Shown in pieces: positions 1-64,000 of a stretch of 64,000 bases of DNA. Made by a program: the position numbers and the translations under genes. This stretch comes from Clostridia bacterium (GTDB taxonomy: Bacteria; Bacillota; Clostridia; UBA1212; DUPL01), in the NCBI GenBank assembly GCA_050951325.1, contig JBMNIW010000012.1:187439-251438 (forward strand). Direction: 5' to 3'. The notes beneath the pieces are model-generated. The model did no database searches, was not told where the DNA came from, and was given only the letters and a program-made list of their open reading frames with translations. Each line of letters begins with the position of its first letter. Within the stretch, counting starts at the first letter, position 1.

Positions 1-777
1 AGTGGAGCTTCCGTTAATTATCGGAAAGAAAAATATACCGGGTAATACACCTGAAAGATACAGGTTGACCGGATGTACAAAACTAAGGCATAATCCGGTT
101 ACTATACTAACTACAGCAGCTTTAGCTGGAGTAATTTTAAGATAGTTTATATACTCCTTATCCTTCTTTCTGGATTTCAAATAAATAAGATAAGAAACAA
201 CACTCATATTAATAAATGCTACAAAGAGCATAAAGAATCTTTCATCAGAATGCTGAGAGCTCTGATGCATCTTTTGTAAAATACCAGTCAATCCTGCAAA
301 AATGAATAAAGCAAATGCAAATCCAAACCATTTCAATGTTACTTTCTCCATATGTTTTAAGTCAGCACCGATAACAAAGCTAATAGCTATTATAAAAGCA
401 GCTATGATCTGCAGTATTGAAATATCTTCTTTCCAGAAGATAACACCTGCAATTGCAGGAATAAGCATACCACAGGAGCCAAACATAACAGTACATGCCA
501 TTGAACCATGTTTCAATGCCTGAATATTTGAAAATATCGATAAGAAAGTAATTGCCATAAAAGCAATACCAAACAGAAAAGTAAACAAGGATACATTCCC
601 GTCCCTAATAGTAAGAACAAGAAACACCAGTGCCCCAACCAAGGACACTGATGCATTGAATAAGAAGAAATCCGAAGAATTCTTCATCATCTTTTTACTA
701 AAGACATTTGAAAACGAACTATATAGAACAGAAACACAAACTGACATGAACAGCAAAATGTATTCCATAAAACCTCC
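1..777 (-). CDS. DMT-superfamily (EamA-like) membrane transporter, 3'-truncated by window edge; start ATG at 775-777
   Basis: Open frame on minus strand from 777 to window start, not in ORF track because incomplete; translated product is ~10 hydrophobic helices (MEYILLFMSVCVSVLYSS...); RBS-like GGAGG just upstream (rc of 780-786). Confidence 0.5.
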
Positions 778-875
778 TAAATAATTAACAGGTAATATTA
801 CTTTAGATTAACCTGTTTTCCTGACGATGTAAAACCGTCTACTCATTATTGCATATTTATGCTCTTTTTAAAACA

Positions 876-1913
876 CTAATTTACATCGGAAGGAAAAACT
901 ATTTGAGGTTTAAGAATAATCTCTTTATCTTCAGTTTCGTGACATAAATGCCTGTAAACCAACTCGGTTACTGTTTTACCCTGCAGAAATGGATTCTGAA
1001 AAATAGCAGCACGAATTGCTCTTGTTTTAAGAAATCTTGCAGTATCCTCTAATAGATCCGTAGCAACAATATTTAAAGAATCAAGTGGTCTTAAATCTCT
1101 CATAACACGAAGAGCAGTTTCAGATGAAGCCGTTGCCAAATAAACACCCGAAACATCAGGATGTTCATTAAGCATTTTTCTTGTTGTCTCCTCTACCAGG
1201 TGGGCTTCATCATAATGAGTATATACCTCAACTGATTCAAATGGACATTCTTCATTTATTTTTCCGAACCCTTTCAGGTATCCTTTATGAGGTGTCATAG
1301 TAGTAGTTCCTATAAGTATCCCTACCTTTTTTCCGGGACAGCAAAGATTCATTATCTCGCCGGCTAAATGCCCTACCACTTCTGAATCAATTCCAACGTG
1401 AAGTACATCTACACCGCTAACACGTGAAGTAACACAAGCAACCAGGATCTTCTTTGCCTGCAATTTCAGCACATAATTTTTCATGGTATCATCATCAGAT
1501 GCTGAATGCAAAATAACTGCGTCAATTTCTTCATTTATATACTGTTTTGCAGTCTCGTCAAGTTTGGAACTAAAATCTTCACTATATGGATTTAATGTTG
1601 TAAAATAGTCTCCAACTATATTAAACTCCCCTATTTGCTCTAAACTACTCCTGATCCCTGCTATAACATCTTTCCCGAACTCATGCACAGTACAACAGTC
1701 TATTACAGCGATATGAAATGTCTTGCGTCTCATACTCTGTGCTACAGGATTAAGCTTAAAGTTCATCTTCTCCGCCATTTCTAACACTCTTTTTTTAGTC
1801 TCAGGGCTGATATCCGGTTTATCATGAAGAGCCCGGTTGACTGTACCGCTTGATACTCCTAAAGCTTTAGCAAGATCATATATCGTAGGTATTTTCTTTT
1901 TGTTTGTAGCCAT
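876..1913 (-). CDS. LacI-family transcriptional repressor
   Basis: N-terminal HTH 'TIYDLAKALGVSSGTVNRALHDKPDISPETKKRV' typical of LacI/GalR family followed by periplasmic-binding-protein-like sugar-binding core. Confidence 0.9.
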   Translation of the reverse strand: MATNKKKIPTIYDLAKALGVSSGTVNRALHDKPDISPETKKRVLEMAEKMNFKLNPVAQSMRRKTFHIAVIDCCTVHEFGKDVIAGIRSSLEQIGEFNIVGDYFTTLNPYSEDFSSKLDETAKQYINEEIDAVILHSASDDDTMKNYVLKLQAKKILVACVTSRVSGVDVLHVGIDSEVVGHLAGEIMNLCCPGKKVGILIGTTTMTPHKGYLKGFGKINEECPFESVEVYTHYDEAHLVEETTRKMLNEHPDVSGVYLATASSETALRVMRDLRPLDSLNIVATDLLEDTARFLKTRAIRAAIFQNPFLQGKTVTELVYRHLCHETEDKEIILKPQIVFPSDVN

Positions 1914-1998
1914 TTAATTTTACTCCTTAAAAATGGTATAAAGTAATTATATATGTGTGAATTACAATGTCAAATGTGTTGAATACAAGCAGTTATGG

Positions 1999-2035
1999 AA
2001 AGCGAGATATTTCATATCCGGCAATATCTCGCTTT
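1999..2035. terminator. Bidirectional stem-loop (12-bp perfect stem AAAGCGAGATAT / ATATCTCGCTTT, 13-nt loop) between NPCBM operon end and lacI-family gene
   Basis: Inverted repeat read directly; T-tract follows on plus strand, AAA/TTT built into stem ends. Confidence 0.4.
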
Positions 2036-2072
2036 TACATTTTTATCTCAGCTCATTAAAGCTGATATATAT

Positions 2073-3479
2073 TTAAGCAATCACTTTTCTTCTAAATATC
2101 ACAGCACCTGAAATTGCAAAGAATAAAACTGTAAGAATACCAATCCAGCTGCTGTCCCCAGTCGAAGGATTCTCTGTAATGGGAGCATCAAGAGGCATAT
2201 TAAACATCATCAGATTAACCCAATCACTGGCATCACAGGTAATACCATCTACATCATTAACTTTAAGCTGAACTGTCTTTACTCCGTCAAGACTTATAAT
2301 ATAATGAAAACAAGTGCCATAGAAAACATTACCGGAATCAGCAACCGTAACCCCGTCTGCTAAAACATTAAAAGAAACTGCACATTGGTTAAGCATAGCT
2401 TCGACACCCCATGCATTGGTACAGGATAAATCCTTACCACATGTTATCGTCATATACTTATAACCACAACCCTCAACATTTAAATCAATTATCGCGCCTG
2501 AACCATCTGCAGCAGGATGTACACCAAATCCGGAGGTATACTGTTTTCCTGCTATATTTAGTTCTCCTCCATCACAGTTCTTATTTACACCTGGATTTGC
2601 AGTATATCCTGAGTAATTTGAAATTAAAGAATCTGTTACATACTCAGCTTCATCAGTAACATAAATCTCAAACCGGCACGTTTTACCCTTTGTTGTAACA
2701 GTAACATTTTGCTTCCCTGCATTCGAAAGATCATACCCTGAAAGCATTGATTCTGAGAGTTCCGTAACAGTGCTTGATCCATCAGAATAATTGATCTTTA
2801 CCATTGCACCGTTAATATCAAGCTGCTCATTAACCTTATATGCACACCTTGGCAAATTAGCCATTTCTATTCCTGTTACTGTGAGTTTTACAAGTTTTGC
2901 ATCTGCCCAGGCTGTAGTATCACAGTAAATTCCATCTCCGCCATCACCACTGACGATCTTAAGTTCCTTTGCATCTGTAATATCAACATCTATAGTATAT
3001 GTTGACGGATATGGCAGATTTCCACTTGATACTATAAGTACGCCATCTACATATACCTGTACATTAATATTTGTTCCGACAATTCCTTCTTCACCTACAG
3101 CTGCACCGGCAGATTTATCTTTACCAACAATAGCTCTAAAGTTTGTATATCCCAGTCCATCAATGTTGTATGTAACAGTCCCGGGACCATTAAAACCGGG
3201 ATGTGTGATCAATCCCTTATCATACTCCGTACCACCGATATTGATTTTCCCGCCTGATTCAGTCTTGTCATTTATAAATAGCAGACAGTTCTCATCAGCC
3301 ACTCCGTTCATGTCACTAAGATATGTTACATTCTCTGCATAATTTGCGACCGGTGCGGTGTGGGCAGTAATCAGGTTCATGTCACTAAGATATGTTACAT
3401 TCTCTGCATAAGTTGATACGACACATAATGCGATCACAAAAAATGCACATAGTGTTATTAGAATACTCTTCTTTTTCAC
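2073..3479 (-). CDS. Secreted surface protein with two NPCBM/NEW2 (CBM51-like) carbohydrate-binding modules separated by an Ig-like (Big_3-like) module; C-terminal sortase-like sorting signal (NPSTG + TM + RRK)
   Basis: Signal peptide MKKKSILITLCAFFVIALCVVSTYA; NPCBM hallmarks 'YLSDMN...GLGY...YVDGVL...DTTAWADAKL' present twice; C-term 'ENPSTGDSSWIGILTVLFFAISGAVIFRRKVIA'. Confidence 0.75.
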   Translation of the reverse strand: MKKKSILITLCAFFVIALCVVSTYAENVTYLSDMNLITAHTAPVANYAENVTYLSDMNGVADENCLLFINDKTESGGKINIGGTEYDKGLITHPGFNGPGTVTYNIDGLGYTNFRAIVGKDKSAGAAVGEEGIVGTNINVQVYVDGVLIVSSGNLPYPSTYTIDVDITDAKELKIVSGDGGDGIYCDTTAWADAKLVKLTVTGIEMANLPRCAYKVNEQLDINGAMVKINYSDGSSTVTELSESMLSGYDLSNAGKQNVTVTTKGKTCRFEIYVTDEAEYVTDSLISNYSGYTANPGVNKNCDGGELNIAGKQYTSGFGVHPAADGSGAIIDLNVEGCGYKYMTITCGKDLSCTNAWGVEAMLNQCAVSFNVLADGVTVADSGNVFYGTCFHYIISLDGVKTVQLKVNDVDGITCDASDWVNLMMFNMPLDAPITENPSTGDSSWIGILTVLFFAISGAVIFRRKVIA

Positions 3480-4774
3480 TTTCTTCTACCTCCCTTTTTG
3501 AAAGCAATAACTATAACCACGACCACAGCAATAACTACAGCAATTATTGGGATTATATAAATATAGCTGCCTGATCCTTTATCTTTACTGTCAGAGTTTT
3601 TAGGTGTACCTTCTCCAGGTTTAATTGATGCAGTTTTATCAGGTATTGCAGGAGTAGCTGTCGGTTCAGGAGTTTTGTAAATCTCATTAACATCAGTTAA
3701 CTTAGATACACATGCACCACCCCAACAGGACATATCTCCCATGATGTTGTCACCTGCATTTGTAACTTCCAGCCTTAGGACTTTTGCATCCGTCACATCC
3801 ACCTGAATGAATTGCGGATCAAGCCAGTTGCCATTCTCGTCAGTCGCTTTGATAATCTCACTTTCATATTTAAGAACGTCGTCGCAATATACCTTGCATA
3901 CTATGGTACCCATGGTTAAATCCGCCGACATGGAGTAGCAGATTCCTATGTACGAATTAAATGTTTTGAATCCAAGACCTTCAATATCAACTTCCACAAA
4001 AGCGTTTGAGGCACCGGACACTGCATGGAACGATATGCCTTTTTCGTAGTAATTCAAATTGATATACAGTTCTTCACCTGCAATATTTTCATCAAGACCT
4101 AACGTATCTCTGTATGCATTAAAGTTCCGTATAACCATATCACTTAGATATACCGTGGTTTTGTTCTTGAACTCTGGATTCTGAGTTGGGACAGGGGTAG
4201 GTTCCGGTGTGGGTTCGGGAGTCTTTTGCTGAGGGATGTCAGATTCACTATTTAGTAGACGGGCATCAGCCCAAGCAGTAGCATCACAGTAAATTGTGTC
4301 TCCGCCATCCAATGTTACAAGTTTTAGTTCCTTTGCCCCTTTTATATCGACTATAAAGACATATGTGTCGGGATAGGCAAGCTCTCCGCTGTCTGCTTTT
4401 AGTACACCATCGACATATACCTGCATTTGCACTTTTGTGCCCCTGATTCCAGAATCTCCGCCAACCTGATAACCTGCTGAAGCATCCTTTCCACCGACTG
4501 CATAGAATATCGAGTATCCAAGACCTTCGATGTTGTATGTAAGTTCACTTGGACCTTCATATCCCGGGTGTGTGACAACCCCTTTATCATACTCGACGCC
4601 GCCAACTTTGATTATCGTATCCCTTTCTGTAACATCGTTAAGATACAAAAGGGCATGTTCGTTTTTTGTTGCGGACATGTCGCTGAGATACCTGCCGTTG
4701 GCTTTGGCGATAACAGGTATCAGTAACGCGGCTATTATCAGAATTAGTACCGGTAAAATTCTTTTCATGTTCAT
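3476..4774 (-). CDS. Secreted surface protein with two NPCBM (CBM51-like) modules, Pro/Thr linker (TPEPTPEPTPVPT) and C-terminal TM anchor
   Basis: Signal peptide; 'RYLSDMS...GLGY...QVYVDGVL...DATAWADARLL' and second copy 'VYLSDMV...'; 4-bp overlap (ATGA) with downstream gene => operon. Confidence 0.75.
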   Translation of the reverse strand: MNMKRILPVLILIIAALLIPVIAKANGRYLSDMSATKNEHALLYLNDVTERDTIIKVGGVEYDKGVVTHPGYEGPSELTYNIEGLGYSIFYAVGGKDASAGYQVGGDSGIRGTKVQMQVYVDGVLKADSGELAYPDTYVFIVDIKGAKELKLVTLDGGDTIYCDATAWADARLLNSESDIPQQKTPEPTPEPTPVPTQNPEFKNKTTVYLSDMVIRNFNAYRDTLGLDENIAGEELYINLNYYEKGISFHAVSGASNAFVEVDIEGLGFKTFNSYIGICYSMSADLTMGTIVCKVYCDDVLKYESEIIKATDENGNWLDPQFIQVDVTDAKVLRLEVTNAGDNIMGDMSCWGGACVSKLTDVNEIYKTPEPTATPAIPDKTASIKPGEGTPKNSDSKDKGSGSYIYIIPIIAVVIAVVVVIVIAFKKGGRRK

Positions 4775-4786
4775 ACTGCCACTCCT

Positions 4787-6826
4787 TTATTCCGCATTTT
4801 CTATAAACAGGACCATTGCATAACGAACTTCGGGCAACGTTAACGTCAATCCTTCGTCTAGAAGCACCTTGCCACTGACTGTAGTCTCAAATGTTCCATC
4901 GGTGTCATAAACTCGGTACATCCTGTCAGGATTCACACCGTGGAACCTTATATTTTTCTGTGGTTCGGTGCTTTCTGAAGGTCTGAACACCTGTGCAACT
5001 CCAGAGTCCCTTTCAGGGCTGAAGTATTGATATGCCCTCCATTCGGCACTTGAATTGTTCCATGGGGTAAGTGGGTAGAAGTCGTCGTAGAAGTATGTAG
5101 AAACCTTTCTCCACTCATTTACAAGCTTTTTCACCAAGTCCCAGTCGGTACTCTTACTCATGGTGTTTACTGAAAGAGGGAAGATTTGAGTGTAGCAACT
5201 ACGGGCCCTGTAGGTAAGGCTGCCTGCCGAATCGTCACCATAAATCCAGAACTTGATGTATGGAAACCACTGCATTACAGTCAGCATGGTTGCCTGCCTT
5301 TCATCGTAACCGTCAGGATTTCCATCCCAATAGTCACTGATTTGCAGCGGTACGGATCTTCTCATTGTTTCCAAATCATTTCTTCCTCCACCTGATGCAC
5401 AGGAGTCTATCCAGATTTCAGGAAAGGTTTCAATAATTGTGTCCCACATTTCAAGGTAGCCCATAACATATCTGTTCTCTATGTATCCTGTCCTGTTTTC
5501 AGTATCATGCTCCCTCCATACCGGACCGGGATCCACATTAAAATCCTGCCTGTAAATGGCTATGTTTGCTTCCTTTATGATTTTCGTAATCCTGTTCAGA
5601 ATCCATTCACGGCATTGTGGGTTTCCAAGATCCATCAGCTGCCCTTCAAGCCATGTTCCTTTGGCTGCTGTTCCTAGGAACCATGAAGGATCAAAGTCGT
5701 TTATATTGTTCAGAAACTGGTCCTTGTTGACTCTTACGACTTCGGGTTCAAACCATAGGAGCAGTTTGCCACCTGTCTTTGCAAGCTCTTCCGATATGGA
5801 CGCAAAGCGGTCCGGGAATCTTTTTTCGTCAATCATCAATGTGCCGGTTAACGGCCATTCAACAGTATTGCCCTCAGCGTCCGTGTACCATCCTGCATCC
5901 ATCCAGTAGCAGTCAAGAGGTACTCCATGGTCTGCGTAAGCCTTAATCTTTCGAATTATGTCATTTGTTGTCAATCCTTGTGTCAGAGCAAAGTCAACAA
6001 AGAGTGGAGGCATGTTTTCTCCATTCACTTTTCTCATGTTGCAGTCAATAAACCATTTGCGCCAGATGTTAAGGTTTGAATTGTCGTCACGGGTATTAAA
6101 ATTGAGTATGGCTACAAGTGGGGTTCTAATTGTCTCGCCGGGATTAAGGTATGTCGAAATGTCCATTTGTCCCCCTGAAAAATGCACCTCATCACCATTG
6201 GCACTTGCTTGCATTTTCCAGCATCCGGGCCATCCAATAGCTATAAATGAGCCACCTTTGCCATATTCAAGTTTGAAATATGGAAAGACCCCATGAGTTG
6301 GCCTGCCGGATGTGGACTCTCTGCTGAAAGTTACACCATCAACAAGCTTAATCTCATATGGAGAATACATGTCTTTGCCCAAGTCCCCGCTGATACCTTT
6401 AATTATCGGGTCCTCACCTTTAAAGTACATGTCAATTGCATTGATGTCAGAAAAGACACCTGTAGTTTTATCTGTATTGTTTGTGATGTATAAGGTGTAA
6501 TCCCATGCGTTATAATCCTTATACACACAGGTCTCCAACCTGAACTCTGCACCACTTGGCTCGTGTGTCATATACACTACAGTTACTTTTCCATTACTGT
6601 CCTTGTCATACCTGTCACGTTTTACTTCTGAGAAATCCTCTTTAAATCCCCTGTAGCTTTTCCCGTCATATTTAAAAGTAATAGGGAATTCCCCGAGGTT
6701 CGTTAAATAGTTGTTATACTCTGTCATTGTTTCTTCCCCCTTATCATTTTTACTTACACATGCCACCATCAAACTAACCATGCATAGCAGCATTACTGTC
6801 ATTATGAACCTGCGCAAATCATACAC
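4787..6826 (-). CDS. GH36-like (clan GH-D) alpha-galactosidase / alpha-N-acetylgalactosaminidase-type glycoside hydrolase, lipoprotein
   Basis: Motifs WMDAGWY, LWFEPEVV, RQDFNVD, DSCASGGGR (C-x-G-G-G-R of GH36); lipobox LMVAC near N-term; annotated start is GTG with GGAG immediately adjacent, internal ATG (MTVMLLCMVSLMVAC) at ~6802 may be true start. Confidence 0.65.
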   Translation of the reverse strand: MYDLRRFIMTVMLLCMVSLMVACVSKNDKGEETMTEYNNYLTNLGEFPITFKYDGKSYRGFKEDFSEVKRDRYDKDSNGKVTVVYMTHEPSGAEFRLETCVYKDYNAWDYTLYITNNTDKTTGVFSDINAIDMYFKGEDPIIKGISGDLGKDMYSPYEIKLVDGVTFSRESTSGRPTHGVFPYFKLEYGKGGSFIAIGWPGCWKMQASANGDEVHFSGGQMDISTYLNPGETIRTPLVAILNFNTRDDNSNLNIWRKWFIDCNMRKVNGENMPPLFVDFALTQGLTTNDIIRKIKAYADHGVPLDCYWMDAGWYTDAEGNTVEWPLTGTLMIDEKRFPDRFASISEELAKTGGKLLLWFEPEVVRVNKDQFLNNINDFDPSWFLGTAAKGTWLEGQLMDLGNPQCREWILNRITKIIKEANIAIYRQDFNVDPGPVWREHDTENRTGYIENRYVMGYLEMWDTIIETFPEIWIDSCASGGGRNDLETMRRSVPLQISDYWDGNPDGYDERQATMLTVMQWFPYIKFWIYGDDSAGSLTYRARSCYTQIFPLSVNTMSKSTDWDLVKKLVNEWRKVSTYFYDDFYPLTPWNNSSAEWRAYQYFSPERDSGVAQVFRPSESTEPQKNIRFHGVNPDRMYRVYDTDGTFETTVSGKVLLDEGLTLTLPEVRYAMVLFIENAE

Positions 6827-6842
6827 CTCCGACTGTTTTTTC

Positions 6843-6854
6843 GTAATCGATTAC
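6843..6854. promoter_or_regulatory. Perfect 12-bp palindrome GTAATCGATTAC (central CG) - candidate LacI-family operator O2
   Basis: Reverse complement identical; lies between promoter and start codon of GH36/NPCBM operon. Confidence 0.45.
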
Positions 6855-6891
6855 ATTTTGAAGTAAAAATTATTTGCTTGCAATATCGATT

Positions 6892-6907
6892 CCGTAATCT
6901 ATTACGG
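6892..6907. promoter_or_regulatory. Near-palindrome CCGTAATCTATTACGG - candidate LacI-family operator O1 sharing GTAATC...ATTAC half-sites with 6843-6854
   Basis: Half-sites identical to the 12-bp palindrome; located at about +3..+18 relative to predicted TSS. Confidence 0.4.
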
Positions 6908-6917
6908 TGTTAACAGA

Positions 6918-6946
6918 ATAATAACACCACAGAAGTTCATTGTCAA
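6918..6946 (-). promoter_or_regulatory. Sigma-A-type promoter for GH36/NPCBM operon: -35 TTGACA (rc of 6941-6946), 17-bp spacer, -10 TATTAT (rc of 6918-6923)
   Basis: Hexamers and spacing read on minus strand. Confidence 0.4.
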
Positions 6947-7085
6947 CAACTTTTTAAAATAACTTTATAAATTTCTTCGTTCTTTTACTTAAAACTATTA
7001 TTGCGAAACCTAAAGTGCACTTTGAAATGTTTCTGGCAAAGCAAAAAAGTAAATCAAGATGGTATGCTGTTAATAGCACTCATAG

Positions 7086-7119
7086 AAAAACGACCACACA
7101 AGTCCGTGTGATCGTTTTT
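7086..7119. terminator. Rho-independent terminator of the surface-protein operon (10-bp stem with 1 mismatch ACGACCACAC/GTGTGATCGT, flanked by A5 and T5 => bidirectional)
   Basis: Hairpin plus T-run on minus strand immediately downstream of 7214 gene. Confidence 0.6.
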
Positions 7120-7213
7120 CTGCACTTTATTGACATTTGAACTATCTACTTTACAGGGTGCATATCAAATACGCTGCAATAATCAGATAAGAAATACACC
7201 ATGATCAGCCGAT

Positions 7214-8203
7214 CTATCTGTAGCTTCTTTTCTTAATAAAAAACCCAAGAGCAAAGCCAGCAAGTATGCCAAATACTGCTACAATAATAAAAGGAGCAAA
7301 GCTTGTCTTCTTATCCTCTTTGCTATCATAAGGCTTTTCAGGTGTTGGTGAAGGTGTAACTTCAACCTTATCTTCTTCCTTTACTTCTACACCATCTGAT
7401 ATTATTTCTCCCTCATATGTTCCTGTACCGGTGACTCTTACAGTTATCGTTTTACCTACATCCGCTTTTGATACATTGTATACCTGACCCTGACCGACTA
7501 AATCATTACCGGAATACCAGGTATATGTAACTGTTGCATTACTGTCTGAAAGCTCTGCATTTGCAGTAATCGTTTCACCAACCGATGCATTGCCGGTTAT
7601 ACTTACCTTCCCGGAAATTGTTACTTTAATAGGATCTTCAGTATCTGCAAACTCAGGTATCTTACCATCAAACTCTTTCATTCTGAATACATGAATAGTA
7701 TACTCCTTTTTTGAGCCATCTTCTGCTGTACCTGCAATTGTTAATTTATTATCTCCAACTGATAAACTAAATGTCTTTTCTGCTGCATTCTGTCCCTTGG
7801 AATCCTTAGCTTTGCCGCTTATTCTAATACTTGCTGTTTCATAAGGTACAAACACAATATAATCAGTGCGATCACTATTAAACACGGGAGATAAGAAACC
7901 TGTACTCAAAGTTATCTCAGATAGTCTTGCATCACTATTTGGTTTATAATTAGGATCCTGTTCCCTTGTTACTTTGATTGTGTACGTTTTCTTAGTACCA
8001 TTCTCTGCAGTAACAACAATGGATATATCATTACTACCTACAGCAAGATTAGGATTGTTAACTGCCACAGTTGCTTTGGAATCTTCAGCTACCGCACTTA
8101 TATTAAGCTTTGATACAGAGTAAGGAACAGTAGTTGTATATGATGTAGTGTTCTTATTGAACGCAGGAGATAGCGTTGCATTACTTACAGTCAAAGACTG
8201 CAA
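7214..8203 (-). CDS. Two cadherin-like beta-sandwich domains + Ig-like repeat + Pro/Thr linker + C-terminal TM anchor (KKRSYR); no own ATG/RBS/signal peptide - probably C-terminal continuation of cohesin ORF 8191..8691 via a 1-nt frameshift
   Basis: 'LQSLTVSNATLSPAF...YTTTV...ISIVVTAENGTKKTYTIKV' repeated twice (cadherin-like PF12733 pattern); ORF-track 'M' is a TTG right after an in-frame stop. Confidence 0.55.
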   Translation of the reverse strand: MQSLTVSNATLSPAFNKNTTSYTTTVPYSVSKLNISAVAEDSKATVAVNNPNLAVGSNDISIVVTAENGTKKTYTIKVTREQDPNYKPNSDARLSEITLSTGFLSPVFNSDRTDYIVFVPYETASIRISGKAKDSKGQNAAEKTFSLSVGDNKLTIAGTAEDGSKKEYTIHVFRMKEFDGKIPEFADTEDPIKVTISGKVSITGNASVGETITANAELSDSNATVTYTWYSGNDLVGQGQVYNVSKADVGKTITVRVTGTGTYEGEIISDGVEVKEEDKVEVTPSPTPEKPYDSKEDKKTSFAPFIIVAVFGILAGFALGFFIKKRSYR

Positions 8204-8691
8204 GAAGCTGTTCGCGTCGATTTCGGTGCAGCTATTGAGAAAGAATATTTAACATTGGTTGGCTGCACGTCTGTGTTTCCATCTGTGTATTCCAGTTTTG
8301 TTGTACTGATTTCCACATTAGTGCCTGTAGCAAGACTATTAACCTTAAAGGTCATAGAGAACAAATCTTTAGTACTGTTAACAGGTGTTGTCTGTGCGTT
8401 ATCATACGCAATAAACTTCACTGTGCCGGCTGTATTGTTAAACTCTACAAGCCAGGGGGAACCAATTATCTGAGCAGTAGATGTTAATGTAAGTTTGCTG
8501 CTGTCATATTTTAATTCTCCGCTGGCACCTAATATACCACTTCCGCCGATTCTAAATGTAACTGTAATTGTGTCTCCCGACCGTACGGTAGACGGACCAC
8601 TTAGAGCTGCAGTCGGACTTGCCGCATTTACACCTATTGCCGGTAATAGAATAACTGTTATGATAATCATTAATACAATAAACTTTTTCAT
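8191..8691 (-). CDS. Secreted cohesin-domain protein (signal peptide + single cohesin module)
   Basis: Signal peptide MKKFIVLMIIITVILLPAIGVNA; beta-rich ~140-aa module 'GDTITVTFRIGGSGILGASGELKYDSSKLTLTS...TFKVNSLATGTNVEIST' resembling type-I cohesin; strong RBS GGAGG 9 nt upstream. Confidence 0.55.
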   Translation of the reverse strand: MKKFIVLMIIITVILLPAIGVNAASPTAALSGPSTVRSGDTITVTFRIGGSGILGASGELKYDSSKLTLTSTAQIIGSPWLVEFNNTAGTVKFIAYDNAQTTPVNSTKDLFSMTFKVNSLATGTNVEISTTKLEYTDGNTDVQPTNVKYSFSIAAPKSTRTASCSL

Positions 8692-8708
8692 ATATATTTA
8701 CCTCCTCA

Positions 8709-11260
8709 TTAATGCGGGACTATGTTTTCTGTACCTAACATTACAGCTTTAAACCTGACAAAATCCGTCATTGTTATATTTCCATCTCCATTTAAATCAG
8801 CTGCTTCGCGGAATGGTCCTGTAAGCTCCATTGTTCCAAGCATAAAGCTCTTCATGTTGACGAAATCCGTTATAGATGATGCACCATCGCCATTGATATC
8901 TCCGGTTACAACGACGGTGTATGAATTGACAACATTATTACCATTCATGATTTTAACTTGCATGCCTGTTCCAAGTATAGTACCAGATGTTACTTCATTG
9001 TTTCCTTTAAAAACTTTGATATGTTCACTTTCATTTATATTCTGCAGAAAATCATTAACTGTGACCCCAGCTGTAATTTTACTGATATATCCATCTGAGA
9101 TACTATACTCATCTGATGTAACATCTTCAGGAACACACGCATTGACCTGCACATTTATGCTTGTGGACTTTCCTTCGTATTGTATGGTAACCGTTTTACT
9201 GCCAGGGGTCGAAAGATCACAACTTATCGTTAACCCTGTCTGAATCACTTTACTTGTACCATTATTATAGTACGCTGTTACAACCATACCTGTAGGGTCA
9301 AATTCATCACCTTCAGAATACACAAGCTTATTAGGATTTGTTGTCACAGTTATTGAGGATAAAGACTTTGCAATAACTTCTACTTCATAAGTGGTAATTT
9401 TACCATTATAGGTTACAGTCAAAGTTTGCTTGCCTACCTTTGTGTTATCAAAGCCTGTTACCATACCGGAAGTCATGCCTATCTCGTAGCTGATGTCGTC
9501 TATGTAATACAATCTGATCTTACCACCTGTAACATCAAAAGTATCCTTTCCTTCTAGATATGTAAGCTTAGTTGGCTTTGTTATAACAGAAATAGACATA
9601 AGCTGTGAAGGATCAAGCACTGGTATAACTCTGGCTTCTTTATGAGAAGGATTATGTTTGCAGCTTCTGGTTTCTTCTCCCGGTTCGTACTCGGTAGGAA
9701 CCTTTGTACGTACCCATTCACCCCAATTGTGTGCGGCATCATCAACTGGGATAACTTTTCTTTCTCTGCCTAATTCTTCTCCGCAGACTGAGCAATAAAT
9801 CACTTCATCATAATAACCTTCGGTAGCGCATGTAGAAGCGACTTCATTCTCCCTGACTGATTCAGAAGGAATATGACCTGTAGCAGGCACTGCTTCTTCA
9901 TAAATATGACTGTCATCATTCTGACAAGTATATGTTTGTATTCCATCTTCCGTACAAGTCGCGGGTGTTGTTATTTCACCTTCATCCCAATCGTGTCCGG
10001 TCGCTAAAACAACCTTATGTTCTCTGCTTATTTCCTCTCCGCATACTAGGCAGTAAACAACTTCATCATAGCCACCAGCAAAATCACAACTTGCAATAAT
10101 TTCATTTTCCTTAATCGGAGCACCAGATGTATGTGCAATAGTTTCTATTTCCGAGCCAGCAGTTATTACTTCCCCGCAACTGTCACAAAAGACATCCCCA
10201 GTATATCCCGGATTACTACAAGAAGGATCTTCCTGATATTCCAGATGCGAATCTCCTACATGATTATCATAATCCACTGTTCCGTATATAAAAGTCATAT
10301 CACTTTGAGCAGCACACACCGCACAGCTTCTATAGTAAACAGCAGGACTTACACATGTAGCAGCGGACTTTAAATATTGCGGCTTTGGATCCTCAATAAG
10401 CTCATGTTCTGCAAATGGAAGAAGCATGTCTGATCCATTTATTATCTCACCGCATTCCTCACAAACCGTGTATGAACCATGACCCTGTGTGATACAAGTA
10501 GATCTTACAGCTGGAATATCGTTAACTATTAGGTGAGAGCAAAGGATGTGTAACGTGCAGGTTGCCTCAAATCCTCCATCTTCACTTACAGCGGTAATTA
10601 CTACCTCTCCTTTTTTAAGGAGTGACACAATACCATTGTCTACCATAGCAATGGTATCATCACTGCTTCTCCATGACACATTTTTATTAGTAGCATTTGG
10701 TGGTGTGAAAACTGGGCAAAGGGCAAAAGTCCTATCGCCCTTTTCAACCGTCACGTTAGATTCATTAAAAGATAGCCCTGTCACAGGAATTGAACTTGTT
10801 ATGCTAACATCAGAAGATGCATTTGCAAAAACTACTTTTTTTCCTGTGAAATCCCGTGCTTCTTCATGTCTTACAGTAACAGAAGCTACTCCTGTTGATA
10901 ATGCCCTGAATTTAAGAGTGGCTATTCTTCCATTGACATAATTATTGCTTATCGCCAGACTATCCGCCCATCGCAAAGTATATGGCGAAGTAATGTTTGG
11001 AGAAGGTGTAGTATATCCTCTCAAAAGTCCGTTGTCTGTTATTTCTAACAGCTGTAGTTTTTCTTTATCATATTCAACACTGAACCGCAAAGAGATTATA
11101 CCCAGATTGTCTGTTATCATAATATCCATGCTGAAAACATCGTCAACATGCACATTTTTATGTTCCAGAATATATTGTGGCATTTCTTCTGCATAACTAA
11201 CTGTCGTAACAGAGGTAAAAACAAGAACACAACTCAAAAGCAAAGATAAAATACGTTTTC
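8709..11260 (-). CDS. Large secreted modular protein: signal peptide - cohesin-like module - Big_2 - Cys-rich CxxC repeat region - two Ig-like (Big_3-like) modules - C-terminal dockerin
   Basis: Likely true start MMGKRILSLL at 11260 with GGAGG RBS (ORF track starts 11288); dockerin 'DINGDGASSITDFVNMKSFMLG...DLNGDGNITMTDFVRFKAVMLG'; Big_2 'VTGLSFNESNVTVEKGDRTFAL...'. Confidence 0.8.
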
Positions 11261-11280
11261 CCATCATTAACCTCCTACTC

Positions 11281-14200
11281 TCAGGCAATGCTTACATCCC
11301 AACCGGCAAGATACCGTTCGAATATGATTGCATCCCAGTCGGAAATTTCACCATCATGATCAATATCCATAGCATCTAAGTTAATTTCAACATCCCATCC
11401 TGCAAGGTAACGCTCGAATAGGATTGCATCCCAATCGGAGAGCTCACCATCACCATCTGCATCTCCGGTGATATAATCGACTACTTCGATATATGACGTT
11501 GCAGAAGAAAACTCGATACTCTGACCCATGAAATTTCTCGACTCAACTGGTGTGACTGATACTTCATATAGTCCTTCAGATATTCCTTCTTTGATCTTAA
11601 AAGTTAATTTTACAATATTACCGTTCTGTAAATTATTCTGCGTTGCCAGTGCATCTGTCCATCGTAATATATACGGAGAGCTGATATTTGGAGCAGGATT
11701 GGTAAAACCATTTAACAATCCGGTGTTTTCTATAGAAATAAGTTCTAATGCATCCATGTCATAAGATATATAGTTTCTTAATGAGATGATACCCGGATTA
11801 TTTTCAACTGCAATATATATCTCAACTGTGTCTCCGGCAAATCCTTTAGCACTTAGAATCGAATATTTAGGAGCCGCAGCATCGTATTCTATAACAGTAA
11901 CAAGAACCATTCCGATAAACTCACCGTCAACGGTAGTTGCGGTTACTGTCACATTTCCTTTTGCAACTGCCGTTATATTTCCGTTTGCGTCAACGATCGC
12001 TATATCTTCATTCTCAGAAGCCCAAACAACAGTTTTATCAGTCGTGTCTGCAGGATATACGGTTGCTTTAGCTTTTTTACTTTCCCCTACATACAGTTCT
12101 ATTGAACCAGTGTCCAGATATATACCTTCAGCATGAATAGTTTTTTCTATAACATGAACTGTCACAACTGCTGAATAACCTCCGTCATCAGTGTATACTG
12201 TGATGATTGCCGTTCCGGGTTCAAAGGCTTCTATAACACCGTCTTTTACTGTTGCCACGTTCGGGTTATCCGTAGTCCAGTATACGTTTTTATTTGTTGC
12301 GTTAGATGGAGTAACGGTTACAATTATTGTCTTTCTTTCTCCTGATTTCATTTCAATAAGGGAAGGATTAACAGATACACCTGTTACAGGACGGGCTGTT
12401 TCTGTAACGGTAATTGGCAGTGTTGCAATTCTACCACGATAGTTGATCTCAACACTGCTGTCTGAAACAGAAAGTGCTCTTGTCGGAGATACACTGTATC
12501 CAGTTACATATTTTTCTGCACCTGATGTATAGATTGCTTTAACTTCCATTCCCGTTTCGTCAAAATAGTCACCGGATGTATATCTTGTTTTGCTAGGCGC
12601 GGTAGTTATTTCAATACTTTCAACAGATCCAAAAACAACATCTTCTATGATAAGATCACTTAGCTTCCAGAGCTCACTTGCAAAGTTTCCGTCTATATTT
12701 GCAAGTATACCACCTGTTCCGTCTGTCAGATTTCTGTAAACATTATAGTATGTGGTCTTTGTTACCACAGAGGTAATGGTTTCGTTTGCTTTCAGTTCGT
12801 TTATCATTGCTGACATACTTGAAATGCCATACTGATTGTTGATCTTGTAATCCGCATCTGTAACCACTATATAGAATGATTGAGCATCCGCACGTGTCTC
12901 TAAAAGTGTTGCGGTCTTAAGAGCATCGATAACTGTTTCTTCCCTGTCTCCACCACCACTTACTATGAGTCTGGAAATTGCGTCCTTATAAGCATCGACA
13001 TCAATATACCAGTCCGATGAACCACAATAAATGATTCTTGTGGAATCAAGACCATCACAGGTTATATCCCTGTACTCTATCAAAGCCCACCTTACTGAAA
13101 CACCTTCCCTTTCCAGCATATCTGCAAAGGATTTGATGTTGTTCTTAACATTATTTATTTCATCCCCCATAGATCCTGTAGTATCGATAAGGAATACAAT
13201 ATCTGCAGTTCCATACATGGTTTCGGAAAGTTCAAAAGAAATTTCAACATCGTTTACAACACCACTGGCTAAAGTATATCCGGTTTCTAGTGTTATTGTT
13301 CCGTGGATCGTGTGCTTTCCGGCAACAGAACTGTCATATGAGTATTCATCCCATACAACCGGCAGATAAAATGTCTTTCCGCTGTTTGTAATAACTGCTG
13401 CAGTCGAAGGTACGCCGAGTCCTTCAAATGATGTACCTATTGGCAGTTTGCCGAGGTTCATCGCAGGAATGCTTACAATTATGTTCTTTGTTACTGTCAA
13501 AGTGGCAGTAGTCTTTGCCTCACAGCTGAACTTATAACCATATGCAGCTATTACTGTTCCGTTTATCGTCTGTTCTCCAAAAGTTGCTGCATTGTAATCC
13601 GAAGAGTTCCAGAACACCTTTAACTGGACTGTTTTACCAGATGCGGTAACGGCATTTACTGTTTCAGGTAGCATCAGAGAAGAATAAGGTGTGTTATAGT
13701 CAATATTCCCTAGAGAAACCGTTCTGATCGAAGTAATGATCTCTGCTTCAACCTCTTTATATGTAACTGTAATGTTAAGGCTCTGTATCGCAGTTCCTGA
13801 AACAACTAATCTGTCAGCAGTATAATTCTTTATAACAGGAGAAGTAATACTGTATTTTTCGCCTTCCATAAGTGTTATTACAACACTTGGCTGCGCTGTA
13901 CCTCCACCAGAATAGACATAATTGACAGTGATGGTGTATTGATGAATGTGACAACGTGTACATTCGCCATCTACAAAGTCATGACCTAGTGCCGGAATTC
14001 CTTCTATAAATAAAACAGCCTTACAGTCATCACATACATATCTTTGAATTCCACTGTTAATACAATCCGGCTCTATATCAACAACATATGAGCAATTAGT
14101 GTGATAACATATATCACCCTTCCAAATAGCATACAGAGTAATGTCATTATCACCTATTTCAAATGATTTTTCCCCGGTATATGTGTATTCAGGAATTGAT

Positions 14201-15189
14201 GCAAAAGGATCTACTGACCATCCTAGGAAGATGTAACCATCACGGCTCGGAATATCATCAAACAATACATTTACGACATCCCCATTAGAATAACGTTTTG
14301 TATCAATAGGATGAATGCTTGACCCACCATTGCTGTCATAATTTACAGTCCTCCATAAATAACCGGCAGATACTAAGTATGTTGCAATTACATTGTTATC
14401 AGCATCTTTTATTATAATTGTAATAATGTAAACGCCTGGCTGAGCATCTGACTGCAAATAAAAGAACGCTGTATTTTTCATTAACGAAGTTCCTAAGGTT
14501 ATGCTATCCGATGTCATTCCGCCTTTGTTAAATCCATCGATTATAGCGGAATATTCAATACTTATAGTCATTTCTTCGGATGCTCTTAAATTAAGATCAA
14601 CTGTAACCATCCCGTTTTTATCAATAGAAGCACTTTGAGAATGTTCAACTATAACAGGAGTAACTACAGTGCTTCCTCCGCTAACATTCAACTGTAAGGA
14701 TACATTGCGTGTCCATGAATTCCAGCCGATCACTGATTCATATAATTCAAAGTGGTAAGTATGTCCGTTTATGAAGTATGTTCTGTCGACTGTTAGCGTA
14801 GTAGTGGTCCACGTATCGTTTCGTCCGGAAAGATAATTTTCGAGTAGTATTTCTGTACCATCCGTTTCATCTACCAGATATATCAGACTTCGTTCTCCAC
14901 TTTCTTCATCAATGTCATATGCATATATATTTAACAAGGCATTTTCTTTAACTGTTCCATTGATGGTGATCGATCTTCCAAGCCTGATCCTTTCATTGGC
15001 AGTACCGGAATTAGCAACTAAATCATACCCTCCATTCAGTAAACTCTTGTCATCATAATTTGAATAGGGACTGAAGGATTTTACATCTGCCCCACTACGC
15101 ATACCGTTGTTAAACAAAGAATAATTATTTTCACCATTTACAGTAACAATAGGCTCTTTCTCCTCGGGTGGGAATGAATCAAGATGCAC
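11281..15189 (-). CDS. Giant modular surface protein (1302 aa): Listeria-Bacteroides repeat (Flg_new) - Cys-rich module - Ig-like modules - vWA domain (MIDAS DTTGS) - two Big_2 - cohesin-like module - dockerin; GTG start, no RBS, no signal peptide
   Basis: 'VFLIDTTGSMGDEINNVKNN' vWA; 'NYDSNGGSSIHP...DGYIFLGWSVDP...LYAIW' Flg_new; dockerin 'DADGDGELSDWDAILFERYLAGW' x2; cohesin-like 'GDTVEIYIAVENNPGIISLRNYISYDMDALELIS'. Confidence 0.75.
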   Translation of the reverse strand: MHLDSFPPEEKEPIVTVNGENNYSLFNNGMRSGADVKSFSPYSNYDDKSLLNGGYDLVANSGTANERIRLGRSITINGTVKENALLNIYAYDIDEESGERSLIYLVDETDGTEILLENYLSGRNDTWTTTTLTVDRTYFINGHTYHFELYESVIGWNSWTRNVSLQLNVSGGSTVVTPVIVEHSQSASIDKNGMVTVDLNLRASEEMTISIEYSAIIDGFNKGGMTSDSITLGTSLMKNTAFFYLQSDAQPGVYIITIIIKDADNNVIATYLVSAGYLWRTVNYDSNGGSSIHPIDTKRYSNGDVVNVLFDDIPSRDGYIFLGWSVDPFASIPEYTYTGEKSFEIGDNDITLYAIWKGDICYHTNCSYVVDIEPDCINSGIQRYVCDDCKAVLFIEGIPALGHDFVDGECTRCHIHQYTITVNYVYSGGGTAQPSVVITLMEGEKYSITSPVIKNYTADRLVVSGTAIQSLNITVTYKEVEAEIITSIRTVSLGNIDYNTPYSSLMLPETVNAVTASGKTVQLKVFWNSSDYNAATFGEQTINGTVIAAYGYKFSCEAKTTATLTVTKNIIVSIPAMNLGKLPIGTSFEGLGVPSTAAVITNSGKTFYLPVVWDEYSYDSSVAGKHTIHGTITLETGYTLASGVVNDVEISFELSETMYGTADIVFLIDTTGSMGDEINNVKNNIKSFADMLEREGVSVRWALIEYRDITCDGLDSTRIIYCGSSDWYIDVDAYKDAISRLIVSGGGDREETVIDALKTATLLETRADAQSFYIVVTDADYKINNQYGISSMSAMINELKANETITSVVTKTTYYNVYRNLTDGTGGILANIDGNFASELWKLSDLIIEDVVFGSVESIEITTAPSKTRYTSGDYFDETGMEVKAIYTSGAEKYVTGYSVSPTRALSVSDSSVEINYRGRIATLPITVTETARPVTGVSVNPSLIEMKSGERKTIIVTVTPSNATNKNVYWTTDNPNVATVKDGVIEAFEPGTAIITVYTDDGGYSAVVTVHVIEKTIHAEGIYLDTGSIELYVGESKKAKATVYPADTTDKTVVWASENEDIAIVDANGNITAVAKGNVTVTATTVDGEFIGMVLVTVIEYDAAAPKYSILSAKGFAGDTVEIYIAVENNPGIISLRNYISYDMDALELISIENTGLLNGFTNPAPNISSPYILRWTDALATQNNLQNGNIVKLTFKIKEGISEGLYEVSVTPVESRNFMGQSIEFSSATSYIEVVDYITGDADGDGELSDWDAILFERYLAGWDVEINLDAMDIDHDGEISDWDAIIFERYLAGWDVSIA

Positions 15190-15232
15190 ATCAAAAGTAC
15201 AATCGTTATAAATGTATTATTTGAAATAATAT

Positions 15233-17395
15233 TCATTTCCCCCCATAAAAACCATACATACAAAAAGCATTGTAATCTCCACCACTCCAAAAATCCATAT
15301 TAATTACATTCGTGTCACTGTCTAATACATCTGTTTGCACCTGTGTAGGTGACGATTTATTAGTTGTATAGAATACATAATTTCCCGTTTTTTCAGGAAC
15401 GAACTTAATCCAAATCTCCTGATTAACCGATGCTGATTTACTTATTGAATCACCGGGTTTAATGACATCAGGTATATATTTTTCTAAGTGTATATTATAA
15501 GAACCTGTTTCTGATGAAGCGCAATAAGCATCCAAATAATATGTCTCTCCGGCTGTAAGCTTATATACAAAGTCAGAACCATTTTTATATAAAGACCAGG
15601 AAGTATCGCATAAATAAACAATCGGCCATCCTCCGGACCTATCCGTTGTATACACATGGTATAGCCCGGTTTCATCAGGAATAAATTTATAATATTTATG
15701 TTCATCCGGATAAGCAATATTTACAATGTCAAAATCTCCTAGTGACAATTCTGTAGCATTCAGCTTCTCCAGGTGTATTGTGTAAGATCCTGTATCAAAA
15801 AGACAATATGTATCAAAATAATATGTTGTCCCGGAAGACAATGATTTTACAATATCTAACCCGTAATAAGCTTCATCGTACCAATTCCACGATTCTGTGT
15901 GAACTTTTAAATACGGAGTGATTCCGGTTTTATCGGTTGTGTATATACGGTATAGCCCTGTTTCATCAGGTGTAAATTTATAGTATTTATGTTCTCCATC
16001 TGAATTTATATTTACACGATCAGAATCTCCCATGGATAGTTCGATTGCATTCAACTTTTCCAAATGTATCGTAAATGCTCCTGTTCCTGAAGAACAATAT
16101 GTATCCAAATAGTATGTCGTTCCAGGTGTCATATTAGAAACAAAGTCAGAACCGTTTGTGTAAGAACTCCATGATGAATCATACAAAAAAATACTTGGAG
16201 GGTTCCCGATTTTATCTGTTGTAAACACACGGTACAGACCGCCTATGTCTGGTGTAAACGCAAAGTATTTGTGCTCTCCTGCGGTAGTTATACTTATACG
16301 TTCTGAATCCCCTGCTGATATTTCGGTCACCTTCAGCTTCCCTATATGTATTGTAAAAGATCCTGTTCTTAACCAATCACAGGATACATCCAAATAATAT
16401 GTCGTTCCGGATGTAAGATTATAAACTATTTCAGTACCATTTGTAAAATAGCCCCAGGAATAATCACGTAGATATATAAATGGAGAACTTCCAATAATAT
16501 CTGTTGTATAGACATGGTACAATCCGGATTCATCAGGTGTAAATGAGTAATATTTATGTTCCCCTGCAGATGATATAATTACGCTTTCAGAGTCACCTAC
16601 GGATATTTCGGTCGTGGTCAGCTTCTCCAAATGTATTGTATAAGATCCTGTTCCTGATAAGCAAGTTGCATCCAAATAATATGTTACTCCAGCTGCAAGT
16701 TTATAAGCAAAATCCATACCACTTAAATACGGGAACCATGATGAATCTCGCAAGTAAATATCCGGGGAACTTCCTGATTTATCCGTAGTATAAACACGAT
16801 ACAGTCCGGACTCATCAAGGGTAAAAGTAAAATATTTATGTTCATCAACAGAAGCTATATTTACTCTAGCAGAACCATTCACACTTATTGGAGTAGATTT
16901 TATTGCATTTTCAACTGTAAAACTGTAATTGCCCGTTCCAGCTCCACTATACATTACCTGGAAATAATATGTTTTTCCACCTTCCAAAGCATATTCAAAA
17001 TCAAACCCCGTCTTTGAAACTAGCATTTGCCACATGTCATCATAGATCTTAATATGCGGGATATTATCATTAACATAGCTACTTTTTATATGATACATCC
17101 CGGATATTTCCGGAGTATAAGAAAAAAACTGGCTATCGTTTTCTTTTGCTATGGATACAGGTATATCATCTCCTGAGCTAACAGATACAGGGGATACAGT
17201 ATCAATATGAAAGTTAAAACCATTTGGATAATTGAGAAAACTAAAAAGGTATGTTCCCTCGGAATTTAAATAAAGTATTATATCCTTTTCTATGAAGTCA
17301 TAAGAATTAATAAGATGAAGTGCCGAATCATGTAATATAAATTTGTGTGTATCGGTATTATTTGAGAACAAAACCCTATATGCACCCAATGTCAT
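15233..17395 (-). CDS. Repeat protein with ~8 tandem PPC-like (bacterial pre-peptidase C-terminal domain-like) modules of ~95 aa; no signal peptide
   Basis: Repeating unit '...GDSxxVxIxxxGEHKYYxFTPDESGLYxVYTTDxxGxxPxIYLxDSSW...LTAGTTYYLDxxCxSGTGSYTIHLEKL' seen 8 times. Confidence 0.65.
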   Translation of the reverse strand: MTLGAYRVLFSNNTDTHKFILHDSALHLINSYDFIEKDIILYLNSEGTYLFSFLNYPNGFNFHIDTVSPVSVSSGDDIPVSIAKENDSQFFSYTPEISGMYHIKSSYVNDNIPHIKIYDDMWQMLVSKTGFDFEYALEGGKTYYFQVMYSGAGTGNYSFTVENAIKSTPISVNGSARVNIASVDEHKYFTFTLDESGLYRVYTTDKSGSSPDIYLRDSSWFPYLSGMDFAYKLAAGVTYYLDATCLSGTGSYTIHLEKLTTTEISVGDSESVIISSAGEHKYYSFTPDESGLYHVYTTDIIGSSPFIYLRDYSWGYFTNGTEIVYNLTSGTTYYLDVSCDWLRTGSFTIHIGKLKVTEISAGDSERISITTAGEHKYFAFTPDIGGLYRVFTTDKIGNPPSIFLYDSSWSSYTNGSDFVSNMTPGTTYYLDTYCSSGTGAFTIHLEKLNAIELSMGDSDRVNINSDGEHKYYKFTPDETGLYRIYTTDKTGITPYLKVHTESWNWYDEAYYGLDIVKSLSSGTTYYFDTYCLFDTGSYTIHLEKLNATELSLGDFDIVNIAYPDEHKYYKFIPDETGLYHVYTTDRSGGWPIVYLCDTSWSLYKNGSDFVYKLTAGETYYLDAYCASSETGSYNIHLEKYIPDVIKPGDSISKSASVNQEIWIKFVPEKTGNYVFYTTNKSSPTQVQTDVLDSDTNVINMDFWSGGDYNAFCMYGFYGGK
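15480..17110. repeat. DNA-level tandem array (~285-bp period, ~8 copies, high similarity) encoding the PPC-like modules
   Basis: Protein repeats nearly identical over long stretches implies nucleotide-level tandem repeats; boundaries approximate. Confidence 0.6.
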
Positions 17396-17423
17396 TAACT
17401 TAAGAAACTCGTTTTAAAGAACC

Positions 17424-17455
17424 CTAACTTATTCGGTTAGGGTCTTTTTATCACA
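17424..17455 (+). terminator. Stem-loop ACCCTAAC-ttattcg-GTTAGGGT followed by CTTTTTAT
   Basis: 8-bp perfect stem + T-tract on plus strand, immediately upstream (5') of the minus-strand repeat-protein gene; no plus-strand gene upstream. Confidence 0.35.
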
Positions 17456-17560
17456 TTTTCGGTTTTACATTTTAAAACAAATATGATAAAATAATACAGA
17501 GTTGTTAAATTTTAAATATTATTTAATACTCTCGATTTTGCTAGAAATGGGGAGTATAAG

Positions 17561-17698
17561 ATGTTAAAATTATTATCTAAGATTAGATTAGAAAAAGACC
17601 TGGAGTATGCGCAGAAAGAAGAGTTCAAAAAAACATATAGGCAAAAAAGCACTGACTTCACAAGAAAAAGGAAGTTAACTATGGAATCGCTTTAAATT
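17561..17698 (+). pseudogene. Remnant N-terminus (45 aa) of an IS4-family-like DDE transposase
   Basis: Short ORF with good RBS (GGGGAG) 'MLKLLSKIRLEKDLEYAQKEEFKKTYRQKSTDFTRKRKLT' resembles conserved N-terminal segment (…STDFTRNRKL…) of IS4-type transposases; truncated after 45 codons. Confidence 0.4.
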
Positions 17699-18022
17699 TA
17701 TCTTACCAAAATCCTTACCGGTGCTATGTTGAAAGATTACCACTTTATGTGCTATAATCAAAAAAACATGCTATGGTTACCTTACCAATAGATTAAAATT
17801 AAAGAAAGGAAAACCTTGAAGGATACAAAAAGACGTCCATCTTTTCCTTCAAGGCTCCACAACAATATGATAATAACACTTGTTGACATAGAATTCAAGC
17901 CCTCTTTTTCAGATAATACATATTTTTTCGAAGTGGATTCATCAAAGTCAGTATTGAATCCGATTAAAAAGTCTAAAACATGCAGAGAGTACTGAATTAC
18001 TCTCAACTACAAAGAGATAACG

Positions 18023-18454
18023 GTGTGTTGCCCTGTATTTAAAGATGTAAACAAGAATAGCATTGTATACATCCCTTCGTACATTCTTCCACATCGTGGT
18101 TATCCTGTGAGTGTATACCTTTATGCAATTGCACTCTATCTTTCTAGTAAACTAAGTATGCGGGCTACTGCTGCTGAGGTAAAAAGAAAGTTTGGACTTG
18201 GAACCTTTTCACATTCAACTATATCAAGAACATTAAGTAGAATTTCAGAGAATATACATCACATAACAGTAGTACATAATGCAGACTTTACACACCCCAC
18301 GCTCAGAACTGATCGTGCATGGGAGGAAATCACTAGAGCTAAATATCTAAAAGTTTTGATATTTCTTAATACACTTTTAAATGAAAACGAATTTACCAAC
18401 GGTAGTAAAGTTAATTATGATTATTTCAGAAGGACAAAAAGATTTATAATTTAG
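18023..18454 (+). CDS. Hypothetical 143-aa protein with HTH-like segment (…KFGLGTFSHSTISRTLSRISE…), possible IS-associated/transposase N-terminal fragment
   Basis: ORF only; no confident family assignment. Confidence 0.3.
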   Translation: MCCPVFKDVNKNSIVYIPSYILPHRGYPVSVYLYAIALYLSSKLSMRATAAEVKRKFGLGTFSHSTISRTLSRISENIHHITVVHNADFTHPTLRTDRAWEEITRAKYLKVLIFLNTLLNENEFTNGSKVNYDYFRRTKRFII

Positions 18455-18515
18455 AGACAAAATCCAAAAAGCATGTGTTGCTGCACCAAGAATGTAGTTA
18501 AGATAGATTCAGGAG

Positions 18516-19451
18516 GTGGTACATGTGATTAAAACAGTAAAAGTCTCATTAAAAGAAGTAAATATTCAGACCATTCCGACAAATAAGGTGTTGGAAATAG
18601 GAAAAACTCAAAGACAGAGGATATTGTGTGAGCAAAGCATTAGGCAATATGGTCTTGTCACGCCCATCGTTACTGTAGAGGACTCTTGTGGTCAACATAT
18701 GGTGCTTAAAGGAGAGAACGAGCTATCAGTCTTAAAGGAAATGAACGTTGAGAGAGCTGATGTGTTTGTAGCTAGTATTAATGACGAGAATGACATTAGT
18801 AAAGCAATTCTACTTCTCGCTTCAATGCACAATACGCTTAATCCGATAGCAGAAGGTATGTTATTAAAAAGCTTGTTATCATCAGGAGAACACAACCAAA
18901 AGCAACTGTCTGAATTACTAATGAAGTCAGAGTCTTGGTTGTCCAAAAGACTCTCTTTAGTAGATCAACTAAGTGAGCATGTTACAGATATGGTTATCTC
19001 TCAGAAAATGTGCCCAGCAACAGCTCAGAATATAGCTAGAATACCGAGACACCTACAGGATACTTTTGCAAATCATGTCTATTCACAGTTAGTTTCAAAG
19101 TCAAAAGTTGAAAAGCTAGTTGTTGCCTTTGGAAACAAAAACTCCTCTAATGCATTAAAAGAGGAGATAATAAATAACCCATTGAGCGCTTTTGAAATCA
19201 TATCTGAAAACGAACCGATTCGATTAAAGAGTAGAGTTCAAGATGCTTCAGAAGATGGTCGCAAAACAGAAAATTGTATTAGGTTTATGCTCAAATTGAT
19301 TGCAGAGACGGAAGGCTACTTAGTCTGTCTAGATAACGAGAATAAGCATAAGTACGCGGTATTGTTAAGTGAATTAGAAAGCAGAGTTGAGAAATTTCTT
19401 GCATTAATACAGAACACTACAAATTCCCTAGGGAAATTACAAAGAGATTGA
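18516..19451 (+). CDS. ParB-N-terminal-domain-like protein (degenerate GERR box: 'VLKGENELSVLK') with HTH, ends 14 bp before istA
   Basis: 'KVSLKEVNIQTIPTNKVLEIG...RQYGLVTPIVTVE...HMVLKGENELSVLKEMNVERADVFVA' parallels ParB/Srx N-domain layout; HTH 'KQLSELLMKSESWLSKRLSL'. Confidence 0.45.
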   Translation: MVHVIKTVKVSLKEVNIQTIPTNKVLEIGKTQRQRILCEQSIRQYGLVTPIVTVEDSCGQHMVLKGENELSVLKEMNVERADVFVASINDENDISKAILLLASMHNTLNPIAEGMLLKSLLSSGEHNQKQLSELLMKSESWLSKRLSLVDQLSEHVTDMVISQKMCPATAQNIARIPRHLQDTFANHVYSQLVSKSKVEKLVVAFGNKNSSNALKEEIINNPLSAFEIISENEPIRLKSRVQDASEDGRKTENCIRFMLKLIAETEGYLVCLDNENKHKYAVLLSELESRVEKFLALIQNTTNSLGKLQRD

Positions 19452-19464
19452 AGGGAGAATAACT

Positions 19465-20961
19465 ATGGCAAAACAAATAGACATGAATACATATAAACTA
19501 ATACGGAGATTATTCACTGTAGAAGGTGTAAGTCAGAGACAAATAGCAATGCAGTTAGGTATATCAAGACCTACAGTAAAAAAGTATTGTGAAGGATATG
19601 CAATTCCAGGGATAAAGGAAGAAGGAAAACAACAAAAAAGCGAATTAAGATTAACTTTAGAAAAAGAAATAATTCAGCTCTTTGAGGATAATAAAGATGC
19701 ACCGAGAAAGCAAAAACTAAACGCAAAGCTAATATGGCTTTCTCTTAAGGAAAAGGGTTATCCTGTGGGTGAATCTACAATAAGAAAGTATATACAAGAA
19801 ATGAGAATAGAAATGCCAGAGGTTTTTATCCCCTTATCATTTGAACCTGGGGAAGCTATGGAGTTTGACTGGGGAGACATATATGCATACATTAAGAACG
19901 TTAAAACCAGTATTTCTGTATTCTGTGCAGTACTACCATACAGCTATGGGATATTTGCTGCCGTTTTTCCTAATAAGAAGTACATAAGCTTTTTTACAGG
20001 ACACGTTATGGCGTTTGAGTTTTTTCAAGGAGTTGCAAGGCGGTCAATTTACGATAACTTAAAAACAGCAGTTTTAAAAGACTTTGGTGAAAAGGCTGTA
20101 AAACAAGAAAGATTTAAAACTCTAGAAGCGCACTATGCTTTTGAGGGAATATTCTGTAATGCTGACAGTGGTTGGGAAAAAGGTGCGGTTGAAAATCTCG
20201 TTTCAATAATTCGAGAAATTGCATTTACTCCTATGCCAAGAGTAGATAACTATGAGGAGTTGCAAACCCATGTTACTTCTAAATGTATTGAATACAACAT
20301 GAATCATAAAATAAAGAACCGCACAAGAAGCATTCGAGATATGCTAGAGGAAGAGAGAAAGTACTTATTACCACTTCCTGCATATCCTTTTGAACCAGCA
20401 GACGAATTAAAAGTACGAGTGCATTCTGACTTAACCGTTAGAATTGAGGGGCTTAGATACTCCGTTCCTAGTAAGTATGTAGGCCTTGATGTTACTGCTA
20501 AGATAACGCCTTTCAAAATAAACATATACTATCAAGGTAAGCACATATATAGTCATAAAAAAGGAGTAAATCTCTCTGAACATCAATATGTATTAGAGCA
20601 CTATCTAGAAATCATTGAACGAAAACCGAGATCTGCACATAATGCAGTCCCTATAAAAAGCGGTATAATGCCAGAGGAGGCTACCCTTTTTCTAAAACGA
20701 TGTCCTAAACTAAACAAAAACATGCAATTAGTTAACGTGCTTCTTCTTGGAAAGAAAGTCGATCGAGATTCCTTGATGTGGGCAATTAGTCAAGCAAACA
20801 GCACTGGGAATCCCACATACGATTTAGTATGCTTTTATCTGGACATACTAAGTAGCAAGGATAATGCAAAGGATGCAATTGTGGATGAGGTTGAGATAAA
20901 CACAGTTGACCTAACAAAGTATGATAAGTTAATAAGTGCAGAGGGTGATGAATATGAATAA
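19465..20961 (+). CDS. istA: IS21-family transposase IstA (HTH + DDE)
   Basis: 'QRQIAMQLGISRPTVKKY' HTH, ~500 aa, followed by overlapping istB - canonical IS21 organisation. Confidence 0.9.
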   Translation: MAKQIDMNTYKLIRRLFTVEGVSQRQIAMQLGISRPTVKKYCEGYAIPGIKEEGKQQKSELRLTLEKEIIQLFEDNKDAPRKQKLNAKLIWLSLKEKGYPVGESTIRKYIQEMRIEMPEVFIPLSFEPGEAMEFDWGDIYAYIKNVKTSISVFCAVLPYSYGIFAAVFPNKKYISFFTGHVMAFEFFQGVARRSIYDNLKTAVLKDFGEKAVKQERFKTLEAHYAFEGIFCNADSGWEKGAVENLVSIIREIAFTPMPRVDNYEELQTHVTSKCIEYNMNHKIKNRTRSIRDMLEEERKYLLPLPAYPFEPADELKVRVHSDLTVRIEGLRYSVPSKYVGLDVTAKITPFKINIYYQGKHIYSHKKGVNLSEHQYVLEHYLEIIERKPRSAHNAVPIKSGIMPEEATLFLKRCPKLNKNMQLVNVLLLGKKVDRDSLMWAISQANSTGNPTYDLVCFYLDILSSKDNAKDAIVDEVEINTVDLTKYDKLISAEGDEYE

Positions 20962-21706
20962 TCTCTCTCACAACGAATTATCAAATAAGATTAAAACGAT
21001 TGCAAGAGATCTGAAGCTTCAAGCATTTGAAGAGTATAGTGAGTATATTAGAACTGATCTATCTACTGAGGAAGTAGTTTACAACCTCCTTAAGGCAGAA
21101 CAAAGTATAAAAGACTTGAGTAGATATAGGTATCGTATGAAAATGGCCAAGTTCCCAGTTGCTAAAACATTAGATACTTTTCATTTTGATACAAAACGTC
21201 TTCCTGGTTTAAGCAAGGATACCATTATGGAACTTGCGACATGTAAATTCATTGAAGAGAAAAGAAATGTTATAGCTTTAGGTAATCCGGGGACCGGTAA
21301 GACGCATTTGCTAACAGCCCTCTGCATTGAGGCAATAACAAAAGGTTATTCAGTGAGATTTATTAGGGCTTCTGACCTTGTGACTCAAATGACTGAATCC
21401 AAGAATGAAAACGAATTAGCTAAATACATAAAGAAGATTAATACATGTGATGTTCTTTTTATTGACGAATTCGGGTACTTATCTTACGATGCAGCTGGAG
21501 CAAGTTTGCTTTATCAGATATTTGCAAATAGGTATGAAACAAAGAGTACGCTGGTTACCTCAAATTTAGCTTTTTCTAAATGGCTCTCGATTCTTAGTAA
21601 TGACGAAGAATTAGCTTCGGCACTAATCGGACGAATAACCCAGCAGTCCACTATTCTTAACATGAATGGTGAGGATTACAGGGTTTATCTAAGCAAAAAA
21701 CTTTAA
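20936..21706 (+). CDS. istB: IS21-family helper ATPase IstB (AAA+/DnaC-like)
   Basis: Walker A 'GNPGTGKTHL', Walker B 'VLFIDEFGY'; 26-bp overlap with istA. Confidence 0.9.
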   Translation: MQRVMNMNNLSHNELSNKIKTIARDLKLQAFEEYSEYIRTDLSTEEVVYNLLKAEQSIKDLSRYRYRMKMAKFPVAKTLDTFHFDTKRLPGLSKDTIMELATCKFIEEKRNVIALGNPGTGKTHLLTALCIEAITKGYSVRFIRASDLVTQMTESKNENELAKYIKKINTCDVLFIDEFGYLSYDAAGASLLYQIFANRYETKSTLVTSNLAFSKWLSILSNDEELASALIGRITQQSTILNMNGEDYRVYLSKKL

Positions 21707-21721
21707 AACATGTAAACTAAG

Positions 21722-21752
21722 GGTCTGTCTTCCTGACAGATCTCCTTTTTGC
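21722..21752 (+). terminator. Stem-loop TCTGTC-ttcct-GACAGA + T-rich tail after istB
   Basis: Read directly. Confidence 0.4.
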
Positions 21753-21878
21753 CTTTTATTGCATGTGTTCAACTTATAATCAAATATTATATTTTCTTTC
21801 TAGCGGAAACATGGGTCTAGATGGATTGTTTGAGATAATATGGTCTTTATTTACTATCCTCTTCAACGATCCGTACAT

Positions 21879-21900
21879 ATTGGATAGAATTCTATCCAAT
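21879..21900. repeat. 22-bp perfect palindrome ATTGGATAGAATTCTATCCAAT between IS21 and IS1634 remnant
   Basis: Reverse complement identical over 22 bp (contains EcoRI-like GAATTC centre). Confidence 0.7.
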
Positions 21901-21960
21901 ATGCTGTTTATCACTTAATATTCAGCATTTACAAACATTATATATACGGTGAATGGTAAC

Positions 21961-22979
21961 TTATATCATAGCGCTTTTTTGAAAAACTCTGTTTTTAGCC
22001 GGTAAGATAAAACTGTAGCGTTTCCATTTATCTTTAACATCTTTAAAATCTCTATCAAGAAGCACCCATTTCTTCTCTTTATCCGGAAGCTTTTTTACTG
22101 CTTTTGAAAATATGTAACCATCACCATTCTTTTTTGCATACGCTATGTTGTTGGCACAGTTAAGTCCTTTATCTGCTACATGAATGGTTCTTCCTGTTAT
22201 GTTATTTTGCTTTTTAAGATTGCTTATTACATCTCTTATTATAGGTTTTTCAGATTCGTTACCAGGATATATCTTCATTCCTACTGGTATTTGATTGCGA
22301 TCTAGTAATAAACCAAGGCCTACTAGAGGTTTCCTTTGATTTTCTTTACTTACACCATTTTTTTTAAAATCATCTTCTCTATCAATTTCAAAATAAAAAT
22401 TTGTACAATCGAAATAGGTTTTAGTAGTATCTAATTTATATATTTTATCAACCTGTGTAGTAAATATTTCAACAATCTTTTCGTAATTGTTGCCTAGAAA
22501 AGCTAAGCCATCTAGTAGCTGATCGTATGAAAAATTATAGGTTTGATAAAGATTAGGTAGCACTTCATGGAATGTCCTATATTTACTGCAGGGATTAACG
22601 CTTCTTGCGTAAATAAGAGATGATAGTAAATCATAAAGATCGAATTCAAACCTAGTAATTAACTTAAAATAGTCGATAAAGTGCTTAATGTTTAATTTCT
22701 CCATAATACTTTTCAAAGGAAAATAACCTAGGTGAATAAGTGGAGATTTAGTTGAGATTTTTTTACGCTTTCTTCTTTTCTATTTTTATTTAATTCATCA
22801 ACTACCTTTTGATAATGGGCAATAGGATCTTCTATGCCTTTTTCTTTAAGTGTTTCTATAGATCCTAATGATTTATGACAACGATGAGCAGTGCCCTTTT
22901 TTGCAGGATCGTAAAAACTTTCATAAATTGCAATGTATGTTCGATTTTTCTGCTTTGACTTTTTCAAAAAATATGCCAC
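21961..22979 (-). pseudogene. IS1634-family (IS4 superfamily) transposase remnant: N-terminal ~330 aa split into 83-aa and 251-aa ORFs and lacking C-terminal half
   Basis: 83-aa ORF 'MAYFLKKSKQKNRTYIAIYESFYD' and 251-aa ORF '...TYFDCTNFYFEIDRED...MKIYPGNESEKPIIRDV...IHVADKGLNCANNIAYA' align colinearly with the intact 585-aa transposase at 41010..42767. Confidence 0.8.
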
Positions 22980-23056
22980 AACATTCCCTCCAAACTTGCA
23001 CCATGTAGCACCATTATTATCTCATAAAAAAATATTTGTGTCAAGTTTTTACGCAT

Positions 23057-23080
23057 AAAAAAAGCCCTATATTTGGGCGT
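23057..23080 (-). terminator. GCCC-aaatata-GGGC hairpin + T7 upstream of IS1634-remnant transposase start (same position/orientation as hairpin 40906-40933 in intact copy)
   Basis: Read directly; both IS1634 copies carry terminator-like hairpin ~70 bp 5' of tnp. Confidence 0.35.
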
Positions 23081-23340
23081 TTGTTGATGATTATTATCTA
23101 TTTTTGTCCTAATTATTCATGGTGCGAACTACGAAACAAGGGACTTATAATCTGCAATAAATTCAAACCAAGTATTACTGCAACAAAGCAAGTTCCATCA
23201 AAATATGTATACAACATAATCACTTCATAATTTTCTCCAATAACATAGTATTCAGAACTAAAGTTGATTGTTAAGCATTGAGGAAAAATATAATTTCACA
23301 AATATTTACTTGAAATTTAACTTTTTTGTTATATTTCAGA

Positions 23341-23369
23341 TTGACAAATAAATAACAAAGACGTATATT
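23341..23369 (+). promoter_or_regulatory. Sigma-A promoter of ferredoxin/hydrogenase operon: -35 TTGACA, 17-bp spacer, -10 TATATT
   Basis: Canonical hexamers and spacing 52 bp upstream of ATG. Confidence 0.55.
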
Positions 23370-23378
23370 ATAGTAGAA

Positions 23379-23395
23379 GGTTAAAATTTTAACAA
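23379..23395. promoter_or_regulatory. Rex-like operator GGTTAAAATTTTAACAA (14-bp perfect palindrome GTTAAAATTTTAAC; matches clostridial Rex consensus TTGTTAA-N4-TTAACAA in 12/14 positions)
   Basis: Palindrome sits at ~+10..+26 between -10 and RBS of hydrogenase operon. Confidence 0.45.
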
Positions 23396-23420
23396 ATAAC
23401 CTCGCTTTGGAGGAATTTTT

Positions 23421-23675
23421 ATGGAAATAAGAGTATGCATAGGCAGTTCATGCTACCTGAAAGGCTCACGAGAAGTAATAAATGAGCTGAACCAACTAAT
23501 AAAAGAAAACAGCCTAAACAGTATGGTCTCGTTAAAGGGTTCATTCTGTATGGGAAAATGCAGCGTAGACGGCGTCACTGTTAGTTGTGATGACAAATTT
23601 TACTTTGTAGAACCAGATGACGTTGATGACTTTTTTGAAAAGGTAATAGTTCCCTCCATCCCCAGAGCGATATAA
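23421..23675 (+). CDS. Thioredoxin-like [2Fe-2S] ferredoxin (NuoE/HymA-like small subunit)
   Basis: 'CIGSSCYLKGS...CMGKCSVDGVTVSCDD' four-Cys pattern of thioredoxin-like 2Fe-2S ferredoxins; immediately upstream of hydrogenase. Confidence 0.7.
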   Translation: MEIRVCIGSSCYLKGSREVINELNQLIKENSLNSMVSLKGSFCMGKCSVDGVTVSCDDKFYFVEPDDVDDFFEKVIVPSIPRAI

Positions 23676-23773
23676 TTGTTAATTTACATGCTCCCTGTTG
23701 ATACTTGCCGACTTTGTATGGTATAGTAGATGTGACCATACTTATTTGTGCTGCAGATTCACGGGGGAATTAG

Positions 23774-25255
23774 ATGGACAATACTGATATTTTAGCCACT
23801 GAAATAGATGATATAGATACTATAAAAAGTGAAGTTCTGAAAAAAATCAGCGAACTAGCTTTTGACAACAGACTTGACGAGGCTGACACAATAGCCTTTG
23901 AACTTATTCCGGGAGTTCGTCCCAGATTCAGATGTTGTGTATATAGAGAAAGAGAGATAATACGACAAAGAGTCCGAATGGCCATGGGCAAACTGCCTAC
24001 TGATTCCCATTACAAGGATCTAGACCCATCATTGATGGTGCACGTCATTTCCAGCGCATGCGAAGGATGTCCCATTGCGAGATACACTGTAACCGACAAT
24101 TGTCAGAACTGTCTCACTCACAAGTGTATAAAAGTATGTCCTTTTGGCGCTATTTCAAGAACACCCAGAGGCTCGGTTATTGACAAAACCCTTTGCAGAA
24201 ACTGCGGCAAATGCGCCGAAGCATGCCCATATTCCGCAATAGTAGATATAATAAGGCCCTGTGTGAAGGTATGTCCCGTAGATGCCATCAACATGGATAA
24301 AAATGATATTGCGGTAATTGACAAGGATAAATGCATTAACTGTGGAGCATGCGTGACCGGATGTCCTTTTGGTGCTATTTCCGATGTTTCAATGATTACA
24401 AATGTTATAAACCTGCTGCTTGACCATACAAAGAAAGTGTATGCTGTAGTCGCTCCTTCGATTCAAGGCCAGTTTGGCAAAGATATATCTTTGGGAATGA
24501 TTAAAGGAGCCATACTTAATCTTGGTTTTGATGGCATATACGAGGCAGCGGAAGGTGCAGACTCCGTGGCATACATGGAGGCAAAGGAACTTTTAGAGTT
24601 TAAAAAAGAAGGGAAGCCTCTTCTTTCATCCTGCTGCCCATCCTTCTTTACTCTTGTGGAAAACTATTTCCCCGAGCTTAAAGATAATGTTTCCACCCTG
24701 GTGCCTCCAATGGCAGCCAGTGCGATATATATAAAAAACATGGACCCTGATGCTGAAATTGTTTTCATAGGTCCATGCATCTCCAAAAAAGCAGATGTCC
24801 TAAGCAACTATATAAACATTATCTCTGCAGTGCTTACATTTGAAGAGCTTGTTGCAATGCTCAGGGCGAAAAGAATCAACATAAGAAACCAGGCAGACAT
24901 GTCCTCGGATTCATCCTCTTACGGTAAAGGCTTTGCACGCTCTGGTGGTGTTGCCCAGGCTATAAGGAAAGTCGTGAGTGAACTTGAGGGCGATGAAGCA
25001 TCAAGCAGTTTGGAAATCCAAATTTGTGACGGCAGCAAGGAGTGCATAAACGCATTAAAACTACTCAAGCACAACAGGCTCCGGGTTGACTTTGTAGAGG
25101 GTATGTGCTGCACTGGAGGATGCATTGCTGGCCCTTCAGTTTTACAGGATGCTTCCCACACAAAAAAACTCTTTAAACCTTCTGATGAAGATACTTCCAT
25201 TGAGAGTGCAGTCTTGAAATTAAGAATAAACGAACTTGATATTCACCGCACTTGA
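23774..25255 (+). CDS. [FeFe]-hydrogenase-like catalytic (H-cluster) protein with two N-terminal 4Fe-4S ferredoxin domains; non-canonical H-cluster motifs
   Basis: Ferredoxin motifs CRNCGKCAEACP / CINCGACVTGCP; L1 'SSCCPSF', L2 'GPCISKKAD', L3 'EGMCCTGGCIAGP' vs canonical TSCCPxW / MPCxxKxxE / ExMxCxxGCxxG. Confidence 0.75.
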   Translation: MDNTDILATEIDDIDTIKSEVLKKISELAFDNRLDEADTIAFELIPGVRPRFRCCVYREREIIRQRVRMAMGKLPTDSHYKDLDPSLMVHVISSACEGCPIARYTVTDNCQNCLTHKCIKVCPFGAISRTPRGSVIDKTLCRNCGKCAEACPYSAIVDIIRPCVKVCPVDAINMDKNDIAVIDKDKCINCGACVTGCPFGAISDVSMITNVINLLLDHTKKVYAVVAPSIQGQFGKDISLGMIKGAILNLGFDGIYEAAEGADSVAYMEAKELLEFKKEGKPLLSSCCPSFFTLVENYFPELKDNVSTLVPPMAASAIYIKNMDPDAEIVFIGPCISKKADVLSNYINIISAVLTFEELVAMLRAKRINIRNQADMSSDSSSYGKGFARSGGVAQAIRKVVSELEGDEASSSLEIQICDGSKECINALKLLKHNRLRVDFVEGMCCTGGCIAGPSVLQDASHTKKLFKPSDEDTSIESAVLKLRINELDIHRT

Positions 25256-26115
25256 TAATTCGACGGATCATATTCAGGCACTGCGCCAAGTCTTGTTACT
25301 ACAAACGAACTTAACTGAACCGCCTTGTCAAGACAAGCCTGCAAATTATTCCCTTTTAGGTAATTATATAAAAATGCTGCGGAAAAACTATCTCCTGCTC
25401 CAACTGTTGAGACAACCTTTACAGGTGTTGGTTTGGATTTGTGAAATTCTTTGTCTTTTGCAGAATACAAAAATGCACCCTCTTCACCCAATGTGACCAA
25501 TATTATTTTAATATCATATTCCTTTGCCAGCTTTATGGAGAGTTCTTCAAGATTTGAGTACTCCAGCAAACCTGTCTCCTTAAATACAAAAGCTTCTTCC
25601 TCACTAATTTTCAATATTGTACTGTGCACAAGACTTTCTTCTACGATTTCCCTTGTATAGAAGTCCTGCCGAATATTTATATCACAAAACACTTCATCGA
25701 AGTTGCAACCCCTTACAAGTTTTTTAAATGTTTCGGAGGACACTACACTTCTTCTAGCCAGTGTACCCATGTAAAAGGCATCATAATGCAATTTCAATGC
25801 TTCCTCATCTACCGTAATATTATCGTAAGCCACATCTCTTACCAAATAATATGTAGGATTTCCGTACTCGTCCACACTTACATTGCAAACGCCAGTAGGT
25901 TTCTCAAGTACCTTTATGAATCTGTCATCAATTCCAAATTTCCGTACCATTTTTAACGATTCCTGACCAAGGCCGTCCTTTCCCACAGCAGAAACCACCT
26001 GGACTTCGCCCCCCAGTTTTGAAAGATGCGCACCAAAATTCAAGGGAGCTCCTCCAATTTCATATTTCCCGGGAAAAACATCCCATAAGATTTCGCCAAA
26101 AACCAGTATTTTCAT
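25243..26115 (-). CDS. PfkB-family sugar kinase (fructokinase-like)
   Basis: 'KILVFGEILWDVFP...GGAPLNF' N-term and 'GAGDSF' motif. Confidence 0.75.
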   Translation of the reverse strand: MKILVFGEILWDVFPGKYEIGGAPLNFGAHLSKLGGEVQVVSAVGKDGLGQESLKMVRKFGIDDRFIKVLEKPTGVCNVSVDEYGNPTYYLVRDVAYDNITVDEEALKLHYDAFYMGTLARRSVVSSETFKKLVRGCNFDEVFCDINIRQDFYTREIVEESLVHSTILKISEEEAFVFKETGLLEYSNLEELSIKLAKEYDIKIILVTLGEEGAFLYSAKDKEFHKSKPTPVKVVSTVGAGDSFSAAFLYNYLKGNNLQACLDKAVQLSSFVVTRLGAVPEYDPSNYQVR

Positions 26116-26122
26116 AAAACAC

Positions 26123-26803
26123 CTACTTTGCTTTTGGGTATTCGAAACATAAGTAGTAAAGAGGTTTTTCGTCTTCCACTATTGTAGGGAACCTGGGCTG
26201 TTCCACATAGAACCTGTTGTCATTCTTGTCATCATTGACCATGGAAACTTCGCCTATCAACACCTTGCCCTTGCCTTCTTCCGCCCAGAATTCATGATAC
26301 AAATATGGAGGAAGAGTAATGCTTTCACCCGGTGTCAGTCTAATAACGCTACCTGCTTTGACTGTTCTTATGCAGCCATCGATAGACACTTCCACATCCT
26401 CATCAGACAAACCGTCATCCTCTGCAGCCTTCCAAACCTTTATAAGAAGGTTCCCACCACCACGGTTGATAATGTCCTCCATCTTGTGCCAGTGATAGTG
26501 TATGGGGTTGAACTGATTCTCGTCGCTAATAAGTATTTTCTCCGCATAGGGTTTCTTGTATCTTGGGTCCTTCACACTTCCGTTTCTGATAGTGAAAAGA
26601 ACAAGACCGTGGTTACTAAAGTCCCCTTTGCCATAGTCTGTTATGTCCCATCCAAGCATATTGTGGCGAATTTCATCTGCTTCATGCCCCTTTTGCTCCC
26701 ATTCTTCCGGACTCCAATAGGCAAAAGGCGGTAGGTTGAAGTTCATTTTTTTAATGAACTCAATGTTTTCCTTTAAGAGTGCATTTACTTCTGATCTCTT
26801 CAT
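26123..26803 (-). CDS. Cupin-fold sugar isomerase, D-lyxose/D-mannose ketol-isomerase-like
   Basis: ~226 aa with cupin metal motif 'HYHWHKMEDIINRGGG'; size/pattern of Lyx_isomer family. Confidence 0.45.
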   Translation of the reverse strand: MKRSEVNALLKENIEFIKKMNFNLPPFAYWSPEEWEQKGHEADEIRHNMLGWDITDYGKGDFSNHGLVLFTIRNGSVKDPRYKKPYAEKILISDENQFNPIHYHWHKMEDIINRGGGNLLIKVWKAAEDDGLSDEDVEVSIDGCIRTVKAGSVIRLTPGESITLPPYLYHEFWAEEGKGKVLIGEVSMVNDDKNDNRFYVEQPRFPTIVEDEKPLYYLCFEYPKAK

Positions 26804-26817
26804 AAAATCACCTTAAT

Positions 26818-27468
26818 TTATGTATTTTTATCCGCTACAACGGTAACCAGCAGCATTCCTGACTTGCAGCTTATAGTTGCCTCGTCCTCCACAAACTCAT
26901 TGCTCACACCCAATGGGAACCTGTTGGTCAGTTTATGGTCTTCCAGCTCGTACTTGACTCCCTTCAAGCTGACTCCGGTACATACATCCGAATAGGCAAA
27001 CACGGAAAGGGTGGCGTTTTCCCTTTTGGGTATTTTAATCTCCGCATTGGATATGATGGTAAACATGTTTTTCTTGTCCTGCATTCTTACACTTACACCC
27101 TTGTCGCAGCCATATGCAAGGGTCTGTATGTTTGCATATGTATGGTCGCTTCGACCGCCAAACCCTCCTACTATAACAAACTCCTCAAACCCTTTCTCCA
27201 GCCCATATTTCAGGCAAAACAGGGTATCGGTGTCGTCCTTCTCCACGGGAAGGCAAACCACGTCCAAAAGGCTGTGTCCCGAAATGCTGACTTCCGAATC
27301 CAGTGAATCAAAATCTCCAACAATTACTCTGGGAACGATGTTTTCCTTTCTGGCTAGTTCATACCCTGCATCCGCACAGATAATGAAGTCCCCTTTTTCA
27401 ATTTCAATACTTTCTTTAATCAAGTAATCGTTGTATGCTGTGATAATTACACATCTAGACATCGTCAT
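26818..27468 (-). CDS. Thiamine pyrophosphokinase
   Basis: 'VIVGDFDSL' and 'KDDTD' motifs, ~215 aa. Confidence 0.7.
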   Translation of the reverse strand: MTMSRCVIITAYNDYLIKESIEIEKGDFIICADAGYELARKENIVPRVIVGDFDSLDSEVSISGHSLLDVVCLPVEKDDTDTLFCLKYGLEKGFEEFVIVGGFGGRSDHTYANIQTLAYGCDKGVSVRMQDKKNMFTIISNAEIKIPKRENATLSVFAYSDVCTGVSLKGVKYELEDHKLTNRFPLGVSNEFVEDEATISCKSGMLLVTVVADKNT

Positions 27469-27481
27469 CTACCCCACACTT

Positions 27482-29641
27482 TTAATATTTTTTATTACTC
27501 AACAGGTAAGCAACATAGGATGTAAATCCATGGTTGCAGCTTGCTTCAGGTGTCAGGTTCTCCCAAAGGGTTCCCGTTTTTTCCGCCATGTAATAGAAGT
27601 AGTCCTTGATTTCCTCCTTTAATTTGTCAGTATAACCAAATCGCTTTAACAAATCCAGTCTCAGTACAGCACCGATAAAGGCATTCGAAGGATATACGTT
27701 AGGATATGTTTTACTTGCATCCCGCTTCGGTCCCATTTCATCAACCAACTTGCCCCAAAGAGCTTTATGGGTATCTGGAGTCGCAATATCCATAAAGAAT
27801 GCATAGTACTGGCATGTTTCACTGGTTTCGTTTGTTGAGACAAGCACGCCATCCTTCCTTATTTCATTATCCACAAAGAACTCTCCGTTAAAGGACCTCT
27901 CCAGAATCACCTCTTTTATTTTCTCTGCCTTTTCAATTAACTTGTCGTCATTGTACAGCCTGCCAGCATTTTCAAGAGTTGATGAATAAAGCATGTTTGA
28001 AGGATAGTTGACATCCTGCACAAAGTCGTTTGCCCGGGACCACTCTACAAAGACCCAGCTCTCAAGCTTCTCAAGAAGGCCGTATTCATTCTCAAACTTT
28101 TTGAAGTAATCCAGCAGTTCATATACTCTATCCTTTAACTTTTCTGCCAGCTCTTTTGCATTTTCATTGTCTTCATTTCTCTTTACAAAGTCATAAAGCT
28201 CCTTAACAAACCACATTGCCCAGTTAGGTATGAAGACCTTGTCGTAATGGTCGGAAGGATAGCACATGGGAAGCATTCCTTTTGGAAGGTGTTCAAATTT
28301 CTCTGGCAAAAGGAAGTTCTCCAAGAAGTTATACTCAATTGCATTTTCTCCCGTAAGGACTTTTTCAGCTCTTGCTGTAAAAAAGCTGTCGCACAGCCAG
28401 CCCGCCCTTTCCCTTGTGGGGCAGTCCATGAAAATGTCCACAGCATTCTGTTTGTATGTGTTTACCGCGCTTTCTAGAACTTTTCTCAGTTTCTCATCCT
28501 GCAATATGTCGTTATCTATAAATTCTTCCAGGCACATAAGAGGCACGGAGCAGATGTATTCCCTTACTTTTACATTGCGTACTTCAACCTCTCCTTTTGT
28601 GCACACAAACTTTATATACTTGAACCCATATGACTCAAAGGATATAAAGTCGTAGCTGCCCTTTTCCATTTCAATCTTGATAACATTCGTACAGCCGTTG
28701 GCAAGTCCTTCCACATCATTATGCTCGTTGATTCTCTCATCGAACATTATGTACAGGTCCGCATCTTCTTTACAAATAAAACCTGCAGCTATAAAGCCGG
28801 TACGCTCACTGTCCAGACTGTACACAACAATGTCATTTGCAAATAGCTTGTCGCTACCTTCGTAGTCTTCTGACACCTTGACAGGTTCAAACTTGAACTC
28901 CTGGGCAACATCCTCAAGGCAAACATCAAGCTCGTCATACTTGTATCCAAGTTGCATAGGTCCAATGTTTGCAACATGTCTTGTTCTTAAATATTCTTTA
29001 GGTTTTTCTCCAAAAGAACAGGTACCTCTTGCAATAATCTTGTCCACATTGCATTCGGGGTGGGTATATGTTGGAATTCTTCTTTCTATAAATTTCTTGC
29101 TATCAGTATGGGTGGGTACCAAAAAGTCATCGCCAATACTTACATCCGTGAATAGCATGTTGTAATTGCTGTTTAGTTTGTAAACTTCAGTAAAGGTTCT
29201 TTGAAATGAATACTTGTCCGTCTTTTTAATGCGCTCTTTGTATGGTCTTGAGTAGAATGGATTGCAGCTGCCTGTTGCAGCCAGTACTATGCCGTAAGTC
29301 TCTTCCACAATCTCAGCCTGCAAGAACGAAGGCTGGTTCAGAGTGTAATAGTTGTTTATGTTATATCCTGCTACCAATATCGCAACTACATTGTCACCTA
29401 AATCCAAATCCTCTGTAATATCAATTTCATCAACACGATAATACCCATGAGCGGTACGGCAGGGTCCTGTTGTAATGAATTTGCCGTTAATAAACAGCTG
29501 ATACACTGTAGATGCTGCAATTCTGACTACGTATCTCTTACCACTGTTCTCATTGCACAGAATAACGGTTTTGAACAGCATGGAATAGTTCATCTCTTTT
29601 TCTTTTCCCTTTTGCCATACCGGCAACGCTTCTTTAAACAT
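27482..29641 (-). CDS. (alpha/alpha)6-barrel glycoside hydrolase, alpha-L-rhamnosidase (GH78)-like
   Basis: 'MDCPTRERAGWLCDSF' resembles GH78 'DCPxRERxGW(T/L)GD' catalytic-domain signature; 719 aa, no signal peptide. Confidence 0.5.
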   Translation of the reverse strand: MFKEALPVWQKGKEKEMNYSMLFKTVILCNENSGKRYVVRIAASTVYQLFINGKFITTGPCRTAHGYYRVDEIDITEDLDLGDNVVAILVAGYNINNYYTLNQPSFLQAEIVEETYGIVLAATGSCNPFYSRPYKERIKKTDKYSFQRTFTEVYKLNSNYNMLFTDVSIGDDFLVPTHTDSKKFIERRIPTYTHPECNVDKIIARGTCSFGEKPKEYLRTRHVANIGPMQLGYKYDELDVCLEDVAQEFKFEPVKVSEDYEGSDKLFANDIVVYSLDSERTGFIAAGFICKEDADLYIMFDERINEHNDVEGLANGCTNVIKIEMEKGSYDFISFESYGFKYIKFVCTKGEVEVRNVKVREYICSVPLMCLEEFIDNDILQDEKLRKVLESAVNTYKQNAVDIFMDCPTRERAGWLCDSFFTARAEKVLTGENAIEYNFLENFLLPEKFEHLPKGMLPMCYPSDHYDKVFIPNWAMWFVKELYDFVKRNEDNENAKELAEKLKDRVYELLDYFKKFENEYGLLEKLESWVFVEWSRANDFVQDVNYPSNMLYSSTLENAGRLYNDDKLIEKAEKIKEVILERSFNGEFFVDNEIRKDGVLVSTNETSETCQYYAFFMDIATPDTHKALWGKLVDEMGPKRDASKTYPNVYPSNAFIGAVLRLDLLKRFGYTDKLKEEIKDYFYYMAEKTGTLWENLTPEASCNHGFTSYVAYLLSNKKY

Positions 29642-29727
29642 AATATAACAACCATCCTTTAAATTACATAAATCAGATAAAGCATATATTAGATTACTAT
29701 TTCAACATAACAATGTCAACAATAATA

Positions 29728-30924
29728 CTACCTTTTTGCCTCATAAACAACATTGCCATCAATTATTGTGTACAGGGTCTTGGTAAAGGTCTCCATCGGA
29801 TTACCAGAGAATATGGCAATGTCCGCATCCTTCCCCACCTCTATGCTGCCCACCCTATGAGCAACCCTGCAAATCTCAGCAGCATTAATGGTAATGGCTC
29901 TTAAACCTTCTTCCACACCCAGGCCTTCCTTTGCTGCAAGGCCTGCACACAAGCCAAGGCTGGTTATCAATGAAACCGGATGATCCGTGGTGATGGCCAC
30001 CTTGATACCTTTTTTTGCAAGAACACCCGGAACCTTGAAATCCGAGTACTGTACCTCTATTTTGTTCCGAGAAGCAAGTGTAGGCCCGATTATTACCGGA
30101 TATCCCGAAGCAAGTATTTCGTCCACTATAAGGTGGCCTTCGGTGCAGTGGTCAAGTGTCATGTCCAAATCAAACTGCTTTGCAATCCTTATGGCAGTTA
30201 ATATGTCATCTACCCTGTGTACATGAGCTTTCAAAGGAATCTTCTTTTCCAAAACAGGAAGCCAGCACTCCATTCTAAAGTCTTCTTCAAATTCCTCTCC
30301 ATTTTGCATTGCCTTGTCCTTATCCTGTTTGTACAGAACAGCTTCGTGCAACTCTTCTCTTAGCATTGAAGCAATCGTCATTCTAGTCGAGGGCATCATT
30401 CCATTATCTCCGTAGGCCCTCTTGGGGTTTTCACCAAACGCAACTTTCATGGCAGCAGGTTCCAAAACTATAAGGTCATCTATTTTCCTTCCTCTGGTCT
30501 TCAAGAAAACAAACTGGCCTCCAACTACATTTGAACTTCCAGGACCTGTCATAACAGAGGTAATCCCCGCCCTTACTGCGTTTTCAAAGGCCGAATCCAT
30601 TGCATTTACAGCATCTATTGCTTTCAAGTATGGGGTTACAGGTTCCATTGTCTCATTGCTGTCGTTTCCTTCCATGCCCTTTTTCTCTTCTTGGATGCCT
30701 ATATGACTATGGGCATCAATCAAGCCAGGCATTGCAATATTCCCTCTTGCATTTATAACTCTGACCTTTTCTTTGTCAAAACTATCCAATTTTTCATCTT
30801 CTGTAATTATTTTGTCTATTTTACCGTCTTTAACAAATATATGGCCCTTCTTAATTATTTCAAACTTTTCCTTTCTAGCCATGGTGTAAATACGCGCATT
30901 TTTAATTAGCAGCAATGCTAACAC
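29728..30924 (-). CDS. Metal-dependent amidohydrolase-family protein
   Basis: 'PGLIDAHSHIG' HxH metal-binding motif near N-term, ~400 aa. Confidence 0.65.
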   Translation of the reverse strand: MLALLLIKNARIYTMARKEKFEIIKKGHIFVKDGKIDKIITEDEKLDSFDKEKVRVINARGNIAMPGLIDAHSHIGIQEEKKGMEGNDSNETMEPVTPYLKAIDAVNAMDSAFENAVRAGITSVMTGPGSSNVVGGQFVFLKTRGRKIDDLIVLEPAAMKVAFGENPKRAYGDNGMMPSTRMTIASMLREELHEAVLYKQDKDKAMQNGEEFEEDFRMECWLPVLEKKIPLKAHVHRVDDILTAIRIAKQFDLDMTLDHCTEGHLIVDEILASGYPVIIGPTLASRNKIEVQYSDFKVPGVLAKKGIKVAITTDHPVSLITSLGLCAGLAAKEGLGVEEGLRAITINAAEICRVAHRVGSIEVGKDADIAIFSGNPMETFTKTLYTIIDGNVVYEAKR

Positions 30925-31059
30925 CTTCTTTTGCTTTTTTTATATTATCTGTTTTTTGGGTTTTTATATTCTTTTCCCATGAATAATATTTTGCTCTGTG
31001 CAAATAATAACGTTGTCTTCTATATGAAGATAGATCAAGAAAGGCAGTGAATTTTTAAA

Positions 31060-31203
31060 ATGGATCAAGACAACAGGAACAAAAACAAGAATAAGAATAA
31101 CCGCAATGAGCAATGCTGTGACAACAATCAGAACAACAGGCAGAACCAGCAGAACAGACAGAATCAGAACAGACAGAACCAGAATCAAAACCAGAACAGA
31201 TAG
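31060..31203 (+). other. Possible small ORF (47 aa, N/Q/R-rich: MDQDNRNKNKNKNNRNEQCCDNNQNNRQNQQNRQNQNRQNQNQNQNR) over an imperfect (CAGAAC/CAGAAT)n repeat; coding status doubtful
   Basis: ATG..TAG in frame, weak RBS; all three frames of both strands open across the repeat. Confidence 0.2.
31085..31200. repeat. Imperfect hexanucleotide (CAGAAC/CAGAAT/CAGACA) low-complexity repeat
   Basis: Read directly. Confidence 0.6.
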
Positions 31204-31240
31204 GTTTTGTTGGTTTGTCTAGCTTATTTGCGACAAAAAA

Positions 31241-31272
31241 ACAGAGCAATAGAACCTACACTATTGCTCTGT
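31241..31272. terminator. Bidirectional rho-independent terminator (12-bp perfect stem ACAGAGCAATAG/CTATTGCTCTGT, 8-nt loop, A7 upstream, T-rich downstream) after floT
   Basis: Read directly. Confidence 0.7.
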
Positions 31273-31298
31273 CTTTATTTTACCTTTTTTTGTAAATC

Positions 31299-32702
31299 CT
31301 ATTCGGTTTCCACAATCACTGCTTCTTCAGCATCCGGCTTGTCGTCATTCATGTCAACCCCCAGGTATTCGGGGAGTTGCATGCCTGCCATCTTGAATAG
31401 TTCGTTCAAAGGTGGTACTGATGAAATCAGTGATGACAGGAAATTCGACGTGGTTGAACTGCCTTTGGCACCGCCCATGCTGTCCCAAACAGTTACCTTG
31501 TCAATCTTAAGGTTCTTAATAGCCTCAACCTGAATCTTGATAAGCTCTTCAAGCTTGTCAGCAATAATAAGCTTGACAGCATCATTTGCATTGTCTCCAG
31601 CAGCCCTTACGATTTCCCTGAGACCTTCGGCCTGTTTCATAAGTATTTCCTTGTTGCCGCGTGCTTCGGCTTCAAGTTTTGCAAAGATTGCGTCCGCTTC
31701 ACCTTTTGCCCTTCGCCTCAACTGTTCAGCTTCCGCCTCAGCCCTGATTTCAAGCGCTTTCTTCTCGATTTCAGACTTGACTATTGTATCGGCCTCAAGG
31801 GTTGCTTTCTCCTTAAGCGCACGGGTTTCTTCCGCTTCTTTCTCTGCCATGTATGCTTCTTTAAGAGCATTTGCCTCAGCAACTTTCTCTGCTGCGATAG
31901 CCTGCCTTAACGATTCCGCTTCTTCCTGTCTTCTTACAGCATTAGACTGGGCAATCTTAATCTTGACCTCGTTTTCACCTTCGATAGCAAAAGCATCCGC
32001 CTGAGCCACCTGAATACGCTGGTCTTTTCTTGCATTTGCCTCACCGATTGAACCGTCTCTTTCTCTTTCGGCAACGCTCTTCTTAGCATCGTTGATTGCT
32101 CTAGCAGCAGCTTCTTTACCAAGTGCCTCTATGTAGCCGGACTCGTCGGTTATGTCGGTGACATTGACGTTGATTAATGTAAGACCGATTTTCTTAAGCT
32201 CGGATTCAACGTTAGCTGAAACTGCAGCCAAAAATTTGTCTCTGTCACTGTTGATTTCTTCAATAGTCATTGTTGCAATAACGAGACGAAGCTGACCGAA
32301 TATGATGTCTTTTGCCAATTCCTGAATTTCCTGTGAGGACAGTCTTGCAATTCTTTCAGCAGCATTCTGCATTATTCCCTCTTCGGTAGATATACCTACC
32401 GTAAAACTTGAAGGTACGTTTATCCTAATATTCTGTCTACATAATGCATTGGTCAGCGGTACGTTAATGGATATGGGCGTTAGATCCATATATTTGTAAT
32501 CCTGGATTACAGGGATTACAAAGGCACCTCCACCATGTATACACTTTGCAGATCTGAATTCTCCATCCCTGCCTTTACGCAGCTTTCCAAATACTACGAG
32601 CACCTTGTCGGAAGGACATTTTCTGTATCTGCTCAGTATAAAGATTATGATGCCGAAAAGCAGAATTACTATCAAGCCAACGATATAGATTAATTCTGGC
32701 AT
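31299..32702 (-). CDS. floT: Flotillin-like SPFH/band-7 protein (FloT/YuaG-like)
   Basis: N-terminal TM, SPFH domain, long Ala/Glu-rich coiled-coil 'EAERIARLSSQEIQELAKD...AEKEAEETRALKEKATLEAD', ~470 aa; preceded by nfeD-like gene. Confidence 0.8.
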   Translation of the reverse strand: MPELIYIVGLIVILLFGIIIFILSRYRKCPSDKVLVVFGKLRKGRDGEFRSAKCIHGGGAFVIPVIQDYKYMDLTPISINVPLTNALCRQNIRINVPSSFTVGISTEEGIMQNAAERIARLSSQEIQELAKDIIFGQLRLVIATMTIEEINSDRDKFLAAVSANVESELKKIGLTLINVNVTDITDESGYIEALGKEAAARAINDAKKSVAERERDGSIGEANARKDQRIQVAQADAFAIEGENEVKIKIAQSNAVRRQEEAESLRQAIAAEKVAEANALKEAYMAEKEAEETRALKEKATLEADTIVKSEIEKKALEIRAEAEAEQLRRRAKGEADAIFAKLEAEARGNKEILMKQAEGLREIVRAAGDNANDAVKLIIADKLEELIKIQVEAIKNLKIDKVTVWDSMGGAKGSSTTSNFLSSLISSVPPLNELFKMAGMQLPEYLGVDMNDDKPDAEEAVIVETE

Positions 32703-32721
32703 TTTTTATCTCCTCTCCCTT

Positions 32722-33330
32722 TTATATTTTTTCCACCACCAATGTATTGGGATGAACAACATCCTTAACAATTATCTGACTCCCGGTGGGAATGTCCTCC
32801 TTGCTTTCGGTGACTGCATCAAACTCTCTCAGTCGTTCCTGTACCACAACGCTGACTTTTCCCTTGCCCTTCCCTTTAGGAGGGATAATTAAATATACTG
32901 TTCCCTGTTTTCCAACAGCATTCCTGATATTTATGTTACCGCTGTACTGAAGTTTCATGGCCATCTGCATCAACTTTGCAAGTAGAAGCATGGTGGCAAA
33001 TCCCGCCAACAGTCCTATCAGCAATGCAAAAGGAGTTTTCAAACCAGTTTTCAAACAGAAGATTGAGGTCCAGCCGCCTATTGCAAAAAAAGCAAGTATG
33101 CCTCTAATTGTCAGAAGCTGTAGACCTGAAACATCTGCAAGATCATCAACACCAAAATCGGATCCATCCACATCGAAATCCACAGCATCAACACCATCCA
33201 TTCCATCCATTGCATCGTCTCCAATGCCGAACAGTGCAAGAATGGTTTGGATAACCAGGATTACTGAGGAAGAAGTGGCCAATATGTACAATATTTTCTC
33301 AAGCATGGATATAGAATCCCACCAGTTCAT
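32722..33330 (-). CDS. NfeD-family membrane protein (YuaF-like) with C-terminal OB-fold
   Basis: Multi-TM N-term then 'GKQGTVYLIIPPKGKGKGKVSVVVQ...IVKDVVHPNTLVVE' beta-barrel tail; conserved nfeD-floT pairing. Confidence 0.7.
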   Translation of the reverse strand: MNWWDSISMLEKILYILATSSSVILVIQTILALFGIGDDAMDGMDGVDAVDFDVDGSDFGVDDLADVSGLQLLTIRGILAFFAIGGWTSIFCLKTGLKTPFALLIGLLAGFATMLLLAKLMQMAMKLQYSGNINIRNAVGKQGTVYLIIPPKGKGKGKVSVVVQERLREFDAVTESKEDIPTGSQIIVKDVVHPNTLVVEKI

Positions 33331-33387
33331 AGCTTCCCTCCCAAAGGCAATACTATCTATATTTATATTATATTTTATTGCAAATAA

Positions 33388-34410
33388 TTACCTTACAACC
33401 CTGCCAGAACCATCGCCGCCCATCAAAGTCTTGACTTCATTGACAGTTACTTGGTTGTAGTCACCATAAATTGAATGTTTGAGACAGGATGCAGCTACTG
33501 CAAACTCTATAGCCTCCCTTGGCTCGTAGTTGTTTAAAAGTGAGTAGATAAGGCCGCCACCAAAGGAATCACCGCCGCCTACTCTGTCCACAATGTGTAC
33601 GTTGTATTTTCTGCTGAAATAGTAATCGTTTCCATCAAACAGCATTGCGCTCCAGTTGTTGTCGTCAGCAGACAAGCTTTCTCTAAGTGTAATGGCAACA
33701 TACTTAAGACCAAACCTGTCCGCCAGCTGCTTTGCCACATCCTTGTAGCCAGCTACGTTAAGCTCACCTGAAACAACGTCCGTGCCTCTTGCCTTGATAC
33801 CAAACACATCGTCAGCGTCCTCTTCGTTGGCTATGCACAAGTCAACATACTGCATAAGCTCGCCCATTACCTTGCCAGCCTTCTCCCTAGTCCAAAGCTT
33901 CTTGCGGTAGTTTAAGTCGCAACTTACCATGATTCCTTTTTCATTGCACTTCTTCAGTGCTTCCAATGTAACTTCCGCCACATTGTCGCCCAATGCAGGA
34001 GTGATTCCGGTAAAATGGAACCATGTTGCGTCATCCAAAACTTTGTCCCAGTCTATTTCACCAGGCTGGATTGCTGATATGGACGAATATTTTCTATCAT
34101 AAACAACTTTTGAAGGTCTTTGCGATGCACCGGTTTCAAGGAAATAAATACCGAGTCTTTCTCCGCCTCTCAATACGTTGCTGGTGCCAACACCGTATTG
34201 TCTTAGCGAATTTATGGCAGCCTGACCTATTTCATTCTCAGGCACTTTTGATACAAACACAGCATTTTCACCGTAATTGGCAAGGGATACACTCACGTTT
34301 GCCTCTGCTCCACCAAAAGTAGCAATAAAGTTGTCTGCCTGAACAAATCTCAACCTGTCAGGGGTTGCCAGCCTCAACATTATTTCTCCAAAACATACAA
34401 TCTTGTTCAT
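33388..34410 (-). CDS. kdgK: 2-dehydro-3-deoxygluconokinase (PfkB family)
   Basis: 'IVCFGEIMLRLATPD', 'GGGDSFGGGLIY'; 4-bp overlap with upstream KDPG aldolase gene. Confidence 0.8.
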   Translation of the reverse strand: MNKIVCFGEIMLRLATPDRLRFVQADNFIATFGGAEANVSVSLANYGENAVFVSKVPENEIGQAAINSLRQYGVGTSNVLRGGERLGIYFLETGASQRPSKVVYDRKYSSISAIQPGEIDWDKVLDDATWFHFTGITPALGDNVAEVTLEALKKCNEKGIMVSCDLNYRKKLWTREKAGKVMGELMQYVDLCIANEEDADDVFGIKARGTDVVSGELNVAGYKDVAKQLADRFGLKYVAITLRESLSADDNNWSAMLFDGNDYYFSRKYNVHIVDRVGGGDSFGGGLIYSLLNNYEPREAIEFAVAASCLKHSIYGDYNQVTVNEVKTLMGGDGSGRVVR

Positions 34411-35051
34411 TCTTTCCTACCTCTCCTTACCGCTTCTATATATTTCAATCCAGTTTCATATATCGAATCGTAGTCGCCTGTCTTTGCACCCTTGGTCAGA
34501 TTGCTTCCCACGCCTATTGCCACTGCACCCGCCTTGATCCAGTCTGCAGCATTATCAAGATTCACACCGCCTGTAGGCATAAGCTTTGCATGTGGCAGCG
34601 GACCTTTTACCGCTTTAATAAATGCAGGACCGAACAACTCGCCTGGGAACAACTTTATAATATCCACACCGCACTCCATACACTCGACTACTTCCTTTAC
34701 AGTCATGGCGCCCGCCATGCAGGGAATCTGGTACCTGTTGCATAAAGTAACAGTATCTTTGTTCAAACAGGGGGTTATGATATATTGTGCGCCTGCCAAG
34801 ATGGCGTCTCTTGCAGTTTCCGCATCCAAAACGGTTCCCGCACCAATAATAACTTCGCCGTTTTTGTAAGTCTTTGCAAGCTCTTTAATAACATCACCGG
34901 CCCCAGGCACCGTGTATGTTATTTCAACAGCCACAATACCTGCTTTTGCACACTGCTCCGCTATTTTAAGTGCCTGTTCCGGGGTCTCGGCTCTTACAAC
35001 AGCAACAACTCCACAGTCAACAATCCGTTTTAACACTGTACTCTTATCCAT
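34407..35051 (-). CDS. eda: KDPG / KHG aldolase (2-dehydro-3-deoxyphosphogluconate aldolase)
   Basis: ~214 aa TIM-barrel aldolase 'VVAVVRAETPEQALKIAEQCAKAGIVAVEITY...GAGTVLD'. Confidence 0.8.
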   Translation of the reverse strand: MDKSTVLKRIVDCGVVAVVRAETPEQALKIAEQCAKAGIVAVEITYTVPGAGDVIKELAKTYKNGEVIIGAGTVLDAETARDAILAGAQYIITPCLNKDTVTLCNRYQIPCMAGAMTVKEVVECMECGVDIIKLFPGELFGPAFIKAVKGPLPHAKLMPTGGVNLDNAADWIKAGAVAIGVGSNLTKGAKTGDYDSIYETGLKYIEAVRRGRKE

Positions 35052-35145
35052 TTATTCATCAACCTAACCTTATGAAATTTTTTATATCAAAAATATAATA
35101 TCACATAATCCGTCACTTTACCATATTACTCTGTAAAGTTCGTAC

Positions 35146-35176
35146 ACAAAAATTTAAAGCCAGGCAATCGCCCGGC
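35146..35176 (-). terminator. Terminator of pilus operon: hairpin GCCGGGCGATTGCCTGGC (7-bp stem, 1 mismatch) followed by T-rich run on minus strand
   Basis: Read directly, 10 bp downstream of pilB stop. Confidence 0.5.
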
Positions 35177-35186
35177 CAAACTCTCC

Positions 35187-36881
35187 TTATTGATAATATG
35201 ATATTTTAATAAGTTCCTGGGGTGACGTTATCCCCTTTCTTACAAGCTCCATTGCGCTCTCCTTAAGAGTCATCATGCCCTGCTCCTCAATGGCATAAGC
35301 CTGTATTTCGTCCATTGGAGCCTTGCTGGATATGAGTGTCCTCAATGTCCTGTCGATTATAGCCATCTCATGGATGGCAATTCTGCCCTTGTAGCCCGTA
35401 TTGTTGCAGATGTGGCAGCCGGTACCTTTTTTGACTTCGACAATATCATCGTCAAGGAACTCTCTTTCTGAAAGCTCCGGTTTGTACGTTGTCATGCAGT
35501 ATGGACATATTTTTCGAATAAGCCTCTGTGCTACTAGTCCTGTAACGGAGTTAGCTATAAGGTATGGAGATATGCCCATGTCGTTCAATCTTACTATGGC
35601 AGACAAAGCATCATTTGTATGCAGTGTAGACAAGACAAGGTGTCCAGTAATGGCGGCTCTTACTGATATCTGTGCGGTTTCTATATCCCTTGTTTCTCCA
35701 ACCATTATGATATCAGGGTCTTGTCTAAGTATCGCCCTTAATCCCACGTCAAAAGTAAGGCCTGCCACGTTGTTAACCTGCATCTGATTCACTCTTTCGA
35801 GGTTTCTTTCCACAGGGTCCTCAATGGTGGATATGTTTACTTCTCCTTTTGACAAATGTTCCAATGCCATATACAAAGTTGTGGTCTTTCCGCTTCCGGT
35901 AGGACCTGTAATATATATGATTCCGTGAGGTGACATGAGCATTTGTTTAAACTTTTCATAATTTGTTGAGTTCATTCCAAACTGGTCCTTGTTGTCGATA
36001 GGCGTATCGGTGAGAAGAAATCTCATAACCGCCTTTTCACCATAGATTGTTGGAATTATGGACACCCTCACGTTTATTTCATTACCCTCAACAACTGTCC
36101 TGAAATGGCCATCCTGGGGGACTCTTTTCTCTGCTATGTTCAGGTTGGAAAGAATCTTTATACGTGCTATCAAAGGATTTTGTATTTGATGGGTAAGGTT
36201 CATGTAATCGACAAGCATCCCATCCACCCTGAACCTTATTACCGTTCGTTCTTCAAAAGGCTCTATGTGAATATCGCTCGCGTTGGTACTGTAGCCTTTT
36301 GACAATAGACTATCAAGCAGCCTTACCACCGGTGCCAAGGTAGTGCTCTCCGCCTCTTCCACATTCGTTACTTCCACAGTTGTGCTTAGAACGCTGGAAT
36401 GGGCGTGTTTTGCAGCTTTCTGAGCATCTATTTCACTGTAATAATAGTTGATTAGATCGAGTATGCTTTGTGACTCGGAAAGATAAAGGGAGAGATTCAT
36501 TTTTGTAAGCTGTCTTATGTCCTCAATGGCATAGAAGTTAAGCGGGTCACTCATGGCAACGGACAATGTTCCATTCTCCACTTTTATGCCTATCATATTG
36601 TACTTTACAGCCAGGTCTTTTGGTATCTTGCTTACTGCCTCTATTTCTACGGGAAATGCGATAACATTTATAACAGGGAGGTTAAGACGCTGTCCCAATG
36701 CCTCAATAACCTGGGTTTCTGTAACAAAGCCAAGTTCAATAAGTATCTGTCCCAGTCTTTTTTTTCTGTCCCTTTTCTGGGCCTCGAGAGCCTGGTTCAA
36801 CTGGTCATCGTTGATATAATTGTATTCCTTTAGGACTTCGCCTATAGGAACATTCACAATGTTGCTCATAATCTCACCCAT
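35187..36881 (-). CDS. pilB: Type IV pilus assembly ATPase PilB (GspE family) with N-terminal T2SSE_N domain and C-terminal Cys4 zinc site
   Basis: Walker A 'GPTGSGKTTTLY', 'CPYC...CHICNNTGYKGR'. Confidence 0.9.
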   Translation of the reverse strand: MGEIMSNIVNVPIGEVLKEYNYINDDQLNQALEAQKRDRKKRLGQILIELGFVTETQVIEALGQRLNLPVINVIAFPVEIEAVSKIPKDLAVKYNMIGIKVENGTLSVAMSDPLNFYAIEDIRQLTKMNLSLYLSESQSILDLINYYYSEIDAQKAAKHAHSSVLSTTVEVTNVEEAESTTLAPVVRLLDSLLSKGYSTNASDIHIEPFEERTVIRFRVDGMLVDYMNLTHQIQNPLIARIKILSNLNIAEKRVPQDGHFRTVVEGNEINVRVSIIPTIYGEKAVMRFLLTDTPIDNKDQFGMNSTNYEKFKQMLMSPHGIIYITGPTGSGKTTTLYMALEHLSKGEVNISTIEDPVERNLERVNQMQVNNVAGLTFDVGLRAILRQDPDIIMVGETRDIETAQISVRAAITGHLVLSTLHTNDALSAIVRLNDMGISPYLIANSVTGLVAQRLIRKICPYCMTTYKPELSEREFLDDDIVEVKKGTGCHICNNTGYKGRIAIHEMAIIDRTLRTLISSKAPMDEIQAYAIEEQGMMTLKESAMELVRKGITSPQELIKISYYQ

Positions 36882-37516
36882 TACATTAGCAGTTCAAACA
36901 AATTGAATTTGCCTTCCTCGTGCATATATATCTCAAAAGTCATTACTATTCCAACATTTGATGCATCCTCTCCCAATGAGCCACCCTCTCCTGAAAGTAT
37001 GTTACAGGTCTCTATCCTTATTGTCCCGGTTTCTGAAAACAAATCCAAAATATTTTCAAAATCCTCCATACTCCCTTCAAGACGTATGGAAATCCTCATA
37101 GCCTGAACGTTTACCGCTTCTTCCTTCTTATCGCTCTGCATGTATGGCAGTATCTCTTTGGTAAAGGGGCCAGTTACGTTAAAGCTTTTAAGTACAATAT
37201 TGTTTCTAATTGCAATTTCCGATACAAAAGCATCTATTTGCTGGTTGCTTAGCACAGGATTCATTCTGGAAAGAAGCTCGTCCACTTCTGTTTCAAGCTC
37301 CACAATCTCTTCCTTGTATCTTTCGTAATTGTTTATGCCGCTCCTTACCTCGAATTCCTTAAGCTCAAGTTCAAAAAGTGTGTTTTCTAATTCGCTGTGC
37401 CTGTCAAAAAGGGGCTTTACTACAAACATTCCAATACCATAAAGGATAAGGATGACCAGCAGGATGTATAATAGAACTTTTTCTCTTTTTGTGAGCTTTC
37501 TAAAAATCGTTGACAT
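36881..37516 (-). CDS. pilO: PilO-like type IV pilus biogenesis protein
   Basis: Single N-terminal TM + coiled coil, position after pilN. Confidence 0.5.
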   Translation of the reverse strand: MSTIFRKLTKREKVLLYILLVILILYGIGMFVVKPLFDRHSELENTLFELELKEFEVRSGINNYERYKEEIVELETEVDELLSRMNPVLSNQQIDAFVSEIAIRNNIVLKSFNVTGPFTKEILPYMQSDKKEEAVNVQAMRISIRLEGSMEDFENILDLFSETGTIRIETCNILSGEGGSLGEDASNVGIVMTFEIYMHEEGKFNLFELLM

Positions 37517-38103
37517 TATTCATGCACCCCTGCTTTCAATAGGCACGTAACCTTGAATGTATATTCATTCTCCCTGATTTGACTCCAACCATCATAATAT
37601 ACTTCCTCAAAAAGCTGCGTGGCGCTCAAATCCTGAGTGAATGTTGATGCCGCTTTAATGTCCGTTGTTGATACATGCAATACCATATATGCGCCGCCAA
37701 CATTTGAACTGTAGGAAATGTCATGTATTACAATATCATCCTTCATGCATCCTTCTATCTTTTCAAACAGTTCCGAATTGAAAAATGGATATGAATTATA
37801 ATTGTTTCTGAATTTTATCAATGCACTTTCTTTATCATTTAGTTCACTTTGCCTATCCTTTATTTCAACTACTTCCTCATGTTTTTTTGATATCTCGGGA
37901 TTGTTCAAATACTCGTTTATCTTGTCAATCTCACTGGAAAGCTCTTGATTCTTTACATAAAGCCAATATGACATTCCTCCCATTATCATTACGATTAATA
38001 TGGGGAAAATCGCCAGAAGTACACCCGTTGGATTCTTCTCCTTCTTTACTTTTGATTTTTTTAGTGCCTTGTACAGATTAATATCTTTTGTCATATCGCC
38101 CAT
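37516..38103 (-). CDS. pilN: PilN-like type IV pilus biogenesis protein
   Basis: Single TM 'GVLLAIFPILIVMIMGGMSYWLY' + coiled coil, position after pilM. Confidence 0.5.
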   Translation of the reverse strand: MGDMTKDINLYKALKKSKVKKEKNPTGVLLAIFPILIVMIMGGMSYWLYVKNQELSSEIDKINEYLNNPEISKKHEEVVEIKDRQSELNDKESALIKFRNNYNSYPFFNSELFEKIEGCMKDDIVIHDISYSSNVGGAYMVLHVSTTDIKAASTFTQDLSATQLFEEVYYDGWSQIRENEYTFKVTCLLKAGVHE

Positions 38104-38114
38104 CCTACCCCAAC

Positions 38115-39029
38115 TTATATCAGATTCCCACTTGCGTATATGTTGTCCGAAAGAATAAAGCCCTGTGCCTTTTTATGCACAAAGACCTCGGTTTCATTGT
38201 GCGGAAAAATCTGCGCTTTTATTCCAAGCGCACTGTTTATCTGGCTGTATAGAGCTTCCTCGTCTTTATATAGGCCGCAGAAATACACATTTTCAACATT
38301 ATGACCACTGCGCTGCGTACTGGCAAACTGCAAAAAGTTTGATACATGCTGCGTAATTTCCATAAATGACAGGTTCGTTCCCCTATCGTAAATAAGCCTG
38401 TATCTGCTGGATATGGAATACTTTCCGTTTACAAACAAATAGCTTGCAAAACTGCTTCCGTCCAGTGTAATGACTATGTAAGTCTTTTCCCTCAAGCTTC
38501 TTAAGAAATGTCCAATCTTGATCATGCTGTTTATACCAAGATTTATGTTTGTTATACGTATGCCATTGCTTTCAAACAAGTCCACATAGCTTTGAAGAAG
38601 GCTTTTCTGTACACTGCAAGCATAAATATCCATCCCGTATTTCTTCTGATCCTTTTTCTTTATGTTGTCGTCTGCATGCAAAACCGCGTAATCCAGAACA
38701 TTTTCGCCTTCTTGAGGAGACAACTCCCTATTAATAATCCGCAGTATCTTTTTGTGGGAAACCAATGGAACCCTCATTACCTTTCCTACTACAGGTGCGT
38801 TATCTATAACGAGGCTGATGCCTTTGGTTGGAAACTTGTTGGTCTTCCATATGTCTCCAATCTCCTCCCTTAATGCCAGGGCATCCGTTATAACTCCATT
38901 TAACATGGAGCCATCAGGTGTGGGTGCATTAAGATATTCATATATATTGAATACACCAAACTTGGCATCACCATTCACTATATGAATTTTTTCATTTGAT
39001 ATGTGTACTGATATCATTCTACACCTCAA
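38115..39029 (-). CDS. pilM: PilM-like actin-fold type IV pilus assembly protein
   Basis: ~300 aa cytoplasmic protein between pilC and pilN; overlaps pilC by 4 bp. Confidence 0.6.
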   Translation of the reverse strand: MRCRMISVHISNEKIHIVNGDAKFGVFNIYEYLNAPTPDGSMLNGVITDALALREEIGDIWKTNKFPTKGISLVIDNAPVVGKVMRVPLVSHKKILRIINRELSPQEGENVLDYAVLHADDNIKKKDQKKYGMDIYACSVQKSLLQSYVDLFESNGIRITNINLGINSMIKIGHFLRSLREKTYIVITLDGSSFASYLFVNGKYSISSRYRLIYDRGTNLSFMEITQHVSNFLQFASTQRSGHNVENVYFCGLYKDEEALYSQINSALGIKAQIFPHNETEVFVHKKAQGFILSDNIYASGNLI

Positions 39030-40207
39030 TACCTGTATCTGTATAAGTTCACCATGGGGAGCATTACTGCCATAACTACAAATCCTATGACAACTGCCAG
39101 GAAAATTACCAATGCAGGAGCCAGATATGTAGTTATTCTCTGCATGGCTGCCTCCGCTTCGTATTCCATCGAGTTTGCCGTTGCTTCAAGCATCTTGTCC
39201 AGTCGACCGGTTTCCTCTCCAACTGATATTGTTGATGATAGTTTAATGTCGAATCCGTCTACCATGCCTATCGAAGTTGACAAGGAGTCACCACTTTTCA
39301 CTCTTTCAATGACACGGTCAAACTGATCCGCTATAAATCTGTTTGTTATGGTATTTTTAGCAATCGACAAACATTTTATCATAGGTATTCCACTGGAGTA
39401 AAGGGAGTTCAATGTTCTTGCAAATCTGGCAGTATGAATTATCCTTAGGAGTTTGCCTATTCTGGGTATTTTGAATTTTGCTTTGTCAAACAAAACCTGG
39501 AATTCCCGAAATCTCCATGCAATTGCAAACACAAAAATTATTGACATAAATATGATAAAAACAGCCAGAAGGTTTCTTCTGAGCAGATTGCTTAATCCCA
39601 ATATTATTTTAGTTGGCAGCGGCAATTCCATACCAGTAAATATATCGGAGAACCTGGGCATGATAAATACGAAAATAATGAAGACACTTACAATTGTAAG
39701 TCCAAGCAAAATTATTGGATATACCGTACTTCCCAATATCTTCAGGCGAAGCTCTTCATCTTTTTCATAGTGGTCTGCAAGATTCATAGCGGTTTTATCA
39801 AGGGTGCCGCTTACTTCAGATGCTCTTATCATATTGACCATAAGTTCAGGGAATGACCCCTGTTCTTCCATTGCATCGGATAGAGACATTCCCTGCCTTA
39901 TCTTCATGTTTATTTCGTTGTATATTTCTCTAATATGTTTCTTAACGTCCCTCTGACTTATTATCTGCAAAGAGCGTGCAAGGTCTACTCCCGCACCCAG
40001 GAGACTTCCCAAATTGCGGCAGAAATCCGAAATCTCCATTGCCGTAAGCTTGTATTTCTTCTTTCTTTCCACATGTTCTTTACATGTCAAAAGAAACAAG
40101 CCCTCTGCCTTGAGCAGCTCGTGCAACTTTTCCTCATCTGAAGCTTCTCTCATCCCATATTCTTTTTTGCCTTGTATATTGGTTGCAGTATATTTGTATA
40201 TAGGCAT
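39026..40207 (-). CDS. pilC: Type IV pilus platform protein PilC (GspF family)
   Basis: ~390 aa, duplicated T2SSF domains with 3 TM segments. Confidence 0.85.
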   Translation of the reverse strand: MPIYKYTATNIQGKKEYGMREASDEEKLHELLKAEGLFLLTCKEHVERKKKYKLTAMEISDFCRNLGSLLGAGVDLARSLQIISQRDVKKHIREIYNEINMKIRQGMSLSDAMEEQGSFPELMVNMIRASEVSGTLDKTAMNLADHYEKDEELRLKILGSTVYPIILLGLTIVSVFIIFVFIMPRFSDIFTGMELPLPTKIILGLSNLLRRNLLAVFIIFMSIIFVFAIAWRFREFQVLFDKAKFKIPRIGKLLRIIHTARFARTLNSLYSSGIPMIKCLSIAKNTITNRFIADQFDRVIERVKSGDSLSTSIGMVDGFDIKLSSTISVGEETGRLDKMLEATANSMEYEAEAAMQRITTYLAPALVIFLAVVIGFVVMAVMLPMVNLYRYRY

Positions 40208-40282
40208 ATTATCGTCTCATAACTATTAGCTCTTCCATATCGTCCAATTCAATTCTACCATGATACATACTTTTAGAAAAGA

Positions 40283-40302
40283 GGACGGCATTTACGCCGC
40301 CC
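40283..40302 (-). terminator. Intra-operon attenuator hairpin after pilin gene (GGGCGGC-gtaaat-GCCGTCC then TCTTTTCT on minus strand)
   Basis: Read directly; partial terminators after major pilin genes are common. Confidence 0.4.
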
Positions 40303-40322
40303 TGTCAATACCTGAAGATTAA

Positions 40323-40730
40323 CTAGCTTGCCTGCGGTTGTGTTTCTGGTTCTTCAGTTGAAGTTGGTTCTGAAATTGTTACTCCTTTATATTCAACTTT
40401 AGTAACCTTGCCATTTGACACAACTAATTTCGTTATATCCTCAACTTTAACATCGGCCAGTTCAGCAACATCTTTAACAAACTCATTGTAATCATCATCT
40501 GGATCATCTGAATTTATATTAAAATCTTCATCTTTTGCATATTTCTCAGATGCCAGTGTCTGAGCAGCTAGATATACCGCTCTGGCTTCTGCAGCACTAG
40601 TTTTTTTATTTGCTTTGTCAATCCACCCGATCATCGTTGGCACCAATACTGCTGCCAAAATTGCCAATATTACCAATACAACGATAACCTCAACTAGAGT
40701 CATACCTTTTTTGTTGAATAATTTCTTCAT
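40323..40730 (-). CDS. pilA: Type IV pilin (prepilin with class III signal 'KKGMTLVEVIVVLVILAILAA')
   Basis: G^MTLVE cleavage/methylation motif then hydrophobic helix. Confidence 0.85.
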   Translation of the reverse strand: MKKLFNKKGMTLVEVIVVLVILAILAAVLVPTMIGWIDKANKKTSAAEARAVYLAAQTLASEKYAKDEDFNINSDDPDDDYNEFVKDVAELADVKVEDITKLVVSNGKVTKVEYKGVTISEPTSTEEPETQPQAS

Positions 40731-40905
40731 AAGTTGACACCTCTTCTATATATTCTCTATTATTTTTTTACTACAATACGCCTTTTATACAAGGTTTAGC
40801 ACGTAGATGCTACCCGTCTTCCGTCATAAGGTACTAGTATAATCCGTAATTCCAAAATAGATATGCATTGTTATTAACTTATAAACCTTGGAAAACCTAC
40901 ATTTT

Positions 40906-40933
40906 ATTTGTGTTTACACCAGAAAAATCTGGT
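40906..40933 (+). terminator. Hairpin ACACCAGA-aaaat-TCTGGTGT + T7, ~75 bp upstream of IS1634 transposase (inside IS left arm)
   Basis: Read directly. Confidence 0.45.
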
Positions 40934-41009
40934 GTTTTTTTCTTGCAAAAAAATTTTATGCATGATATAATAATAGTACTTCATAGTACCCTGAAAACGG
41001 AGGATTAAC

Positions 41010-42767
41010 ATGGCATACTTTTTACGTAAAGATAAAAGAAAAAATGGTTTATATCTTCAAATGTACGAAAATTATTGGGATAAGAATTTGAAACAGGCAA
41101 GAACAAGACATATTTGTTCCTTCGGATATGTTGAGGATCTTGTTTCCGACGATATTCCTGATCCTATTGCATATTACACCGAGGTCGTTAGGCAGAAGGA
41201 AATTGAGCGTAAAAAAATGCTAAATGAGGATATGCGTCCAAGAGCATTTGGGGATTGTGTTGAAAAAAATGTTGGATATTTCCTGTTCCATTCCTTGATT
41301 GAGGAACTTGAGGTCAAGGAAGTAATAGATATTCTCGCCTCTGTCTGTAAGTTTCGTTTTAGTGTTTACGACCTGCTTACCCAACTTATCTATTCCAGGA
41401 TCATATGTCCTTGCTCGAAATCCAAGACTGTTTCGGATGTTTTCCCACTCTTGTATCGGTATTCTCCGATATCTGAAGACCAGGTTTATGACGGACTTTT
41501 CTTTATTGGCGGATCCTATAAGAAGTATATAGAGTTATTTAACAAACAATACGAGAAGTTCTACAAAAGAAACTACAATAGAGCTTATTTTGATTGTACG
41601 AATTATTACTTCGAGATAGACTTTCCGAAGGATGACAAGCAGAAAGGTCCTTCAAAAGAAAATAGCAAAAACCCCATCATTGGGCAGGCTATGCTTCTTG
41701 ATTCGGACCTTGTTCCGATTAGTATGCAAATGTATCCGGGAAACGAGTCCGAGAAGCCATATATAAGGAAAATAATCGAAGAGATGAAGCAGAAATACAA
41801 TGTGACCGGTAAGACTGTTCAAATTGCAGACAAGGGGCTTAACTGTGCCCGTAACATATATGCTGCCGTTGTAGAGGCTAATGACGGATACATCTTTTCA
41901 AAAGCCATTAAAGGCAGAAAACTAAGCAAGAAAGAGAAAAGTTGGATCCTGCTAGAGAATCAAGACAATGTATTTACCGATTATACAGATGCTAAGGGAA
42001 ACTTGTTATACCGCCTGAAGAGCTGCGTTGATACTTTTGAATATTCCTTCGAAGAAACTGATCCTGATACCGGCGAGAACAGGAAAATCACTTTCTCGGT
42101 AAAAGAAAAGCGCGTAGTTTCATACAATCCATGCCTTGCAAGGAAGCAGCAGGCTGAGATAAAAAAGATGGTAGACAAAACTCTCAACTACGTTACCCAT
42201 AAACAGTTGGTAAAAGAAGAGATAGGAGATGCTTCAAAATATTTGAAAGTCACCAACAAAGACAAACACGGCAGGAAAATTGAGCCTATAATTGAAATAG
42301 ACACAGCCAAAGTTGAAGAGGACATGAAATTAGCCGGGTACAATCTTATTGTCACATCCGAAATCGACATGACGCCGAATCAGATATACGAGGCATATCA
42401 CGGACTATGGAAGATTGAAGAGAGCTTCCGAATCTCTAAATCCTATCTTGACGCAAGACCTGCTTATGTACAAAAGCAAGAAACAATTTACGGGCATTTT
42501 CTTATATGTTACCTTAGTTTGTTTCTTTTACGTATATTGGAAATTAAGTGTTTCAAAGACAAAGTTAATGCCTATGACATCATAACATTCATACGTGACT
42601 TCAGAGTCGTGAAGAAGGATGACAACACGTACATAAACCTTTCCCGCAATCGAAGTGCTAATGAAAAGATTAAGTCTGTTACTGGGATCAATGTATTGGA
42701 TGCTCTGTACTTAACAGAACGAGAACTTGACAATTTATTTGATTCTACTATCCTAATCGACTACTAA
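41010..42767 (+). CDS. IS1634-family (IS4 superfamily) DDE transposase, intact 585 aa
   Basis: 'MAYFLRKDKRKNG...YFDCTNYYFEID...QMYPGNESEKPYIRK...QIADKGLNCARNI' family hallmarks. Confidence 0.85.
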   Translation: MAYFLRKDKRKNGLYLQMYENYWDKNLKQARTRHICSFGYVEDLVSDDIPDPIAYYTEVVRQKEIERKKMLNEDMRPRAFGDCVEKNVGYFLFHSLIEELEVKEVIDILASVCKFRFSVYDLLTQLIYSRIICPCSKSKTVSDVFPLLYRYSPISEDQVYDGLFFIGGSYKKYIELFNKQYEKFYKRNYNRAYFDCTNYYFEIDFPKDDKQKGPSKENSKNPIIGQAMLLDSDLVPISMQMYPGNESEKPYIRKIIEEMKQKYNVTGKTVQIADKGLNCARNIYAAVVEANDGYIFSKAIKGRKLSKKEKSWILLENQDNVFTDYTDAKGNLLYRLKSCVDTFEYSFEETDPDTGENRKITFSVKEKRVVSYNPCLARKQQAEIKKMVDKTLNYVTHKQLVKEEIGDASKYLKVTNKDKHGRKIEPIIEIDTAKVEEDMKLAGYNLIVTSEIDMTPNQIYEAYHGLWKIEESFRISKSYLDARPAYVQKQETIYGHFLICYLSLFLLRILEIKCFKDKVNAYDIITFIRDFRVVKKDDNTYINLSRNRSANEKIKSVTGINVLDALYLTERELDNLFDSTILIDY

Positions 42768-43017
42768 GGTACTATGTTTTGAGTTGAACGACGGAAGTCA
42801 GGTGCTAAGTATAAAAATAATAACGTATTTTTCCAGTGATGTCAATACTTCTTTTATAATCTTAGCAAAAAAATTTAACTAATTTTTCACAAAAAATATA
42901 TTGTTTTTACGTTTTAATTGTTTTGTTGTTCACTTATACACAAGCAATATTAGTAAAACTGGCAAAAAAAATATATACATACCATAAAAACTATCATACC
43001 CACCATCCCGTAAACTG

Positions 43018-43052
43018 AGTCCGAGTTTATCTTTAACTTGGACTCGCTTGCT
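43018..43052. repeat. 11-bp-stem hairpin GAGTCCGAGTT-tatcttt-AACTTGGACTC (one G.U) upstream of ISLre2 tnp; homologous to hairpin 44871-44914
   Basis: Read directly. Confidence 0.5.
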
Positions 43053-43184
43053 TTCTATAACAGGATGTCTGTTTAGGCTATCTTTAGTTAGCGTAAAGAT
43101 TCTCTAGGTTTGTGACAAAAAAAGTAAAGCCCCTCAATATGTTATAATATATTTGTGAAAATAAAACAAGGAGTGAGCTTTACT

Positions 43185-44522
43185 ATGTATAGTATAACAC
43201 AAGCAGCAGAAAAATTACTAGAGGAAATTTTTAAAACTAATATTACCGAGGGATTAACGAGCTCTATTTATCATTTATATGCTTCATTCGATGAGTTTGT
43301 ACGAACATTTTTGTCATCTAAATTGAATGAGTTGGATCAAGATATATTTAATAATCCTGATTGTCGAGAAGGCTGGAAAGTCGTCCATAAGGATGTCCCA
43401 CGAACTATTCAGTGTAGGTTTGGACCATTATCATATAAAAGAAGGTACTATAGACATAAAGAAACAGGGGTAACACTGCACTTAGCGGATGTATTAGCTA
43501 AAATTGATAAAGGAGACAGAATAGAGAGAGGACTCGCGTTAACCCTTACAGAGTTAGCGACAGATAATTCATATGAAAAAAGCTCGAAAATAGCCTGTAA
43601 CAATCATGTTTCACGGCAAAGTGTAATGAAAAAGACTAGAGCAGCGAAGAATTATGAGCTTGAGAAAGAACCTGAAAGAAGAGAAGTAAAAGAGATACAT
43701 ATTCAAGTTGATGAAGATCATGTTGCGATGCAAAACGGAAAGAGTTCAATTGTAAAACTGGCTGTTGTCCATGAGCCTAGAAAGCAAATTAAAAGCAAAG
43801 CCATTTTACCTAATAAGATGCATTTTGCTAGCCATAAAGATAAACCAGAAGATTTTTGGTGCAAAGTGTCAGAGGGCATTATTGAGCGATATGGCAACCG
43901 CGATGACTTGAAGGTATACATTCATGGCGATGGTGCATCCTGGATAAAAACAGGACTAGAATGGATTCCTAATAGTGTCTTTATACTTGATCGGTTCCAT
44001 GTACATAAATACATAAATAAACTTAACGACTTCAAATATATCAATCAAACATGGCAATATTTGCGTCGCGAAAACTACAATGATTTAAAAGTGTTTTTAT
44101 ACACGCTAGTTGCTAATGATGAGATAGATGAAAAGACAGGAAGCGAAATATATAGCTATTTAAGGAATAATAGAGAAGGGATTAAGAATTTATTGACTCT
44201 GCCACCTAATACTGTTAAATCATGTGCAGAAGGGTTAGTAAGCCATGTTTTGTCTGATAGGTTAAGTAGAAAACCGCTCGCATGGAGCGCAGAAGGATTA
44301 GAAACAATTACTCAGCTAAGGATGTATTTGCTTAACGGAGGAGCGCTCGAAGAAAAGCATTTTGTGCAGACAAACCCATCGGTAGAAAAGCATAAATCAA
44401 AGGTAATTGAGATGCGTAAGCGTCTAGCTCCGCCTACTTATTATATGAATTTTGATATAAATAAATATATACCGCGAAAAAAAGACAATAAGTTCCTTAA
44501 ATCGCTTGCACATATTTCTTAG
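43185..44522 (+). CDS. ISLre2-family (UPF0236) transposase; likely start ATG 43185 (MYSITQAAEKL) with AAGGAG RBS rather than GTG 43155
   Basis: 'YIHGDGASWIKTG...ILDRFHVHKYINKL' conserved DDE-region motifs of ISLre2/ISL3-like transposases. Confidence 0.65.
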   Translation: MYSITQAAEKLLEEIFKTNITEGLTSSIYHLYASFDEFVRTFLSSKLNELDQDIFNNPDCREGWKVVHKDVPRTIQCRFGPLSYKRRYYRHKETGVTLHLADVLAKIDKGDRIERGLALTLTELATDNSYEKSSKIACNNHVSRQSVMKKTRAAKNYELEKEPERREVKEIHIQVDEDHVAMQNGKSSIVKLAVVHEPRKQIKSKAILPNKMHFASHKDKPEDFWCKVSEGIIERYGNRDDLKVYIHGDGASWIKTGLEWIPNSVFILDRFHVHKYINKLNDFKYINQTWQYLRRENYNDLKVFLYTLVANDEIDEKTGSEIYSYLRNNREGIKNLLTLPPNTVKSCAEGLVSHVLSDRLSRKPLAWSAEGLETITQLRMYLLNGGALEEKHFVQTNPSVEKHKSKVIEMRKRLAPPTYYMNFDINKYIPRKKDNKFLKSLAHIS

Positions 44523-44870
44523 TTGTCTTTAATGGAAATTTAAAACGTCCGAGTAAAGGCGAAAATGCTTATATTCAACGTCTGATTGCATTAAATAGAT
44601 ATCAAAATTTTGTTTGTCTTTATAGCCACTTCTATATGTGGTTATTTTGGGCTACCAAAATAACAATTGGCTTTTTACAGCTCAGTACTTAAACTCGCTA
44701 AATTCCCTCTTTGTATCAATTTTTAGCAGATGCTCCGAGATTGAATCTCTTAGGCATAGGATGAGGGCGGGGTCTGATGTGCTAAAATGTTAATTAAAGG
44801 GCTCTTGTGGTTTTATCCTTGTATCAATCTTCCCTTCAGCCCGTCGATGCTCTCGTTTAGCATATCAGAA

Positions 44871-44914
44871 GAGCCAAGTCAAGAGAAGAAACGAAGTGGC
44901 TCTTGACTTGGCTC
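44871..44914. repeat. 15-bp perfect-stem hairpin GAGCCAAGTCAAGAG-(14 nt)-CTCTTGACTTGGCTC downstream of ISLre2 tnp
   Basis: Read directly; shares GAG(T)CCAAGT core with 43018-43052. Confidence 0.55.
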
Positions 44915-45164
44915 TACCAACCGGACTTGAAGTAATGCAATGAATATGCTCTTGCAGGTTAATTTACATCGTGATATACTGTAAGCATCACAAAGTATTA
45001 AGCATATTTAAAGGGTCAAAAAAGCAGCTAATACTATATCCTTTAAACCTAGAAGAAAATGACGCGGTCGTATTTACAAAAACGGTTGCTTGCATTAATA
45101 TATATTAAACTGTGCTAATTCAAATATACATAAGATGTTTCACCATTTATCAGGAGGAAATTAA

Positions 45165-46289
45165 ATGACGATAGTACTTGTTATTGATGTTTTTGACCAA
45201 AAGAAAAATGGTACAACCATGTCGGCAAGGAGATTTACCGAGCTGTTAAGAGAAAGAGGACACGAAGTAAGAGTAATATCGACGGGACAACCAGAAAAGG
45301 ACAAATTCGTTGTTAAAACAGTAAGACCACCAATAATCAACACATTGTGTGAAAAACAAAGTTTTCAGTTTGCAAAAGCAGATAAAAAAGTTATTAGAGA
45401 AGCACTTAAAGGTGCGGATGTTGTTCACTTGTACATGGCTTTTCCATTGGAAATTAAAGCTTTAAGAGAAGCAAGGAAGATGGGAATACCCTGCACAGGA
45501 GCATTTCATATTCAGCCAGAGAATATAACGTACAATATTAATATGAAGAGAGCAGAGTGGCTGGCTTGGATTATTTATCGCCTGTTCAGACGATTCTACA
45601 ATAAACTCGATCATGTGCACTGCCCATCGGAATTTATTGCAAGCCAGTTGAAAAAGCACAAATACAAGGCAAAGCTGCACGTAATATCCAATGGAATAAC
45701 AAAGGAGTTTGTGCCTGACAAGGAAGTCATGGAACAAAACAAAATCAAGAACAGAATTGACGTATTAATGATAGGAAGACTGTCACCCGAGAAAAGACAG
45801 GACCTGGCTATTGAGGCAGTAAAATTATCAAAATATTCTTCAAGAATTCATTTGCATTTTGCTGGTTTTGGTCCCATGGAAAAGGAGTATAAAAAGATGG
45901 CCTCCACTTTACATAATCCTGCCACCTTCAATTTCTACGACCAGAAGGATCTTATCAACCTCATTCATAGCTGCGATTTGTATGTTCATACCTCTGAAAT
46001 CGAGATAGAAGCCATTGCATGCATCGAAGCGATAAGCTGCGGACTTGTGCCTGTAATTGCAAATTCCAAAAAATCAGCAGCAAAGCAGTTTGCACTGGAC
46101 GAAAGAAGCTTGTTTGAGTCAGGCAATGCACAGGACCTGGCCGATAAAATAGATTATTGGATAGAAAATCCTGATGAAAAGAAAAGAATGTCGGAAAAAT
46201 ATGTACTTTATTCGAGAAATTATGATATAAATAAGAGTATAGACAAAGCTGAAGCAATGTTTATGGAGGCAATAAGAGATGCACGTTAA
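45165..46289 (+). CDS. GT4-family glycosyltransferase (diacylglycerol glycosyltransferase-like, glycolipid synthase type)
   Basis: C-terminal 'EIEAIACIEAISCGLVPVI' E-x7-E motif of retaining GT4 enzymes; RBS AGGAGG. Confidence 0.65.
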   Translation: MTIVLVIDVFDQKKNGTTMSARRFTELLRERGHEVRVISTGQPEKDKFVVKTVRPPIINTLCEKQSFQFAKADKKVIREALKGADVVHLYMAFPLEIKALREARKMGIPCTGAFHIQPENITYNINMKRAEWLAWIIYRLFRRFYNKLDHVHCPSEFIASQLKKHKYKAKLHVISNGITKEFVPDKEVMEQNKIKNRIDVLMIGRLSPEKRQDLAIEAVKLSKYSSRIHLHFAGFGPMEKEYKKMASTLHNPATFNFYDQKDLINLIHSCDLYVHTSEIEIEAIACIEAISCGLVPVIANSKKSAAKQFALDERSLFESGNAQDLADKIDYWIENPDEKKRMSEKYVLYSRNYDINKSIDKAEAMFMEAIRDAR

Positions 46290-46953
46290 GAAATGTATAC
46301 ACTTCATCCTTTACTATTTCATAGTCTTGCCATTACTCTATATCGTAAACTACATAGTTTTCGATCTTGAGGTGGAAGGAAGGGAAAATCTTAAGGGTAT
46401 AAAAGGCGGGGTAGTTATTTGCAACCACATACATACTCTTGACTGTACGATGATAGGAATTGCTGCCTTTCCAAGAAGAGCAACACTGGTATCTCAAAAA
46501 GAAAACTTTGAAATACCTGTTGCAGGCTGGTTTGTAAAGCACTTAGGAAGTCTGTCTACAGGAAAGGGATACAGGGAAAAGAAGAGCTTTTACAAAAAAG
46601 CGATCAACACTTTGAAAAACGAAAAACTTGTTTGTATTTATCCTGAAGGAGAGCTTGAACCTTACTGCAAGTACATACGCGAATTCAAGAAAGGTGCCTT
46701 TTTGATAGCAGCAAAAACAAACAGCCCGATTATACCGATGCGCATCATGATGAGGCCTTGCACAGGATTAAGAAGGATATACAGGAGAAAACCTTTGTTT
46801 AGCATACACATAGAAAAGCCTATCTATCCCAAAGGAAACACTATGTATGAAAAATCACAATATCTGTATATTGAATCCTTAAAAGCCATGGACAAAATTG
46901 TTGAACAAAGCTATACCGCTGACAATCTCATAAGAGAAGAAAGACCCGTATGA
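46279..46953 (+). CDS. Lysophospholipid/1-acylglycerol-3-phosphate acyltransferase (PlsC family)
   Basis: 'ICNHIHTLD' (HX4D) and 'IYPEGE' motifs. Confidence 0.7.
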   Translation: MHVKKCIHFILYYFIVLPLLYIVNYIVFDLEVEGRENLKGIKGGVVICNHIHTLDCTMIGIAAFPRRATLVSQKENFEIPVAGWFVKHLGSLSTGKGYREKKSFYKKAINTLKNEKLVCIYPEGELEPYCKYIREFKKGAFLIAAKTNSPIIPMRIMMRPCTGLRRIYRRKPLFSIHIEKPIYPKGNTMYEKSQYLYIESLKAMDKIVEQSYTADNLIREERPV

Positions 46954-46978
46954 TTAAAAACTATGGAGGGAACATGCA

Positions 46979-48295
46979 ATGAAATACAACGTGGTATTTG
47001 TGTTCTCGGATCAGCACAGGTTACAGGCAACAGGATATGCAGGAGATCCGAATGTAAACACACCAAACATGGACAGGCTAAGGGAAATAGGAACCGACTT
47101 CCTCTATGCAATATCAAACTGTCCTGTATGCAGCCCAAATAGGGCCAGCCTGATAACCGGACAGTATCCGCTAACCCATAGAGTGGTTTTTAACGATGTG
47201 ACCTTGTCACCAGACGCTACAAGCATTGCTCATGCATTTAAAAATTCCGGCTATGATACTGCATATATTGGAAAATGGCATCTAAACGGAAAAGGAAGAA
47301 GCTCATATATTCCACCGGAAGAAAGACTGGGTTTTGATTTCTGGAGAGTACTGGAATGTACCCATAACTACAACAACTCCTTCTTTTACGGAGATGACGA
47401 TGTGAGAAGGAAATGGGAAGGCTATGACGTTTTTGCCCAGACCAATTGTGCAATTGAGTATATAAAGGAACAGAGGAAAAAGGACAAACCTTTCTTCCTA
47501 ATGCTGTCCTGGGGACCTCCCCACGACCCATATAATATAGCACCAAGTGAATACAGGAAAAGATTCAAGGACAAGGAACTTGATTTAAGACCAAATGTGC
47601 CTGTGTATACAAAACCTTATGTGTTAAGAAATCTTCCTGGATACTATGCTCATGTTGAGGCTATAGATGACGCTCTTGGCAAACTTATGGACGTTATTGA
47701 TGACAACACCATTTTCGTTTATACCTCCGACCATGGCGACATGCTTGGCTCGCAGGGACTTGGTAAGAAGCAAAAGCCTTATGATGAAAGCATACGCATA
47801 CCTTTCCTTATGAAACTACCGGGTGAAAGCATAAAAAGCTTTGATGAGATGTTCAATACCCCGGATATTGCACCTACTTTGCTTGGTTTGTGCGGTATTG
47901 AGGTACCCAAAACCATGGAAGGCAGAGACTTGTCGGAAGTAATTAGAGGAAGGAAGAAAGTAGAGGAAACAGCCGCATTTATTATGAACATTGCCCCTTT
48001 TGGTGAGTATGCAAGATGTTTTGGAGGAAGGGAATGGAGGGGGCTTAGGACAAAACGCCATACCTATGTCATTTCAAAAGCAGGACCCTGGCTTTTGTTT
48101 GATAACAAAAAAGATCCATACCAGCTTAATAATTTGATTGAGAGCGAGGATTACAGACAAATCAGGGAAGAGCTGCATGAGGAACTTCTAAAAGTTATGG
48201 AGGAAAGAAACGATGATTTTCTGTTTGGAGATGAATATGCAGAAATGTGGGGATACAATCTTGATGATAACGGCACTGTGATCTATAACTGGTAA
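46979..48295 (+). CDS. Cys-type sulfatase, no signal peptide (cytoplasmic)
   Basis: Signature I 'CSPNRASLITG', signature II 'GYDTAYIGKWHLNG'. Confidence 0.8.
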   Translation: MKYNVVFVFSDQHRLQATGYAGDPNVNTPNMDRLREIGTDFLYAISNCPVCSPNRASLITGQYPLTHRVVFNDVTLSPDATSIAHAFKNSGYDTAYIGKWHLNGKGRSSYIPPEERLGFDFWRVLECTHNYNNSFFYGDDDVRRKWEGYDVFAQTNCAIEYIKEQRKKDKPFFLMLSWGPPHDPYNIAPSEYRKRFKDKELDLRPNVPVYTKPYVLRNLPGYYAHVEAIDDALGKLMDVIDDNTIFVYTSDHGDMLGSQGLGKKQKPYDESIRIPFLMKLPGESIKSFDEMFNTPDIAPTLLGLCGIEVPKTMEGRDLSEVIRGRKKVEETAAFIMNIAPFGEYARCFGGREWRGLRTKRHTYVISKAGPWLLFDNKKDPYQLNNLIESEDYRQIREELHEELLKVMEERNDDFLFGDEYAEMWGYNLDDNGTVIYNW

Positions 48296-48310
48296 AAAAA
48301 ATTTTTTAAA

Positions 48311-48345
48311 CCCTATTGACATTTGATAGGGTTTTATTTATACTA
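48311..48345 (+). terminator. Terminator after sulfatase (CCCTAT-...-ATAGGG + T-run) whose loop/3' half overlaps promoter -35 TTGACA (48316-48321)/-10 TATACT (48339-48344) of the GntR operon
   Basis: Read directly. Confidence 0.45.
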
Positions 48346-48405
48346 ATTTTAGTTAATCACTCAACTAACTAACCAGTATTCTAATGAGCCAGAAAGGAGG
48401 AACTT

Positions 48406-48777
48406 ATGTTTATCGAATTTTCAGATGAAAAGCCAATCTTTATACAGATAGCGGAGTGGATTGAGGATGCAATTCTTGCAGGCAGATACGAGGAAGAACA
48501 ACAGATACCTTCAATCACGGAATTTTCAGTGGCATGCAAGATAAATCCAGCTACTGCATTGAAAGGTATAAACCTGTTGGTGGATGATGGAATTTTATAC
48601 AAGAAAAGGGGGCTAGGCATGTTTGTTGCAAATGGAGCGCATGAAAAATTAAGAACAAAGCGCAAAGAACTGTTTTACGAAAACTATGTCATCAGCCTTG
48701 TTAAAGAGGCAAAGAGAATCAATATTGATAAAAACGATATAATGAAAATGATAGAAAGAGGGTTTGAAAATGATTGA
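48406..48777 (+). CDS. GntR-family regulator, YtrA subfamily (short C-terminal domain)
   Basis: wHTH 'IPSITEFSVACKINPATALKGINLLVDDGILYKKRGLGMFV', 123 aa, followed by ABC ATPase+permease. Confidence 0.8.
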   Translation: MFIEFSDEKPIFIQIAEWIEDAILAGRYEEEQQIPSITEFSVACKINPATALKGINLLVDDGILYKKRGLGMFVANGAHEKLRTKRKELFYENYVISLVKEAKRINIDKNDIMKMIERGFEND

Positions 48778-49621
48778 GATTAAGAGTTTAACCAAAGATT
48801 ATAAAAATGTAAGAGCTCTTGACAATGTTACATTGACATTTGAAGAGAACAAAATATATGGACTTTTGGGAAGAAACGGAGTTGGCAAGTCCACACTGTT
48901 GAACATAATTACAGATAAAGTGTTTCCAAGCCAGGGAGAAGTATTGGTAGATGGGGAAAAAGTTTCAAACAACGACGAAGTTCTCGGAAAGATGTTCTTG
49001 ATGAATGAAAAGAACTACTATCCAGAGAGCATGAAGGTGTATGAGATATTCAACTGGACGAATGAGTTCTATCCTGACTTTGACTTGGTCAGTGCTTTTG
49101 AACTGGCAGACAAATTCAAGCTTAATACAAAAAGCAAGGTTAAAGCCCTCTCCACTGGATACGCATCAATTTTCAAGGCAATAGTTGCTCTTTGCTCTAA
49201 TACAAAATATATATTGCTTGACGAGCCGGTTTTGGGACTTGATGCAAACCACAGGGATTTACTTTACAAAGTCATACTGGACAGATACGCAAACAACCCA
49301 AAAACAATAATCATTTCCACCCATTTAATTGAAGAAGTGTCCAGTGTTATTGAAGAGATCGTTATTATCCACAATGGAAAAGTCCTTTTGCAGGATTCCT
49401 GCGAAAATGTTCTATCCTCCGGATACACCATAACAGGAAAAATCCAGGACGTAGATGAGTATATAGATGGGAAGGATGTAATCAGCACTGAAACCTTTGG
49501 AGGTCTCAAGAATGCGTATGTTAAAGGAAAACCGCAAAATGTACCGAGCAGCCTGGAAGTTTCTAAACTTGACCTGCAAAAACTCTTCATCCAACTAACA
49601 AACGATAAGGAGGGAATCTAA
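48764..49621 (+). CDS. ABC transporter ATP-binding protein (YtrB-like)
   Basis: Walker A 'GRNGVGKST', signature region, Walker B 'ILLDEP'. Confidence 0.85.
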   Translation: MKMIEIKSLTKDYKNVRALDNVTLTFEENKIYGLLGRNGVGKSTLLNIITDKVFPSQGEVLVDGEKVSNNDEVLGKMFLMNEKNYYPESMKVYEIFNWTNEFYPDFDLVSAFELADKFKLNTKSKVKALSTGYASIFKAIVALCSNTKYILLDEPVLGLDANHRDLLYKVILDRYANNPKTIIISTHLIEEVSSVIEEIVIIHNGKVLLQDSCENVLSSGYTITGKIQDVDEYIDGKDVISTETFGGLKNAYVKGKPQNVPSSLEVSKLDLQKLFIQLTNDKEGI

Positions 49622-50365
49622 ATGAGAAACAAAACGAAAGCCGTTTACAAATACAATATTACGACCAGTGCAAGACCCCTGGGCATTTATTATTTCATAG
49701 TACTTATGATTATCATATCCTTTGCAATTATCGCTCTTATTTCAAGCGGAAACACACATGTTTCAGGTATTGAGTTTGCAACAGTTATATTTTTGTTAGT
49801 CTTGGCACTGGCAGACTTTAGGGAGAATTTTGAAGCACTAAACCAATACGGTTTGAGCAGAAAGTCCATATATGTGGGAAAAGTGCTTGCCTTTGGTTCG
49901 CTTGCACTGGCTGCCGCTTTTATTGACAGACTTCTGGTAATTGCTGTGGAAAAAATAACTTCTCCAATGGAAAACTTTCTTTTTGGAAGCTTTTTCACCA
50001 CAATGTATGAAACCAGCTTTGCCAAATTAAATTTTTGGTCCGAGAACCTGCTGGCACTCCTCCTGTCCTTCTCTGCATATCTTGCGCTATTGTCTTCCGG
50101 AACATTTATATCTGCAGTTTTCTACAGATCCAACCGTATCGGTAAAATTGCAATTGCTGCAGGAATACCCATATTTATCTTTGTAGCCGTACCGGTCATT
50201 GGAGCTTATATCTACACCTCCAAGTTGGCCAAAGTGTTTACGAAATTGTTGGAAATCTCGCTGTCGACTCCTGCAAGAGCTTCAGTTTCCTTTTTACTCG
50301 GTGCAATTATTTTCGGTGTAATAACCTATCCTATTGTTATGAGGACTACTTTGAAAGGAAAGTAA
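49622..50365 (+). CDS. ABC-2-type membrane permease partner
   Basis: 6 predicted TM segments, adjacent to ATPase. Confidence 0.6.
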   Translation: MRNKTKAVYKYNITTSARPLGIYYFIVLMIIISFAIIALISSGNTHVSGIEFATVIFLLVLALADFRENFEALNQYGLSRKSIYVGKVLAFGSLALAAAFIDRLLVIAVEKITSPMENFLFGSFFTTMYETSFAKLNFWSENLLALLLSFSAYLALLSSGTFISAVFYRSNRIGKIAIAAGIPIFIFVAVPVIGAYIYTSKLAKVFTKLLEISLSTPARASVSFLLGAIIFGVITYPIVMRTTLKGK

Positions 50366-50374
50366 CAGACATTC

Positions 50375-50400
50375 AAGCCGCGCATTGCGCGGCTTCTTCT
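50375..50400 (+). terminator. Terminator AAGCCGCGC-att-GCGCGGCTT + T-run; followed by promoter TTGACA-17-TATTAT (50409-50437)
   Basis: Read directly. Confidence 0.6.
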
Positions 50401-50471
50401 TTTCATTGACAATATTCTGGAATTATCCTATTATTATTTGACCCGAAATATTTACATTGGAAGGTTTTATA

Positions 50472-51404
50472 ATGAAACACGTTAATCTAAATTCAACTGA
50501 TCTGGTAGTATCAGACGTATGTCTTGGAACTGGAAAATTTGGCAACAGCCTCGATGTAACTTCTAGCAAGCATCAACTTTCTCATTTCTTTTATTCTGGG
50601 TACAATTTTATTGATACCGCCCGGGTTTACGGAAACAGCGAAAGAGTAATCGGAGAGTGGCTTAAGGAGACCAATCTGCGTTCTTCCATTGTCATTGCTT
50701 CAAAGGGTGCACACCCGGATGTTGAATGGAATTCCAGAATGACGAGGGAAGATATACTATATGATATTGAGACTAGTCTGACCACTTTGGGGACCGATTA
50801 CATAGATTTGTACTTTCTGCACAGGGATGACAGAAACGTGCCCGTTCGCGAAATTATTGACATGCTGGAAGATCTTTGCAACAGCGGAAAAGTACGCTAC
50901 TATGGTTGTTCTAACTGGACACTGGATAGAATAATCGAGGCACAACAATATGCGAAAAAATCAGGCAGCAAGGGTTTTGTCTGCAACCAGGTTATGCTTT
51001 CTTTGACAAAAGCAAACAAGAATGTTTTTGATAAGATGGACATGATTCAGGCAGACAAGGATATGGTGGAATACCATGAGAACACCAACCTCACACTTAT
51101 GTCGTATATGACTCTTGCAGGCGGATATTTTATAAAACTGATGGAAAAATCAGAAATACACGAAAACTACAAGATAATGTATGATAACGAAGAAAACCGC
51201 AAAACATTAATAGTAATGAAGGATTTATGCAAAAAATACGGCTACAGTCCACTGGAGCTTTTGCTACAGTATGTACTCGCAAGACCTTTCTGCTCAATAC
51301 CTGTCATTTCTTTTTCAAGTATTGGACAAATGGATGAGGTTTTAAGGTTCAGTGAAAGCAGTTTTCAAAAGGAACACATCGATATGCTAGTAAAAATATT
51401 TTAG
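50472..51404 (+). CDS. Aldo/keto reductase family oxidoreductase (start ATG 50472 after GGAAGG RBS)
   Basis: 'DTARVYGNSERVIGEWL', 'IDLYFLHRDD' AKR motifs. Confidence 0.8.
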   Translation: MKHVNLNSTDLVVSDVCLGTGKFGNSLDVTSSKHQLSHFFYSGYNFIDTARVYGNSERVIGEWLKETNLRSSIVIASKGAHPDVEWNSRMTREDILYDIETSLTTLGTDYIDLYFLHRDDRNVPVREIIDMLEDLCNSGKVRYYGCSNWTLDRIIEAQQYAKKSGSKGFVCNQVMLSLTKANKNVFDKMDMIQADKDMVEYHENTNLTLMSYMTLAGGYFIKLMEKSEIHENYKIMYDNEENRKTLIVMKDLCKKYGYSPLELLLQYVLARPFCSIPVISFSSIGQMDEVLRFSESSFQKEHIDMLVKIF

Positions 51405-51426
51405 GATGAAATAAAGAAGGGTTTTT

Positions 51427-51942
51427 ATGGAGTTCAACATAGATGTATTTACAGACTACCTCGCAAAGTACGGAGTCATAACCATATTTATTGTCGTTTT
51501 TCTAGAGTACTTGAATCTGCCAGGGTTTCCTGCAGGTGTCATTATGCCCCTTTCAGGAATCTGGATCTATCAAGGAGGCATTAACTTTTTCTTTGCATAT
51601 TCCGTATCCATACTGGCAGGTCTTTGCGGAAGCTGGGTTCTATACCTGATAGGTTTTTATGGTGGCTCGTTGGTTATAACGAAATATACAAACAGGTTCC
51701 CAAAACATAAAGAAAGGATAGAGAAGGTTATACATTCCATTGAAAGGAAAGGCTATTTGGGAGTTTTTATTGGAAAGCTGATTCCTGTTGCAAGGACCCT
51801 TGTTTCACTTCCTGCAGGCGCTCTAAGGCTCAACTTTTATAAATACACCATGGCTTCAGGTTTTGGTATTGCAATCTGGAACTTCGTTTTTATTGGCGCT
51901 GGGTATCTGTTTGGACAACCTGTTATTAATTTTCTTTCCTAG
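51427..51942 (+). CDS. DedA-family (SNARE-associated) membrane protein
   Basis: 'GFPAGVIMPLSG...LIPVARTLVSLPAG' DedA signature. Confidence 0.7.
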   Translation: MEFNIDVFTDYLAKYGVITIFIVVFLEYLNLPGFPAGVIMPLSGIWIYQGGINFFFAYSVSILAGLCGSWVLYLIGFYGGSLVITKYTNRFPKHKERIEKVIHSIERKGYLGVFIGKLIPVARTLVSLPAGALRLNFYKYTMASGFGIAIWNFVFIGAGYLFGQPVINFLS

Positions 51943-51996
51943 TGTAATAAGTCCCATGTGTGGTATAATCAAGAAAATAAAAAAGGGAGGGGTTTT

Positions 51997-52965
51997 ATGT
52001 TAAATATTGCTCTAATTGGCACTTGGCATGTTCACTTTGATCAGTATGCAAGAGAAATCAAGGAAAATCCAAACTGCGAGATTTACGGCATCTGGGATCC
52101 GGATAAAAGCAAGGCCGAGGAAAAAGCAAAAGAGTATGGAACTTTCGCATTTGATAATCTTGATGATGCTTTGGAATCTGCTGATGTGGACGGTATCGTA
52201 ATTTCCACCGCCACAAACATGCACACTGATATTATAATCAAGGCTGCCGAGAATAAGAAACATATTTTTACTGAAAAAGTCTTGTGCTTTACCGTCGGAG
52301 AGGCGAAAAGAATTAGGGAAAGCGTAAAAAGAAACAACATAAAATTCTGTATTTCCTATCCATGGCGCACACGCAGCGACTTTCTATGGATAAAAGAAGC
52401 TATGGATAATAAACTTATAGGGGATGTTACATATTTAAGGATAAGAAACTGCCATGATGGAGCTTCTACAGGATGGCTGCCTCCACATTTCTTTGACCTG
52501 GAAGAGTGCGGTGGCGGCGCAATGATGGACCTGGGTGCACATCCCATGTATCTCATCCGCTGGCTTTTGGGAAGACCAAAATCAATCACATCCACTTTTA
52601 CAAAAGTAACAGGAAAAGAAGTGGAAGACAATGCAGTGTCAGTACTTGAGTATGAAGATGGCGCTATAGCTGTAAGCGAGACGGGATTCGTTTCATCCCA
52701 CAATCCATTTTCATTTGAAGCCAGTGGTACAAAGGGAACAATATACGCAGGCGGTTACACGAACAATTGCGTATACAACATTGGAGAGGGCTGGGTAGAA
52801 CCCGAACTTAAAGAGCCTCTGCCCATACCTAGTACTATGTGGATTGATGGTATTATAGACGACCTTGAGATTCCATTTGACATTGACAGTGCGTATGATC
52901 TGACCGAACTGATGGATTATGCATACAAGTCTTATGAAAGTGGTACCAAAGTTAATCTATATTAA
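51997..52965 (+). CDS. Gfo/Idh/MocA-family NAD(P)-dependent oxidoreductase (start ATG 51997 after GGGAGGGG RBS; extended -10 TGTGGTATAAT at 51961-51971)
   Basis: 'NIALIGTWHVHFDQYA' Rossmann N-term. Confidence 0.75.
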   Translation: MLNIALIGTWHVHFDQYAREIKENPNCEIYGIWDPDKSKAEEKAKEYGTFAFDNLDDALESADVDGIVISTATNMHTDIIIKAAENKKHIFTEKVLCFTVGEAKRIRESVKRNNIKFCISYPWRTRSDFLWIKEAMDNKLIGDVTYLRIRNCHDGASTGWLPPHFFDLEECGGGAMMDLGAHPMYLIRWLLGRPKSITSTFTKVTGKEVEDNAVSVLEYEDGAIAVSETGFVSSHNPFSFEASGTKGTIYAGGYTNNCVYNIGEGWVEPELKEPLPIPSTMWIDGIIDDLEIPFDIDSAYDLTELMDYAYKSYESGTKVNLY

Positions 52966-53028
52966 TGTACACAATGCATTAATTTGTAACTAATTTATTT
53001 TGTATTTACAAAGAGGAGGAATGTATTT

Positions 53029-53465
53029 ATGATATGCAATAATTGCGGCACCGCCAACAATGAAGACGCTAAGTTCTGTAAGAACTGCGGAAACAACCTG
53101 GCACAGGGCGAAACTACACAACCAGAACAAACAACCCAACAAGCCCACATCAAACTCAAACTCAAACTCAGCTCGAACAGCATATCCAGTATGTAACCCC
53201 AGAAAAAATGCCACGGGTGGAAAATTATCTGGTCTTCTCGATTCTCGTTACACTACTTTGCTGTCTGCCTTTAGGTATTGCAGCAATTATCAAGTCCAGC
53301 CAGGTGGATAAGGAACTTGCCATAGGTAACTACGAGGGAGCTTTGGCAGCATCCAAACAGGCAAAGACTTTCAACTTGATAGGAGTAATATCCGGAGGAG
53401 TGTTTGTACTTATATGGGTAGTTGTTACTTTTATATTGCCTTTATTACTGGCTTTTGGCCTCTAA
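53029..53465 (+). pseudogene. Zinc-ribbon + CD225/dispanin-domain membrane protein, paralog of 53602..53979, interrupted by a frameshift (ZnR part 53029..53202, CD225 part in another frame 53208..53465)
   Basis: 'MICNNCGTANNEDAKFCKNCGNNL' + (other frame) '...VENYLVFSILVTLLCCLPLGIAAIIKSSQVDKELAIG' colinear with intact paralog; CD225 ORF has no RBS. Confidence 0.55.
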
Positions 53466-53601
53466 TTTCATATTTGTTTTTTGTATATTAAAACTAGCGG
53501 GTTTTACACCTTCTAGTTTTTAACTATTCATAATTGACTTTTTCTGTTATAACCTCTACAATCAAGGATACATGTATATATATTTTTCAGGAGGACAAGA
53601 C

Positions 53602-53979
53602 ATGGTATGTAAAGCTTGTGGCCATATCAATCAAGACAATATGGCGAAATTTTGTTCAGCATGCGGAAACGAACTTCAGCAAGAATCACAAAACACCGTT
53701 TATCAGGAAAGTGTATATTACCAGCCACCACCACAAAGAGTGCCAAACTATCTGATTTTTTCAATACTTACAACAGTATTTTGCTGTCTGCCCATAGGTA
53801 TTGCAGCAATTATCAAATCAAGCCAGGTGGATAAGAAAGTAGCTATAGGTGAATACGATGAAGCAATAAAGATGTCCCAACAGGCAAAAACCTTGAGCAT
53901 ACTGTCCGTCATTCTTGGTGTAGTATTTGTCATTTTCTATATAATTATTATTGCAATAACAAGTACGGCATTAAGGTAA
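53602..53979 (+). CDS. Zinc-ribbon + CD225/dispanin-domain membrane protein (start ATG 53602 after AGGAGG RBS)
   Basis: 'MVCKACGHINQDNMAKFCSACGNEL...NYLIFSILTTVFCCLPIGIAAIIKSSQVDK'. Confidence 0.65.
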   Translation: MVCKACGHINQDNMAKFCSACGNELQQESQNTVYQESVYYQPPPQRVPNYLIFSILTTVFCCLPIGIAAIIKSSQVDKKVAIGEYDEAIKMSQQAKTLSILSVILGVVFVIFYIIIIAITSTALR

Positions 53980-53985
53980 GCGAAA

Positions 53986-54396
53986 GTGATTTCCATAAAG
54001 AAAAGAACTGTCATAATACTTTTGACCTCCGCAGCAACAGCGTTCTTGGTTCTTCTATATTTCTTTGAACCTGTAAAAGGGGGAATATTTCCACCCTGTC
54101 CTTTCAATTACCTTACCGGTCTGTACTGCCCCGGATGCGGTTCATTGAGAGGACTCCACTCATTACTACATGGAAATTTCCTGAAAGCCATGGATCACAA
54201 CATTCTGATGGTGCTCTCTTTGCCATTGGTCTTTTATCTATATCTGATGGAGCTTGATCTGTATATAAATGGAATGCCGCTTATAAAAAAGCGGCATTTT
54301 GGTAAAACCTTTTACACAATCATCATAACAGTAATTGTAGCTTATTGGATATTGAGAAATATAAACGCTTACCCATTCATCATATTGGCACCGTGA
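53986..54396 (+). CDS. DUF2752-family membrane protein (CPxCGxxR motif)
   Basis: 'FPPCPFNYLTGLYCPGCGSLRGLHSLLHG'. Confidence 0.6.
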   Translation: MISIKKRTVIILLTSAATAFLVLLYFFEPVKGGIFPPCPFNYLTGLYCPGCGSLRGLHSLLHGNFLKAMDHNILMVLSLPLVFYLYLMELDLYINGMPLIKKRHFGKTFYTIIITVIVAYWILRNINAYPFIILAP

Positions 54397-54407
54397 CAGG
54401 TACTTTT

Positions 54408-56135
54408 TTATGCACTTTGGGATTTTGATAATCTTCTATACAGACCATCCTGCTGCATGAGTTCTTCATGGGTTCCTCTCTGAACAATTCTACCTTCTTC
54501 AAGAACAAGTATCAAATCCGCATTCTGAATTGTGGACAGTCTGTGCGCAATTGCAATTATTGTTCTCTTTCCTGCCAGTGAGGCAATTGCCTTCTGAATT
54601 TCTCTTTCCGTTTCCACATCTACAGAGGCGGTTGCTTCGTCAAGAATAATGATGGGTGAGTTTCTAAGAATTGCTCTTGCAATGGCCACTCTCTGCTTCT
54701 GACCTCCGCTCAGTCTAAGACCCCTTTCCCCAACCTGTGTCTGGTATCCATCTGGCATCTCCATAATGCTGTTATGTATCCTTGCCGCTTTCGCCGCATT
54801 TATAATCTCATCCATGGTGGCATCAGGTTTCGCATAAGCAATATTCTCCGCCACAGTTCCATTGAACAGGAAAGTATCCTGCAATACCGGTGCTATATTA
54901 TACCTCAGACTGTTTAGAGTTACATCCTTTACATCAACGCCGTCAATCAGTACTCGACCTTCAGTTGGATCGTAGAATCTTGAAATGAGCTGCGTCAATG
55001 TTGTCTTTCCAACTCCTGTAGGACCCACCAAGGCAATCATCTGTCCAGGCTTGGCGTCAAAGAATATGTCTCTCAAAACCATTCCGCCTGTCTGGTACTT
55101 GAAGGATACATCCTCAAAAGTAATTCTGCCTTTTACATCCTTAAGCACAACTGCATTTTTGGCTTCCTTGATTTCTGAAGGGGTATCCAGAACAGCCATT
55201 ACTCTTTCAGCACCTGCATACGCCTGCTGCATTTCCTCTAGCACTCTGGCAAGTGATGATATGGGTGCGTAGAACAGAGACAAATAGAGCAGAAACGCAA
55301 TTATGTCCGAAACGGACAATCCCCATGCATGAGCGAACATTCCGCCTATACCTACAACAATTATGGTTCCTGTTGATGACAGGAACTCAACTGATGGATG
55401 GAATATTCCGCTTAAGTTAAGAGCGTGAAGGTTTGCTTTAGTGTATTCCTTTGCTTTCTGTCTTACCTGGCTGGACTCATATTCCTGTTGGCAGAATGCT
55501 TGTATTTCGTGTATTCCTGAAAAGTTGTCCTGCAACTTCGCATTAATTTCAGCCTGGTATTTCTGTGCTGCCCTAAAATTCGGTCTTACCTTCTTTGCAT
55601 ACAACCAACCTGCAATCAGTATAAAAGGAATTGGAATAAAGGTTAAGAGCGCAAGTCTGTAATTTATCGCAAGCAGCATTACCATTACGCCAATTACGGT
55701 CACTGCATTTGTTAGCATTTCAGGTATGATATGAGCGTATAATAGCTCAAAGGTCACAGTATCATTAATAACCCGGCTCATCAGGTCTCCTGTCTGCTTA
55801 TCGTGGAAAAAACTCATGGACAGCCCCTGTATATGGTCATATATTCTAACCCTTATATCCTCCACCAGCTGCCAGGCAGCCTTGTGCGCCAAAAAGTTTG
55901 CCAGGTATCTGAACAAGACTCTGAGCAGATACAAAGCAATCAGTATAAATGTTAGTTTTAGAATCACATCAAAATAGTCCTTGCTTTCCCCGCTTTCAAC
56001 TATGCCTGTCATCCTTGTAAGTATCTTTGGAGCGGCAAGGTTGATGATGGTCAGCGAAAAGGTAGAAAAAATGGCAATAAAATAAAGGCCTTTGTATCGT
56101 ATAGCTTCTTTTCCTAGTCTCCAGAGAAGTTTCAT
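54408..56135 (-). CDS. ABC exporter, fused permease/ATPase (MsbA/multidrug type)
   Basis: 6-TM N-domain; 'GPTGVGKTT', 'LSGGQKQRVAIARA', 'ILDEATASVD'. Confidence 0.9.
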   Translation of the reverse strand: MKLLWRLGKEAIRYKGLYFIAIFSTFSLTIINLAAPKILTRMTGIVESGESKDYFDVILKLTFILIALYLLRVLFRYLANFLAHKAAWQLVEDIRVRIYDHIQGLSMSFFHDKQTGDLMSRVINDTVTFELLYAHIIPEMLTNAVTVIGVMVMLLAINYRLALLTFIPIPFILIAGWLYAKKVRPNFRAAQKYQAEINAKLQDNFSGIHEIQAFCQQEYESSQVRQKAKEYTKANLHALNLSGIFHPSVEFLSSTGTIIVVGIGGMFAHAWGLSVSDIIAFLLYLSLFYAPISSLARVLEEMQQAYAGAERVMAVLDTPSEIKEAKNAVVLKDVKGRITFEDVSFKYQTGGMVLRDIFFDAKPGQMIALVGPTGVGKTTLTQLISRFYDPTEGRVLIDGVDVKDVTLNSLRYNIAPVLQDTFLFNGTVAENIAYAKPDATMDEIINAAKAARIHNSIMEMPDGYQTQVGERGLRLSGGQKQRVAIARAILRNSPIIILDEATASVDVETEREIQKAIASLAGKRTIIAIAHRLSTIQNADLILVLEEGRIVQRGTHEELMQQDGLYRRLSKSQSA

Positions 56136-56201
56136 CCTTAGCCTCCTAAAATTCTGTGTTCAGTATATTTTATCAAAGTATTATGAAAAAATCATCACAG
56201 A

Positions 56202-56226
56202 ATAAGAAACCCGGCCTCTGGCCGGG
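56202..56226. terminator. Bidirectional terminator AAACCCGGCC-tctg-GCCGGGCTTTT
   Basis: Read directly. Confidence 0.6.
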
Positions 56227-56233
56227 CTTTTAA

Positions 56234-57442
56234 CTACACCTTTTTATACCAGTCCGCATATTTTGATGAGCAGGGCAGAGTTGCTTTTCCGTTTTCATCA
56301 GGAAAAGGCGACAGATCGTCATTTCTGCACTTATCCCTCTCTGCCTTGTTCCTAAAATCCGGTATTTTATACTCCGCTCCTCTTTCAAGCGAGCTTCTCC
56401 ATGCCAGAATTCCCACTGCAGACATGGAAACAGCCTTGTACACATCAAAGTATGGTTTGGTGCCTTCCTTGATATTATTCAGAAAATGATAGATCACCCA
56501 GAAGTCTCCTCCACCGTGACCTGCCTTTTCAGCAAGCTCCTTGTGGGAAGGCCATTCAGGCTGATATGTCCTTTCTGTCTCCTCTCCCTCTGGTGTGTTC
56601 CAGGGGTTGTACGCAAGCCTTACAAGATTTTGATTGCCCCTTATGGATTCTGCACCACCCTTTTCACAGGCAAGTCGATACCAGTTGCCATGCGGGCCAA
56701 AGCTAGCACTGCCGGTCACCCTGAACAAAGCACCATTATCCATTTCAACCAGCATAATGGAAACCATGTCACTTACCTTTCTTATACCTGTCTTTACAAG
56801 CATTTCATCAAAAAGCTCCGAGTGAACACTTTTTGCATTGACATAAACAGGCATGGTATCCGTTATCATCATCAAAGGAGCAAGGGAATGGGTAAGATAA
56901 TATGTGCGCGGCAGCCATGCCCTCCAATGCAGTGAATTTGGGGTCAGGTATTTTGCCTCATTTATGTTCATGGGATGAACATATTCGCCTTCAGCATAAA
57001 TGACTTTGCCCAGCGTGCCGCCTTTGTAGATTCTTTCAAGCTCCTGGTTGCACAGCATGTATGGATAGTTTTCTGCAAGAGCATAAATTGCACTTGAACG
57101 CTCCTGTGCTTCAACAAGCTCCACGCACTCCTTCAAAGTGCCTGCTGCAGTAGTTTCACTAAGTACATGGATTCCCTTGTCCAATGCCCTTACTGCATAG
57201 GGTGCATGTTCATGGAAGTAGTTGCACAAGATAACAGCATCCATTTCAAATTCAAAAAAATCATCCACATCAGTGAAAAACCGGGTGTCTTCCTCACACC
57301 ACTGCTTTACATGTTCCAGCATCTGTTCGTTCTTGTCGCATACTGCACAGCAATATGCCTCTTCCTTGAAATGCTTGAGAAGACTTATGAAAGACTGTCC
57401 TCTCCAGGCACCGAAAACACCTATCTTTATCCTCCTGTTCAT
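56234..57442 (-). CDS. Gfo/Idh/MocA-family oxidoreductase
   Basis: 'IKIGVFGAWRGQSFISLL' Rossmann N-term, ~400 aa. Confidence 0.7.
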   Translation of the reverse strand: MNRRIKIGVFGAWRGQSFISLLKHFKEEAYCCAVCDKNEQMLEHVKQWCEEDTRFFTDVDDFFEFEMDAVILCNYFHEHAPYAVRALDKGIHVLSETTAAGTLKECVELVEAQERSSAIYALAENYPYMLCNQELERIYKGGTLGKVIYAEGEYVHPMNINEAKYLTPNSLHWRAWLPRTYYLTHSLAPLMMITDTMPVYVNAKSVHSELFDEMLVKTGIRKVSDMVSIMLVEMDNGALFRVTGSASFGPHGNWYRLACEKGGAESIRGNQNLVRLAYNPWNTPEGEETERTYQPEWPSHKELAEKAGHGGGDFWVIYHFLNNIKEGTKPYFDVYKAVSMSAVGILAWRSSLERGAEYKIPDFRNKAERDKCRNDDLSPFPDENGKATLPCSSKYADWYKKV

Positions 57443-57503
57443 TTGTATCCTCCTCGCATTTTTTTACATTATACATCACAAGACCCAAAATTCAAGTCGG
57501 TAA

Positions 57504-58682
57504 CTAATATCCTTCCTCCACAAGTCTTGGACATTCTTCAAGATTTCTATAAGCTTTTATGTACTGCTTCATCCACAGATAATACTGATCCCCATGTCCG
57601 CCTTCCATTGGCTCAATATCACGGCTGTATTCCTGATTGTAGTTGTCAACGAATCTGGAGTTTCCAAATTCATCAAGAAACCTCTGTGCCGTCCACTCGT
57701 TCCACCATGTAATCGTGATGACCTTTGGCCTAAACTTGAATGCACGCTTCCATTGCTCATAGAAGAATATGCCATGATTTCTACCATGAGCCGTAGGCTC
57801 TGTCATATATGTCTCCTGGGTTGCCACACAAACGCACATTTGCTCAACATAGCCATCCTCGTCTTTCGATGGAACATTGGTTATATTCAAAAAACTCCAT
57901 TCAGACACGCCAGGCATCGGGTTAAGTCCACCCATCTTCCTAATTGTAAATTCTGCAGGCAGGTCACCAGGTATTCCTGTAACTAGATGCAAAGGTTTTC
58001 CTTCCCAGTAAACCCAGCAATCCTTGTACGTTTCATCCTTGTAAAACTCCTCATAGGTGTAATCCACCACACCCCATCCAATGTGTTCGTTTGCACCGCT
58101 CCAGAATACCATACAAGGGACTTTCTTTCCCTCTTTTCTCATCTCCTGCATTACTTCCAGGATTGCCTTGCACGGTATGGAGACAAACAGTTCCCAGTCA
58201 CCGCTCTCAACCCAACCGGGGTTTGCGTTCGTATTGTCGATGATTATAAAATCCACACCAGCTTCACCAAGCCAGACCATGTGCTGCCTGATGACATCCT
58301 TGTCATGACTTCTGTAGTAACCAAGAGCGGGCTTTCCCCAGTAGTGAAACTGGGTTACACCGCCCCACTCCTGCCTTCCTGCAAGTATTTCAGATATGTT
58401 GGGCGGATTCGGCTCATCATCACCCTGCCCTAGAATCTTCGTAAACCACGTCGAATAGCAGATGGATATTACATCCACCTTTTTCGTTATGTCCAGTCCA
58501 TACGGGACTTCCTTGTATCCTTTATACTTCTTCTTTAGGTGCTTTAACATTGCTTTTCTCATTGCCTCATGACTGTCACTATCCTGTTGACATCCAAGAA
58601 TGAACAAAACCATTACAACAACAAGTATAAGAGTTATTACTCTTAAGCCTCTTTTCAAGTTAATCACTCCTATCGAAATCAA
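57504..58682 (-). CDS. Putative glycoside-hydrolase-like (TIM-barrel) lipoprotein, family uncertain
   Basis: Lipobox 'FILGCQ'; conserved-looking blocks 'HYWGKP', 'FIIIDNTNANPGW', 'ITITWWNEW'. Confidence 0.35.
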   Translation of the reverse strand: MISIGVINLKRGLRVITLILVVVMVLFILGCQQDSDSHEAMRKAMLKHLKKKYKGYKEVPYGLDITKKVDVISICYSTWFTKILGQGDDEPNPPNISEILAGRQEWGGVTQFHYWGKPALGYYRSHDKDVIRQHMVWLGEAGVDFIIIDNTNANPGWVESGDWELFVSIPCKAILEVMQEMRKEGKKVPCMVFWSGANEHIGWGVVDYTYEEFYKDETYKDCWVYWEGKPLHLVTGIPGDLPAEFTIRKMGGLNPMPGVSEWSFLNITNVPSKDEDGYVEQMCVCVATQETYMTEPTAHGRNHGIFFYEQWKRAFKFRPKVITITWWNEWTAQRFLDEFGNSRFVDNYNQEYSRDIEPMEGGHGDQYYLWMKQYIKAYRNLEECPRLVEEGY

Positions 58683-58810
58683 TAACCCCTATGTCATATT
58701 ATCATATTTAAACTCTTTAAAATCAAGATAATATTTTTTAAACAGGTATTGACATTAACGTAGCGTAAAGGTGTAAACTATATTTGCACGGTACAAAGTG
58801 GGGTGATTTT

Positions 58811-59569
58811 ATGGAATATACCGTACAAAAACTTGGCCAGATGGCGGGAATCAGCTCAAGAACCATAAGATACTATGATGAAATCGGGCTTTTGAAGCCA
58901 AAGAGAATAAATTCATCAGGTTACAGAATTTACGGAGAAAGGGAAGTTGACCAGCTGCAGCAAATCCTTTTCTACAGGGAATTGGGCTTTAGCCTTGAAA
59001 GCATAATGGAGATTTTGGAGTCGCCTGGTTTTGATGATTTGAAAGCTTTAAAAGAACACAGGGAAAGGCTTGTTGAAAAAAGAAACCAAATTGACCTGCT
59101 TATCAATAATGTGGAGAAAACAATTTACTCAAAAGAAAGGGGAGTTAAAATGAAAGACAAAGAGAAGTTTGATGGTTTCAAGAAAGACCTGGTAAACGAA
59201 AACGAAAGAAAGTATGGTAAGGAAGCAAGAGAAAAGTACGGAAATGAAACTGTGGACAAATCCAATCAGATGTTTCTGAATATGTCCCAGGAAGAGTACG
59301 AGAGGTTCCAAAAGCTTACTGAAGAGGTTCAAAACCTCTTTGAACAGGCGTATAAAGAAGGTGGTCCCGATTCGCCAATTGCCCAAAAAGCCTGCGAAAA
59401 ACACAAGGAATGGCTTCTGTTCTCATGGCCAAGTTACTCAAAAGAAGCGCACAGAGGTGTTGCCCAGATGTATGTGGATGACGAAAGGTTTGCTGCGTAC
59501 TATGAGAAGAATATAAAAGGGTTAGCAACCTTCATGAGGGACGCCATATTCATCTACACCAGCAAATAA
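58811..59569 (+). CDS. MerR-family regulator with TipAS-like C-terminal effector domain (start ATG 58811)
   Basis: HTH 'YTVQKLGQMAGISSRTIRYYDEIGLL'; promoter with 19-bp spacer TTGACA-N19-TAAACT at 58763-58793. Confidence 0.75.
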   Translation: MEYTVQKLGQMAGISSRTIRYYDEIGLLKPKRINSSGYRIYGEREVDQLQQILFYRELGFSLESIMEILESPGFDDLKALKEHRERLVEKRNQIDLLINNVEKTIYSKERGVKMKDKEKFDGFKKDLVNENERKYGKEAREKYGNETVDKSNQMFLNMSQEEYERFQKLTEEVQNLFEQAYKEGGPDSPIAQKACEKHKEWLLFSWPSYSKEAHRGVAQMYVDDERFAAYYEKNIKGLATFMRDAIFIYTSK

Positions 59570-59577
59570 AACACAAA

Positions 59578-59600
59578 TAGCGGACTTTACGTCCGCTATT
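59578..59600. terminator. Bidirectional hairpin TAGCGGAC-ttta-GTCCGCTA
   Basis: Read directly between convergent genes. Confidence 0.5.
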
Positions 59601-59615
59601 CTGCTTCATCATTTA

Positions 59616-60239
59616 TTATCCACGTACTGGACTTCCACAATACTCGCACTCACTAACCACGCCTGCTGCAACAGCATTGTTCGCACCACAGCCAGAACAA
59701 CGCACTGTTACTACGTTCCTTGCATTAACAGGACGTGCTCCTTGCCCCTGTGGTCTTTGATCTTTTGCTACAACTATACGTCTTATATGATTTATATAAT
59801 AGCCATTAAGATACCCTTCGCTTATCATTTCCTGTAATTCTCTTATTACAACAACATAAGGGAGTCTTACAGTATTAGCAATAGCATCCACGTTGTAAAC
59901 ACTTTTGTTTTGTATAAGATCTATGTATTTAGTATATCTTGTAAATGCTTTCTTAACTTTGCGAACCTGATGCAATATTACAAAACCACCAACGAGAGTT
60001 GCAACAGCATATGGAAGTAAACCTATCTCATATTCACCCAACGGATTAGCAAAAAAGGCTAAAAAAGCAAGTAAGCCTATTATGATTAAAAACCATGCAA
60101 AAGCTGAATATACACCTGTTTTACCAGTCATCATTAATGATTTGTCATTCAGTTTCTTAATTAGCAAAACCAATCCCACAGGCCAAAAGCAAGCAAACCA
60201 GAATATAATCCAACCCCAACTTGTTCCTTTTTTGCTCAT
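59616..60239 (-). CDS. Membrane protein with C-terminal zinc ribbon (YdjG-like)
   Basis: TM helices then 'RCSGCGANN...CEYCGSPV'. Confidence 0.5.
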   Translation of the reverse strand: MSKKGTSWGWIIFWFACFWPVGLVLLIKKLNDKSLMMTGKTGVYSAFAWFLIIIGLLAFLAFFANPLGEYEIGLLPYAVATLVGGFVILHQVRKVKKAFTRYTKYIDLIQNKSVYNVDAIANTVRLPYVVVIRELQEMISEGYLNGYYINHIRRIVVAKDQRPQGQGARPVNARNVVTVRCSGCGANNAVAAGVVSECEYCGSPVRG

Positions 60240-60241
60240 GT

Positions 60242-60700
60242 TCAGAATCCTCCCCTTTTAGGCCTGTCATATTCTCCACTATCCAACTTCTTCTGTGTTT
60301 CCACATTTTTGTTTCGAATATGTTCTGAAGCAAGAAATATTATTATTGCTGTAATGATAAACAGCGAATGTATAATAACCTGAAGCAAAATAAAACCATT
60401 TAGATTTTTTTCAAAGGCCTTGCTGGCAATCAAACCGACAATAATAGCTGTTAAATATAACGTGGTTGCGGAAGAAAGACCAAATGAGTAAAAAACAGCA
60501 TTCCTACGCTTCTTTGGTAATAGAATAGTAATCGCCGCCAGCATTGAAACTGCAAGCGAAAACAACAATGACCCAAACCCCCAGTAACTAAGTGCAACCT
60601 TCTCAATATCTAATAGGAAAAAACCAGCAACTACAACCAAAACAACAATAGCAAAAATACAAACAGTTAATAAAATACCCCTATTCATTATCATCACCAT
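60242..60700 (-). CDS. Small polytopic membrane protein (YdjH-like position)
   Basis: 4 TM helices; overlaps upstream gene by 20 bp. Confidence 0.45.
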   Translation of the reverse strand: MVMIMNRGILLTVCIFAIVVLVVVAGFFLLDIEKVALSYWGFGSLLFSLAVSMLAAITILLPKKRRNAVFYSFGLSSATTLYLTAIIVGLIASKAFEKNLNGFILLQVIIHSLFIITAIIIFLASEHIRNKNVETQKKLDSGEYDRPKRGGF

Positions 60701-61904
60701 TCACTTTCCTACCACAATCAGGACAATACCTTAAGTTGTCATTTAGCTCAAAACCACAGGAAGAACATTTTTTTATCAGTACGTTACCACAATTGGTACA
60801 GAACCTTTGCTTGTCTTCAACCTTTTCGCCACATTTACTACAAAGCTTTATCAGCGTGTTTCCGCAATTACCACAGAACTTAATTCCCACGTTATTACTG
60901 GTTCCACATTTTGAACATTTAATCGTGTTCTTAGACGCACTTGTATCTTTGCCACAAGACGGGCAGAATCTATACTCAGTGTTGATTCGCTCGCGGCAAT
61001 GAGGGCATTCCTTTGTTTCTTTTGTATTTATATTCTTGCCAATATCACCAAAGGCTCCACCAACGTTGTTGCCAAGGCCAACGCCCATTCCCAGACCCAA
61101 TCCCGCTCCCATCACGCTTGCCGATGTCGAGCCAGGATTAGTTGCAGCACCTTCCAATGTATCGAAAGATCTCTCCTGTGTGTAGGAGTAACCGATTATA
61201 TCCATTTCAGCTTTCTTGGCCAATGCATCCTTCAGTTTTATAACTGCTGAATCGTCCTCAGGAACACTAATGTCATTCACATAAAAGTTAACCAGTTCTA
61301 TACCATAGTCATCAAACGTAGGTACTATGCTTCCCTTCAATGACTCGGATATTTCGCTAATATATGCATTTATCTCCAGCGCCGATATTTTTTTCATTAT
61401 AAGATATTCGGATATGCCGTCTTTAACTTCAGTCAGATAAGCGCCTCTGAAGTATCTTATCATGTCTTTGGCAGTAAAGGTATGTAACGTTCCCACAAGT
61501 TTTTTAAGAAATTTCTTGGCGTCCGTTATTCTTATTCCAAATTGCCCATGTGCCCTGACAGGTATAAAAACATTGTATTTGGGATCTTGCAACTGAATAG
61601 GTGTAGGTGTTCCCCATTTAACATCAAGAGTGTTTACTTTGTTCACAAACCATACTTCGGCAGTGAATGGAGACTTGCCTTTAAAGGGTAGATTTACAAG
61701 TTTACTCAATAGTGGAATGTTCGCCGTTTCCAAGGTGTGCCTTCCAGGGCCGAACCAATCCAATGCCTGTCCACCTTTGAACAAAATGGCTTCCTGCGAT
61801 TCATTTACGATCAACTGAGTCCATGTGCCCAGCTCCGTATCCGGATATTTCCACGCATAAATATCCGGCGAACCATCATACTTAACAACTTTTGCTACTG
61901 CCAT
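60681..61904 (-). CDS. SPFH/band-7 domain protein with four C-terminal CxxC...CxxC zinc-ribbon repeats (YdjI-like)
   Basis: SPFH-like N-domain; 'CPHCRER...FCPSCG', 'CSKCGTS...FCGNCG', 'CSKCGEK...FCTNCG', 'CSSCGFE...YCPDCG'. Confidence 0.6.
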   Translation of the reverse strand: MAVAKVVKYDGSPDIYAWKYPDTELGTWTQLIVNESQEAILFKGGQALDWFGPGRHTLETANIPLLSKLVNLPFKGKSPFTAEVWFVNKVNTLDVKWGTPTPIQLQDPKYNVFIPVRAHGQFGIRITDAKKFLKKLVGTLHTFTAKDMIRYFRGAYLTEVKDGISEYLIMKKISALEINAYISEISESLKGSIVPTFDDYGIELVNFYVNDISVPEDDSAVIKLKDALAKKAEMDIIGYSYTQERSFDTLEGAATNPGSTSASVMGAGLGLGMGVGLGNNVGGAFGDIGKNINTKETKECPHCRERINTEYRFCPSCGKDTSASKNTIKCSKCGTSNNVGIKFCGNCGNTLIKLCSKCGEKVEDKQRFCTNCGNVLIKKCSSCGFELNDNLRYCPDCGRKVNGDDNE

Positions 61905-62023
61905 TATTGCGTCACCTCTGCATCATATATTCTCTCATCTCTGTTGTCAGGATGATGACTGTTTACTTTACCCATACTAGCATAATATTAACAGGAACGC
62001 AATATATTGTTCATGGGATATCC

Positions 62024-64000
62024 TCAGTTTGTGCCAAATACTTTTAGCTCAAATATCGATATCCCGTATGGAGTTGCAAAATCCAGGGAAGTTATTCTCG
62101 CATAGCGACCCCTTCCATTTACAGTTATATAATCAAGACCAGCTTTCGTATCCTTTCTCTCTGTAATTTTTGTCCACACCTCTCCATCATCCGACAATTC
62201 AATGATATAAGTATTGGGACATGCCGTCTCCCAGTAAACACAAACAGCATCTATATTGTAACTATCCTCAAGGTCAACAATAACCCACTCCATTCCATTT
62301 GATCTGGCGGTGTCAACGCTTGCCCATCTTGTACTGCGTAAACCATCTACAATATGTGAAGCAGGCCAGATTTCTTCATCATATGCCGATGAGACTGTCA
62401 CCTTTTTATTAAACGCCAGGTTGTCAGGCAGGAGTTCTCCGAAAACATTAATATCTGAGTGTTCTGTAATGTTATCTGCAAATATTCTCACAAACCTTGC
62501 AGGTTCGTTTTGCTCGGACCAATTTGTTGCATTTAATGAAAATTCCACCCTTCGAATTTTGGCTCCCGCTTCAACTCTGTCTATTTTATAAATCTGCCCC
62601 AGGTCTATTTCAACATACCCCTTATTATAATTCCTGCTTATATACTCAATCTTCTTGTAAATATCAATTTGAGTCTTTACTCCTGTATATCCTGGAGCAT
62701 GGCCCACCATATTCATAATCTTTTTGAATTGTCCGTAGTATTCGACAATTCTTTCGGAACCCCAGTTCTTCTGAGCAAGAGCTCTGTAAATTGCATAAAG
62801 AGATGTGTAAAGTTCCTCTTCCGTTTCACTATCCGGCTTATCGCACCAAAGCTGTATCTTGGCACCCACATTCTTAGGTTCGTCCTTGAGCATTTCATAG
62901 TTGACAAATATATATGGGTCAAAGTTTTCATAAATATCGTCGGGTTTGGCACTTGCCCAGTCGACGCCTAGTACATAGTACAGTTTGCTTGTATTTGAGT
63001 TGCCTACTGTATAACCCATTTTGATAAGATTTGATGCAGAATAAGTTTTGGAATTGGTAAGCCATACATCCAGAACTATGTCTGTATCAACCTTTATAGT
63101 GCCGTACGGTCCCAGACCGTCATTCCAGATGCGCGTTGTTTTTCCATGCTTCTTTACTATCCCGTTTGCAAAGTTTATAAATCCGTAGTAAGCGTCTATT
63201 GCCTTTGCCTTGCTGCCGTATTTCTCTTTTGCGTAAGCTTCAAGTTTCGGATAGTTTGAATACTCATCAATAGGTATGTACTCATCAGCCCCTATGTGAA
63301 AGTATTCTCCTTCAAACATGGGAACAAACTCATTCAGAAGATTTTCCACAAATTCATACACTTCAGGGTTGGTCAAATCTATTCTTGTATGATTGTAATT
63401 CCCGTTTTTATCTTCAAGCTGCCACTCAGGATAAACTTTTGTAACAGATGCCATGTGTCCGGGCATCTCAATCTCAGGTATCACAGTTATATTGTATCTT
63501 TTGGCAAACTCTATTATCTCCTTTATTTCTTTCTTGGTATAATGTTTGTCCGATACAATCTCAGGATAACTCTCGCACTCAATCCTGAAAGCTTCATTAT
63601 CGGTAAGGTGAAGGTATAAATAATTGTATTTTAGATATGACAGCTCCCTTATATGGTTCATAATATACTCCACAGAAAAGTACTTTCTTGCCACATCAAT
63701 CATGGAGCTTCTTTCCCTGTATTCAGGATAATCTACAACTGTCATTTCCTTTAAAATATAGCCTTGGTTCAGCCACTGAAGCAAGGTGCGGGTTCCCCAG
63801 AACACTCCCTTTTCCGAGTTGCCGCATATCTTGATGTAATTCTTCCGAACTTCAATGACATATCCTTCCTCTCCAATGTCGTCCCTGTCACAGTCAAGCG
63901 TCAGGAATATATTGCCTTTGCCCGGATGAGTTCCTGGTGCTGCCTGCATATAATATCCGCACAGAAGCTCCAAATCTTCTGCAAATACCTTTGCCTTCTC
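62024..64000 (-). CDS. GH20 beta-N-acetylhexosaminidase with C-terminal F5/8-type-C (discoidin/CBM32-like) domain; 5' end beyond window
   Basis: 'HIGADEY' (GH20 H-x-G-G-D-E region), 'PEIEMPGH'; C-term 'TVSSAYDEEIWPASHIVDGLRSTRWAS' discoidin; frame open to 64000. Confidence 0.75.
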   Translation of the reverse strand, partial: EKAKVFAEDLELLCGYYMQAAPGTHPGKGNIFLTLDCDRDDIGEEGYVIEVRKNYIKICGNSEKGVFWGTRTLLQWLNQGYILKEMTVVDYPEYRERSSMIDVARKYFSVEYIMNHIRELSYLKYNYLYLHLTDNEAFRIECESYPEIVSDKHYTKKEIKEIIEFAKRYNITVIPEIEMPGHMASVTKVYPEWQLEDKNGNYNHTRIDLTNPEVYEFVENLLNEFVPMFEGEYFHIGADEYIPIDEYSNYPKLEAYAKEKYGSKAKAIDAYYGFINFANGIVKKHGKTTRIWNDGLGPYGTIKVDTDIVLDVWLTNSKTYSASNLIKMGYTVGNSNTSKLYYVLGVDWASAKPDDIYENFDPYIFVNYEMLKDEPKNVGAKIQLWCDKPDSETEEELYTSLYAIYRALAQKNWGSERIVEYYGQFKKIMNMVGHAPGYTGVKTQIDIYKKIEYISRNYNKGYVEIDLGQIYKIDRVEAGAKIRRVEFSLNATNWSEQNEPARFVRIFADNITEHSDINVFGELLPDNLAFNKKVTVSSAYDEEIWPASHIVDGLRSTRWASVDTARSNGMEWVIVDLEDSYNIDAVCVYWETACPNTYIIELSDDGEVWTKITERKDTKAGLDYITVNGRGRYARITSLDFATPYGISIFELKVFGTN

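What the first reader, a model, noticed from the sequence alone, without database searches (positions are those of the whole stretch)
23341..25255. [FeFe]-hydrogenase-like gene with altered H-cluster motifs, preceded by a Rex-like operator overlapping the transcription start
L1, L2 and L3 read SSCCPSF, GPCISKKAD and EGMCCTGGCIAGP instead of TSCCPxW, MPCxxKxxE and ExMACxxGC. The T-to-S, M-to-G and E-to-D changes touch residues implicated in proton transfer and H-cluster tuning. This suggests a non-prototypical (group B-like or sensory or bifurcating-partner) hydrogenase. It is paired with a thioredoxin-like [2Fe-2S] ferredoxin. The palindrome GGTTAAAATTTTAACAA matches the clostridial Rex box, implying NADH/NAD+-responsive control.
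Basis: partly seen in the sequence, partly recalled or inferred. Interest (0 to 1): 0.55.

Follow-up and report, generated by a model that had tools for sequence, protein, structure and literature searches.

The report
Group B hydrogenase operon with Rex box
This is an ordinary, almost certainly active, hydrogen-producing enzyme gene of a known class (group B [FeFe]-hydrogenase) with a small iron-sulfur partner gene and a probable redox-sensing (Rex) switch; the one unusual point is that its lineage has lost the hydrogen-sensor genes that sit between the two genes in its nearest relatives.

Summary
The sequence observations are correct. ORF 23774-25255 (493 aa) carries SSCCPSF, GPCISKKAD and EGMCCTGGC. 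ORF 23421-23675 (84 aa) is a thioredoxin-like [2Fe-2S] protein. AGGTTAAAATTTTAACAA (23378-23395) matches the clostridial Rex consensus at 12 of 14 specified positions and lies just after a TTGACA-17-TATATT promoter.

The hydrogenase passes the curated NCBIfam model TIGR04105 (monomeric [FeFe] hydrogenase, B1). In 80 relatives, Gly in L2 and Phe in L1 are invariant family traits. Only T->S, E->D and A->C are lineage-specific, and all three are conservative. H-cluster ligands and the proton relay are intact, so it is catalytic. It is not sensory and not a bifurcating partner.

The nearest relatives outside its clade carry the known hfsABCD layout: small ferredoxin, PAS-containing HydS sensor, PP2C phosphatase, group B hydrogenase. 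The window's clade (five lineages) keeps only the first and last genes.

The Rex box alone is not significant in the window (1.2 expected by chance). However, such boxes occur upstream of 33 of 80 group B genes, against 0.8 in shuffles. A second conserved promoter without a Rex box lies directly before the hydrogenase gene. No rex or hydEFG gene is in the window.

Verdict: new member of a known kind, modest interest.

The parts
23341..23369 (+). Promoter P1: -35 TTGACA, 17-nt spacer, -10 TATATT
   Evidence: It matches 11 of 12 consensus positions. It is conserved in all five members of the two-gene clade, at 70-100% hydrogenase identity; the -35 hexamer and the first five bases of the -10 hexamer are identical. 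The stretch TTGACAAATAAATAACAA (23341-23358) is also a 3-mismatch Rex-like site, but that conservation cannot be separated from promoter function.
23378..23395 (.). Rex-like operator AGGTTAAAATTTTAACAA at the predicted transcription start
   Evidence: It has 2 mismatches to TTGTTAANNNNTTAACAA and is the only hit with 2 or fewer mismatches in 64 kb. It is conserved in L012 and L090; the only changes fall in the unspecified N4 spacer. Relatives L091 and L089 instead carry Rex-like boxes just upstream of the -35. Across the family there is strong enrichment.
23421..23675 (+). 84-aa thioredoxin-like [2Fe-2S] protein, positional equivalent of hfsA
   Evidence: PF01257 scores 30.6 bits against a cut-off of 24.8, with a Cx4C...Cx3C pattern. 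An RBS GGAGG lies upstream. dN/dS against L012 is 0.09. Its homologs head clusters of ferredoxin, HydS, PP2C and group B hydrogenase in L009-L011, L034, L037, L040, L092 and L094-L096.
23698..23727 (+). Promoter-like P2 in the intergenic region: TTGATA, 18 nt, TG-extended TATAGT
   Evidence: Found. The -35 and extended -10 elements are conserved in window, L012, L090 and L091. A similar TTGCTA...TGTTATATT element lies before the hydrogenase gene in L089, where an unrelated gene separates the pair. The intergenic region has 3 differences in 98 nt against L012, although 44-46% of synonymous sites differ. No Rex-like site with 3 or fewer mismatches lies here.
23774..25255 (+). 493-aa monomeric group B [FeFe]-hydrogenase (hfsD-type)
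   Evidence: TIGR04105 scores 543 bits against a cut-off of 450. Fe_hyd_lg_C covers residues 220-454, with Fer4 domains before it. The AF2 model has pLDDT 89.9 and pTM 0.87. Its best PDB folds are CbA5H and CpI [FeFe]-hydrogenases, at E about 1e-20 and TM about 0.6. dN/dS against L012 is 0.05.
24626..24646 (+). L1 motif SSCCPSF (residues 285-291)
   Evidence: C287 and C288 are invariant. F291 is invariant in the family. S285 is Thr in 75 of 80 members.
24770..24796 (+). L2 motif GPCISKKAD (residues 333-341)
   Evidence: G333, P334, C335, K338 and K339 are invariant in 80 of 80 members. D341 is Glu in 77 of 80.
25097..25123 (+). L3 motif EGMCCTGGC (residues 442-450)
   Evidence: E442, G443, M444, C446, G449 and C450 are invariant. 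C445 is Ala in 59 of 80 members and varies across V, I, C, S and F. The motif fits the canonical ExMxCxxGC.

Best explanation
The segment is a two-gene operon. The first gene encodes an 84-aa thioredoxin-like [2Fe-2S] protein. The second encodes a 493-aa monomeric group B [FeFe]-hydrogenase.

The hydrogenase has a complete H-cluster site, an intact proton relay, and 18 conserved cysteines before the H domain, enough for four [4Fe-4S] clusters. Most likely it works as a ferredoxin-dependent, H2-evolving fermentative enzyme that disposes of reductant from pyruvate:ferredoxin oxidoreductase. That role is inferred from characterised group B enzymes. The 'altered' motif residues are largely the signature of group B, not a departure from it.

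The operon is a reduced form of the known four-gene hfsABCD cluster (small ferredoxin, PAS-containing sensory hydrogenase HydS/HfsB, PP2C phosphatase HfsC, group B hydrogenase HfsD). An ancestor of this clade lost the two middle, regulatory genes.

Transcription starts at a near-consensus sigma-A promoter, P1. Its start site is covered by a Rex-type operator. Inferred mechanism: Rex represses at low NADH/NAD+, and a rise in NADH releases it and raises expression. A second conserved promoter, P2, directly upstream of the hydrogenase gene probably gives Rex-independent expression of the enzyme.
For: Family membership:
- TIGR04105 is above its curated cut-off and the group A models are far below theirs.
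- Pfam domains fit.
- 5944 homologs have E of 1e-20 or better, several named 'monomeric [FeFe] hydrogenase'.
- The fold matches solved [FeFe]-hydrogenases.

Catalytic competence:
- C287, C288, C335, C446 and C450 are invariant, as are K338 and M444.
- Relay residues E269, E272 and S307 are invariant and align with CpI E279, E282 and S319.

Motifs are family traits.

Group B enzymes are active H2 producers coupled to PFOR, with four accessory clusters (PMC12578642). TsHfsD is group B and the main H2 producer in its organism (PMC8924675, PMC11837493).

Loss of hfsBC:
- Eleven four-gene-type loci were found, ten of them headed by the small ferredoxin.
- The two-gene clade (window, L012, L090, L091, L089) shares synteny.
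- In a neighbour-joining tree it is monophyletic and nested among members with the four-gene layout.
- Both genes are under purifying selection.

Rex:
- Geometry and match are as described.
- The box is conserved in L012 and L090, and alternative Rex-like boxes occur at the same promoter in L091 and L089.
- 33 of 80 upstream regions of group B genes carry a box with 2 or fewer mismatches. Shuffles give 0.79 +/- 0.84, and AT-rich control windows give 2 of 76.
- The consensus, and Rex control of [FeFe]-hydrogenase operons, are established by DAP-seq and EMSA in C. thermocellum (PMC8457756).
- Searching with 2 mismatches allowed is standard practice (PMC5367854).
Against: - No rex gene is in the window, in 10 kb to its left, or near any related locus. 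The probe was validated as Rex. Presence of rex in the genome is therefore untested.
- The box alone is not significant in the window.
- The box is absent at the +1 position in L091 and L089.
- The nearest four-gene relatives (L009-L011, L092, L094) show no Rex box upstream of their ferredoxin gene.
- P2 could make hydrogenase expression largely independent of Rex.
- No hydE, hydF or hydG is in the window, so maturation capacity is unverified.
- The direction of catalysis and the electron partner are inferred from other group B enzymes, none of which has a solved structure.
- No remnant of hfsB or hfsC is detectable in the intergenic region.
- Orthology of the 84-aa protein to T. saccharolyticum HfsA itself was not tested. 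Only positional equivalence in hfs-like clusters was shown.
Confidence: 0.78

Rival explanations
1. The palindrome is a chance AT-rich inverted repeat, or the site of some other regulator, and the operon is not under Rex control.
For: About 1.2 hits with 2 or fewer mismatches are expected per 64-kb window by chance. The box is missing at this position in the 74% and 70% relatives. The closest four-gene relatives lack boxes upstream of their ferredoxin gene. No rex gene was seen in the available sequence.
Against: The box sits exactly at the predicted +1 of a strong conserved promoter. In L012 and L090 it changes only in the unspecified spacer. L091 and L089 have other Rex-like boxes at the same promoter. 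Across group B genes, 33 of 80 upstream regions carry a box, against 0.8 expected. It does not match other firmicute boxes as I recall them (CodY, LexA, PerR/Fur, cre); that comparison rests on memory only.
Confidence: 0.28
2. The protein is a sensory (HydS-like, group C/D) hydrogenase that signals H2 level rather than turning it over.
For: Gly replaces Met in L2. From memory, a similar replacement is reported for putative sensory enzymes; this is a recollection, not a test. The gene family is genomically linked to a sensory module in relatives.
Against: There is no PAS or other output domain. The relay cysteine (C287) and the E269, S307, E272 relay are retained and invariant; reviews attribute the slow turnover of the sensors to loss of that cysteine (PMC8924675). 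In relatives the sensor is a different gene with PAS and an FeS domain. The protein passes the group B model. Group B enzymes make H2 (PMC12578642).
Confidence: 0.03
3. The pair is part of a multimeric NAD(P)H-linked or electron-bifurcating hydrogenase, with the 84-aa protein acting as a NuoE/HydC-like subunit.
For: The small protein hits the NuoE/HoxE family models weakly, and sources label it 'NADH:ubiquinone oxidoreductase subunit E'.
Against: Those hits are far below the curated cut-offs (25-27 bits against 141-224) and cover only the C-terminal [2Fe-2S] part. No NuoF/HydB-like flavoprotein gene is in the operon or among the window ORFs of 150 aa or more that were examined, and none sits in the four-gene clusters. 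The group A6 NADH-dependent model scores 130 against 765.
Confidence: 0.04
4. The two-gene arrangement is ancestral, and the HydS-PP2C pair was inserted in the relatives instead of being lost here.
For: The tree is midpoint-rooted neighbour-joining only. No remnant of hfsB or hfsC is found in the 98-nt spacer. The spacer carries its own promoter, unlike the tightly packed genes of L092.
Against: The two-gene clade is nested inside four-gene lineages. The four-gene form occurs in distant lineages: Maliibacterium, a Sebaldella MAG, Lachnospiraceae MAGs, and per the literature Thermoanaerobacterium and R. albus (PMC5707799). Outside this clade the small ferredoxin is never found next to a group B gene without HydS.
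Confidence: 0.12

Closest known systems
Group B [FeFe]-hydrogenases (HydDB group B; NCBIfam TIGR04105 'monomeric [FeFe] hydrogenase, B1'), e.g. Bacteroides fragilis HydM and C. pasteurianum CpIII
   Same: It passes the curated family model. Length is about 490 aa. It has an N-terminal Cys-rich region sufficient for four [4Fe-4S] clusters plus an H domain. The family-invariant GPCxxKK and SCCPxF motifs are present. The expected role is fermentative H2 production from reduced ferredoxin (PMC12578642).
   Different: It has the lineage-specific conservative replacements S285, D341 and C445. It is accompanied by a small [2Fe-2S] protein gene, which most group B loci sampled here lack. Its activity is untested.
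hfsABCD operon of Thermoanaerobacterium saccharolyticum / HydS-HydA2 unit of Ruminococcus albus
   Same: The first and last genes have the same kind and order: a small protein, then a group B hydrogenase. The nearest relatives outside the clade have the full four-gene layout, with a PAS-containing [FeFe] sensor and a SpoIIE/PP2C phosphatase (PMC5707799, PMC11837493).
   Different: The sensor (hfsB) and phosphatase (hfsC) genes are absent here and in four related lineages. A separate conserved promoter lies before the hydrogenase gene. This resembles the engineered hfsB-deleted or hfsD-only genotypes studied for ethanol yield, but occurs naturally.
Clostridial Rex regulon (operator TTGTTAANNNNTTAACAA)
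   Same: 12 of the 14 specified positions match, the core is palindromic, the site lies at the transcription start of a redox-balancing gene, and hydrogenase operons are documented Rex targets (PMC8457756, PMC5367854).
   Different: Both mismatches are at the 5' edge (AG instead of TT). No rex gene was seen in the sequence available, and binding is untested. Documented hydrogenase targets in C. thermocellum and C. bescii are multi-gene iron-only hydrogenase operons (Clo1313_1885-81, orthologous to Athe_1295-99) and hydG, not group B genes (PMC8457756).
Prototypical group A1 [FeFe]-hydrogenase CpI (PDB 4XDC, 3C8Y)
   Same: The H-domain fold is the same (Foldseek E about 1e-19, TM about 0.6). 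All H-cluster cysteine ligands, K358, M497 and the relay residues C299, E279, S319 and E282 are conserved.
   Different: Identity is 22-25%. M353 is Gly, W303 is Phe, T297 is Ser, E361 is Asp, and R286 aligns to a gap. The N-terminal cluster domains differ. The group A models fail their cut-offs.

Membership tests
Group B [FeFe]-hydrogenase (TIGR04105 FeFe_hydrog_B1) | Score above the curated whole-protein cut-off of the family model, over its full length | tested here: met
   543.2 bits against a cut-off of 450; residues 13-459 match profile positions 4-461 of 462.
Group B [FeFe]-hydrogenase (TIGR04105 FeFe_hydrog_B1) | H-domain with the cysteine ligands of the H-cluster in the three motifs L1, L2 and L3 | tested here: met
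   Fe_hyd_lg_C covers residues 220-454 at 1.5e-54. C288, C335, C446 and C450, plus the relay C287, are invariant in 80 and in 51 relatives and align to CpI C300, C355, C499, C503 and C299.
Group B [FeFe]-hydrogenase (TIGR04105 FeFe_hydrog_B1) | Monomeric architecture with an N-terminal ferredoxin-like region able to hold four [4Fe-4S] clusters | tested here: met
   18 invariant Cys lie in residues 54-197, including two classical CxxCxxCxxxCP motifs. Fer4 family hits are present. The confident AF2 model shows a separate N-terminal region. This agrees with the description in PMC12578642. Cluster occupancy itself is not testable here.
Group B [FeFe]-hydrogenase (TIGR04105 FeFe_hydrog_B1) | H2-evolving activity with a bound H-cluster | not testable with these tools
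   This needs expression, maturation with [2Fe]adt or HydEFG, and an activity or EPR assay.
Group A (prototypical or bifurcating) [FeFe]-hydrogenase | Score above the cut-off of the group A models | tested here: not met
   TIGR02512 scores 165 against 406, NF040762 scores 131 against 900, and NF040763 scores 130 against 765.
Group C/D sensory [FeFe]-hydrogenase (HydS/HfsB type) | C-terminal PAS (or other signalling) domain and loss of the proton-relay cysteine | tested here: not met
   No PAS or FeS (PF04060) domain is present, and C287 is retained. True HydS genes in relatives do have PF04060 and PAS.
hfsABCD-type operon | Gene order: small [2Fe-2S] protein, PAS-containing hydrogenase, PP2C phosphatase, group B hydrogenase | tested here: not met
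   Only the first and last genes are present. No HydS or PP2C homolog occurs anywhere in the 64-kb window. Relatives L009-L011, L034, L037, L040, L092 and L094-L096 have all four genes.
Thioredoxin-like [2Fe-2S] ferredoxin (PF01257) | Family model above the gathering score, and four Cys in a Cx4C...Cx3C pattern | tested here: met
   30.6 bits against 24.8, covering the C-terminal half of the profile (positions 67-143 of 145). C6, C11, C43 and C47 are conserved in all five clade members.
Rex regulon member | Operator matching TTGTTAANNNNTTAACAA in the promoter region | tested here: met
   2 mismatches, at 23378-23395, 9 nt after the -10 hexamer. It is conserved in two relatives, and the family-wide enrichment is 33 of 80 against 0.8 expected.
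Rex regulon member | A rex gene in the same genome | tested here: inconclusive
   None was found in the 64-kb window, in 10 kb to its left, or in any fetched locus, using a validated Rex probe. The rest of the 506-kb contig and of the genome could not be read.
Rex regulon member | NADH-sensitive binding of Rex to the site, and derepression in vivo | not testable with these tools
   This needs EMSA or DAP-seq and expression data.

The most novel reading that the evidence does not exclude
This clade is a natural 'sensor-less' version of the hfs system. After loss of the H2-sensing HydS/PP2C pair, control of the group B hydrogenase was taken over by NADH/NAD+ sensing (Rex boxes arising at the old operon promoter) together with a new dedicated promoter.

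The small [2Fe-2S] protein HfsA has been retained under purifying selection for a long time without the sensor. That would show it to be a working partner of the catalytic hydrogenase (an electron-transfer or assembly subunit) and not a component of the sensor. It would assign a role to a protein whose function in the studied hfs operons is still unknown.
Probability: 0.3. Interest if true: 0.45.

Novelty: new member of a known kind. Interest (0 to 1): 0.3.

Why it matters
Group B [FeFe]-hydrogenases were recently shown to be major H2 producers in gut anaerobes, yet they remain without a structure or detailed biochemistry. The hfs operon is an engineering target for ethanol yield in thermophilic clostridia.

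A cellulosome-bearing digester clostridium that naturally lacks the hfsB/hfsC regulatory genes but keeps hfsA and hfsD is a useful natural comparison for those engineered strains.

The finding that about 40% of sampled group B genes carry a Rex box upstream suggests that NADH/NAD+ sensing is a common control of this enzyme class.

None of this changes current understanding. The motif 'alterations' that prompted the finding are the normal signature of the family.

Tried and rejected
1. A remnant of hfsB or hfsC in the 98-106-nt spacers of four clade members was sought with blastx. Only noise was found (E > 0.4).
2. A known RNA element in 22900-25500 was sought in Rfam at E <= 1. There were no hits.
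3. A stable RNA structure in the spacer was tested. The z-score was -1.5, which is unremarkable.
4. The rex gene was sought by tblastn with B. subtilis Rex, a probe recalled from memory and then validated against PDB 2VT2. It was not found in the window or in any locus. Extending left of the window found only IS21 copies and sugar genes. Extension to the right failed because the end protein is not on record.
5. hydE, hydF, hydG, HydS, PP2C and NuoF-like genes were sought in the window with Pfam scans of 30 ORFs. None was found.
6. The 433-aa gene between the pair in L089 was tested as a possible degenerate sensor. It is unrelated, being an HTH plus HipA-like kinase.
7. A look-up of window protein 41010-42767 to annotate neighbours returned another locus, because the protein is a transposase.
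8. The Ravcheev 2012 and Zhang 2014 Rex-regulon papers are not held. The consensus is therefore cited through PMC8457756 and PMC5367854.
9. The sensory and bifurcating readings were considered and rejected (see the rival explanations).
Full report
**Observation**

The region holds two same-strand ORFs, each with a good ribosome-binding site. ORF 23421-23675 encodes 84 aa and is preceded by GGAGG. ORF 23774-25255 encodes 493 aa and is preceded by GGGGG.

The three quoted motifs are present:
- SSCCPSF at residues 285-291.
- GPCISKKAD at residues 333-341.
- EGMCCTGGC(IAGP) at residues 442-454.

A near-consensus sigma-70-type promoter, TTGACA-17-TATATT, lies at 23341-23369. Nine bases later comes AGGTTAAAATTTTAACAA (23378-23395). 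This has two mismatches to the clostridial Rex consensus TTGTTAANNNNTTAACAA and is the only such hit in the window.

**What the large protein is**

- Pfam finds Fe_hyd_lg_C at residues 220-454 and several 4Fe-4S domains before it.
- NCBIfam TIGR04105 (FeFe_hydrog_B1, 'monomeric [FeFe] hydrogenase') scores 543 bits against a curated cut-off of 450, over essentially the whole protein.
- The group A models fail badly: 165 against 406, 131 against 900 and 130 against 765.
- No solved structure is closer than CpI by sequence (1e-30 over the H domain).
- An AlphaFold2 model built with 50 homologs is confident (pLDDT 89.9, pTM 0.87).
- Its best structural matches are CbA5H, CpI and other [FeFe]-hydrogenases (E about 1e-20, TM about 0.6, 22-25% identity).

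**The 'altered' motifs**

I aligned 80 family members (79 loci from species-representative genomes plus the window).
- Gly of GPC is invariant (80 of 80), and so is Phe of SCCPxF (80 of 80). These are the signature of the family, not peculiarities of this gene.
- L3 fits the canonical ExMxCxxGC. The Ala position is variable across the family (A, V, I, C, S, F).
- Only Ser285 (Thr in 75 of 80) and Asp341 (Glu in 77 of 80) are specific to this small lineage, and both are conservative.
- The HMMER alignment to CpI puts C287, C288, C335, C446 and C450 on CpI C299, C300, C355, C499 and C503. It puts K338 on K358, M444 on M497, and E269, E272 and S307 on the proton-relay residues E279, E282 and S319.
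- All of these are invariant in a 51-sequence alignment.

The changed residues are therefore not the proton relay, and the relay is intact. Reviews attribute the slow turnover of the sensory enzymes to loss of the relay cysteine (PMC8924675); here it is present and there is no PAS domain.

Group B enzymes from Bacteroides have been shown to bind an H-cluster and make H2. They are coupled to pyruvate:ferredoxin oxidoreductase and have four accessory [4Fe-4S] clusters (PMC12578642). Here 18 invariant cysteines precede the H domain.

I conclude that this is a catalytic, ferredoxin-linked group B hydrogenase. Membership is shown. The direction of catalysis and the partner are inferred.

**The small protein and the operon's history**

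The 84-aa protein passes PF01257 (30.6 bits against 24.8) and has C6-x4-C11...C43-x3-C47. Its NuoE/HoxE hits are far below their cut-offs.

Its homologs are not scattered. In L009, L010, L011, L034, L037 and L040 they sit about 3 kb upstream of the group B gene. Two genes lie between:
- A protein of about 570 aa with Fe_hyd_lg_C, PF04060 and PAS domains, which is a HydS-type sensory hydrogenase.
- A SpoIIE/PP2C phosphatase of about 390 aa.

Three further close relatives of the hydrogenase (L092, L093, L094) were also examined. So were two loci reached independently from the small protein (L095, the isolate Maliibacterium massiliense, and L096). All five show the same cluster, and only L093 lacks the small gene.

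This is the published hfsABCD layout of Thermoanaerobacterium, equivalent to HydS-HydA2 of Ruminococcus albus. In that system HfsB is the putative H2 sensor, HfsC a phosphatase and HfsD the group B enzyme (PMC5707799, PMC11837493, PMC8924675).

The window, by contrast, has the small gene directly followed by the hydrogenase. The same holds for L012 (94% hydrogenase identity), L090 (81%) and L091 (74%), and in effect for L089 (70%). In L089 an unrelated gene encoding an HTH plus HipA-like kinase has been inserted between the pair.

These five loci share flanking genes: DUF4474 upstream, and PfkB, lyxose isomerase-like and thiamine pyrophosphokinase genes downstream. In a neighbour-joining tree they form one clade, nested among lineages that all have the four-gene layout, with L092 as sister. 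Loss of hfsB and hfsC in their common ancestor is the parsimonious reading.

No remnant of the lost genes is detectable. Both remaining genes are under strong purifying selection: dN/dS is 0.09 and 0.05 against L012, and both genes are intact in all five lineages although synonymous sites are saturated. The small protein thus keeps a function without the sensor. In the roughly 65 stand-alone group B loci no such small gene is nearby.

**The Rex box**

Taken alone it is weak evidence. Shuffles of the window give 1.22 hits with 2 or fewer mismatches, and 66 of 100 shuffles have at least one. Its support comes from four points.

1. Position. It starts 9 nt after the -10 hexamer of a promoter that is conserved in all five clade members.
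2. Conservation. L012 and L090 keep the box and change only the unspecified spacer. L091 and L089 lack it at +1. They have other Rex-like boxes, with 2 and 3 mismatches, immediately upstream of the -35, which is the kind of site turnover seen in regulons.
3. Family-wide enrichment. A box with 2 or fewer mismatches occurs within 320 nt upstream of the operon in 33 of 80 loci, spread over many subclades. Of the 46 such hits in 954 kb of fetched sequence, 33 lie in these 25 kb. Dinucleotide shuffles of the same regions give 0.79 +/- 0.84 regions with a hit (maximum 3). The most AT-rich control windows of the same loci give 2 of 76.
4. Literature. The consensus, and Rex control of [FeFe]-hydrogenase operons, are established by DAP-seq and EMSA in C. 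thermocellum (PMC8457756). Searching with two mismatches allowed is standard practice (PMC5367854).

Against it:
- No rex gene is in the window, in 10 kb to its left, or in any fetched locus. The probe was validated against PDB 2VT2. The rest of the genome could not be read.
- The closest four-gene relatives show no box upstream of their ferredoxin gene.

I put Rex control of P1 at about 0.65-0.7.

The 98-nt spacer between the two genes contains a second promoter-like element, TTGATA-18-TATAGT with a TG extension (23698-23727). It is conserved in window, L012, L090 and L091. In L089 a similar element stays with the hydrogenase gene, although another gene separates the pair there.

The spacer differs from L012 at only 3 of 98 positions, whereas 44-46% of synonymous sites differ in the flanking genes. 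It is therefore under constraint. No terminator-like site follows the ferredoxin gene. No Rex-like site lies at P2.

The hydrogenase gene is thus probably transcribed both by read-through from the Rex-guarded P1 and from its own P2. The Rex operator precedes the ferredoxin gene and lies 379 nt before the hydrogenase start codon.

**Context**

The window comes from a 506-kb metagenome contig (JGI 3300053716). The organism is a low-GC (39%) clostridium with cohesin and dockerin genes. The nearest named genome is the MAG 'Clostridiaceae bacterium AS15tlH2ME_177'.

In this strain an IS-associated rearrangement ends at 23142, which is 199 nt upstream of the -35. It removed most of the divergent DUF4474 gene, which in other strains is followed by nadA, nadB and nadC. 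The promoter region is untouched. No hydE/F/G, HydS, PP2C or NuoF-like gene is among the window ORFs examined.

**Verdict**

It is partly wrong: the motif changes are family traits and do not touch the proton relay, and the enzyme is neither sensory nor a bifurcating partner.

This is a new member of a known enzyme family, in a reduced variant of a known operon, under a known type of regulator. The modest points of interest are the natural loss of the sensor module with retention of the small [2Fe-2S] protein, and the broad association of Rex boxes with group B hydrogenase genes.

Noticed in passing
window 19465-23142: An IS21-type istA/istB pair (19465-21706) lies next to a split transposase (21961-22979, minus strand). 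The rearrangement breakpoint is at 23142. Only the first 76 nt of the divergent DUF4474 gene remain (23142-23217). In strains L002-L008 the genes DUF4474, a metallophosphoesterase gene and nadA/B/C occupy this side. Further IS21 copies lie just left of the window (L097).
   Followed up: partly
window 23676-23773: The spacer between the ferredoxin and hydrogenase genes has 3 differences in 98 nt against L012, although 44-46% of synonymous sites in the flanking genes differ. Besides promoter P2, it holds an inverted repeat, GTATGGT (23716-23722) and ACCATAC (23735-23741), overlapping the -10. L090 and L091 keep the arms ATGGT/ACCAT and ATGAT/ATCAT, a compensatory change, but with different spacing. 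The RNA fold z-score is only -1.5 and there is no Rfam hit.
   Followed up: partly
L092 1-7467: In the sister lineage of the two-gene clade, adhE lies directly upstream of the four-gene hfs-like cluster. Tandem Rex boxes (1 and 2 mismatches, at 112-129 and 136-153) precede adhE. This echoes the reported regulatory link between hfsB and adhE.
   Followed up: no
L089 2533-3834: A 433-aa gene with an HTH and a weak HipA-like kinase signature is inserted between the small ferredoxin gene and the hydrogenase gene. The hydrogenase keeps its own promoter-like element.
   Followed up: partly
window 23933-24364 (residues 54-197 of the hydrogenase): Eighteen family-invariant cysteines precede the H domain, two more than four cubane clusters need. 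Among them is a Cys-Cys pair in an invariant FRCCVYRERE motif within the N-terminal helical region. Which cysteines ligate which cluster is unresolved.
   Followed up: no
window 25243-25255: The 3' end of the hydrogenase gene overlaps the convergent PfkB-family kinase gene (25243-26115, minus strand) by 13 nt. No terminator-like site is detected between them. The same overlap occurs in L012.
   Followed up: no
L093 2860-3070: One four-gene-type relative has the HydS, PP2C and group B genes but no small ferredoxin gene (no tblastn hit). The small protein is therefore not obligatory for the cluster.
   Followed up: no
window 7214-15189 and 35187-40207: Cellulosome-type genes are present: cohesin at 8191-8691, and dockerin-bearing Ig-like or VWA proteins at 8709-15189. 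A type IV pilus / T2SS-like cluster (T2SSE, PilM-like, T2SSF) is also present. Two further transposase genes lie at 41010-42767 and 43155-44522.
   Followed up: no
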